This document shows, piece after piece, positions 1 to 64,000 of a DNA stretch of 64,000 nucleotides. Made by a program: the position numbers and the translations under genes. This DNA comes from Lingula anatina (taxonomy: Eukaryota; Animalia; Brachiopoda). The notes beneath the pieces are model-generated. The model had not been told where the DNA came from. It did no database searches and saw only the letters and a list, made by a program, of their open reading frames with translations. Each line of letters opens with the position of its first letter. Position 1 is the first letter of the stretch. Where the stretch lies: NCBI GenBank assembly GCA_051362555.1, contig CM120640.1:24910225-24974224 (forward strand), read 5' to 3'.

Positions 1-210
1 TGGTAATATATTCTAAAAAACCTGCTATAAAAGAAATTTGTAAAATATGTTAAAACCTCAGAAGAAATATGTCTTATAACCTTTTCAAACACTTCTGTTG
101 AAGAGCAACATACACCAAAAGAATAAAACATAACTTTTGCCTAAAAGATATCTATGAACGCCTCTGATCCTTTCCCTTCCATTTTGTAACATGAACTGTT
201 ATATTGCTAG

Positions 211-1495
<1,285 letters not shown>

Positions 1496-3150
1496 GTAAG
1501 GGGCCTAAGCTTTTTCCTCTCATTGTTGCTGTGCTGGGTTTCATTCATTGTATATTGGTATAACTAACAAGTAGAAAAAGTAGCATTAATTTCAGTGAAT
1601 TACTTTAACAGTATTGAGAATAGTGGTTCATTTTGGTCACTTTTGCTAATTGGACTTTTTTCCAAATGTAAAGAAAATAATACTAAAAAATTTTGGTTTA
1701 TGGAATATTATTGTATTATATTGAATAACATAGGGTATTATAATGGTAATAAGTTGGCTTCATCACATAACTGTAGAATTTGTCAATTATATATTTTGAT
1801 GGAAAGGTAAAAAAGATGAACCAGAATTATCAACAGGTATATGCCCAAATTTACAGACACTTAATTATGGCAGGCAGGCAAAAAGCATACCAGTCATTAC
1901 ATTTTTGTCAGTCTTTGAATTCCCCTGAAACTTCTTTCTTTTTAAGCAATAACTTGCCTTACTCGTGTAGAGAGTTCTGTAGAGATTTAGAAACTGTAAT
2001 TTGAAAGGCATTACTTCCTAAAGAAAAAAAATGCTGGTTCATCCTTCATTTCTGATGTAATATTAATAAAGTTTCAGGGACAGGTAACTTGTTCAGGTGG
2101 ATGTGTAGAAGTAGCAGTAGCAGCACAACCACCCTAAGGCACCATTAAAGAGTGTATGTGCAGTATACATACCATCGTAGTAAAGATCCACCTTTTTATG
2201 ACCTAAAAAGCACTAAAATGTGGATTCATCACAGATGGTCTTAAAGACTGCACAAATTGATTAATTGTTTGCATTTAAACTCACCATTACAGGAAGTGCG
2301 TAGGAGAGTGACCACCTTCGGCACGTCATATCAACGCAAATACTAAATGACTGGTAATGATTAACATCGTAATAAATTGACTTATAAACGTTATGTGGCA
2401 GCCAAACACCTGCTCTGCTCTTTTCCTTAGTTATAAATCATTTTGCTGAAGATAACTAAAAAGAAACATTTCAGTTTGTAATATATATACATGTAAGCAA
2501 AGCTAAGCTCTTTTGCAATTTACATTTATTAACACAATTCAGTCCCTTAAAATGCTTCTTTTTTTTTTTTTAACTCTGGAACAAGAGCAGCATCAGTTGG
2601 AAGGGTTTTTCTAAAAAGGAATATTTGGAGCTTGGTAACAGCAAATCATCACCATCATATGCTTCAGTTTGGCTGCCATATAGAACATTGGTACTATCCC
2701 ATCAACCTGCAAATATATATATTCTCTTGAAATATAGCATGGAGAATCTGAACTATTGCTTGCACATAGCTCTAACAATGGCTTCTACTTATTAATATTT
2801 TATCAGGGCTTGGCACGTTCCCATAAGGAGGGAAGCATGGCCTCTCGCCTCCCTGTAAGGTAATTTCAGTAACAGTCAGTAATCATCAGCATTGTCATTA
2901 ACATTTTGCCTGATGTTAGTGTGGCACTTGTAGCAATTGCTATTAGAAGAACATGTTCTTTAAAGGTGCCAAGGGATATTTTATATATCCTACAAAATAA
3001 CTTTTTAACAAACCTTGAGAACAGTACTAATTTATTATAGACATATTTGATGATTTGTGATGCTGAAAATTAAAAAAAATAGCAAAAATTGGCCTTTTAT
3101 TTGTAATGGGGGAAGCACACAGGCATAATGTTAATAGAGCATTTGTTTAA

Positions 3151-3391
3151 AGGCACAAAGAACTGATTATGTATTTAAATGAAAGATATTTGTTATTGTT
3201 GAACATTATACGACTCGAATAGGTAATGTTTAACATTAAGATTGGATTGTTAAAAAGTCATTAAAATTCTAGGATTCCAAGAGATTTATTTGGACCATAT
3301 GGAATTCAAAAATTTGTTTTGATGCACTAAATGAATGAAGAGACTCATATGAACAAAATATTTTCCCCTAAGCCCCCCTCACCTTGTGCCT
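3151..3391. mobile_element. Short non-autonomous element with TTAA flanks (Kolobok-like MITE) downstream of the KANK coding exons
   Basis: ttaa|AGGCACAAAG at 3151 and CCTTGTGCCT|ttaa ending 3391: a 9/10 inverted match with TTAA on both sides. The TIR is short, so support is weak. Confidence 0.4.
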
Positions 3392-6300
3392 TTAAACATT
3401 TCATGTAACTTGTTTTAATTTTTTATGCGTTTTTGCTTATACATTGTAAGAAACTGATAGTTTGACTCTCACAAGAATAACAGCACTACAACATCACACG
3501 AACAAAACTGTTAGTGCCACTCATTTCACTGCAAGCAGTAGGCATGAAAATATGTCCCATATTCAAACCCATTTCCTTGAAAATTTGTTCTGTGTGCCTC
3601 TGCATCAAATGTTTCTTTGAATATATTGACACACAAAATCAACAAAACATTTTTGTAGGCTAAGCAATTTGGGCTCAGTATTTTGTGTTAATCAATGACA
3701 CCAGAACTGGCATCTAACCTTGGTCTTGTCAGAAACTGTAAACGCATGTTTACAGTGCTGTATTTTTAATCTTGTATATTTATGTATGTTACAGTGAAAT
3801 TTTGCATTGTGATGGATGTGGTTTTGAGTCCTACCAAAATAAATTTAATGCATTGCATGGGTATTTTTTAGAAATTGACAAATTATAAAGATTTTAAAAT
3901 AATTACACCTTTCCCCGTCTTTAAATTTTAATTGTAGAATTGCCCATAATTAAATGCCCCTATAACCTGCATGTTTTATGGACACCATTTGGTTTTCTAA
4001 TAGACTTGATACATCCTAGGTGATAAACCATTAGAAACATCATTTACACATCTGGCTAATACATGTTTTTCCTGTTTTTTATTTCAGCTTGAGTAAAAAA
4101 TGAATATGTCTGGTGCGAGTTGAAGTACATGATTACGTGGTGACGACCAGATATGCAGCTCCTCCCACAGCTTCTGCCATGGATATTGCGAAGGAAAATG
4201 AAACATGAGGGGTGATGTAGAGAAGATTCATAACCAGAACCATGTGTACCAGCACACACTGCTGTTTAACTTGCAGTAGCATTTATGCCTTGTCTAAACA
4301 ACGTTATTGTATTGTGAATATGTTATATATTCCTACTGGTCATATTACTGCAACTTGGAAGATAATATTAACTGAATATTGTGATATGTAAGACACAGGG
4401 TTTGCCAAAATTAGTTCTGTAGAAAAAATAAGCATTTTAAATACTGCCAATCTGCAGCCATCAAACAGCAGGACATTATGAACTTTTTATACGTGAAGAG
4501 ATGAATACAAACAAATGTATTGTTCATAGTCTTTTTATTTTCAATACTGTGCTAGTTTTCGACTGCATAAGATGTGCTTTTTACCAGACACATTGTAACA
4601 GTAAGCTGCCATAAATATTTAACATTTGAGAAAATTATTAAGAAAACTTCCACAAAAAGTATTAACATATTTACACACTCTCTCTCTCTCTATATATATA
4701 TAGCAATAACGATCATGAATTATTTATTCATATAAATTTTGTGAGGTGCCGGTTGTTTGTACTTTATTATGGTATTATGCAATATAGTCTGCTGCCGACG
4801 TAGTGGTGTCTTCAATACTAAATGGTGCAGTTAAGATGGCCTTGTATTTTAATAATTCTATTTTCAGATATATTTCTTTGAAACATATACTAGACAGTTA
4901 ATCCTAATATGTGCAAACTCCACTTGAGCATCTGCCTTTTGCAAAGGTTACAATGAAGTGCCTGGAGGAAAAGCAAAATTTGTATGTTTTTAATATGTAA
5001 CATATATATGTATGTGATTTGAAATATGATCATAATATACTATATTCATTATGCAACAATTACTTTGGGGGTATTTATACCATTGGGTGTGAATAAATAA
5101 TACCTTGTGAAACTGAATCCAAGGTTTTTTGATACTATCTGCCTTAGGAATATTTCACTTGGTTCATAAAGTCAGTTGGTTCATAAAGTTTCAAAATACA
5201 TAGTGCCAGTCTCTTGAAGGGAAGGTTAATTAACCTGATGACTGGAATTTAAAATGTTACCAATGGCTATAATTGTTATTCTGTAACTGATTTTAGAAAA
5301 TCAAACCATTTTAAAGTAATATTTCACTAACACTGCTGTAACAAAGATAACATGGTTTTGAAGAAATCTGCATGTAAGACATATTTAAGAATTTCATCCA
5401 TTATTCCATGTGTATTTATTCATACTATCATCGGTTAAATATTGTGCTTACACATTGCAGCACATTGTATTTGCCTTCATATTACATGTTGTCAGACCAC
5501 ACAATAGGAATTGTTTGCCCTTGGGTGACACAATTATAATGAACCTTCGTAAACACGATAAATTGTATTTTCCCATCTTGTAGGAGAAGATTTAAACTTA
5601 GATGTAGACAAATTTGGGATGCACTTGTTGTGGAACTGTGATGGTATGGAACACTTTTGCAATACTGTGCTAGACATAGAGGTGATAGGGGTTTGTATAT
5701 TTAGATTTAATCAGATGTGCTAATGCAGCTGGATAAGAAATATGAAATAGGCTACAATGATCCTTATTGATTATTTAGGAACTTTGTATGGATGTATGCT
5801 ATATATCTATTAATAATAATAATGCTTCCAATATTAAATGTCTTGTAGTGACTTGTGAATATTTTTCTCTAGTGATTGTAGTTGCCTTCTAATTACAGCA
5901 GGACAAATAAATGTCAACATTTTCAGTGAAAGATGACACATACTATATAATTTAAATGCGTAGAAAAACATTAGTTTGGATGCCAGAATCGTTTAAAGAC
6001 AAGTGGAATAACCTGAGAGAAAGCCAAGTTGCATCGGTCAGATCTGGCTGAAAATAAACTGGGACACTGCCTTCTAAAATTAAGAATGGCTAATGCCATT
6101 GAGTTTAGATTCCTCAGTCAACCACTTCAGTCAAAACTCGTTTACTTTTGAGATTTGAAGAGAATTGAGGTGGAAACTTGCACAATAAGAAGTGTGCTGT
6201 GAGGTCCAGGCGAGCAGAGTCTTCTCTAACGCACTCGATTGTTAGTTGTTTGCAATGTACGCCAAGTTAATAGTATACTCGACTAGCCCGTAGATGTAAC

Positions 6301-7028
6301 ATAAACACCCTATGTTAGAACAGAGAGAGAGAGAGAGAGACTTGTAAACGCCAGTGGTGTGTTCCGAGAGGCAGAAATGCCTCATAGGTTTGGTCGAATC
6401 CACACGTAGACATAGCCACTTCACATTTCAACTGAGTCTTTTTTTAGGATCACGTCATGCTACTTTAAAAAAACCCAGTTTATAACATTGCTCAAAAAGT
6501 CAAATAAGAAGGATTACTGCCGTAGTGAAAGTCAACCCTAAGTCTACTTGCTTTAGCACGCGTTAATCTTTGGTAAACACAGTGTGGGCCTTTAGGCGTG
6601 GTCTGGTGACTTCGCATAGGAGTGGTCCCCTCCCACCTGTTGCAGTGTTAAGAAACTGCTCGGCTGTTCTAACAACCAGATGAAGATTTTATTATTGGGT
6701 GGAGAATTCCCGCCTCTACATATCTTTCTCTGTAATATTTGCTTTTTTTGTAATGACTCGCAGGGCTTATGAGACAATGCATACGTATTTGCTTCAGCAA
6801 AAACGATAAACGCATATAGTATAATAATGTGAAAAAACGGATATTTTTGTTTTTGTGTAAAATGCTCAATTCTGAATTACGTCGAAAGTGTTTCTTAAAT
6901 TGCTGAACATGTAGAACAGAACTTTATATGGCACATCATTCTCTCTAAAATGTTCATTGTAAATAAGTTGACGTTGTAACACGTCAATTTAGCAAATGCG
7001 CATATAACCTTTTATGAAACATACTCAC

Positions 7029-9700
7029 TTATATCACACTAAGATAGGTCTCTCCTGATACAAAACGTTTTGATTCTTGCCCAGTTAGAAGAAGTAACGA
7101 ACCCATAGGTGGCAATCCGCAGCACAGCTGATGGCGAATTACACTCAGCTATGCCAACATCTTGCCTTGTGTGGATTCATGTTTCTGGACATGCTGCCAT
7201 GCTTCTGGATATGATCTTCGTTTAGCCTGTAAATGCTCCTTTGTCAAAGATTTGAGACTTGTACTAATTATGTTAGTATATACTGCCTTAAGACGGTTTT
7301 GAGACTGCCTTTTAATCGACAATATTTCACTTAATTTTCAATGAAATTTAAATCGGTTAAGATTATGAAATTGGTCTTAACGCATTTGATGATTGCCAAC
7401 AGTTTGGAAAGTAAGAAATAAAAATAAGAAAAAATAAGAAAATGAATGGCAATAATGTGATTTAAAGGCAGAAAATAATTATCGTTTTCCTTCGTACTCC
7501 ACTTCGAAGATGCGTGAATTATCCCTTTCTTACCTAACTCCAAGAATTTTCCCTTTCTTACCTAACTCCAAATAACTCTTCAAGCGTGTCCCAGAAAAGG
7601 ACTTATTTCAATGAACCACTCACATGCTTTTGTTATTTTCAAAATTTTCATTAAAATATTTCGCGTTAGTGATGAAAGTGAACTTGTGTATCATTAGTGG
7701 TAACGTTTAGATTTTCTGCCATCACTATTTCAACCTAACCTACGCAGAAAAAATGTTACGCTAATTATCAATGCATGTTAAGTAAAGTATATACCCACAA
7801 TAGTTTAAGCTTCCCGTTTCTTCTGCTGACCACTTATTGTTAATTAACTCCTCACCTATCTCATAACAGGTACCAAACCGCGACAGTTTCACCCTAGCCA
7901 AGTCGTTCAATATACTCACAAGAGAGAAAGTCGTGTTTGCCTGCACCCAGCTTATTCTGGGATGTTTACTTCGCTTTCATCTTCATATTTGCCAATGGAA
8001 AGCTTCTTAAGTCCTGTTTGCTCCATTAGCTTGGGACGCTAAAATGATGCCTTCCTTTTATGTATTTAGCCTTCGTGTGTTTCCCAACATCTCGACTTTT
8101 CCCGCCAATTGTATATTGCGTTCGTATTTAATCTCGTCCTCCAGTCGTCTGCCTTGTTGGGGTTGATGCAAGGCCGCTTCTCATCTATCAATGTTTTGCC
8201 TTGCAAGTTCAAAGCTTATGCCTACCAAAACTCTTTTTTTTTACTTAAATTATCGCAATTAATTACATATGATAATTGAAAATAATTTTTATAAAAAAAA
8301 AAAAAAAAAAACTTTTTAGAAATTCTATTAATGTATTTCAAATGTAGGGTCACACACCGTTAAGAGATAAAAATATTCAAGATACCCAACCCTTTAACCC
8401 TCACGAATCTAAGGGGCGTAACAATAATACAGGTGAACTGAAAAATTGGTATAGAGAATTTTGTCTTGTTATTCAATTTTTCTGTCGACTACTGTTTTAG
8501 ATGAAAACAAAAATATGTAAAAGAAAACTAAAAAGAGGATTTTATGACACAAATTATCATACACTATTATACGAAATTCAATCCCCAAAAATAATTTATT
8601 ACACCTAAGTCATATTTTACACTTTATAGCAAAAACCGGTTAGGAACAAACAACCTTAGTAGTTGAAATAGTACACGTATCAAGGCAATATATTTGCAAA
8701 TCGGGTGACTTATTCCGATTTACTAGCTGGCATGTTGGTTCATCTTTGAACTATAACCTGTCATGGAATATTATGTAATGCATGGAAACATATAAAGAAG
8801 AAAAATTCTAATTTGGTCGAGCAGTTTCTTTCGTTATTATTCAAACGGAGAGGTTTAGTGGCTCTGACCTAAGACAATTACCTTGGCAAAAACGAAACTG
8901 AAATCAAGAGAAATGGAAGAAGATCACTCTTCTTTCTTTTTCTCACAACTTCAAGGTATCTCTCCCTCCCTCGCTCTCCCCCTCCCCCTCTCCCCTCTCT
9001 CTCTCTTAACCTCTAGTAAGAATACGATCCTAGAGTGCAGCTTCATAAAACAGACAAGCAAATTGAGATCTTATTTCTAGGTGTGTAAAAAGCATGTCCT
9101 CTTTCCCACATATTAGTTTTGCAATATGGTGCTGCATCTCAGGTTACAAGCATCACAAAGAAATTACCTTATACACCGACGTTACTTAAATATTAACTAC
9201 GTACCAAAACAGGCAGATACTCACCTAGTTCAATACATAAAATACAACCCTACGGGAAGGCCCGTGTGGTCCACCGGAATTAACATGCGCCACAGTTCTT
9301 CTGTCTAACATTAAAGTGGGAACAATGAACAGTGCCTATATTTAAAATGATCACAAAGGACTTCCATGTTAATGCCTGCCAAAACTACTAGGTAAGCAGT
9401 GCATTTTAAAAAAACTCACCGACTTTTCTCTTCCAGCTGATCCACTTCAGTATGGTCTCGCTCTGGTTACATCGGTGGCACGAAACGATATGACGTCGTT
9501 TCTTTCAGAGTTAATCGAAGCTCTTAATGACCGAAAATAAAAATATATAACACTATATTAACTAATGATACACAATTCTTCGCCATACAATAGACCCCTC
9601 ACTTGTGCATGACCGCGTTAAAAATCGCTGAATAAACGCGAAGCTGCCGGGTAAGACTGGAGAGGACGCTTTTGATCCCCTTCCCCTTTGTGAAAACGAT
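7029..9700 (-). ncRNA. Candidate spliced non-coding transcript or decayed pseudogene
   Basis: Minus-strand TATAAAG at 9734-9728 in a CpG-richer patch; GTGAGT donors at 9419, 9224, 7919 and 7028 and GTAATT at 8881, with plausible acceptors. No sustained ORF across the putative exons. Confidence 0.3.
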
Positions 9701-10158
9701 GAACTAAATTTGCGGTGCAAGCCGCCTCTTTATACATCACTTTCGAATACATATTTCAATATTTAACCAGTATTGAACGTGCATAATGAGGGCTTTTAGC
9801 GTCTAGTTACCGTTGATATGTACACAAGCCAAAGTTGGCTAAATCCTTTTTCAATGTAGAAAACAATAGCATCGTTTAACCAGGGTCGGTCGTAGGGCAT
9901 AGAGTATACACAGTCTTAGACTTACACAGACATTAACACACAGACGCGCATACTCAATGAAACTTACATACACACCAACAGACGTGCAATGTTGCCGACA
10001 TTGCAGATTTCAAGATTTGCAGATCTGTTGTTGAACGTTGTATTAACAAAATCTATCTAAAAAAGCACGGAATATGTGTAAATAATGTGTAAAAGTGTAT
10101 TCTGTTTGATAGGGTCTCAAACGCAAAGTCGCACACAGGGTTGTAATAATGTTTTTTC

Positions 10159-10160
<2 letters not shown>

Positions 10161-10192
<32 letters not shown>
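10161..10192. repeat. (TTA)n microsatellite
   Basis: About 10 perfect TTA copies, followed by a degenerate (GTT/GCT) run. Confidence 0.95.
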
Positions 10193-10194
<2 letters not shown>

Positions 10195-13100
10195 TGTTGC
10201 TGTTGTTGTCGTTGTTATTTTTTTGGGGGGTGTCATTGATCATCACGGTCTAAAAAACTTGATAAAAATATATCAAAGTTTGCAGAAATATTAAAAAAAA
10301 ACATTTTATTATTTCAATATAGCCAGTTTGCGCATCTTTTCCGATAAATGCTTTTATGTTTGTAAATCTACAAAAATAAAGATAATTGTGGACTAACCAT
10401 AATATTTCGCTGCACTGAATCTATTTTTAGTGACTGAAGTAGTCTTTTTGAATTGAAATATGAGTTAGTTTCCACCTAAGCATTTATTACACAGAGAAGA
10501 AACGGGAGAAAGCCGGAAAGTCGATCTTGTCCTTAAGGTCATGTCCCGGAAGGTGCCTTTCCATATCACTGGCAAGACGACGCCGAGAACAAATGCACCA
10601 CTCAGCTTATATGAGCACCACACGCCAACTTCAACGTTAACGTGATGTCCAAAATGAAATGTGGTGTCAAATGTGGTTTCTGTTTGTAGAAATCAATAAG
10701 GTACACCGTGATTATTGACATTGGTCACAATTGCGAAAGGACGGGTCGTTATAGACGTTGTTACGCAACTGCAGTGAAAAGGAAAGGAAAGCTACGCACA
10801 TCGACCGGTAAATGCTGTTTGACATCTGGGTCTCTTTCTAGTAGGTGATATTAAACATTTCAAGCCAAGCCTCTTGTGTTTCTTGATATATAATTTATTT
10901 CACTAACCCCACCTACAATTTCTGATGAAACATTCAATTCATTTTACCAACAGGGCTATTCAAATTATCCTTTCTGATTATTCACATTTGAGTGTGTGGA
11001 GGGAATGGAAAAAACTGACGAAATATTTTAATGTTCATATACAAAAGATTGAACTCCAGAATTATCACGATGGTGCGTTCACAGCAATATATTATAGATA
11101 TAGTCTGTCACATCTAACGATTGCACAAGCACAAGCAGAATTTCGATTACGGAGGCACTCTCACTTTTTAAGACTCTTATCTGTTATCACACTCCATTAC
11201 TGAAAAATATTGCAAACCACTTAAGGGTGCCAGTTATTTTTCAGATTTAAGTAAGAACCAAAGCTAAGAACATGTGATTGTATATGCATATGAAATTATT
11301 TTTAAAATTGCAACTCTTACGAAACTATTTTTCTTTTAAATACAATTAAACTCAAAGGATCATGAAAAAAGCATTTTTAGCAAGGGTATTTTACACCAAA
11401 ATAATAATAACAAGAATTATTTATATTATATTGGTATTGTGGCAGGAAATGTGCTTATAAGCACCACTGAAATGGGAAGACATGAGGAAGACAAAAAAAT
11501 GAAAACGGGTGTCTCCATTAATAGATAATACTTTGCAAGCAATTAAAAAGACAGACCAGGGATTTGCATCCGAAAAGATTAAATTTATCTACCATTTAGT
11601 TGTTTGAACATATACCCTCAATGGGACATAAAGCATCTCAGGTCGTTGAAAGTTCCATTTTATCCAGAATTTTTTGGGGGTCGGCATAGGCAAGAGCCTA
11701 TGATTCATTTCCCATATGACACGAAGATTACATCAGAAACACAAAGACGAAAAGACCGCCTATTGTCGCCCAATCCTTGACAGACACACCCTAATCTTTT
11801 GTAAACGAGGTACTTAAACAAACATTTCCAAATTACAAAGTTGGGTCCTAGACCAAGACCAAGAAACTCCGCTCTGGCCCCAAATCTGATTGACAGGGAA
11901 CCGTTTGATAATAGACATTGCCGTGACCGCAGTCTCTGAAGAGAAAGACCGGAGCAAGCAGATTCCAGATGACAGCAAAGTGCGGTTGCCATGACCATGC
12001 CTCTCCGAGTAAACATCAGCTCTAATACGAAGAGGTGGATTGTTTGCTGTACACACACATCAACATTAAGTGAGGATTTACTTTCGCCAGCAAATACAAG
12101 CCAATGTTGGTGCATCGATTCTAACCGGCTGGTGAGAAGAAAACACTTTTAGAGGAACAGCGAGATATAGAGATATTCTCACAGGCGCGCGGATAAGTTT
12201 CATGTTAAAATAACGCTTCTCTCTCATTTTCCCCTTTAAGAAAAATAATTTTGTTCAAAAAATAAAAAAGATAAACACTAGTAATATAAATAAAGAAGCA
12301 ACGCGTCAACTTTATTGTCTGAATTTTGTAAAAACACATTGTTCCGAAATTTGTCCTGTGATTTGATATTTTGGGTCCTTTTAGTCTACCTCTAATGGGC
12401 GCCTTAAAAAAGACGACATAGCATTTTAAATTTGGCGTGACATTTTAGTTTCAAATCAATTGCTGTATCCAGGTAATTAATACAGACCTGGGAGTGTTGA
12501 TATAGCGTAATCCGTTGTGAACGGCATGGTTTAATGTTTAAGCATAATTTCCTTTAAGTTGTTGAAATTAATAACTTCTACCAGTAAATGTACTTGTCAA
12601 GACAGAGTATTGCTGGCGGCGAAGATGATTTCAGACTAATATATGCACAGTCATTGTGTGATATTAATCAATGTGTTGACTGCCGCCAGACTATTGCCAG
12701 GGACACTCAGGCACTCTTTCAACCGTCAAGGAAAATTCAGTTTCTGAACAGTCTCAAATATTATCTTATGTCAAATTGTTGAGTTTCTTTAGGTCAAATC
12801 TAAGTATAAATTTACTTTAAAATCTTAAGATTTAAAATGAACACCGAATTCAGAAACTAGGACATAAATGTGCTGCAGATAATAACTTTACCAATAAATT
12901 ACATCTGATGTGATTCCTTGATAAGAAGTTCTTCACATGCCTATACCGTGAACGCATTATCCATCAAGTTCTTGCTCACTCTTAGAGACATGTGTTTTGT
13001 ATTACGATATCGTGGTCGATCCTAAATAAAACAAATTTTCCTTTCGGTCCTTTTTTTTCAAATATTTATAAGCAACAATTTTGGTTAAATACATATGTGG

Positions 13101-13742
13101 AAAAGATGTTGCGCCAGTGCTGTGAGACGACCTGTAATGTTGCTTAAAAGAACAACAAACGCAATTCAACAGATGTCCTGTCAGTGCACAACTAACACAA
13201 TTAAACCTATAAATTGCTGGAAAACTGCATCGTTCACAAAAATATCTTTAAGGACGAGCTTAGTCAAATTTATTTTTTTATCCAACAAAACCAATATGCC
13301 ATGCCATGATTAATGCTGCATAACAAGTGTTGCTGAAAACCTCATGAAACTTTCAGCTTAATCTAATCTTAATCTACAGTATTGCAGATTCAGCTGAAAG
13401 GTGGCAACTTTTCGACATATGCACAGTGGTGACAGAGGTAAATTATTAACAGAAATTAGAAATCATTGTTTAAATTTCAACTTTTAAAATGTGAAATTTC
13501 AAATTTAAACTAGGCAGCAAAGATGGCAAGTATACTGACACCAAACAGCAGAATAAATAACAATATTTAGTTTGGCAAAAAACGCAAATACAGTTTAGCA
13601 GTTATCGGGACTGATGTATGTTTTGGACAGTGATGACACAGACAAACACAGTGATCAGCATCAGAATATATACAAACACATACAGTGTCTATATAAAAAA
13701 GTTGAAAATCAAATATGAAACGCAACATTTGCACTTTATTTG

Positions 13743-15699
13743 TCAGAAATCACTATCTCTGTCAGAATCTGATGAAGTATCATAATCTAATCCTAAAAGA
13801 TTCATCTTTGCACTAGATGATTCTTTGGAAACACCAGACTGTGGCCTGGGACCATGTAGATCAAAGTGCACAATGCCAAATTTATCTCCAAAACTTTGCC
13901 CGTTTATGCCAAGTTCCTCTACATTATTCCTTTTGTATTTAGAATCCTCATAACTGCTTTGACTTTCTAAAGTAGAGGCATTTGTCAAACTCTTTCCTGC
14001 ATGCATGCAATGTCCATCCTCTTCTTTCAGTTTTGAACCCGACTTGTTAGAAAAAGCTTTCTTAATGCAACATTTGTTAATGTTTGACTTGGTGAAAACA
14101 GTGTTGAATTCCAAGGGTTTATCCAAACAATCAATGTCCACATTTAAATTTATGACATTTGTCCCATCCTTGACAATGCTCATGTTTTCTGGTAGATCAA
14201 GTAGGGGTGTTTCAATCTTTTGCATCTTTGAAAATTTATCTTCTTCAGCAGTTTGTGTTAAAGATATTTTCCCATCATCACTTTCTAAAAGTAAATAAAT
14301 ATTAAAAATTAACAAACCATTTCTAAGATCAAAGAATTAATAAAACAATCAGACGACAAACTGATGTAAATTCCATGGCACAAAAAGTGCATGTGGAGGA
14401 AGGGGAAAAAAAAGACTTGGGACAGAGAATTTCCTCTCCATCTTTTTTCTCGATAATACTTTTTAACAAATCTAATGATCAAAAATCAAATTAAGAGGGA
14501 TTATATGAGGTACACTGCTAATTGTGTTGTTATTTTTGTTGATATGATATTGAAAAAAATGGAAAAAAGTTTTAACATACTAGAAATGATGTAACAACGG
14601 GGCAGAATATTGTAGAATGACCTAAAAAATAAAACAGAACCTGGATCTACAAAAATTATCTGAATGCACAATAGAATGCATACCCTCTTCAAGACGCCTT
14701 TTCTTCCCACTATAAGGTCGGTCATTCCAAGGTGCATCACCTTCACTGGCAGTGGGGTCTAATGTCTTCAGTTTCTTCAGGAATGCTTTGTAGAGTCGCT
14801 CATATTTATTGACATTGTCTTTGTATTCCTGAATTTTACTTTCTGGGTAGCAGGGGACCTGTGATTGCTGAAATCAATATAAAAGTTTGTATGTGTTAAT
14901 TGAAAAAATGTTACAAAGACCACTACCCTGAGTACTGCTGTTGGTTGAAATACCTTGCTTAGTATAACATCTTGAACAAAATGAGAGAGGGGATAATTTC
15001 CATTATTGGAAAAAAGCTCATATTAAAGGTGACATATTAATGGATTAGACCGAGAAAAATGTAGATATTGTTTAATGGGGAAAATGATAACTACCAAACT
15101 AACAACAAAACTTCAAGATGTATAGATTTATACCATACAGTGTTACAAATTAATGTATAAACCTACCTTAAGATTGAAATCAATGTCTTTTTGAAGGCTT
15201 GGGATCCATTTCTTGATTTCCTCTGGAGCATTCAAGGTATCCTGTCACAAAATAGTTATCTGTGCAATTTATTGGATTACAATTTATATAATTCCATTAA
15301 AATTAACAATCTAATTTTTATAATCATACTAACACATTTTGGACATGAAATGACTTCAAGTTTGGACCAATTACATGTATATGAAAAAAGACTAGTTGGT
15401 TTTAAAAATCACATGTATTGTGTCTAAATCATAAATCAATTTTAAAATTCAGCATTAATGCTGGCAAAACCCATGGGCTACTCACCAGGTCATTAAATAT
15501 TCAGCTAATTTTTGGAATAATAAAGCATACTGGTATTACTTACCAATCTTGGTCTTGGTGGGTTTTTCTTTAGTTGCTCTGCAAAAGAGCATGTAAAATA
15601 CAATTTCCTCAAATAAGATATGTCTCGCTGTAAAAAGTAAATTTTAACCTGGAATGTGCATTGTGCTATCACCAGAGCAAATGTAAATCATCGTCATAA

Positions 15700-15746
<47 letters not shown>

Positions 15747-16911
15747 ATGAAAATATGAGTAAAAGAATTTCTATAATTGACATTCAACAATGTGATAACA
15801 CAGAAAGAAAAGAAAATTTGAGTGTCAGAGTCAGATTATGCAGACTACCTACCGTATGTATTGTATTAGACCCCATTCCCATACCTAGATCAATCTAACA
15901 TCACTTGTCGAACCATTTCTGAGGGGCTCCTCACTAAATTACTTTCAGCTTAAGCGGCTTAGATGTCTGGTACACCTACTGTTGATGCTAAACGATTGTT
16001 AATTACCCCCTATAACAGCTTCAGTGGGCGTGCCAGACATCAGGTGGCGCTTAAGCTATTAAAGCAATTTAAGGGGCCCGCACACGGTGAGCATTTGGCG
16101 CGCGCCACTTGCGCTGCGCCGTTTTCTCATCGTGTGCGGGGGTATTTTGGTGAGATTTTTGCCTCACGCGCGGCTGAGCAAAATTTCTCACGTGTTTGAT
16201 TTTTTTGGTCTCTTGAGGCAAATGTCTCAGCGTGTGCGGGGTGCAAGCGCCGATTGCTCACGCCATGCTAACAATGCGCATGTGCCAGTAGCCAGAAACA
16301 AACAAAAATGGCAGCCCCCAGCCGAAGTCAACAAAAATGTACACAGTTATAGTTAGTCTGATTGATTAACGTGGTCACCATTATCCATTACTATCAGAAA
16401 AAAACAACAATATATAATGTTTCCTTAATCACATGATCCCACAGTTCGCGGTGCGTCCGATAGGGGCAGGCCGGGAGGCATCTCTGCTGAGCAAAGAGCG
16501 CATCGTTTGCGGGGAGCTGAGGAGCGCGAGCATCTGGCGCAGCGCAAGTGGCGCGCGCCGAATGCTCACCGTGTGCGGGCCCCTTTAGCGAGAAAGCCCT
16601 CGGAGATAGGTCGATGCTGCTAGATCGATCTAGGTATGGGAACGGGGTCTTATATTACTAATGAGTCATGACAGTCTAAATCGCAGCACGAGGATTATTC
16701 ACAATCACATTCAGTACTGTATATCGTATCATCAACTTATATCGCGTTAAATAAAACATTGTGCATATCTTTATGTCTATAAATATCAGTTGCTTATATT
16801 CATGAAAAAACTCAAAACCAGTTTAAAATGAAGTAAACACACACCTTCTTTTTCCTTCTGTAAAATCAATCGATTGAGTCGTCCAAATTGCTTCTCTTCG
16901 TTTCTGGCCAT
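13743..16911 (-). CDS. Isy1-like splicing-factor-family protein (ISY1 paralog, uncharacterised)
   Basis: Five phase-compatible GT-AG exons: 16911-16845, 15578-15544, 15241-15167, 14867-14684, 14284-13743. Protein: MARNEEKQFGRLNRLILQKEKEEQLKKNPPRPRLDTLNAPEEIKKWIPSLQKDIDFNLKQSQVPCYPESKIQEYKDNVNKYERLYKAFLKKLKTLDP...LLGLDYDTSSDSDRDSDF. The N-terminus resembles the Isy1 MARNxEK...RP...KW motif but is divergent from canonical ISY1. Confidence 0.8.
15698..15747. repeat. (AAAT)n microsatellite
   Basis: About 12 perfect AAAT copies. Confidence 0.95.
15869..16649. mobile_element. Fold-back MITE with TTA target duplication (PIF/Harbinger-like), interrupted by a second MITE
   Basis: tta|GACCCCATTCCCATACCTAGATCAATCTA ... 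TAGATCGATCTAGGTATGGGAACGGGGTC|tta. Once 16072-16584 is removed, the arms stay complementary for about 110 bp. Confidence 0.85.
16072..16584. mobile_element. GC-rich 513 bp MITE with TTA target duplication (PIF/Harbinger-like), nested
   Basis: tta|AGGGGCCCGCACACGGTGAGCATTTGGCGCGCGCCACTTGCGCTGCGCC ... GGCGCAGCGCAAGTGGCGCGCGCCGAATGCTCACCGTGTGCGGGCCCCT|tta: about 49 bp TIR with one mismatch. Confidence 0.9.
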
Positions 16912-17212
16912 TGTCGCAGTACCAATGTTTACCTCTATTCTGAGCTTTTTCACAAAATAGATTTAGTTTCACATAAAATTTTATCTTTAGTAGACATGCA
17001 TTGATAATACCAATATAATATAGCTTCATACATAAATTAAATTAAAATAAATTTATCAAATATCAATAGTATTGAAATAAATAAGAAATCTTTTTATATC
17101 CAATAATCCGTAAAAACAAAAACACACAAGCAAATCAACTTTACATTGTAAATGATCAGACCAGACACACTACGATAGTTTTGATAAAAATAGTGGCGCA
17201 TTTCATCTTACA

Positions 17213-20200
17213 ATGGCAGCCAGGCCTGTAAGTACTTCTTAAGAAACATTGCTGTTCAGTTTGGTAGCCTGTGCTTTATAATCATATAATGGAGTCGTTT
17301 TGATATTGATTTTGAATTGAAATTTGTCAAACTTGATTTTGCCGGTGATGCACAAACAGGAATGGTAGCTACGATAGGAACCGTACTCCGTTCCTAGTTG
17401 CTTTGTACAGGTGACATTTTTCCCATATACTAACCCCAATACTCCGACTAACCCTAACCTGTACTCATCATATGGGTCCCCGGACTTCCATTCCTAGGAC
17501 TACCATTCCTGTCACACCTGTATCGGTCTTTGATTCCCTCTGTGCACTTGTTAGTATACTCTGTACTTACCTCAAGAGTTTTAATTTTAATTAAGTTCAT
17601 CATAGAATATAGTGACTGAGAATGTGACACCAGTGATTGCAGTTTTGCATCTCATGGTTGTATCATCTTTATACATACTGTATATGGCTTAGTCATTGAT
17701 TGTCATGTTGATTGCTACAATTTAAAGTGATGGCATTTGTTAATCAATCTTTTTTCTATACAGACTCCAACACCACAGGAGTTCTCTGTGAGGGTGCCAA
17801 AGTGAGTTTTCTTTAAAATGATGTAGCTTCAAATATATTGTATATATAAATATATATTAATCATAGTAATAATGTTATTTAAAAACGGGTTGTGGTAAAG
17901 ATGTTTTTGCATTGCAGATTGTATACCTTTTGATAGTTAATAATGCTCTTATAAAAAGAATTGTGATATTTTACATTGTGTTATGATTCTCTGATGATGA
18001 CATGCAACATTTTAGTTATTTTGTTTAAAATTTTTTTACATATGTCTTTTAATATTCCTTTATTCTTATTTACTAATGTTTTTTTCAACTATGATGCAGT
18101 GATTGTAATTATCCAACCCTTGGGTTGCAAGTTTGGTAATAATAATAATAATAACATACTTTTTCAGGAAAAATACCAAGAAGTTCAGTATTATGCGCTT
18201 CAATGCTTCCAATAACCTTGATTTTTCGAAGGCAAAACAAGAAAACATGCAGGTAAATGTAAAGTTATGTTGGATAGCATTTTGTAAACAAATGTCATTT
18301 GCATTCACATTTGTTAATTTGGTCTTCATGAAGATTACAGTACAAAGGTGATAGTGATATATTTACAAACATTAATTATTAAATTATAGTATTCCATCTA
18401 GAAACTAATTGTCTCAAAGGCCACTGCTGAACAAAGTGACATAAATAGGCAAAATCTATTGCATTTTGTCACTTAAATCAACTTGCCTTATGTAATTTTT
18501 TTTCAGGCTAAAATAGGGAGAGAAAACAACTTGAGGGAATACAAGAACGCAAATGATCTAGAAGATCTTCCTAAGTTTGGTGCTGGCAGTGAGTACGGTA
18601 GAGAGCAGAGGGAAGAAGCACGAAGGAAAAAATATGGCATTTTGCTGAAGAAATACAACCCAGAAGATCAGCCCTGGCTTTTAAAAGTAAACAAAGGCAC
18701 TGACCAGCCTAGAAAGTAAGTGGATTGGCTTCATTAATTATATAATCAATCACAGTTTCTAAAATGAATTAGTGAAGCTGATGACATGTATATTTCCCAT
18801 TAACTACATTATATGAAAAATTAAATGTGTTCATTGATTTTTTTCAGGTTCAAAGGCACCAAAGAAGGAGGGATCAATGACAACACATCATATTTTGTCT
18901 TTACACAGGGGCCAGATCTAGCATTTGAGGCATACCCAGTGGAAGAGTGGTACAACTTCAACTCTGTGATCAATTATAAATATTTAAACTCAGAGGAGGC
19001 AGAGGAAGAATTTAATAGGTGTGTCTGATGTGCCAATGTTAAAGCAATAATAACTCTTCGTTTCGGCCAAAAAATGAATTTTCCTGGAGTAAACAACAAT
19101 TTTCCCATACTTACCAATGGTTAATGAATCCATTTTTACATTCAAAGTTAGTCCCTGGTTTTTTTCTAAAAAGTTTGGTTTTTTGTTAAAATCTCTTAAG
19201 AGAATTTAACAGAGTATAGCTATCAATGGAGGTCACGTGGTCTGAAGACAAGCTCAGATATCAGAATAATAGCTATAACTGCTGTTTTTGTGGTAAAACA
19301 GAATATATTATATTTCTATGAGTTATTCACAAGGTTTTTATTGTGAAATATACATCTCATACGAAGAGTTATTATCACTTTAACTTATGTTATGATTTGC
19401 ATATTATGAAATTATGAATATCATGACTATATGTATAAAGTTCTATTTTTATAATGAAACTTATTTCACATTGTAAGACCTTTATTCTTATATCTTAAAG
19501 ATTCAAAATCTTATCCTATTTGTTGAAAAAAGTTTTTGTTGTTTTACTAGGCGAGACAAGACTTTGAATATGTTTTCCATAATGTTACGGAAGAAAATGA
19601 AGAATGAAGATGATGCATTGGATGCTGAAGAAGGAGAAAGCATTAAAGATAAGAAGAAAACAAAGAAAAAGAGTGACCTGGTAGGATTATGTTTGAATTA
19701 AGGTTATGCATTAATTGAAAACATGTACCCAAATATTTTATCACACATATTAAAAATTTTTGTATTAAAGAAATCTGTATGATAAAACTGATTTATTTCC
19801 ACCATTTGTCACTATAGATGCTAACTGAAATGGAAGATTGGGTGAATTCAGATGAAGACGATAATGATGAGGATGATGATGAGGATGAAGATGGAAATAA
19901 AGAAAAAGATGAAGGTATAGAATCATTTTATGTTATTTTGCATTACTTATTTTGTGTAAAGGAATATTGCAAATTGAATTATAAGTGCATATTGTTAAAT
20001 GTTTAAAAAATATCAGGGGAGTTAGAGAAGGATGCAGTCACAATGCTGATTAAGTTCAGTATTATATTAATGGTTAGATATACAAAGTGAATATGCCTTT
20101 TTTTAGAAGGTATCCCAAAGAAGAAAGGAAAGGGAAAGAAATCCAAAAAGAAAAAGGATGATGATGATGAGGGTGATGAAGAAGGAAAAGAGGACAGTGA

Positions 20201-22137
20201 TGATGGTGACTATGATGATAAAGAAGTGGATTACATTACGGATTCTGAATCTTCAAGGTAAACAAAACTTCCGGAATAATATGTTTCTCTGTGATATGGG
20301 AAATTTGCAGTAATCAAGTTTTCTTTGGTACTACACAATACAAAAGCAGTGTATTTTATACTCAATTATTTAAAGGTCAATTCCTCATAGCAAGAGAATC
20401 ATTAGTCTCTGTTAGAATATCAATTATCCATATCAACCATTGTGTTTAACATAATTATCCATATGTTACATTTGTGACATGAAATAGAACATGGCATGCC
20501 TTGTCAAAGATCTTGGTAATAAAGTAATGATATTTTAACCCATGGTAATTCTGTATCTTTTCTAGTGACGAGGAATTTACAGACAAAAGGAATGAAAAAC
20601 GATATGATGAAAAAGGTGTTGTAGATGAGGAAGGTTTAAGAGACCTGAATGAATCAGGAGAGAGTGAAGAAGAGACACAGGAGCAAGAGAAAGATAAAGA
20701 AGATGAGGATGCTGGAAGTTCAAAAGGGGCCAAGAAAGGTCAGTGAATCCAAAATTTTACTCATTTTATGGAAATTTTGGATGGTATTGGGACATAACTG
20801 TGTGTATATATTTGCTTCGGTATGATAAGTTAAAAAAATACATTTCAACTCTGTTATACTTAATATTTGTAGAGAAACAGGACAGTAGCAGTAGTAGCTC
20901 TGACAGTTCAGATGAAGACCCAGAGGAAGATGGAGGTTTTGCGTCAGCTTTATTTATGCAGCAGGTAAACAATGATGGGTTATTAGATAACTCCAAGAAA
21001 TTAAAAGCGATATTGTATTTTTCATTTCTCAATAAATCTGCAAATTTTTCTTTTTAATAACTATAGTTTCCCATTAATAATAAGTAAAATGCTAGTGAGT
21101 GTATATTTTTGTAACACATTACACTAACAGATTTCAGGTTGCTCTTTTACATTATTGATTACATGATTACATTGATTACATCATAAGTTTTTCAGCTCAT
21201 TTAAGAAACTTGTGTAAAAAGCATGCACACATGTAATTTCAGAAAAAGAAGAAGCCATCCAGTCGGAGAGGATCTACAGGTTCAGAACCTAACAGCAGAA
21301 ACAACAGTAGATCCAACACGCCCATTCCAGGTGAAAAGAAGACTGAAGATAAAGGTATGGGCTAGGTACACTTCCTGGTGTATTATGTAAATTGCAATTG
21401 CTCAACGGAAATGAAAGACTTCGATTCATAAACTGTTTTGTTAATAATTGCTGAGTAATATAACATAAACTCTCTGTGTTGCAGCTGTTAAAAGAAAAGC
21501 AGAAACAGAGAGTCCCTTGGCTAAGAGAGTAAGGACAAGCAGCCCAATCACTGCATCGGCATCCAGTAGTGCCACATCAGCAGCCTCCACTAGTGGTACT
21601 TCTCTAGTGACTATAAGGTATGGAAATGCAGCTAACTATGGTGATAGTCACTGCTTTAAGATAAAACATTAACTAGTTATACAGCTGCATAACTTAAAAA
21701 TAATAATAAAAATAAAAATAAATAAATAATAATAATAAATAAGCAATGCTCAGAAATTTTACAGAAATATCTGAAAACTTCAGTTGGCGTAGCTAGTAGT
21801 TGTCGTGAATGAAGCAGAAATCTAATACTTTGATCAACTAGAAATATAATGTCTTTTAGTGTATCTGATTTTGTAAACCCATGACAATAAACCCAGGTTA
21901 ATGATATTTGTTCATTTTCATTGCAGTAGCTCTGAGGGAATAACAGAGGATGCTGTAAAACGATACCTCCAGAGAAAACCAATGACTGCCAGAGACTTGA
22001 CACAAAAATTCAAGTCTAAGAAAACAGGACTCACTAATGAGCAACTAGTGACTACTTTAACACAAATACTTAAAAAACTTAATCCTGATAGGAAAAAGAT
22101 TAAAGACCAAATGTACTTTTCCATCAAAGCAGATTAA
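17213..22137 (+). CDS. GTF2F1: General transcription factor IIF subunit 1 (TFIIF-alpha / RAP74)
   Basis: 13 exons: 17213-17227, 17764-17801, 18168-18252, 18507-18715, 18848-19018, 19551-19680, 19818-19914, 20107-20257, 20566-20738, 20873-20964, 21243-21354, 21485-21617, 21927-22137. Motifs PKFGAGSEYGREQREEARRKKYG, DQPWLL, FEAYPVEEWYNF, an acidic middle region and the C-terminal winged helix ITEDAVKRYLQRKPMT. Confidence 0.97.
19043..19379. mobile_element. TTAA-flanked MITE (Kolobok-like), copy 1, in GTF2F1 intron 5
   Basis: ttaa|AGCAATAATAACTCTTCGT ... ACGAAGAGTTATTATCACT|ttaa. Similar along its full length to 39214-39589. Confidence 0.88.
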
Positions 22138-23412
22138 AAATTCCATCTATAGATAACTCAAGGATAACTCAAGGTTTTTTGTTAAATGAATGGCAGCTGA
22201 TATAAAAATGAGATCATCTCCACATGGATATTCATAGACAAAAGTGGTTTGAGATGGTACATGTAGATCATTGGGTCAGTTTTGTTAGTTTGAAGTTTGA
22301 CTAACAAAATCATGAAAATTAATTACCATACGTGCAGAGGCAGACAAAACTGAAGTTTCATGCGAAACAAAAGTATTGTTTGGAATTGCATGTTTATTTT
22401 TAAGTGGTTGTACCTTTTGTTAAATATGTCGCATGGACTTCTTTTATAACTTTCATAATGCTGAGTGTAATTGAATCAAAACAATTTTGTGAGAAAATAT
22501 TAAATTAAGATATTTAGTTAAGCACTTATTTTGTAGATGTATGAATTATGTACCCCTCAATTTCTCACTTGTGTCTGATCTTTCACATGTTCACAAGAGG
22601 GACATGTTAGCACAATTTCATGTATTGAAGCCAATTGAATGAAAAGTTCTGACATGTTGCAATTTAACACAACTCACCACAAATCTACCAGCCCTGGGGG
22701 AATTTTATCTGTGTAAATATATAACTTCTTTCTTAATGTTTTTTTTTTTTTCATGCTAACAGGAGTCTGTACATGTGCCATTACTACTGTAAATAAATTG
22801 CATTGAATATATTTGTCAATCAAACCTATAAAATTACATATATTTATTAACGTTTTTTAATATTTTGATTGCCCTTCTCAAGAGAAAGGTAATTTCTGTA
22901 AAAAACTGATAAAATAATGCAACAAGTTATTACTTTTTAAATGGAATTTAATAATGCAAAAAATAAAGAGCATATTTTATCACAATATTGCTTTTTCAAA
23001 CACATTTGATTATAAAGAGATATACTCTTCGTAAGCAAAACAGTTTGTGCTTAAGTTAAAAAATTAATCTGACAATTCACCCCTTAAGTTGCTGCACACT
23101 GAAGCTGTATATTATAAGGAGTATTGTTGTTCTTTTTCCAGCACCAAAAGTCACAAAAATACACTTTCTTATATACTTAAAAATTGCAGAATCTAGTTAA
23201 GTAATTCACAGATGACAAATGCAAATGAAGTACGCAGTTTAATCATTTTGTGTAAAGTCGATTCTTTTCCGAATGCCACACAGAACATGCAGTTGCAGAA
23301 CAGGAATAAAAAGGCTTGAAGAATTTAACCTTGTATCTAATCATTATGAAAAACTATTTCAAGCTCTGGACCCCCACTCCATCTAATGAAGAAATCCAGT
23401 TACTGCATGAGA

Positions 23413-26400
23413 TTATAACCTGTGGGTTTGTTCTACTAGCCACTCTATACCGTCTGTAACACCTCCAAGCGTCTCTACATCACAGTCAAATACCTAAAAA
23501 CAGACAAGCATACCTTTATTAATTCTGTAACTCATTGGACATCTTTTGCTTTTACTTTAAATAGTGCTATTTTCATCCATTTTATGGTTTCATTACTATC
23601 GTTTACATTATCATTTTGGACTTAAAATAAGTAAAACCAAAATTCAAATTCCAAAGAATTGCATGTAATGCAAAATTTCAAAATAGTGAAAGTTACATGT
23701 TTTACAAAAAAAAAAAAAAAGAAAAAAAATTGCTTCAACATTTAAATCCAGCATTATCCTCACCTGCCATGGCTTGGACAGTCTCCCAAGATCCAACTGG
23801 TTGACCACATCAATACATGGCTGCCTTGGAATGGTTGTGTTTTTCACACAGGATAAAATTACCACTGGAATGTCTGGGGATGACCACCTCTCATTGACCA
23901 TTGCAAATAGTTCTGCCTTGCTCTGACCCACTGAAATAATTGATTCAATGGTCACATCTATTTTTAATTGATAAAAAAAATTGTCTTCCTTTATGCTTTA
24001 CCCAAATTACCATATGTATTATAAAAGAATTAATTAACTCCATGCATCTTCTTTTCCATTTTATTATGAATATGCAAATCTAATCTTGCCTTTCATCTTG
24101 TACTAAAAAGAAACAGATTTTAAAGATGTATAGTGGAAACGGAAACAGATATAAAAATTATGTATACCAAACAATAAAGCTCCCAGGCTTTCACTTGTAA
24201 TTAAGTAAATGTCACTTACAAGCAGTATTTTCCTTTGAACTGTCGACTACAAAAATGAAAGCATCTACAGTCCTGCACAGTTCTTTGACGCTTTGGCAAA
24301 GTTCAAATGTCTCCTCTCCATTTTCTGCATCAGCCACCTGTTTCTGTAGCAGTCTGTTATTTCTGAGTCTTTGTTCTGCATTTTTGTTTTCTCTTTCATT
24401 TTTGGTGTTTGTGTATAAAATTGTCAAGTTGAAAAAGAGTTTCTTTAGATTCACAGTTACTCCTGAGCCATAACCTGAAATAAGAAAAATTTTTTTTCAA
24501 AAACCGAATTAAATGCACCTATCGAAACAATACCCTTATCACATATATAAACTTAAGAAAAAAAATGCTGAAATTGTAATATTTTTTTCTCAAAATAAAG
24601 TAAACATTTTATTGAAATAATTTAAAAATGAGTTCATTCACCAACATAAAAATATCAATAATAAAATATGATTTACCTCCTTCCACGTGTCCAGGAAACA
24701 TCCCTGTCACTTTAAATGGTGTGGCCTTGTCTTGAATAATCCTCCTAACAATTTTACTGGTGCTTGATTCCAAACCTGGCCCAAACATGGCTACCATAGG
24801 AGGCTTCCTGCTTGGCATCAAATATCGCAGCCAACTTGACAAATTGTGAAAAGTAACATTCATGCGTCTTCGTAGTCTATTTACTTCAGGAGAACATCTC
24901 AGGTAGCTGAAATGTAGAAGATTTCTATTGAAATAAGGAGAGCATAGAATTAAGAATTTTATATTACCGTGTGCACTTTTACTATTAGTATACTAGAAAA
25001 TGAGAATACATGTATCTGCATAGTTTTTAGTTAAACAGTCGCATATAGATAAAGAATACACTAAGCACATGACCTTGAATTACATGTAATTCTACACTGA
25101 ATTCACCTACAGTGATAAAATATAAACTTCTGAGCTGACTTACATTTCCTTATTAGACCAGTCAGACTGCACTTCTTTATACATAGCTGGGTTTGTGGTG
25201 TGGCCAATAACCTCCCATTTTTTCGAGTGCAATTTTAACTTTTGATCCCAAAGAATGTTGTCTGAAGAAAGCTCTTTCCAGTCTTTACATACTCTGCTCA
25301 CCCGACACAGATCTTGTGCACTTAGAAGTGAAAAGATATGTAGCTTTACATTGGCCTGTAAATAAAAATAATAAAATATTTATAATAAATAATGAAAATA
25401 AAAATTAAACAGATCCACTGACAAAACACAATGATGATACATTTTTCTTTTATCTCATATGTACAGCAACTTTAAACAAGAATTTAACAGTTTACTGTGG
25501 TGCTAGTAGATACATACATAAGAGCGAATGCATAAACATTGGAAAAACATTGGGTGCAAATGTTTCCATATGTTACTAGTGCAACTATTTATTACAGCAT
25601 GATTTCATTGATCTGAATTTTAAATAATAGATAAAACTACCGGTATGTGCAGAACTTATATAAAAATTAATGTGTCATCCCTCTTTTTTTTGTCTCAGTA
25701 TATGTCAAAGACAGTTGGAGTGCTAATTAAGTTACTAACTCAAGCAATTTGTGTTATTGCGGTAATTACTGTATACTAGTTGATACCCATTAATAATAAT
25801 AATAATTTGAAAAAAAAGGGACTGAGAGGGAATTGAATCCACTCCCCGTGTTTGGCAGCTAAGGACATTTCCACTGGGCCAACAAATCCTGCTGTCTGAT
25901 GTACTGTAGTGCTACTGACAAGATATGATACCTGGTCACACATGCCAAAGATTCACAGAAATTGCCAAAGGCTAGAAATGCCTTCAAAAGATACTTTTAA
26001 CAGTTTTAATCAAAATCAAGCTACGGCCACTATCTTTCCACTGCCCTAAGGTATTGCTTACACCTGTCAGTTGTCAATAGAGCGTCGTACGTGTAGTTTG
26101 GGAGAAAAACATGAAGGGAGACTTGGGCTATTACTAAAAAGATGTATAGCATATAGCCCCGTACTTACAGGTAGATCACTGAAAGAAGTAGATGCATTCC
26201 CAGCCATATAGTCAGCAAGTTCTTCAATCTCTACTGTTGTGTTTTTGTTTTCCCTTTGGCGATGAATTAAGAATTGCTGTATTCCACCGGCAAAAAACAA
26301 GTTGCCTTTTTGATTCAATTTGTAAATGTCTAATAGTTTTGCAAATGATGGTAAAGCGTCTTCTTTAGAGCCTAGATCGGCCCTAAACGAAACGCTTTGG

Positions 26401-26492
26401 TTTCTACTTGGCTGGGCCATCACCGGCCGCGAGCACTCTTGATATGACTTCCCCATTTGGCAGGGAGGCATTGGAACATAAACATCAGCCAT
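23413..26492 (-). CDS. FBXO4: F-box only protein 4
   Basis: Six phase-compatible exons: 26492-26169, 25355-25144, 24906-24677, 24474-24220, 23930-23764, 23493-23413. F-box (FSDLPANVKLHIFSLLSAQDLCRVSRVCKDWKELSSDNILW) and the Fbx4 GTPase-like substrate domain motifs AMFGPGLE, GSGV, VDAFIFVVD, PVVILSC, PWQV, GIEWL. Confidence 0.93.
25818..25889 (-). pseudogene. Degenerate tRNA-like sequence (Gly-GCC-like pseudogene or tRNA-derived SINE head) in FBXO4 intron 1
   Basis: 72 nt GGATTTGTTGGCCCAGTGG...CTGCCAA...GGATTCAATTCCCTCTCAGTCCC followed by T8. A-box-like and B-box-like motifs and an anticodon-loop-like CT-GCC-AA are present, but the stems pair poorly. Confidence 0.35.
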
Positions 26493-26669
26493 GGTTAAGA
26501 ATAAAACCAACTTCGACTGAAACTTTACCTTAAGTTCCCACAGAAGCAAATAAAGTTTTGGTCCGCGATGTTTCCCCTCTAAGTGCGGTGTTTAAAAATG
26601 TGGGATTCACTGAACTGCGTGTCTATATAGAATTGTGACTAATCACATGTCATTTGACAGTACGTGTCA

Positions 26670-26782
26670 CTTCCAGCGTGGCTGCTCCATGTAAACAAAT
26701 GCACGCCACTTCCGGAATTATCGCGCATGTCGGATGTCCATGTTACGACCTTGACCTCTTTCCGTGTTGTCTAAAAAGCAAG
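26670..26782 (+). promoter_or_regulatory. RPL37 promoter with TCT/TOP initiator, within the FBXO4-RPL37 bidirectional promoter
   Basis: CCTCTTTCC at 26755-26763, about 28 nt upstream of the ATG (ribosomal-protein TCT motif); ETS-like CACTTCCGG near 26707. Confidence 0.65.
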
Positions 26783-28816
26783 ATGGTAGGTGTAGTGGCA
26801 AAGCCCTCCGAAATCCATTTAATCTACATTAAAAAAACGATCATATACTTTTTGGAGTATTTTCCTAGTACATGCACATATCTTTCTTCCGAGAAAATCC
26901 ATTCTGAAACTGAATATACTTGAATAGGACTGGAAATTGTCAATGCGACATGGACGATTCTATCCTTGTCCTTTCCTTAAAGAATTGGTCCTATTTCTAG
27001 TCCCTCTCGTCAGAGAATATGCAAACACAGTTGTTTGTTAAAGGGTGGCTATTGCAGTATTTCCCGTATTAGAGCTTTTGTGAAATGTATTTGTCGGTTT
27101 ATATGGATTTAGCGCTGACAGAATATAACCGCGATATAACTTGGCCTTCACTTCAGATTTAGATTCCCTTGATTTCTTACTATTAGTAAGACCAGTGAGA
27201 ATGTATATTGTATATTCCTTAAGTTCACCCCACACTTGTTTAATTCTGATGATTCCTTGTCTGAGTAGGTTACTACCAAACAATTCTCTTCTTGGTATTT
27301 CTACAGTCCCTCCCCCTCCACTCCGACTTGTCACTGTTAGAGTTTGAATGCCACTAATGCATAGGTGTTGGAGATTATATGATAGTAAAATACTGAAACC
27401 GGGACATGGCGTATGGCTCTTCCAGAGTCTACAAACTTTAATGTACAAAATATTGAGAGTGATCTCATAATTTCATAAATGGCGACAGCTTTGATATTGG
27501 TGGTATAGCAGTTATACCTCACTAGTTTCAGAATGAAGTAGTTCAGGATTATATAGACAACAATGTGTTTATAATGTATCTATGGATATTTTAAGATTCC
27601 CCAATTGAAGCTATTTTATATAATTTAGATGTCTTTGTTGTCTGTCAAGCTTATTGAAGACATAACTAATGTTTATCCTTGCAGACCAAGGGGACATCAA
27701 GCTTTGGAAAGCGGCACAACAAATCTCACACGTTGTGCCGCCGTTGTGGTCGTAGCTCCTACCACATTCAGAAGAAAACATGTGCACAATGTGGTTATCC
27801 TGCAGCAAAAATCAGGAAATGTAAGTATATTTCACCAATCTGTTTTGGTAATTAATTTAGGCTAGTTGTCAACTGGGAATGACATCTTTAGGAGAAAATT
27901 TAAGATGAATGTTGATCATTTCAATATGCCTGTGCTATATAATACATGTAATATGTTATCACAGTGCTCAATGTGTAGTGGGGAGTTATTAATGCGAGAA
28001 CAATAAAGTAGTTGTGTTGAATTTAATTGTGGACCTGTCATCTGTGCACCTCTGCTATAAAAATTGTTTTGAGTGATACAAGATAATAATAACAACAACA
28101 ACAACAACACGGGTCAAATTCTTTAGGAGTATGCCTGATATCAGGATTTTCAGTCTTTTTTGATCATTTTTTCATATGGTCCAAATGCAATGAAAAATTG
28201 CAAGTTTTGTTTTCAGGATTTTCAGTTTTTACACCTTTCACCCATGTAATAATAATAAAGGACTTCCCTTAAGTGCACCAAAGTCCAACTTGCCCTTTAC
28301 TTATTATGGCCTGTTTCCAGTTTCTCTTAATTCACGTATTACTGAATTGATATCAGACATATTTATTGTGTGGCTGTTATGTGTATTTCAGTTAACTGGA
28401 GTGTAAAGGCCAAGAGAAGGAAGACTACTGGTACTGGTAGACAGAGGCATCTCAAGATAATCTACAGAAAATTCAGGTAAATTTTTAATATTAGATTTGA
28501 TCCAACGTTCAGTATATCTGCTGGTGGGTCCATGTTAAAGTCCAGACTAAATATGTATGCGAAGCAGTTGAAAATTCAATATCATGTCACCTGTGTTTCT
28601 GTCCATGAGGTAAATAATGTTAACAATTAATACCACTGATTATATGACCTAAATGAGTTGTTATAGTTGAAGAAAGTGAGGCGTTGATATATCTATGGTG
28701 TCATAAGCTGCAAAAATGCTTTTTATTATTTCAGAAATGGTTTCCGTGAGGGCACAACTGCAAAACCCAGACAGAAGTCTCAAGGCCAACCAAGCCAAGC
28801 TTTGGCCAAGCAGTAG
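26783..28816 (+). CDS. RPL37: 60S ribosomal protein L37 (eL37)
   Basis: Exons 26783-26785 (ATG only), 27685-27820, 28392-28476, 28735-28816 give [101 protein letters not shown]. Confidence 0.98.
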
Positions 28817-31271
28817 GCTGAACTTTTTGTGAAAAACAAGACTGTACCATAATAAACTATTTCATTGAAAGAAAATAATTTTGTTTTTGTTGGTTGAAAT
28901 TAAATTACCCACCAGTTTTGGTTGATTTGCAAAAGAAGATTTAAATGGCTAATCGAAAAGAATGATATCCCAGACCCCACTCCAAGCAAGAAGTGTAAAT
29001 ATATGACGTTGCAGGTTCTGTGAAAATGATGATTCGAAAGAAAAAATGTAAATACACACCCCAACTAGTATTTCTTTGCCCCATGTCAGAGCTGTTAGCT
29101 GAATGGCAACCTTCAAACCATGCAAAAAAAAATTGGGGGTGGGGGTATTTTGATACTACCTCAACTATGAATACTGGATAGCTAATGTAAAAAATTTGTG
29201 TATGTGTCATATTATAAACACGAGCAAACCATGCAACAATCTAACTGACGCTGCCACTGCCATGGTCAACCATGCCTGAGAAACTTCATGACTTGACCAT
29301 TGTAACCCATTGTTCTATGGTTGCAGTAAAGAAGGAAACAAATGCATCCAAAATTTCTTGGCTTGTCTTTTTTTCTTGGACTTTAAGGAATCACACAAAA
29401 CCAATGAGGACTCTCATGACAGATTAAAAAAAAAAAAAGACTTGACTACCAGTAAATGTACAGATTTAATTCAAGCTTTCAATATACACTTGTGCCGTTT
29501 TTTATGGATGACACCAAACCAGTTTAAAAGTAACACCAGCATTGAGTTTAGAGAATGTGAGCAAAAATTCAAAATTTCAATACTTGAAAGAGATGTTTCT
29601 TACTCCCACTTATGTAACTGGGGGATATTTTGTTACAACAGAAACCCTTTTTGCTGTGCAGTGTTTCTTCACAAAATGATATTTTTTGCCCATATTGTGC
29701 TGAGAAGTGCCTCTGCCTAGTTCATAAAATTACATGCAAGCAAAAAAAAAAAAAAAAAAAACTAAATTGGATGTCTTTGTGGCCCAACCATACCATTAAT
29801 TAAAAGTGCTGACACTGCAGGTCAAAGAAAATAGAAACGGTTCATTTACATAGATTTTATTTACAGTTTCTACACTGTACATCTGAGCTTGCTGTACTCG
29901 ACCTAGGTCCAATATTTGCCCTGCATATAACATCATTCCAACATAGAAACATGAATAAAAAGTGCCAAGATTGGCACCATTTGAAACATAATTCAACACT
30001 GATGACTTGAATGAAAACATGGTAAAATAAATAAAGTTTTCCAGAAGAGGCATGAAATAAACTGCACTACTTTGTAAGACAAAAATCCATAAGAAGCTAT
30101 TAGATGAGCAACCTTTACATGGAGTTAACATAATGCAGCCTCACTGGGAGTAAACAGTCATTGGCAATTCCATATTGTAGCTGTTGTCACGTGGTCTAAA
30201 AAACCTGGTTTGTAGGGGCAATTGATCATAGTCACTGCAATATCAAAAAACACCATGTGTGAGGCAAACTTTTCCCATTACGTCCTTGGTATTACTTCAG
30301 ATATAGATAAATCAAGATTGAAGTATAGCTAGTCCCTCTCTGAATAAAATATTATTCAGTGACTTGTGGATTTATGAGGATACCAAGGAAGAAATGAGGA
30401 AATCAAAACTATTAGAGTTCAGTTTGTCACATTACTTTACCTTTAACAAGTTCTAATGTTGAAAAAAATACTGCATCAATACAGCTGTGCATATGTGTCA
30501 ATGCACTGAAAAATTTGACATTTTTTTAAATCAGTGCATGTACAATAAATCACACACAAAACCTTCAGCAGTGAGATGTTTCCTCTTTTGATGCTTCTTG
30601 AACAGTTGCTATAAGATTGCTGTTAAAAAAAAACTATAAGTCCATGAGAGGCTTCTGAGTCATCCCCTTGTCAAAATGTCTTATTAACAAGTTTGTAACA
30701 TGAACAGGCAGTGAGAGGTTTTCCAAAGCTCCTGTGGGAGCTAAAATGGCAATGCTGTATGTTATACAATAAACATTTTGAGGGAATGGCACCGCCATTC
30801 AAGTTCAAAAAAAATTCCTCCAATAGGCAAATCTTTTTTCTTTTTATGATGTTACCCTTGTGTAAATAAAGTATTCACAAGTGCTTGATGGAGTATGTTA
30901 GACGACTGCATTAATCCACATTCGCACCAGTGAATTTGTCAATGCTGCATGTTTAGCTGGTGCTTTTTTGTTGGAAGTATCTTCTTTGGTGAAGAGCATG
31001 CCATAGCTGAAAAATCTGGGCAACAGGACAATCATAGAAATCAGTCTACACACTGGTATACCCAGCTTTCTTTATGGAACTATGCTGCTTCAATGACTCT
31101 GCTCTGTATTGCACAAAGATTTGCACATAGTTGTGGCACAAGATCGCTGATGTTTACTATCATTCCAACAAAATACAAACTGAGAACATAAGTCACAACA
31201 TGACAGAGATGAACTATATGAAGTGTATTACGATGTAAAATGAGAATGAATTCAGTGCTTTTGTCCATCCT

Positions 31272-33358
<2,087 letters not shown>

Positions 33359-33420
33359 CTTGGAAGTTTACTCTGACGTCACGAATATGATACATGCGCA
33401 CTACGGTCAAATCAAGCAAG
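33359..33420. promoter_or_regulatory. 62 bp interval between the DDA1 and COPS2 start codons, with a CRE palindrome
   Basis: TGACGTCA at 33374-33381. Both start codons sit in CAAGATG contexts that resemble the YY1 motif. Confidence 0.7.
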
Positions 33421-37982
<4,562 letters not shown>

Positions 37983-39213
37983 GTACGACACACTAAAATT
38001 AACATGTTCTCCATTCATCACTGATGCAGTGGATTTTGAATAGGAACTGCTTTGCCTCGTGTGACTATCTTTTGTTCAAAGTGGGTGCTCAATACACGCT
38101 GGAACAAACAGTGAGCCATGAAGTAGATTTCCTATTGCTCATAATTTGATAACCCACTGAAGACGCTAGAATGACAGTATATGGACACACTATGCAAAGA
38201 AAAGATAGAGCAAACTGAAAAAAGAAATACCGTTAGTAAAAATAATGAATTTAACATTGTCAAAATAGTGTTGGCTGTTCAGTTTGTTCTCATCCAAGTG
38301 AACAGCAGTTACCTTGTTTTTAAAACCACCCCAACTTTGTGCATGCTTACTGATATAACATGCTGTTGGAAAGAAACACCATAAGCTTAAACTATTCTGT
38401 TAACTTTGTTGTAAACATTTTCATTGAAAGCCTGCAGTGAACTCTGGAGAATGCATTCTTCCTGTTCTGCATATGTTAATGTTATCTTGTTAAAGTACAT
38501 GATTTGGACAGATAAATATTAATAGAGGTTTTTGGATGACCCTGGGAATAGGAAGTGAACAGTATGCTCTCACTAAGTTTGAATTGAGAAAGAAGCTTCC
38601 TGGTCTTTCAGTTGAATTAATGCCATGTTTTGCATTAAAAAAAATTGACGTCAATGTTTACTAATATTCATGTAGTGGACTTTACATGGCGGTTTTGTAC
38701 AAAAAGCTGAAAGTAAATGATCATGCTATAATATCTTTAAGTTTCTTAAAATAATACTGAAAAAATTTAATAAGAAGAGTTGTTGTTATTACTTTTTTAC
38801 ATTAAAAAAAGAATGAGCATTTCTGAATCAGTGTTTTCCCATATATGCAGAGTGAAGTGTGACAAGGACTCATCAACAGTCAAGCTTCCACATAGTTTAG
38901 CTCATGGCACCTTGAGCGGAAGATGATTCTAAATAACATCTCAAACCTCTGACTGCCACCAGAGCTAATACAAGTCTAACTGTCCATCAGCTGTATGTCA
39001 TCAGAGCAATAAGACTATCCGTCTTTATCATGAATGTGTGCACAGTTTTTGCATATGCCAGCAAAGACTGATCAATTTACAGGGTATATATACATGGTAT
39101 AGACAGGTTTTTAAAGATTTTGAGAGGGTGAGATAAAATTAAAGGCTATGCATTATTGTGAATTGCCCCAAAGAAATTTAACATCAAATAATTTTTAGCG
39201 TAGCAGATTTTAA

Positions 39214-39589
39214 AGGGATAACAACTGTTCATTTTGGCCAAAAAATGAATTTTCCTAGGGTGAACAGCAATTTTCCCATACTTACCAATGGCTAATGAAT
39301 CCATTTCTACATTCAAAGTTAGTCCCTGTTTTTTTTTCTAAAAAGTGTTTCTTAAAAATTTTTTTAAATTGTTTTTATTTATTTATTTATTTTTATTTTG
39401 TAATAATCTCTTAAGAGATTATTACAGAGTATAGCCATCTATGGAGGTCATGTTGTCGGATGGCAAGCACAGATTTCATATTTATTGCTATAATTGCCGT
39501 TTTTGTGGTAAAATAGAGTATATTTCTATGAGTTGTTTACAATATATTTATTGTAAAATATAGATCTCACACAAAGAGTTGTTATCCCA
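39214..39589. mobile_element. TTAA-flanked MITE (Kolobok-like), copy 2
   Basis: ttaa|AGGGATAACAACT ... AGTTGTTATCCCA|ttaa. Interior is colinear with 19043-19379 (GGCCAAAAAATGAATTTTCC, CCCATACTTACCAATGG, CATTCAAAGTTAGTCCCTG). Confidence 0.88.
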
Positions 39590-41279
39590 TTAAATATTGC
39601 CATGAATCTTGAAGCATGGCACCAGATATTAAAAAAAAAAACATCTAAATGAGACTAACAGCTCATCAAGACCAGTTCTACAATTCTTTGTGAACACATC
39701 AATGATGTTTAGGTTGGGCTTTTTGAGTAGAGACCTGTTATATTGAACTCGAGTACCCTCCTCATAGATTAGACCCTTGCTCACAGATGTTAGAATGAAT
39801 ATTAGTACCGCATGCAGTATGACAGAGATTTGAAAATGAGAATCTAATTAAGGTATAAAACTACAGGAACTCTTGGTTATTGAGGAGGCATTTCTTTCAG
39901 ATTTTGAAAACAAGGCAGCAAAGCTGTCAAATGTTCAGACAAAAAACAGAAAATAAAGATGCAGAAAATAGGTCATTTTGTCAGTTTTGATGCAATACTA
40001 AATAATGCTGTCAATCAACACTGAATTTTAATCATGAACAACAGATAACATGGACAATAACAGGAGTGAACAGGAGAGATATTTTCTGACATTATTCCAA
40101 ATAATCTTTCTTGATCCATCCTCCATTTTTGATGGTCTTCCAACAGAAAAAAATAGATACCCGTCAATGTAAACATTAAAATCTGACCGTCTTCCAGAAG
40201 GCCCAGAAGACGGTCTCAATCTGCCCCTGCAATAAGATTACAGTTTCAGGACCACGAGAGTTCAAATTCAAATAATGAAAATCACAATTTCTGAAAAATG
40301 ATGACAGTGCAAAAAATAATATAACATAATGTTTAAAGACACAAATACCAATACAACTGCTTATGTGGAAATACAGAAAATGTGCAGAGGTTCAAATGGA
40401 TGGCAGTTAAAAGTCACATCTTGAAAATGCCAGTGTTTGAAAAAAAAATTCCAATAAAGCTGCTATTCAAACTTTCAATCTTGCTGTATTAACATGATAT
40501 GAATAACCCGATTGAGTTTGAGGATAGATAAGGCACTGTTATTCATCTATACCATTAATGTTGGCATTACACAAAATAATTTTTTTTAAAAACTTATTTG
40601 CAATATTAAACAATATTTACCTGCATAATTATCACTGCGTCCTTATAATGGACACTTTTCTGGCAGAGAACAACCTATGGGAGTTAGTCATTTAGAGATC
40701 ATCTCAGATTGGGTCTTTCAATCGAGAATGCTACATAAATCTTTATTAGGAAAATATCTAAGTCTTGCATCGTTGATTTAATGACTTAATTATTAACTAT
40801 AAATTTATAATATATTGATTCATTTAATGCTAAATTACAATCGCTTTGTGGCAAAATTGCAGACTTAGGCCTATTTTCACCCCAAAAAGATAAATTATAC
40901 GAGTCATTAATATTTTAATAAATTCCCCGTATGTTTCAGTTTTAATAAATAAACATCAAAATTATATTTTATACAAATAAAGCAACACACTGTGCTCACA
41001 GAAAAAAGAAAGAAACTTAGAATAAGACATTTTTTCATAAAAAACAAAACAATTAGTAAATAGAATATTATAGCATTTGTTTATGTAACAGCTCTGTTAA
41101 GATAACTATTTTCTATTATTATTTAAAAGCAGTTATGTATTAAACAAAGATAAAGAGCAAATATGTTTTACATGTAACTGGGTGGTCCTGATCCCTCCCC
41201 CTTCGGTTTCTGAAAAATATATCACACCAATATTCCCCTCTTGAAAAAAATTTCGACTAGCTGAATCATAGTTCTTAAC

Positions 41280-41433
41280 CATACCAAAGGGCACCGTTTG
41301 CCCTCAAAAACATCAAACTTTTTTCGGGGCCCTTGAACAGGCAATGAACCCCACGCCTAGGGGGCGATGATCGGCTTCGCGTTCGAGGTCTGTCGTTCCG
41401 GACCCCCCTTCTAATAATCCTGGATCCGCCCAT
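41280..41433. mobile_element. Probable terminal fragment of a GC-rich non-autonomous DNA element
   Basis: GC-rich patch ending AATCCTGGATCCGCCCATG, a terminus style I recall from invertebrate MITEs. No partner end found. Confidence 0.35.
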
Positions 41434-41465
41434 GAAACCCATCAATTTAGTAAATTTATCTTTAA

Positions 41466-43570
41466 AGGGATAATAACTCTTCGTATGAGATCTATATTTC
41501 ACAATAAAAACATTGTGAACAACTCATAAAAATACAATATATTCTGTTGTACCACAAAAACGGCAATTTTAGCTATAGGGACAGTCGGGCTGACGTCACA
41601 CGCCTTAGCAACCGGCATCTGGGGTAAAACAAATGGGGCAACATGGCGGATCGCATTGACTTCTATGTAAAAGTTGGCAGACTTTGTCCGAATATGTCAT
41701 ACTTCACAGTGACTGACCACTTGTGTCAGTAAGGATGAGTTATTTACCTGGTCGATTTCTTTTACAGGCCTTTGTAATTAGCCGCTGCACACCTGGTTAA
41801 GAGATAAAATCGGCCTTAACATAACTGCCGATCGTTATCTGTGATCGGGATGTTTACAGTAGAATATTTTGCAAAGGCAGTGCTTGACCTTTTGTGTCTA
41901 GCGGATTGAATCATTTACCTGGACTATTGAGTTAGCAGGCCTTTGTAATAAGCTACTGTTTAACTTGTTACGGGATAAAATTGGTCTTAACTGCATACGC
42001 AAATGTCCAGCCTAAGTATATAAATGTACATAAGTTGGTGATATAGGAATGGCTTCTTAGAACGTGGATCGTGAGAAAGGCCTGGAAAATGTGCAACACT
42101 GAGAAGTTATTTCTAAGTAAAGTAAATAAGATTTCTACAAATTGTGATTAAAGCACCTGCTGCTGCAGTAGCCAGGGGAACGGGATAGGGGCAATGTCAT
42201 CGGTCCCATATGGCCTCTTTGGTCCGGATACAGTACATGTATATTAATACAAGCCTGGAAGGACAGCATAAACAGTTGCTTGCTAACGTTTTGGAAGAAA
42301 AGACACGTGGTGTTACTTAATGTATAAATTTTTGCAGCTATGCGTCTTTGAGTGTTTACAATCTTATTGTGCACTTTTCTGGTACGAAAATTGGCGAAAT
42401 ATCATGGAAGACAGAATTAAAATTGAATTGAATAGCAAACACGGTAATAAAGCTGTATGTTATTTTACCAGTTAAGGTCGCTTTATTTATGGCAACTTTT
42501 TTTATATTTTACTTAAATGCTTAAAGATTTAGACATTAACTCACAGGTTTGCCAAAGTATTGACGTATATATTTTTTGTTATCTTTATAACGCCCTCAAT
42601 AAGGTTACCACAAAAGAGTCCGACGTTATAGTCCATTAATTTAAACTAAAAGAATTGATATACCGTCACACACGCAAACACAAGATGCAATCTCAATTTC
42701 TTGTAAATACTACTTATTAATTCATGTAACAAAGGACAAACATGAATTCCAAACAAGGTACAATGACTTTCTCCTTATCTATAATAAAATGAACTATACA
42801 CACATACACAATTCTCGTAGTGCAATGTATAGCTATGACCAAATTTTGTTTCGATCAACAATCCCGTCTTTAGTCACGTTTGCACGACCTATAGCCTGCA
42901 ACAGTCGTTTACTTTTCCGTTGATCTTTGAAATTTAACAATTCCCATAAAATTTTATTAATGTGTTGGTAGTGTCACCTGGTGCACAGCAAGCTTTCACC
43001 ATTTTACTTTTGTACGCGTGCCTGAGAGTTAAACGGTACCGGTTCAATTCAGTAAGCTTGAAAATCTACCCGTCATGTGTGTCAGCAATATGCAACGTCA
43101 ACAGATATTAGTACAATTGAAACCTTCCTTAATTTTATCAGTCCCATATGGTTTTCTTTTCAAAGAGATGTGAATAATATGCTCATCCAGGTAAGCAAAT
43201 GAGTCTTTAACTCTCTAACACTGTAAGATTCCCGATCACAGATAACGATCGGCAGTTAAGGCCGATTTTATCTCTTAACCAGGTGTTCAGCGGCTAATTA
43301 CAAAAGCCTGTAAAGGAAATCAACGAGGTAAATAACTCAACTTCACTGACACAAGTGGTCAGGAACTGTGAAGTATGATGTCTTCGGACAAAGCCTGCCA
43401 ACTTTTTCATAGAAGTCAATGCGATCCGCCATGTTGCCCGATTTGTTTTACCCCAGATGCCGGTTGCTAAGGTAAAGTGCCCGGATGACCGACTGTCCCT
43501 AAATTTCTATGAGTTATTCACAATGTTTTTATTGTGAAACATAGATCTCATACGAAGAGTTATTATCCCT
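41466..43570. mobile_element. Composite 2.1 kb element: two inverted right ends of the TTAA MITE enclosing a long-TIR element
   Basis: ttaa|AGGGATAATAACTCTTCGTATGAGATCTA ... TAGATCTCATACGAAGAGTTATTATCCCT|ttaa. Both ends match the right end of the 19043 and 39214 copies. Confidence 0.8.
41576..43501. mobile_element. Non-autonomous long-TIR element (about 285 bp TIRs, TAG...CTA termini, Academ-like)
   Basis: 41576 to about 41860 is the reverse complement of about 43220-43501 (TAGGGACAGTCGG / CCGACTGTCCCTA; CCTTAGCAACCGGCATCTGGGGTAAAACAAAT). A subterminal segment recurs near 41911-41992. No transposase ORF. The superfamily call rests on the termini only. Confidence 0.8.
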
Positions 43571-45027
43571 TTAAACAGGCTTCATATTTAAGTAGCAAAA
43601 TCACCTATTCTGCGCACATTGCACCATTGAAATCGAAAAGTAATTACGGTACATGTCCAATACTTAATTTCTCAGATCATTGGCCTTACCTCCATTTTCA
43701 GAGGGGGCACCACCTGTAACTTTCTGCCGTCTGTCCATGGTCTGGCCACCATATCCCACGATGTCCCCGCTTTGTTTTCTTGCTGCATATCTCTAGCAGG
43801 TATTGAACAGGTAGTCTACATGTAAGTATCGCTTTCATTAAATTCCATGCTGTAAAAATGAAAACTCCACGCCAGTCAGAAAAATATGCTTCGTATAAGC
43901 TGTGTAATTTCATGTTAAAGTTATTTCATCATTTTGGCTATCTACTTTTTTACTTCTCACCCCAACCCCTGAACCCGTTGAGGCACATTGTTTAACTCTA
44001 TCTTCAGCCAAAAGTATACTTTTTCATTTTAGTTATTAGAGACTCTTCATTAAATGGTTGTATGCTTTTTGTTAATCTTGTTTTAAATAAAAGGCCATTT
44101 GGGTAATTGTAGTAGATGTAGATATTCAAAACGTGACGTTTTTTTCTATAAGTTGACTTTTTACCATATGTAACCTCCGTGTACGTACATATGTGGCCCT
44201 GAGCAAACAATCTTCTTCTGGGGTTCGCCACCCCCTTACCATCTACAGACTGTTAATTTGGGTAATTAAACAATATAAAAGATCACAGGAGCTGAGGGAG
44301 GTAACTCCCTACCTCCCCCGCCCCCCAAACACACACGAAAGTTTTTTTAAACCACGCCAGTTCTGAACAGTGAAAAGGGGGACTATGGAGCCCTGCATGC
44401 CATATTCTTTCAAGCAAATATAAGAAGCAGTTAAAATATTTAAGCAAATGTAAAAAGTGACTAAAACATTAAATCACACCAAGTATATTATCCTTTCGTT
44501 ATCCTTTCTCCTTCGAAAATTAATGCTACCAAAAAACTGAACAACTCCACATAAATATTTATAGCTAAAATGTATTATCACTTTATCTTTATTATCATCA
44601 TCTGTGAAAAAAGAAATGAAATGAAAGTTACTTCAAAGTGCATTGTGGATCAGTGTATATTGTAAATAAGTGTTCCAGTGTAAACGGACAAGGTCGTCCA
44701 ATGATGTCCTGGGGCAGGTTTATAAACTTCAGGTTGACATCATGTCACCAAGATGCACGTACACTGTCAATAATAATTGGGGGAGAGGCATGCGTGGTTT
44801 CCCTCCAAAAACTATTATAGCCGTACATTGATTCTGCCCTCCGAGGTAAATGCGCGTTTTTTTTCTGTTTAAACAAAAAAGTTTAGGTATGAAACCGCTG
44901 AATGCATTTCAAACGTAGGTGTATATACAATGCAATAATGAAATTTGGGTCTCATTCTCATACGACACCCCCGCGTTGAAACTGACAGGATGCTGACGAC
45001 AGCAGCGCCCCTAGCCGACAATCCTTA

Positions 45028-45242
45028 GGGCACATTCCCATAGATTTTAGATCGATCTATCCCCGTGGGGAGTCTCACTAGAATACTGTCAGATAATCCG
45101 GCTTAAATTAAATTACCCCCTTACTACAAACTGTAAAGGGGTAATAAAATTTCGTGCCCGCTCGGCTGAGAGCTATTTAGCGTGAAACCCCAGGGAGTTA
45201 GGTCGATCTAGTTGGATCGAACTAACCTCTGGGAATGGGGTC
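45028..45242. mobile_element. Fold-back MITE with TTA TSD, related to the 15869-16649 element
   Basis: tta|GGGCACATTCCCATAGA..TAGATCGATCTA ... TAGGTCGATCTA..CTCTGGGAATGGGGTC|tta. Shares termini and the central AATTACCCCC with the 15869 element. Confidence 0.7.
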
Positions 45243-45859
45243 TTAGATTGGAAGTCTAAGAGCGGGCAATTGTGAAGCGGGATGGACATGTTGCGTTTCA
45301 CTCCAGAGGAGTACAAAGGACGCGAAGGATAGAGCATTTTCTTCAGGCAACGGCCTTCAAATCTCATGTGATCCTACGCCAATGCATCGCACCTGAGGAT
45401 AGTTTATTTACTAGCACAAAACATCGAATGTTGTGTCTTTTCCCCATGGTGTGGTTCTGTGAATTCGACCCTTCAATCCATGCGAACTCTTCGCTCTGGG
45501 AAATGTACATGTACAAATAACACTCAGCTCTTAGCCCGGACCTCGAATAACCGCCGCAGAAAAATTAATTGCAAATGGACTGAAATCCAAGCTACTGAAG
45601 ATGGGTAAGTGCCACCGTGTCATACTCTCTTTCCATTTCTGTCATATTCCTCTTACGCCTATGTTTCTAGGTCGTTCTTGGAAGTTGAATGTCCTTTGAG
45701 GCTAGAACCAAAACCTTCATATGCCCTATTTACCTGTAGGTCACGCTTGTTTGGTTGTCGTGTTTCTCTTCTAAGGCTGATGTGCATTTTCTCTCAAGTG
45801 TGATTGAGTGTTTTTCCCTGTTGTGTATTGTTTTTATTTACAGACACATGTATCTGTAC

Positions 45860-46440
45860 ATATAGCCTTCACCTGCGTCTGTCATCTCTGTTGTCACTGC
45901 CGTTGCCGTACACTTTCACCGATAACACGATAAGTGGAAAACCTTTTTACCTTTTGGCTTGAAACATACAGAACTGATGAATATTCATAATACACAGGTC
46001 AAATTCGAAAATCAGCATGATCGGGTCATTTTTATAAAAGTTATCCTGTTTTTTCACTTTTTTTTCCAGCATATATGCAACACCGATAACAAGATATGTG
46101 GAAAATTATTTTTACATTTGGATTGAAATTTACAGAACTGATGAATATTCATAGTACACAGGTCAAGTTAGAAAATTGGCATGATCAGACATTTATATAA
46201 AAGCTATTCTGTTTTTTTTTTTAATTTTTTCAGCATATATGCACCACCGATAACACATTTCAAGGAAAATCAATTGGCCAATTGTCTAGAAATTCACAGG
46301 AGTGATCAGTCTTACTGAAATACAGATTTAGTTTGAAAATAAGCTTGATTGGTTAAGTTTTGTTGAAGTTATGCCTTGTTTTTGTATATAAGTGTTTTTT
46401 CCTCAGATTTAATACTAAGGCATGTTAACAGTCTCATTTT
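45860..46440 (+). mobile_element. Helentron/HINE-like non-autonomous element with three 164 bp internal tandem repeats
   Basis: CACCGATAAC starts at 45917, 46081 and 46245 (period 164), preceded by a degenerate CGTCTGTC-type simple repeat. This layout is typical of mollusc Helitron-derived elements. Outer boundaries are approximate. Confidence 0.65.
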
Positions 46441-47189
46441 ATAAATAATTAGATATGTAAAGGTGTTCTTCTGACATTTTCTGCATCTTAACAATATTTT
46501 TAGTTGATTAAATAAAAATGATGGTAAACCTGTTATTGTGTATTGTGTAATAAAGTTTCAAAATGGAAATAAACTCATATCTTTTCAGTTTGTCAGATTA
46601 AATCATTCACTATGTTCAGAATCTCAGAATGGAGGAAATAGGACATATGAAATTATTCTATTGATATTGTCAACAATTTTCTTAGTTGATCGTTTAAAAA
46701 TGACAATAAATTGCTCATTTTGTTTTATGTAAAAAAAAGGTGTTGAAAATTGAAAGAAAATCATTTCAGTACAGTTATCTCTTTTTTTTTTTGGTTTTGG
46801 TAAGTTTTGGTATTTTGAAGGTGTGACTCTGAACTTCCATGACCTTGAAGACCTTTCCATGTCACATTTGTTGAATATCCATTATACTTTTATTTTATTA
46901 TTAAAACTTGATGGTCATTATGCTGTTAAGCATTATATAATATTGCATCAAAACTGAACACATCCCTATTTTGGGCACTGCCTCCACAGTGACCATCAAA
47001 GGAAAACCATGTCACTTTCACTTCTCCAACTTCTCCAACTCAAAAAAAGAAAAGTAGCATAGGACTTAATAGCTTCAGTTGTAAAACCTGTCTTACTCGT
47101 TAATCGTTCTGGAAATTATATAGTTTTAATCTCCTGATCGACTCCGTACAGAAATTGACTAGTTTTCGGATGAAGAATTCAAGTTGAGT

Positions 47190-50100
47190 AATTTTGTGGG
47201 TGTGTGTGTCTGTGGTAGGATGGGTAAATTGAAATAATCTAATCTTGTTTTTCATTTCTTTTTACAGGAAAAAGAAGATGAAGAGCTACCCCACCTGGAC
47301 ATGGACTTCACTCTTGGATCCAAGCTAAGGTTAGTAAATTTGATTTTTTTTGGGGGTGGTGGGATGGGTAAATGGAACAAATCTAATCTTGTTTCTCATT
47401 TCTTTTTACAGGACAAAGAAGATGATGAGCAACCCAACCTAGACATGGACTTCACTCTTGGATCCAAGATAAGGTTAGTAAATTTTATTTTTTGGGGGTT
47501 ATGGGATGGGTAAATTGAAAAAAAAATCTAATCTTGTTTTTCATTTCTTTTTACAGGACAAAGAAGATGCTGAGTGACCCCACCCAGACATGGACTTCAC
47601 TCTTGGATCCCAGCTCAGGTTAGTAAATTTTAATTTTTAAGGGGTGGTGGGATGGGTAAATAGAAAAATTCTAATCTTGTTTCTCATTTCTTTTTACAGG
47701 ACAAAGAAGATGATGAGCGACCCCAACCGGACATGGACTCCACTCTTGGATCCAAGCTAAGGTTAGTAAATTTCATTTTTTGGGAGTGGTGGGATGAGAT
47801 AATTGAAAAAATCTAATCTTGTTTGTCATTTCTTTTTACAGGACAAAGAAGATGATGAGCGACCCGACTTGGACATGGACTTCACTCTAGGATCCCAGCT
47901 AAGGTAGGTAAATTTCATTTTTTGGGGTGGTGGGATGAGATAATTGAAAAAATCTAATCTTGTTTTTCATTTCTTTTTACAGGACAAAGAAGATGATGAG
48001 CGACCCCACCCGGACATGGACTTCACTCTTGGATCCCACCTAAGGTTAGTTAATTTTATTTTTTAGGGGTGGTGGGATGGGTAAATTGAAAAAAATTTAA
48101 TATTGTTTGTCATTTCTTTTTACAGGACAAAGAAGATGAGGAGCAACCCCACCCGGACATGGACTTCACTCTTGGATCCAAGCATAGGTTAGTAAATTTT
48201 ATTATTTTGGGGTGGTGGGATGGGTAAATTGAAAAAATCTAATCTTGTTTTTCTTTTCTTTTTACAGGAGAAAGAAGATATTGAGTGACTCCACCCAGAC
48301 ATGGATTTCACTCTTTGATCCAAGGAAAGGTTAGTAAATTTTATTTTTTGGGGGTGGTGGGTTGGGTAAATTGAAAAAATCTAATCTTGTTTTTCATTTT
48401 TTTTTACAGGACAAAGAAGATGATGAGGGACCCCACCCAGACATGGACTTCACTCTTGGATCCAAGCTAAGGTTAGTAAATTTTATTTTTTTGGGGTGGT
48501 GGGATTGGTAAATTGAAAAAAATCTAATGTTGTTTTTCATTTCTTTTTAAAGGACAAAGAAGATGATGAGCGACCCCACTCGGACATGGACTTCACTCTT
48601 GGAACCCACCTCAGGTTAGTAAATTTTATTTTTTAGAGGTGGTGGGATGGGTAAATTGAAAGAATCTAATCTTGTTTTTCATTTCTTTTTACAGGACAAA
48701 GAAGATGAGGAGCAACCCCACCCGGACATGGACTTCACTCTTGGATCCAAGCATAGGTTAGTAAATTTTATTATTTTGGGGTGGTGGGATGGGTAAATTG
48801 AAAAAATCTAATCTTGTTTTTCTATTCTTTTTACAGGAGAAAGAAGATATTGAGTGACTCCACCCAGACATGGACTTCACTCTTGGATACAAGGAAAGGT
48901 TAGTAAATTTTATTTTTTGGGGGTGGTGGGTTGGGTAAATTGAAAAAATCTAATCTTGTTTTTCATTTCTTTTTACAGGACAAAGAAGATGATGAGGGAC
49001 CCCACCCAGACATGGACTTCACTCTTTGATCCAAGCTAAGGTTAGCAAATTTTATTTTTTTGGGGTGGTGGGATTGGTAAATTGAAAAAAATCTAATGTT
49101 GTTTTTCATTTCTTTTTAAAGGACAAAGAAGATGATGAGCGACCCCACTCGGACATGGACTTCACTCTTGGAACCCAGCTCAGGTTAGTAAATTTTATTT
49201 TTTAGAGGTGGTGGGATGGGTAAATTGAAAGAATCTAATCTTGTTTTTCATTTCTTTTTACAGGACAAAGAAGATGATGAGCAACCCCACTCGGACATGG
49301 ACTTCACTCTTGGAACCCAGCTCAGGTTAGTAAATTTTATTTTTTAGAGGTGGTGGGATTGGTAAATTGAAAAAATCTAATGTTCTTTTTCATTTCTTTT
49401 TAAAGGACAAAGAAGATGATGAGCGACCCCACTCGGACATGGACTTCACTCTTGGAACCCAGCTCAGGTTAGTAAATTTTATTTTTTAGAGGTGGTGGGA
49501 TGGGTAAATTGAAAGAATCTAATCTTGTTTTTCATTTCTTTTTACAGGACAAAGAAGATGAGGAGCAACCCCACCCGGACATGGACTTCACTCTTGGATC
49601 CAAGCATAGGTTAGTAAATTTTATTATTTTGGGGTGGTGGGATGGGTAAATTGAAAAAATCTAATCTTGTTTTTCTTTTCTTTTTACAGGACAAAGAAGA
49701 TATTGAGTGACTCCACCCAGACATGGACTTCACTCTTGGATACAAGGAAAGGTTAGTAAATTTTATTTTTTGGGGGTGGTGGGTTGGGTAAATTGAAAAA
49801 ATCTAATCTTGTTTTTCATTACTTTTTACAGGACAAAGAAGATGATGAGGGACCCCACCCAGACATGGACTTCACTCTTGGATCCAAGCTAAGGTTATCA
49901 AATTTTATTTTTTTGGGGTGGTGGGATTGGTAAATTGAAAAAAATCTAATGTTGTTTTTCATTTCTTTTTAAAGGACAAAGAAGATGATGAGCGACCCCA
50001 CTCGGACATGGACTTCACTCTTGGAACCCAGCTCAGGTTAGTAAATTTTATTTTTTAGAGGTGGTGGGATGGGTAAATTGAAAGAATCTAATCTTGTTTT

Positions 50101-53100
50101 TCATTTCTTTTTACAGGACAAAGAAGATGAGGAGCAACCCCACCCGGACATGGACTTCACTCTTGGATCCAAGCATAGGTTAGTAAATTTTATTATTTTG
50201 GGGTGGTGGGATGGGTAAATTGAAAAAATCTAATCTTGTTTTTCTATTCTTTTTACAGGAGAAAGAAGATATTGAGTGACTCCACCCAGACATGGACTTC
50301 ACTCTTGGATACAAGGAAAGGTTAGTAAATTTTATTTTTTGGGGGTGGTGGGTTGGGTAAATTGAAAAAATCTAATCTTGTTTTTCATTTCTTTTTACAG
50401 GACAAAGAAGATGATGAGGGACCCCACCCAGACATGGACTTCACTCTTGGAACCCAGCTCAGGTTAGTAAATTTTATTTTTTAGAGGTGGTGGGATTGGT
50501 AAATTGAAAAAATCTAATGTTCTTTTTCATTTCTTTTTAAAGGACAAAGAAGATGATGAGCGACCCCACTCGGACATGGACTTCACTCTTGGAACCCAGC
50601 TCAGGTTAGTAAATTTTATTTTTTAGAGGTGGTGGGATGGGTAAATTGAAAGAATCTAATCTTGTTTTTCATTTCTTTTTACAGGACAAAGAAGATGAGG
50701 AGCAACCCCACCCGGACATGGACTTCACTCTTGGATCCAAGCATAGGTTAGTAAATTTTATTATTTTGGGGTGGTGGGATGGGTAAATTGAAAAAATCTA
50801 ATCTTGTTTTTCTTTTCTTTTTACAGGACAAAGAAGATATTGAGTGACTCCACCCAGACATGGACTTCACTCTTGGATACAAGGAAAGGTTAGTAAATTT
50901 TATTTTTTGGGGGTGGTGGGTTGGGTAAATTGAAAAAATCTAATCTTGTTTTTCATTTCTTTTTACAGGACAAAGAAGATGATGAGCAACCCCACTCGGA
51001 CATGGACTTCACTCTTGGAACCCAGCTCAGGTTAGTAAATTTTATTTTTTAGAGGTGGTGGGATGGGTAAATTGAAAGAATCTAATCTTGTTTTTCATTT
51101 CTTTTTACAGGACAAAGAAGATGAGGAGCAACCCCACCCGGACATGGACTTCACTCTTTGATCCAAGCATAGGTTAGTAAATTTTATTATTTTGGGGTGG
51201 TGGTATGGGTAAATTGAAAAAATCTAATCTTGTTTTTCTTTTCTTTTTACAGGAGAAAGAAGATATTGAGTGACTCCACCCAGACATGGACTTCACTCTT
51301 GGATACAAGGAAAGGTTAGTAAATTTTATTTTTTGGGGGTGGTGGGTTGGGTAAATTGAAAAAATCTAATCTTGTTTTTCATTTCTTTTTACAGGACAAA
51401 GAAGATGATGAGGGACCCCACCCAGACATGGACTTCACTCTTGGATCCAAGCTAAGGTTAGTAAATTTTATTTTTTAGAGGTGGTGGGATGGGTAAATTG
51501 AAAGAATCTAATCTTGTTTTTCATTTCTTTTTACAGGACAAAGTAGATGATGAGCAACCCAACGTGCACATGGACTTCACTCTTGGATCCCTGATTAGGT
51601 TAGTAAATTTTATTTTTTTGGGTTGGTGGGATGGGTTAATTGAAAAAATCTAATGTTCTTTTTCATTTCTTTTAACAGGACAAAGAAGATGATGAGCGAC
51701 CCCACCCGGACATGGACTTCACTCTTGGATCCCAGCTAAGGTTAGTAAATTTCATTTTTTGGGGGTGGTGGGATGAGATAATTGAAAAAATCTAATCTTG
51801 TTTGTCATTTCTTTTTACAGGACAAAGAAGATGATGAGCGACCCCACTCGGACATGGACTTCACTCTAGGATCCCAGCTAAGGTAGGTAAATTTCATTTT
51901 TTGGGGGTGGTAGGATGAGATAATTGAAAAAATCTAATCTTGTTTTTCATTTCTTTTTACAGGACAAAGTAGATGATGAGCAACCCAACGTGCACATGGA
52001 CTTCACTCTTGGATCCCTGATTAGGTTAGTAAATTTTATTTTTTTGGGTTGGTGGGATGGGTTAATTGAAAAAATCTAATGTTCTTTTTCATTTCTTTTA
52101 ACAGGACAAAGAAGATGATGAGCGACCCCACCCGGACATGGACTTCACTCTTGGATCCCAGCTAAGGTTAGTAAATTTCATTTTTTGGGGGTGGTGGGAT
52201 GAGATAATTGAAAAAATCTAATCTTGTTTGTCATTTCTTTTTACAGGACAAAGAAGATGATGAGCGACGCCACTCGGACATGGACTTCACTCTAGGATCC
52301 CAGCTAAGGTAGGTAAATTTCATTTTTTGGGGGTGGTAGGATGAGATAATTGAAAAAATCTAATCTTGTTTTTCATTTCTTTTTACAGGACAAAGAAGAT
52401 GATGAGCGACCCCACCCGGACATGGACTTCACTCTTGGATCCCACCTAAGGTTAGTTAATTTTATTTTTTAGGGGTGGTGGGATGGGTAAATTGAAAAAA
52501 ATTTAATATTGTTTGTCATTTCTTTTTACAGGACAAAGAAGATGAGGAGCAACCCCACCCGGACATGGACTTCACTCTTGGATCCAAGCATAGGTTAGTA
52601 AATTTTATTATTTTGGGGTGGTGGGATGGGTAAATTGAAAAAATCTAATCTTGTTTTTCTTTTCTTTTTACAGCAGAAAGAAGATATTGAGTGACTCCAC
52701 CCAGACATGGACTTCACTCTTGGATACAAGGAAAGGTTAGTAAATTTTATTTTTTAGAGGTGGTGGGATTGGTGAATAGAGAAAATCTAATCTTGTTTTT
52801 CTTTTCTTTTTACAGGACAAAGAAGATGATGAGGGACCCCACCCGGACATGGATTTCACTCTTGGATCCCAGCTAAGGTTAGTAAATTTCATTTTTTGGG
52901 GGTGGTGGGTTGGGTAAATTGAAAAAATCTAATCTTGTTTTTCATTTCTTTTTACAGAAAAAAAGACGATGATGAGCAGACCCACTTGGACATGGAGTTC
53001 ACTCTTTGATCCAAGCTAAGGTTAGTAGATTTTATTTTTTGGGGGTGGTGGGATATGAGTAAATTGAAAAAATCTAATCTTGTTTTTCATTTCTTTTTAC

Positions 53101-56100
53101 AGGACAAAGAAGATGATGAGGGACCCCACCCAGACATGGACTTCACTCTTGGATCCAAGCTAAGGTTAGTAAATTTTATTTTTTGGGGGTGGTGGGATTG
53201 GTAAATTGAAAAAAATCTAATGTTGTTTTTCATTTCTTTTTAAAGGACAAAGAAGATGATGAGCAACCCCACTCGGACATGGACTTCACTCTTGGAACCC
53301 AGCTCAGGTTAGTAAATTTTATTTTTTAGAGGTGGTGGGATGGGTAAATTGAAAGAATCTAAACTTGTTTTTCATTTCTTTTTACAGGACAAAGAAGATG
53401 ATGAGCAACCCAACGTGCACATGGACTTCACTCTTGGATCCCTGATTAGGTTAGTAAATTTTATTTTTTTGGGTTGGTGGGATGGGTTAATTGAAAAAAT
53501 CTAATGTTCTTTTTCATTTCTTTTAACAGGACAAGGAAGATGATGAGCGACCCCACCCGGACATGGACTTCACTCTTGGATCCCAGCTAAGGTTAGTAAA
53601 TTTCATTTTTTGCGGGTGGTGGGATGAGATAATTGAAAAAATCTAATCTTGTTTTTCATTTCTTTTTACAGGACAAAGAAGATGATGAGCGACCCCACCC
53701 AGACATGGACTTCACTCTTGGATCCCACCTAAGTTTAGTTAATTTTATTTTTTAGGGGTGGTGGGATGGGTAAATTGAAAAAAATTTAATATTGTTTGTC
53801 ATTTCTTTTTACAGGACAAAGAAGATGAGGAGCAACCCCACCCGGACATGGACTTCACTCTTGGATCCAAGCATAGGTTAGTAAATTTTATTATTTTGGG
53901 GTGGTGGGATGGGTAAATTGAAAAAATCTAATCTTGTTTTTCATTTCTTTTTACAGGACAAAGAAGATGATGAGCGACCCCACCCGGACATGGACTTCAC
54001 TCTTGGATCCAAGCTAAGGTTAGTAAATTTTATTTTTTAGAGGTGGTGGGATTGGTGAATAGAGAAAATCTAATCTTGTTTTTCATTTCTTTTTAAAGGA
54101 CAAAGAAGATGATGAGGGACCCCACCCGGACATGGATTTCACTCTTGGATCCCAGCTAAGGTTAGTAAATTTCATTTTTTGGGGGTGGTGGGTTGGGTAA
54201 ATTGAAAAAATCTAATCTTGTTTTTCATTTCTTTTTACAGAAAAAAGAAGATGATGAGCAGACCCACTTGGACATGGAGTTCACTCTTTGATCCAAGCTA
54301 AGGTTAGTAGATTTTATTTTTTGGGGGTGGTGGGATATGAGTAAATTGAAAAAATCTAATCTTGTTTTTCATTTCTTTTTACAGGACAAAGAAGATGATG
54401 AGGGACCCCACCCAGACATGGACTTCACTCTTGGATCCAAGCTAAGGTTAGTAAATTTTATTTTTTGGGGGTGGTGGGATTGGTAAATTGAAAAAAATCT
54501 AATGTTGTTTTTCATTTCTTTTTAAAGGACAAAGAAGATGATGAGCAACCCCACTCGGACATGGACTTCACTCTTGGAACCCAGCTCAGGTTAGTAAATT
54601 TTATTTTTTAGAGGTGGTGGGATGGGTAAATTGAAAGAATCTAAACTTGTTTTTCATTTCTTTTTACAGGACAAAAAAGATGATGAGCAACCCAACGTGC
54701 ACATGGACTTCACTCTTGGATCCCTGATTAGGTTAGTAAATTTTATTTTTTTGGGTTGGTGGGATGGGTTAATTGAAAAAATCTAATGTTCTTTTTCATT
54801 TCTTTTAACAGGACAAGGAAGATGATGAGCGACCCCACCCGGACATGGACTTCACTCTTGGATCCCAGCTAAGGTTAGTAAATTTCATTTTTTGCGGGTG
54901 GTGGGATGAGATAATTGAAAAAATCTAATCTTGTTTATCATTTCTTTTTACAGGACAAAGAAGATGATGAGCGACCCCACCCGGACATGGACTTCACTCT
55001 TGGATCCCACCTAAGGTTAGTTAATTTTATTTTTTAGGGGTGGTGGGATGGGTAAATTGAAAAAAATTTAATATTGTTTGTCATTTCTTTTTACAGGACA
55101 AAGAAGATGAGGAGCAACCCCACCCGGACATGGACTTCACTCTTGGATCCAAGCATAGGTTAGTAAATTTTATTATTTTGGGGTGGTGGGATGGGTAAAT
55201 TGAAAAAATCTAATCTTGTTTTTCATTTCTTTTTACAGGACAAAGAAGATGATGAGCGACCCCACCCGGACATGGACTTCACTCTTGGATCCAAGCTAAG
55301 GTTAGTAAATTTTATTTTTTAGAGGTGGTGGGATTGGTGAATAGAGAAAATCTAATCTTGTTTTTCATTTCTTTTTAAAGGACAAAGAAGATGATGAGGG
55401 ACCCCACCCGGACATGGATTTCACTCTTGGATCCCAGCTAAGGTTAGTAAATTTCATTTTTTGGGGGTGGTGGGTTGGGTAAATTGAAAAAATCTAATCT
55501 TGTTTTTCATTTCTTTTTACAGAAAAAAGAAGATGATGAGCAGACCCACTTGGACATGGAGTTCACTCTTTGATCCAAGCTAAGGTTAGTAGATTTTATT
55601 TTTTGGGGGTGGTGGGATATGAGTAAATTGAAAAAATCTAATCTTGTTTTTCATTTCTTTTTACAGGACAAAGAAGATGATGAGGGACCCCACCCAGACA
55701 TGGACTTCACTCTTGGATCCAAGCTAAGGTTAGTAAATTTTATTTTTTGGGGGTGGTGGGATTGGTAAATTGAAAAAAATCTAATGTTGTTTTTCATTTC
55801 TTTTTAAAGGACAAAGAAGATGATGAGCAACCCCACTCGGACATGGACTTCACTCTTGGAACCCAGCTCAGGTTAGTAAATTTTATTTTTTAGAGGTGGT
55901 GGGATGGGTAAATTGAAAGAATCTAAACTTGTTTTTCATTTCTTTTTACAGGACAAAGAAGATGATGAGCAACCCAACGTGCACATGGACTTCACTCTTG
56001 GATCCCTGATTAGGTTAGTAAATTTTATTTTTTTGGGTTGGTGGGATGGGTTAATTGAAAAAATCTAATGTTCTTTTTCATTTCTTTTAACAGGACAAGG

Positions 56101-59100
56101 AAGATGATGAGCGACCCCACCCGGACATGGACTTCACTCTTGGATCCCAGCTAAGGTTAGTAAATTTCATTTTTTGCGGGTGGTGGGATGAGATAATTGA
56201 AAAAATCTAATCTTGTTTATCATTTCTTTTTACAGGACAAAGAAGATGATGAGCGACCCCACCCGGACATGGACTTCACTCTTGGATCCCACCTAAGGTT
56301 AGTTAATTTTATTTTTTAGGGGTGGTGGGATGGGTAAATTGAAAAAAATTTAATATTGTTTGTCATTTCTTTTTACAGGACAAAGAAGATGAGGAGCAAC
56401 CCCACCCGGACATGGACTTCACTCTTGGATCCAAGCATAGGTTAGTAAATTTTATTATTTTGGGGTGGTGGGATGGGTAAATTGAAAAAATCTAATCTTG
56501 TTTTTCATTTCTTTTTACAGGACAAAGAAGATGATGAGGGACCCCACCCGGACATGGACTTCACTCTTGGATCCAAGCTAAGGTTAGTAAATTTTATTTT
56601 TTAGAGGTGGTGGGATTGGTGAATAGAGAAAATCTAATCTTGTTTTTCATTTCTTTTTAAAGGACAAAGAAGATGATGAGGGACCCCACCCGGACATGGA
56701 TTTCACTCTTGGATCCCAGCTAAGGTAAGTAAATTTCATTTTTTGGGGATTGTTGGATGAGATAATTGAAAAAATCTAATCTTGTTTTTCATTTCTTTTT
56801 ACAGGACAAAGAAGATGAGGAGCAACCCCACCCGGACATGGACTTCACCCTTGGATCCCAGCTAAGGTTAGTAAATTTCATTTTTTGGGGGTGGTGGGTT
56901 GGGTAAATTGAAAAAATCTAATCTTGTTTTTCATTTCTTTTTACAGGAAAAAGAAGATGATGAGCAGACCCACTTGGACATGGAGTTCACTCTTTGATCC
57001 AAGCTAAGGTAAGTAGATTTTATTTTTTGGGGGTGGTGGGATATGAGTAAATTGAAAAAATCTAATCTTTTTTTGTTCTTTTCTTTTTACAGGACAAAGA
57101 AGATATTGAGGGACTCCACCCAGACATGGACTTTACTCTTGGATCCAAGGAAAGGTTAGTAAATTTTATTTTTTGGGGGTGGTGGGTTGGGTAAATTGAA
57201 AAAATCTAATCTTGTTTTTCATTTCTTTTTACAGGACAAAGAAGATGATGAGGGACCCCACCCAGACATGGACTTCACTCTTGGATCCAAGCTAAGGTTA
57301 GTAAATTTTATTTTTTTTGGGGTGGTGGGATTGGTAAATTGAAAAAAATCTAATGTTGTTTTTCATTTCTTTTTAAAGGACAAAGAAGATGATGAGCGAC
57401 CCCACTCGGACATGGACTTCACTCTTGGAACCCAGCTACGGTAAGTTAATTTCATTTTTTAGAGGTTGTGGGATGGGTAAATTGAAAGAATCTAATCTTC
57501 TTTTTCATTTCTTTTTACAGGACAAAGAAGATGATGAGCAACCCAACGTGGACATGGACTTCACTCTTGGATCCCTGATAAGGTTAGTAAATTTTATTTT
57601 TTGGGGTTGGTGAGATGGGTTAATTGAAAAAATCTAATCTTCTTTTTCATTTCTTTTAACAGGACAAAGAAGATGATGAGCGACCCCACCCGGATATGGA
57701 CTTCACTCTTGGATCCCAGCTAAGGTTAGTAAATTGCATTTTTTGGGGGTGGTGGGATGAGATAATTGAAAAAATCTAAACTTGTTTGTCATTTCTTTTT
57801 ACAGGACAAAGAAGATGATGAGCGACCCCACTTGGACATGGACTTCACTCTAGGATCCCAGCTAAGGTAAGTAAATTTCATTTTTTGGGGGTGGTGGGAT
57901 GAGATAATTGAAAAAATCTAAACTTGTTTTTCATTTCTTTTTACAGGACAAAGAAGATGATGAGCGACCCCACCTGGACATGGACTTCACTCTTGGATCC
58001 CAGCTCAGGTTAGTAAATTTTAATTTTTGGGGGTGGTGACATGAGTAAATTGAAAAAACTTATCTTGTTTTTCATTTCTTTTTACAGGAAAAAGGAGATG
58101 ATGAATGACCCCACCCGGACATGGACTTCACTCTTCGATCCCAGCTCAGGTTAGTAAATTTTATTTTTTAGGGGTGTTGGGATGGGTAAATAGAAAAATT
58201 CTAATCTTGTTTTTCATTTCTTTTTACAGGACAAAGAAGATGATGAGCGACCCCACCCGGATATGGACTTCACTCTTGGATCCCAGCTAAGGTTAGTAAA
58301 TTTTATTTTTTTGGGGTGGTGGGATTGGTAAATTGAAAAAAATCTAATGTTGTTTTTCATTTATTTTTAAAGGACAAAGAAGATGATGAGCGACCCCACT
58401 TGGACATGGACTTCACTCTTGGAACCCAGCTACGGTAAGTAAATTTCATTTTTTAGAGGTTGTGGGATGGGTAAATTGAAAGAATCTAATCTTCTTTTTC
58501 ATTTCTTTTTACAGGACAAAGAAGATGATGAGCAACCCAACGTGGACATGGACTTCACTCTTGGATCCCTGATAGGGTTAGGAAATTTTATTTTTTTGGG
58601 TTGGTGGGATGGGTTAATTGAAAAAATCTAATCTTCTTTTTCATTTCTTTTAACAGGACAAAGAAGATGATGAGCGACCCCACCCGGACATGGACTTCAC
58701 TCTTGGATCCCAGCTAAGGTTAGTAAATTTCATTTTTTGGGGGTGGTGGGAAGAGATAATTGAAAAAATCTAATCTTGTTTGTCATTTCTTTTTACAGGA
58801 CAAAGAGGATGATGAGCGACCCCACTTGGACATGGACTTCACTCTAGGATCCCAGCTAAGGTAAGTAAATTTCATTTTTTGGGGTGGTGGGATGAGATAA
58901 TTGAAAAAATCTAATCTTGTTTTTCATTTCTTTTTACAGGACAAAGAAGATGATGAGCGACCCCACCTGGACATGGACTTCACTCTTGGATCCCAGCTCA
59001 GGTTAGTAAATTTTATTTTTTGGGGGTGGTGACATGAGTAAATTGAAAAAACTTATCTTGTTTTTCATTTCTTTTTACAGGAAAAAGATGATGAATGACC

Positions 59101-62100
59101 CCACCCGGACATGGACTTCACTCTTGGATCCCAGCTCAGGTTAGTAAATTTTATTTTTTAGGGGTGTTGGGATGGGTAAATAGAAAAATTCTAATCTTGT
59201 TTTTCATTTCTTTTTACAGGACAAAGAAGATGATGAGTGACCCCACCCGGACATGGACTTCACTCTTGGATCCAAGCTTAGGTTAGTAACTTTCATTTTT
59301 TGGGGGTGGTGGGATGAGATAATTGAAATAATCTAATCTTGTTTTTCATTTCTTTTTACAGGACAAAGAAGATGATGAGCCCCCCCACCCGGACATGGAC
59401 TTCACTCTTGGATCCCAGCTAAGGTTGGTAAATTTTATTTTTTGGGGTTGGTGACATGAGTAAATTGAAAAAAGTTAATCTTGTTTTTCATTTCTTTTTA
59501 CAGGACAAAGAAGATGATGAGTGACCCCACCCGGACATGGACTTCATACTTGGATCCCAGCTCAGGTTAGTAAATTTTATTTTTTAGAGGTGGTGGGATG
59601 GGTACATTGAAAGAATCTAATCTTGTTTTTAATTTCTTTTAACAGGACAAAGAAGATGATGAGCGACCCCACCCGGACATGGACTTCACTCTTGGATCCC
59701 ACCTCAGGTTAGTTCATTTTATTTTTTAGGGGTGGTGGGATGGGTAAATTGAAAAAAAATTTAATATTGTTTGTCATTTCTTTTTACAGGACAAAGAAGA
59801 TGATGAGCAAATCAAATGGACATGGACTTCACTCTTGGATCCCTGCTAAGGTTAGTAAATTTAATTTTTTGGGGGTGGTGGGTTGGGTAAATTGAAAAAA
59901 TCTAATCTTGTTTTTCATTTCTTTTTACAGACAAAGAAGATGATGAGGGACCCCACCCAGACATGGACTTCACTCTTGGATCCAAGCTTAGGTTAGTAAC
60001 TTTCATTTTTTGGGGGTGGTGGGATGAGATAATTGAAATAATCTAATCTTGTTTTTCATTTCTTTTTACAGGACAAAGAAGATGATGAGCCACCCCACCC
60101 GGACATGGACTTCACTCTTGGATCCCAGCTAAGGTTAGTAAATTTTATTTTTTGGGGTTGGTGACATGAGTAAATTGAAAAAACTTTTTTTTTTTTCATT
60201 TCTTTTTACAGGACAAAGAAGATGATGAGTGACCCCACCCGGACATGGACTTCACTCTTGGATCCAAGCTTAGGTTAGTAACTTTCATTTTTTGGGGGTG
60301 GTGGGATGAGATAATTGAAATGATCTAATCTTGTTTTTCATTGCTTTTTACAGGACAAAGAAGATGATGAGCGACCCCACCCGGACATGGACTTCACTCT
60401 TGGATCCCAGCTAAGGTTAGTAAATTTTATTTTTTGGGGTTGGTGACATGAGTAAATTGAAAAAAGTTAATCTTGTTTTTAATTTCTTTTAACAGGACAA
60501 AGAAGATGATGAGTGACCCCACCCGGACATGGACTTCACTCTTGGATCCCACCTCAGGTTAGTTCATTTTATTTTTTAGGGGTGGTGGGATGGGTAAATT
60601 GATAAAAAATTTAATATTGTTTGTCATTTCTTTTGACAGGACAAAGAAGATGATGAGCAAATCAAATGGACATGGACTTTACTCTTGGATCCCTGCTAAG
60701 GTTAGTAAATTTTATTTTTTGGGGGTGGTGGGTTGGGTAAATTGAAAAAATCTAATCTTGTTTTTCATTTCTTTTTACAGACAAAGAAGATGATGAGGGA
60801 CCCCACCCAGACATGGACTTCACTCTTGGATCCAAGCTAAGGTTAGTAAATTTCATTTTTTATAGGTTGTGGGATGGGTAAATTGAAAGAATCTAATCTT
60901 CTTTTTCATTTCTTTTTACAGGACAAAGAAGATGATGAGCAACCCAACGTGGACATGGACTTCACTCTTGGATCCCTGATAGGGTTAGTAAATTTTATTT
61001 TTTTGGGTTGGTGGGATGGGTTAATTGAAAAAATCTAATCTTCTTTTTCATTTCTTTTAACAGGACAAAGAAGATGATGAGCGACCCCACCCGGACATGG
61101 ACTTTACTCTTGGATCCCAGCTAAGGTTAGTAAATTTCATTTTTTGGGGGTGGTGTGAAGAGATAATTGAAAAAATCTAATCTTGTTTGTCATTTCTTTT
61201 TACAGGACAAAGAGGATGATGAGCGACCCCACTTGGACATGGACTTCACTCTAGGATCCCAGCTAAGGTAAGTAAATTTCATTTTTTGGGGGTGGTGGGA
61301 TGAGATAATTGAAAAAATCTAATCTTGTTTTTCATTTCTTTTTACAGGACAAAGAAGATGATGAGCGACCCCACCTGGACATGGACTTCACTCTTGGATC
61401 CCAGCTCAGGTTAGTAAATTTTATTTTTGGGGGTGGTGACATGAGTAAATTGAAAAAACTTTTTTTTTTCATTTCTTTTTACAGGAAAAAGAAGATGATG
61501 AATGACCCCACCCGGACATGGACTTCATACTTGGATCCCAGCTCAGGTATGTGGGTATTACCTCCAATATTTCTGTGACTGTCAGTCACCATCATCAGTG
61601 ATTAGGGGCAATTGACCTGGATTTTCATTCCAGGTGAAATGACCCTAGTCATTTACTCCCTGATGATGGTGACTGACAGTCACAGAAATATTGGAGGTAA
61701 TACCCACATATTTTACAAGCTCTTGATAAAAAGAAAAACAGTAATTTGAATTTATACATACAGAGCTAATGAAACTGTTCTCTCATAAGGTTACTAAATT
61801 TTATTTTTTGGGGGTGGTGACATGAGTAAATTGAAAAAATCTAATCTTGTTTTTCATTTCTTTTTACAGGACAAAGAAGATGATGAGGGACCCCACCCAG
61901 ACATGGACTTCACTCTTGGATCCCAGATCAGGTTAGTAAATTTCATTTTTTGGGGGTGGGGGGATGAGATAATTGAAAAAATCTAATCTTGTTTTTCATT
62001 TCTTTTTACAGGAAAAAGAAGATGATGAGTGACCCCACCCGGACATGGACTTCACTCTTGGATCCCAGCTCAGGTTAGTAAATTTTATTTTTTAGTGGTG

Positions 62101-64000
62101 GTGGGATGGGTAAATAGAAAAATTCTAATCTTGTTTTTCATTTCTTTTTACAGGACAAAGAAGATGATGAGTGACCCCACCCGGACATGGACTTCACTCT
62201 TGGATCTAAGCTTAGGTTAGTAAATTTCATTTTTTGGGGTGGTGGGATGAGATAATTGAAAAAATCTAATCTTGTTTTTCATTTCTTTTTACAGGACAAA
62301 GAAGATGATGAGGGACCCCACCCGGACATGGACTTCACTCTTGGATCCAAGCTAAGGTTAGTAAATTTTATTTTTTTGGGGTGGTGGGATTGGTGAATAG
62401 AGAAAATCTAATCTTGTTTTTCATTTCTTTTTACAGGACAAAGAAGATGATGAGGGACCCCACCCGGACATGCACTTCACTCTTGGATCCCAGCTAAGGT
62501 TAGTAAATTTCATTTTTTGGGGATGGTTGGATGAGATAATTGAAAAAATCTAATCTTGTTTTTCATTTCTTTTTACAGGACAAAAAAGATGAGGAGCAAC
62601 CCCACCCGGACATGGACTTCACCCTTGGATCCCAGCTAAGGTTAGTAAATTTCATTTTTTGGGGGTGGTGGGTTGGGTAAATTGAAAAAATCTAATCTTG
62701 TTTTTCATTTCTTTTCACAGGAGGAAGAAGATGATGAGCGACCCCACCCGGACATGGACTTCACTCTTGGATCCCACCTCAGGTTAGTTCATTTTATTTT
62801 TTAGGGGTGGTGGGATGGGTAAATTGAAAAAAATTTAATATTGTTTGTCATTTCTTTTTACAGGACAAAAAGAAGATGAGGAGCAACCCCACCCGGACAT
62901 GGACTTCACTCTTGGATCCAAGCATAGGTTGGTAAATTTTATTTTTTTGGGGTGGTGGGATGGGTAAATTGAAAAAAATTTAATATTGTTTGTCATTTCT
63001 TTTTACAGGACAAAGAAGATGATGAGTGACGCCACCCGGACATGGACTTCACTCTTGGATCCAAGCAAAGGTTAGTAAATTTTATTTTTTGAGGGTAGTG
63101 GGAAAATCTAATCTTGTTTTTTTATTTCTTTTTACCTGATAAAGAAGATGATGAGGGACCCCTCCCGGACATGGACTTCACTCTTGGATCCCAGCTCAGG
63201 TTAGTAAATTTTATTTTTTAGAGGTGGTGGGATGGGTACATTGAAAGAATCTAATCTTGTTTTTCATTTCTTTTTACCTGATAAAGAAGATGATGAGGGA
63301 CCCCTCCCGGACATGGACTTCACTCTTGGATCCCAGTTCAGGTTAGTAAATTTTATTTTTTAGAGGTGGTGGGATGGGTACATTGAAAGAATCTAATCTT
63401 GTTTTTCATTTCTTTTTACCTGATAAAGAAGATGATGAGGGACCCCTCCCGGACATGGACTTCACTCTTGGATCCCAGCTCAGGTTAGTAAATTTTATTT
63501 TTTAGAGGTGGTGGGATGGGTACATTGAAAGAGTCTAATCTTGTTTTTCATTTCTTTTTACAGGTCAAAGAAGATGATGAGGGACCCCACCTGGACATGG
63601 ACTTCACTCTTGGATCCCAGCTAAGGTAAGTAAATTTCATTTTTTAGGGGTGGTTGGATGAGATAATTGAAAAAATCTAATCTTGTTTTTCATTTCTTTT
63701 TACAGGACAAAGAAGATGAGGAGCGACCCCACCCGGACATGGACTTCACCCTTGGATCCCAGCTAAGGTTAGTAAATTTCATTTTTTGGGGGTGGTGGGT
63801 TGGGTAAATTGAAAAAATCTAATCTTGTTTTTCATTTCTTTTCACAGGACGAAGAAGATGATGAGCAACCCAACTTGGACATGGAGTTCCCTCTTTGATC
63901 CAAGCTAAGGTTAGTAAATTTTATTTTTTGGGGGTGGTGGGATGAGATAATTGAAAAAATCTAATCTTGTTTTTCATTTCTTTTTACAGGACAAAGAAGA
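47190..64000 (+). repeat. Tandem array of about 115 units of ~142 bp, each with exon-intron architecture; runs off the window end
   Basis: Consensus: GACAAAGAAGATGATGAGCGACCCCACCCGGACATGGACTTCACTCTTGGATCCCAGCTAAG (62 nt) | gttagtaaattttattttttgggggtggtgggatgggtaaattgaaaaaatctaatcttgtttttcatttctttttacag (~80 nt). First exon-like segment starts at 47268; others at 47700, 47842, 47983. Copy number is estimated from length divided by period. Confidence 0.98.
61548..61710. mobile_element. 163 bp palindromic insertion (TA-bounded MITE-like) inside the array
   Basis: 61548-61598 and 61660-61710 are perfect 51 nt inverted repeats (TATGTGGGTATTACCTCCAATATTTCTGTGACTGTCAGTCACCATCATCAG). The spacer is also partly self-complementary (ACCTGGA/TCCAGGT). 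Confidence 0.88.

Follow-up and report, generated by a model that had tools for sequence, protein, structure and literature searches.

In a 64,000-nt stretch of the genome of the brachiopod Lingula anatina (GenBank assembly GCA_051362555.1, contig CM120640.1, positions 24,910,225 to 24,974,224; hereafter the window, with its own numbering) we found 116 tandem exon-intron units of about 142 bp each, reaching from 47,212 to beyond the window end, and RNA reads in which units of this family are spliced to each other. The best explanation, to which we assign a probability of roughly 0.6, is a many-exon non-coding RNA gene whose sense transcript joins units of the family serially behind a unique upstream exon, the 116 copies of the window being probably contained in that transcript. 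A preliminary description, made from the letters alone, had counted about 115 such cassettes of about 142 bp on one strand, in good agreement with our count. It offered three models: a many-exon lncRNA, an array that contributes a single exon to each transcript, and a satellite that is no longer spliced. Its interpretation was partly supported overall, and the transcription and serial splicing of the first model were borne out by the reads.

The array and the units to which reads were assigned are as follows.

47212 to 64000, plus strand: tandem array of 116 units, each a 62-nt exon and a GT-AG intron of about 80 nt, running past the window edge.
47268 to 47329, plus strand: unit 1 exon; seven reads of run X1 go on from its end into the start of a different unit exon.
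47330 to 47411, plus strand: unit 1 intron (GTTAGT ... G runs ... CTAAT ... CAG), seen in the sequence and as a drop in X1 depth.
47412 to 47473, plus strand: unit 2 exon, with a joint that 'goes back 62'; the end of the previous exon precedes it in five reads.
47557 to 47618, plus strand: unit 3 exon; three reads of run X6, from a second study, run on into a unit-exon start.
52816 to 56662, plus strand: units 40-66, a 9-unit block (about 1.28 kb) present in three near-identical copies, a recent higher-order duplication recognised from the lag of nine units and the nearest-neighbour list.

TRF reported a 142-bp period over 47,212-61,548 (100.8 copies) and 61,786-64,000 (15.7 copies) with 89% matches, and counting exons by an anchor motif gave 116, with one more beginning where the window ends. 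The exon length of 62 nt named in the preliminary description holds for 106 of the 116 units, measured from acceptor to donor; seven others measure 59-64 nt, and AG is absent in three. Introns are 79-82 nt long in 107 of 115 cases, and the array contains 87 BamHI sites. Interior units are about 11% apart from one another and form higher-order blocks of 3, 4, 9 and 18 units, with a distance of one or less in 17 of the 104 unit pairs at lag 9. The array evolves in satellite fashion, with head-to-tail monomers and higher-order duplication that includes recent duplications of 9-unit blocks. Relatives of the unit in the first 47.2 kb of the window did not go beyond chance AT-rich matches of 10-19 nt, and a 28-nt exon pattern had no match among metagenome contigs. 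The gene body would have grown through unequal crossing-over of a single 142-bp exon-intron unit, and the block structure suggests that every duplication brought a ready-made exon together with its intron.

RNA evidence came from four of nine listed runs, mRNA-type and tied to this DNA through the species label, whose reads were placed on 47,000-47,625 (units 1-3) at 82% likeness. These runs yielded 59, 6, 41 and 9 reads among 12.4, 9.5, 8.4 and 10.7 million records, respectively, which is a low expression level for the unit family. The X1 depth was almost wholly first-mate-minus, which we read as sense under the usual convention for stranded libraries, and this sense depth was 0.6-4.4 in the three inner bins of the unit 1 intron versus 11-24 over the flanking exons. 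The joint from 47471 back to 47410, found in four reads with four starts (side 58), corresponds with its three letters of slack to a step from the exon end at 47,473 to the exon start at 47,412. Loose read ends passed from an exon end into an exon start in seven reads and placed an exon end ahead of an exon start in five and four reads, and the three X6 reads add splicing in a different study (all these counts may share reads). Among the entries listed for X4 and X8, three loose-end rows excepted, none was spliced. Many reads were unspliced, and X6 covered introns on both strands. The preliminary description had given an example of a junction sequence as absent from the DNA, and of the 115 20-mers that span exon-exon junctions none is present in the window DNA with up to two mismatches allowed; the spliced junction reads that it proposed to look for were found in two studies, for the unit family.

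Only 5 of 115 reads were at least 95% alike to units 1-3, which is partly expected because of the divergence among interior units. Letters present in none of the 116 units occurred in 10 of 20 X1 reads at exon position 36 and in 9 of 15 at position 47. With about half of the X1 reads thus carrying alleles foreign to the window, much of the spliced RNA has its source elsewhere, in a paralogous array, a different haplotype or units past the window's edge. Transcription and splicing of the repeats as successive exons, as in a lncRNA, is therefore demonstrated for the unit family in runs with the same species label, and not for each copy.

Upstream of the array the reads define two further features.

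45534 to 45604, plus strand: unique upstream exon with the donor GG/GTAAGT at 45,604/5; its 3' end is shown by the reads and its start was set from the median loose-end length, 71 nt.
45605 to 47267, plus strand: putative first intron, delimited by the junction reads, containing a 164-bp two-copy repeat at 45,917-46,255 and ending in a partial array intron.

Four X1 reads join the upstream exon, a stretch unique within the window, to a unit exon, and 29 of 30 consensus letters agree with the window. The CpG observed/expected ratio is 0.85-1.0 at 44,801-45,600 versus 0.16-0.49 at 46,001-47,200. In the reads the partner of the upstream exon is closer to unit 2 than to unit 1, so that exon skipping may still occur, and reads over the flank at 47,042-47,125 likewise differ from the window by about 10%. 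As a separate observation, a COPS2-like gene lies upstream of the array; TFIIF-alpha searches returned arthropod and mollusc matches with 53-71% identity.

The coding capacity of the spliced units is small. Among 113 exons frame 2 is stopped in 110, frame 1 in 63 and frame 0 in 28; the preliminary description had rightly stated that frame 2 nearly always and frame 1 often stops, and had left the stops of frame 0 unmentioned. Because an exon of 62 nt shifts the frame at each junction, and because a stop is almost always present in one of the frames, no long protein can be encoded in the computed spliced RNA. The statement that an ORF spans at most about two exons did not hold, as open stretches in the serially spliced model usually comprise 60-61 codons, or about three exons. 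The longest stretch from stop to stop has 102 codons and occurs once, and even with free skipping the limit would be 169. Synonymous changes make up 15 of 59 alleles compared with 37 of 180 possible ones, and thus there is no coding constraint. Searches for protein relatives of the unit peptides returned none (0 of 11 candidates, 0 in 1.84 billion proteins, 0 Pfam families), a weak test with queries of 20 residues and intron padding. A donor lying four bases further on, inside the intron, would give an in-frame 66-nt exon; it was rejected because 28 of 113 exons have earlier stops in that frame, 11 more stop at the GTAAGT or GTAGGT variants, and the cut seen in the reads is the one at 62 nt. 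The portion covered by the window accordingly lacks a substantial or constrained ORF, as a lncRNA does, and its units show neither the frame-keeping length nor the constrained alleles of a repeated-exon coding gene. The spliced RNA would carry many short open frames ahead of many splice junctions and for this reason would probably be degraded by nonsense-mediated decay or held in the nucleus, in keeping with the low level seen.

It is possible, though unlikely, that the copies in the window are a recent frameshifted, satellite-like outgrowth, mostly skipped or silent, and that the true exons belong to older, diverged units located further downstream or in a paralogue; these exons may be 63 nt long and code for a 21-residue repeat. 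This would account for the foreign alleles in about half of the X1 reads, for the partner of the upstream exon that resembles unit 2 more than unit 1, and for the very recent block duplications. A few reads also hint that the family includes a diverged exon of 63 nt that keeps the frame: two loose-end consensus strings (47430-behind, 6 reads, agreement 0.76; 47414-before, 4 reads) share a 14-letter overlap and, with the aligned part, give by hand count a 63-nt exon in which frames 0 and 1 are free of stops, a count based on 10 reads that are perhaps from different units. Against this reading, 62-nt exons are serially spliced in RNA, as the joint that goes back 62 letters shows, the last ATG of the upstream exon leads only five codons into the unit exon, and the frame-0 peptides are without a protein relative in searches that are weak for such short queries.

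Under the many-exon non-coding gene that we prefer, any function, which may be slight, would most likely reside in the spliced repeat RNA or in the splicing process. A more specific proposal, which we consider quite unlikely, is that splicing itself is the product: more than 116 near-identical, cargo-free 80-nt introns on one transcript would act as a local sink or scaffold for spliceosome and exon-junction complexes, or as a source of many identical lariats. The unit would then stem from a 63-nt coding exon which, once out of frame, multiplied as satellites do, so that the change from coding to non-coding would still be under way.

The splice signals of the array are largely intact. AG and GT are both retained in 112 of 116 units. 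The donor GTTAGT with its variants GTAAGT and GTAGGT, as named in the preliminary description, was recovered in 98, 8 and 3 of the 116 units (others, 7), and the CTAAT branch point placed there about 25 nt before the intron end is present in 95 of 115 introns, with TTAAT in 11 of 115. The word AATAAA is absent from the sense strand of the array and occurs 82 times on the opposite strand. A reading of the exons on the minus strand was rejected: the acceptor is unconserved, the exon would measure 59 nt by hand count, and the reads are sense. The following units are damaged or interrupted.

61547 to 61789, plus strand: 243-bp interruption at the unit 101 donor, consisting of an unrelated intron-like piece of about 82 nt (GT ... 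CTAAT ... TAAG) with a palindromic insertion, adjoining a normal array intron.
61550 to 61708, no strand assigned: MITE-like element bounded by perfect terminal inverted repeats of 49 bp and with TA on both flanks, which may be a TA-inserting MITE.
63138 to 63483, plus strand: units 111-113, with CT in place of the acceptor AG, a single event copied three times.

The comparison of variation at splice positions, also proposed in the preliminary description, gave a divided answer. Nine core splice positions have on average 1.3 variant copies versus 7.5 elsewhere (base-matched permutation P=0.017, copies non-independent), whereas the conservation of the four GT/AG positions taken alone is not significant (P=0.13, likewise with non-independent copies). 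The excess conservation of the nine positions is weak. These data bear on the view that the array is an inert satellite derived from an exon-intron unit, with reads that stem from leaky read-through, perhaps out of the COPS2-like gene upstream, and are spliced incidentally through still-young signals. The low level with many unspliced reads, the satellite-like turnover, the 4 of 116 units already broken and the GT/AG result would agree with it; we nevertheless hold it to be improbable given the poly(A) selection, sense bias and precise splicing of the reads, their dedicated upstream exon, the CpG-rich DNA around that exon and the weak excess conservation at the nine positions. Satellite DNA with higher-order repeats is still a close comparison, as the array shares its head-to-tail monomers, their divergence and the nested blocks, but here the monomer is a complete one-strand splicing cassette, and members of the family follow a unique exon in spliced poly(A) RNA. 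The unspliced-satellite model of the preliminary description is therefore contradicted for the unit family by the spliced reads and not for each copy of the window, and its satellite-like evolution stands in the 9-unit blocks.

Tailed mirtrons have a G-rich middle and a pyrimidine-rich end, and so does the array intron. That the array hosts small RNAs, its spliced introns (mirtron-like) or repeated transcript feeding miRNA, siRNA or piRNA pathways, also draws on a layout like that of mammalian intron-cargo arrays as described in PMC3413130, and we judge it very improbable. Rfam gave no match at gathering score over the window and only five antisense matches at chance level (E 0.34-0.69) in 44,900-49,000. 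A C box was found in 0 of 115 introns and CTGA in one; the word RTGATGA, present in 92 of 116 exons, was rejected as a snoRNA sign, being exonic and with CTGA in only 9. Across 90 distinct units the intron gave an empty consensus fold, and single introns folded at -5.7 to -14.1 kcal/mol, with z-scores of -0.44 to +1.17 for three of them. The sole consensus helix, which spans the acceptor with 6 bp at -1.2 kcal/mol, was without two-sided change. A canonical quadruplex of four G-triplet runs occurred in 0 of 115 introns and a loose two-G pattern in 90. The repeated introns thus show neither the box C/D or H/ACA element of a snoRNA host array nor the stable, conserved hairpin of a mirtron or intronic miRNA cluster.

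Dscam-type mutually exclusive clusters likewise consist of tandem duplicated exons with splice sites of their own, but a choice of one exon per transcript to vary a peptide, which could cite the open frame 0 in 85 of 113 exons and the upstream exon not joined to unit 1 in the reads seen, is hardly credible and in its strict form contradicted, because reads hold two successive unit exons, the phase of the upstream exon does not enter frame 0, a quarter of the exons are stopped in the best frame, and coding constraint and coding context are lacking.

Two of the closest known systems are mammalian. According to PMC3413130 and PMC3792690, the SNORD115 and SNORD116 host genes (115HG/116HG) and rat Bsr/RBII-36 are long non-coding transcripts of tandem repeated exons and introns that are serially spliced; every intron of these arrays houses a box C/D snoRNA, and in neurons the 116HG transcript gathers into an RNA cloud within the nucleus. 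The Lingula array resembles these hosts in its tandem exons and introns spliced in series and differs in an intron of only 80 nt without snoRNA box, Rfam match or conserved fold, and in a host that is not a mammal. Its transcript would work like the spliced host RNA of the SNORD116 array, minus the small RNA in the intron. In the FIRRE lncRNA, as described in PMC4820808, the local repeat RRD is exonic in 7 of 13 human and 11 of 23 mouse exons. There, too, a locus-specific repeat forms many exons of a non-coding RNA, but here more than 116 exon-intron units of 142 bp stand head to tail, and we claim no sequence relationship. A cargo-free invertebrate array of this type was not described in the paper listings searched, most subscription journals lying outside their scope.

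Annotation would mask this repeat as satellite; the RNA evidence shows it to be a spliced exon-intron array, and one whose exons are very numerous for a stretch of this size, at least 116 in 17 kb. The repeated-exon architecture of the mammalian SNORD hosts is here separated from the snoRNA cargo. Because the copies carry traceable alleles, the array is a natural system for questions on splicing and duplication, such as selection on non-coding splice signals, the serial recognition of short introns with weak donors, and how tandem duplication makes a lncRNA or a satellite out of an exon. Even if its transcription should be leaky and functionless, the array would still be a clean case of the birth of a satellite from a gene.

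TRF on the window found a 142-bp period over 47,212-61,548 and 61,786-64,000, and counting an anchor motif gave 116 exon-like blocks, with a 117th just beginning where the window ends. The tandem exon-intron array claimed in the preliminary description is thus present and matches it. Blocks were 62 nt long in 106 of the 116 units, and introns measured 79-82 nt in 107 of 115. Donors read GTTAGT (98/116), GTAAGT (8/116) or GTAGGT (3/116), and CTAAT lay about 25 nt upstream of the acceptor in 95 of 115 introns. Both AG and GT were intact in 112 of 116 units; unit 46 has TT in place of the donor, and in units 111-113 the acceptor reads CT. Further upstream, a gene ending at 37,982, which we take from its translation to be COPS2-like, contains 11 introns and splices to an ORF of 443 residues. 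Since these introns mostly share an AG/GT start and an end with T-tract and YAG, the array splice signals resemble real ones of this organism. AATAAA was absent from the sense strand of the array in 17 kb and occurred 82 times on the opposite strand, mostly as one consensus word.

Nine raw RNA runs were assigned by species label only, and four of them were aligned to units 1-3 and their flank (47,000-47,625) at a likeness threshold of 82%.

RNA runs with reads aligned to the array start
X1: 59 reads among 12.4 million records, poly(A)
X4: 6 reads among 9.5 million records
X6: 41 reads among 8.4 million records
X8: 9 reads among 10.7 million records

Depth in X1 came nearly all from first mates on the minus strand, which indicates plus-strand RNA if the usual stranded protocol applies; this is the strand bearing the array splice signals. 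The single split-read junction listed (47471 to 47410, going back 62) was covered by four reads, all beginning at different points, with a shorter side of 58 letters; given its slack of three letters, it corresponds to an exon end joined to an exon start. Among the consensuses of unaligned read ends listed, which may share reads with one another and with the split junction, seven X1 reads leave exon 1 at its end and continue into the start of a unit exon, and an exon end precedes an exon start in five and four reads. Three reads of X6, a different study, were likewise spliced at exon 3. The spliced junction reads that the preliminary description had called for were found for the unit family in both X1 and X6, and none of 115 junction 20-mers occurred in the window DNA, as expected there. 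Four X1 reads showed, ahead of a unit exon, the 3' terminus of another exon, which ends at 45,604 before GTAAGT and whose sequence occurs once in the window; the consensus matches it in 29 of 30 letters. An intronless DNA copy elsewhere may be the source of such reads, and would itself presuppose earlier splicing. At the level of the family, the reads show that the sense strand is transcribed, that exons are spliced to each other where predicted, and that a unique exon lies upstream. Splicing is demonstrated for this family and for a transcript with the upstream exon of this locus or a close copy, rather than for each copy in the window. We favor a low-level, many-exon non-coding gene, with a probability of about 0.6.

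Only 5 of 115 reads were at least 95% alike to units 1-3, which is partly expected because units differ on average by about 16 changes per 142. Letters matching none of the 116 units were found in X1 at exon position 36 (10 of 20 reads) and position 47 (9 of 15), and reads over the unique flank diverged by about 10%; much of the signal thus comes from units beyond the window, another haplotype or a paralogous array. The exon joined to the upstream exon resembled unit 2 more than unit 1, and some units may therefore be skipped or the first unit may be another one. Unspliced reads were frequent, and those of X6 lay on both strands. The exon-start variant of the seven spliced X1 reads occurs within the window at the last unit only (unit 116, 63,848), a hint that expressed units may be located further downstream. 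Two words of 7 and 10 nt in the upstream exon (45,574-45,596) recur, with their order kept, in the 3' half of the unit exon, which may reflect a diverged unit relative or chance.

A long ORF is absent from the window's part of the putative transcript. Of 113 exons, 28 contained a stop codon in frame 0, 63 in frame 1 and 110 in frame 2. In a serially spliced model (112 exons, 6,940 nt) the longest stop-to-stop stretch was 102 codons, with 60-61 being typical, and free exon skipping gave at most 169. Reading from the final ATG in the upstream exon yields only 5 codons, and an ORF of 61 codons is possible if this exon extends further upstream. Synonymous alleles were not enriched (15/59 observed versus 37/180 possible), and unit peptides showed no relative in protein and Pfam searches, a weak test with peptides this short. 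Two consensus strings of unaligned ends from reads at 47,412-47,430 (six reads, agreement 0.76; four reads, 0.99) overlap by 14 letters and by hand count imply a diverged 63-nt exon of a type absent from the window. This exon would be stop-free in two frames, with hydrophobic spacing as in an amphipathic helix in frame 0. It may mark a coding ancestor or relative that gave rise to the 62-nt unit, on the basis of ten reads possibly from different units. It is conceivable, if rather unlikely, that the array is a mostly skipped outgrowth within a gene that relies on exons located elsewhere, which perhaps code for protein.

We consider an inert satellite with leaky transcription quite improbable. 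In an alignment of 114 units, which omitted unit 101 and the final one, nine core splice positions averaged 1.3 variant copies versus 7.5 elsewhere (base-matched permutation, P=0.017), and the four GT/AG positions alone averaged 1.75 versus 7.2 (P=0.13). With 47 of 142 positions invariant and copies non-independent, this lends weak support to selection on splice positions. Near-identical units repeat at lags of 3, 4, 9 and 18, and units 40-66 form a 9-unit block present three times, a pattern that appears to be the mark of recent unequal crossing-over. Unit 101 (61,547-61,789) carries an intron-like piece, about 82 nt long and unrelated to the array introns, whose TAAG end lies directly before the GT of the normal intron, an AG/GT arrangement resembling a zero-length exon or a site of recursive splicing. 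Two bases into this piece sits an inserted palindromic, TA-flanked element of 159 bp, which has terminal inverted repeats of 49 bp and leaves a GTATGT donor. The piece may have survived from the structure of the parent gene.

A role as small-RNA host is likewise quite improbable: Rfam gave no match in the window at gathering score (five chance-level hits fell at the array start), none of 115 introns contained a C box, and the consensus intron fold over 90 distinct units was empty, with weak single folds. The snoRNA and mirtron readings are unsupported, and in lacking a snoRNA the array differs from snoRNA host genes. A cassette system using one exon per transcript is barely credible beside unit exons joined to each other.

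The neighboring upstream genes are intron-rich and of animal type. Pfam identified an ankyrin-repeat gene, TFIIF-alpha (invertebrate matches at 53-71%) and an F-box gene 5' of the array, and another gene there is presumably RPL37-like, judging from its translation.

Other features of the window
13,002-14,873: an unnamed gene with exons on the minus strand, flanked by the ankyrin and TFIIF-alpha genes
15,864-16,654: inverted repeats nested within each other in an intergenic stretch (50 bp at 98% and 75 bp at 77%)
19,036-19,383; 39,483-39,597; 41,458-41,860; 43,220-43,575: scattered short repeat families (75-93% identity)
45,917-46,255: a 164-bp repeat present twice

The 197-residue ORF of the unnamed gene had no Pfam match. 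The nested inverted repeats are probably a foldback element, two dispersed repeat copies form a large inverted pair bordering 41.9-43.2 kb, and the 164-bp pair lies inside what we take, by resemblance, to be a Helentron-associated non-autonomous element.

For a many-exon non-coding gene, the window copies would belong to the spliced transcript of the family, the array would have expanded via unequal crossing-over, and the transcript might be turned over by nonsense-mediated decay or nuclear retention. The architecture is like that of 116HG, a spliced host RNA that forms a nuclear cloud (PMC3792690), and of FIRRE, where 7 of 13 human exons consist of a local repeat that serves as a nuclear retention signal (PMC4820808); the array is not a member of either by descent. 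A search of an incomplete literature collection listed no cargo-free invertebrate counterpart. What is striking about the Lingula array is its scale and compactness, supported by junction reads.
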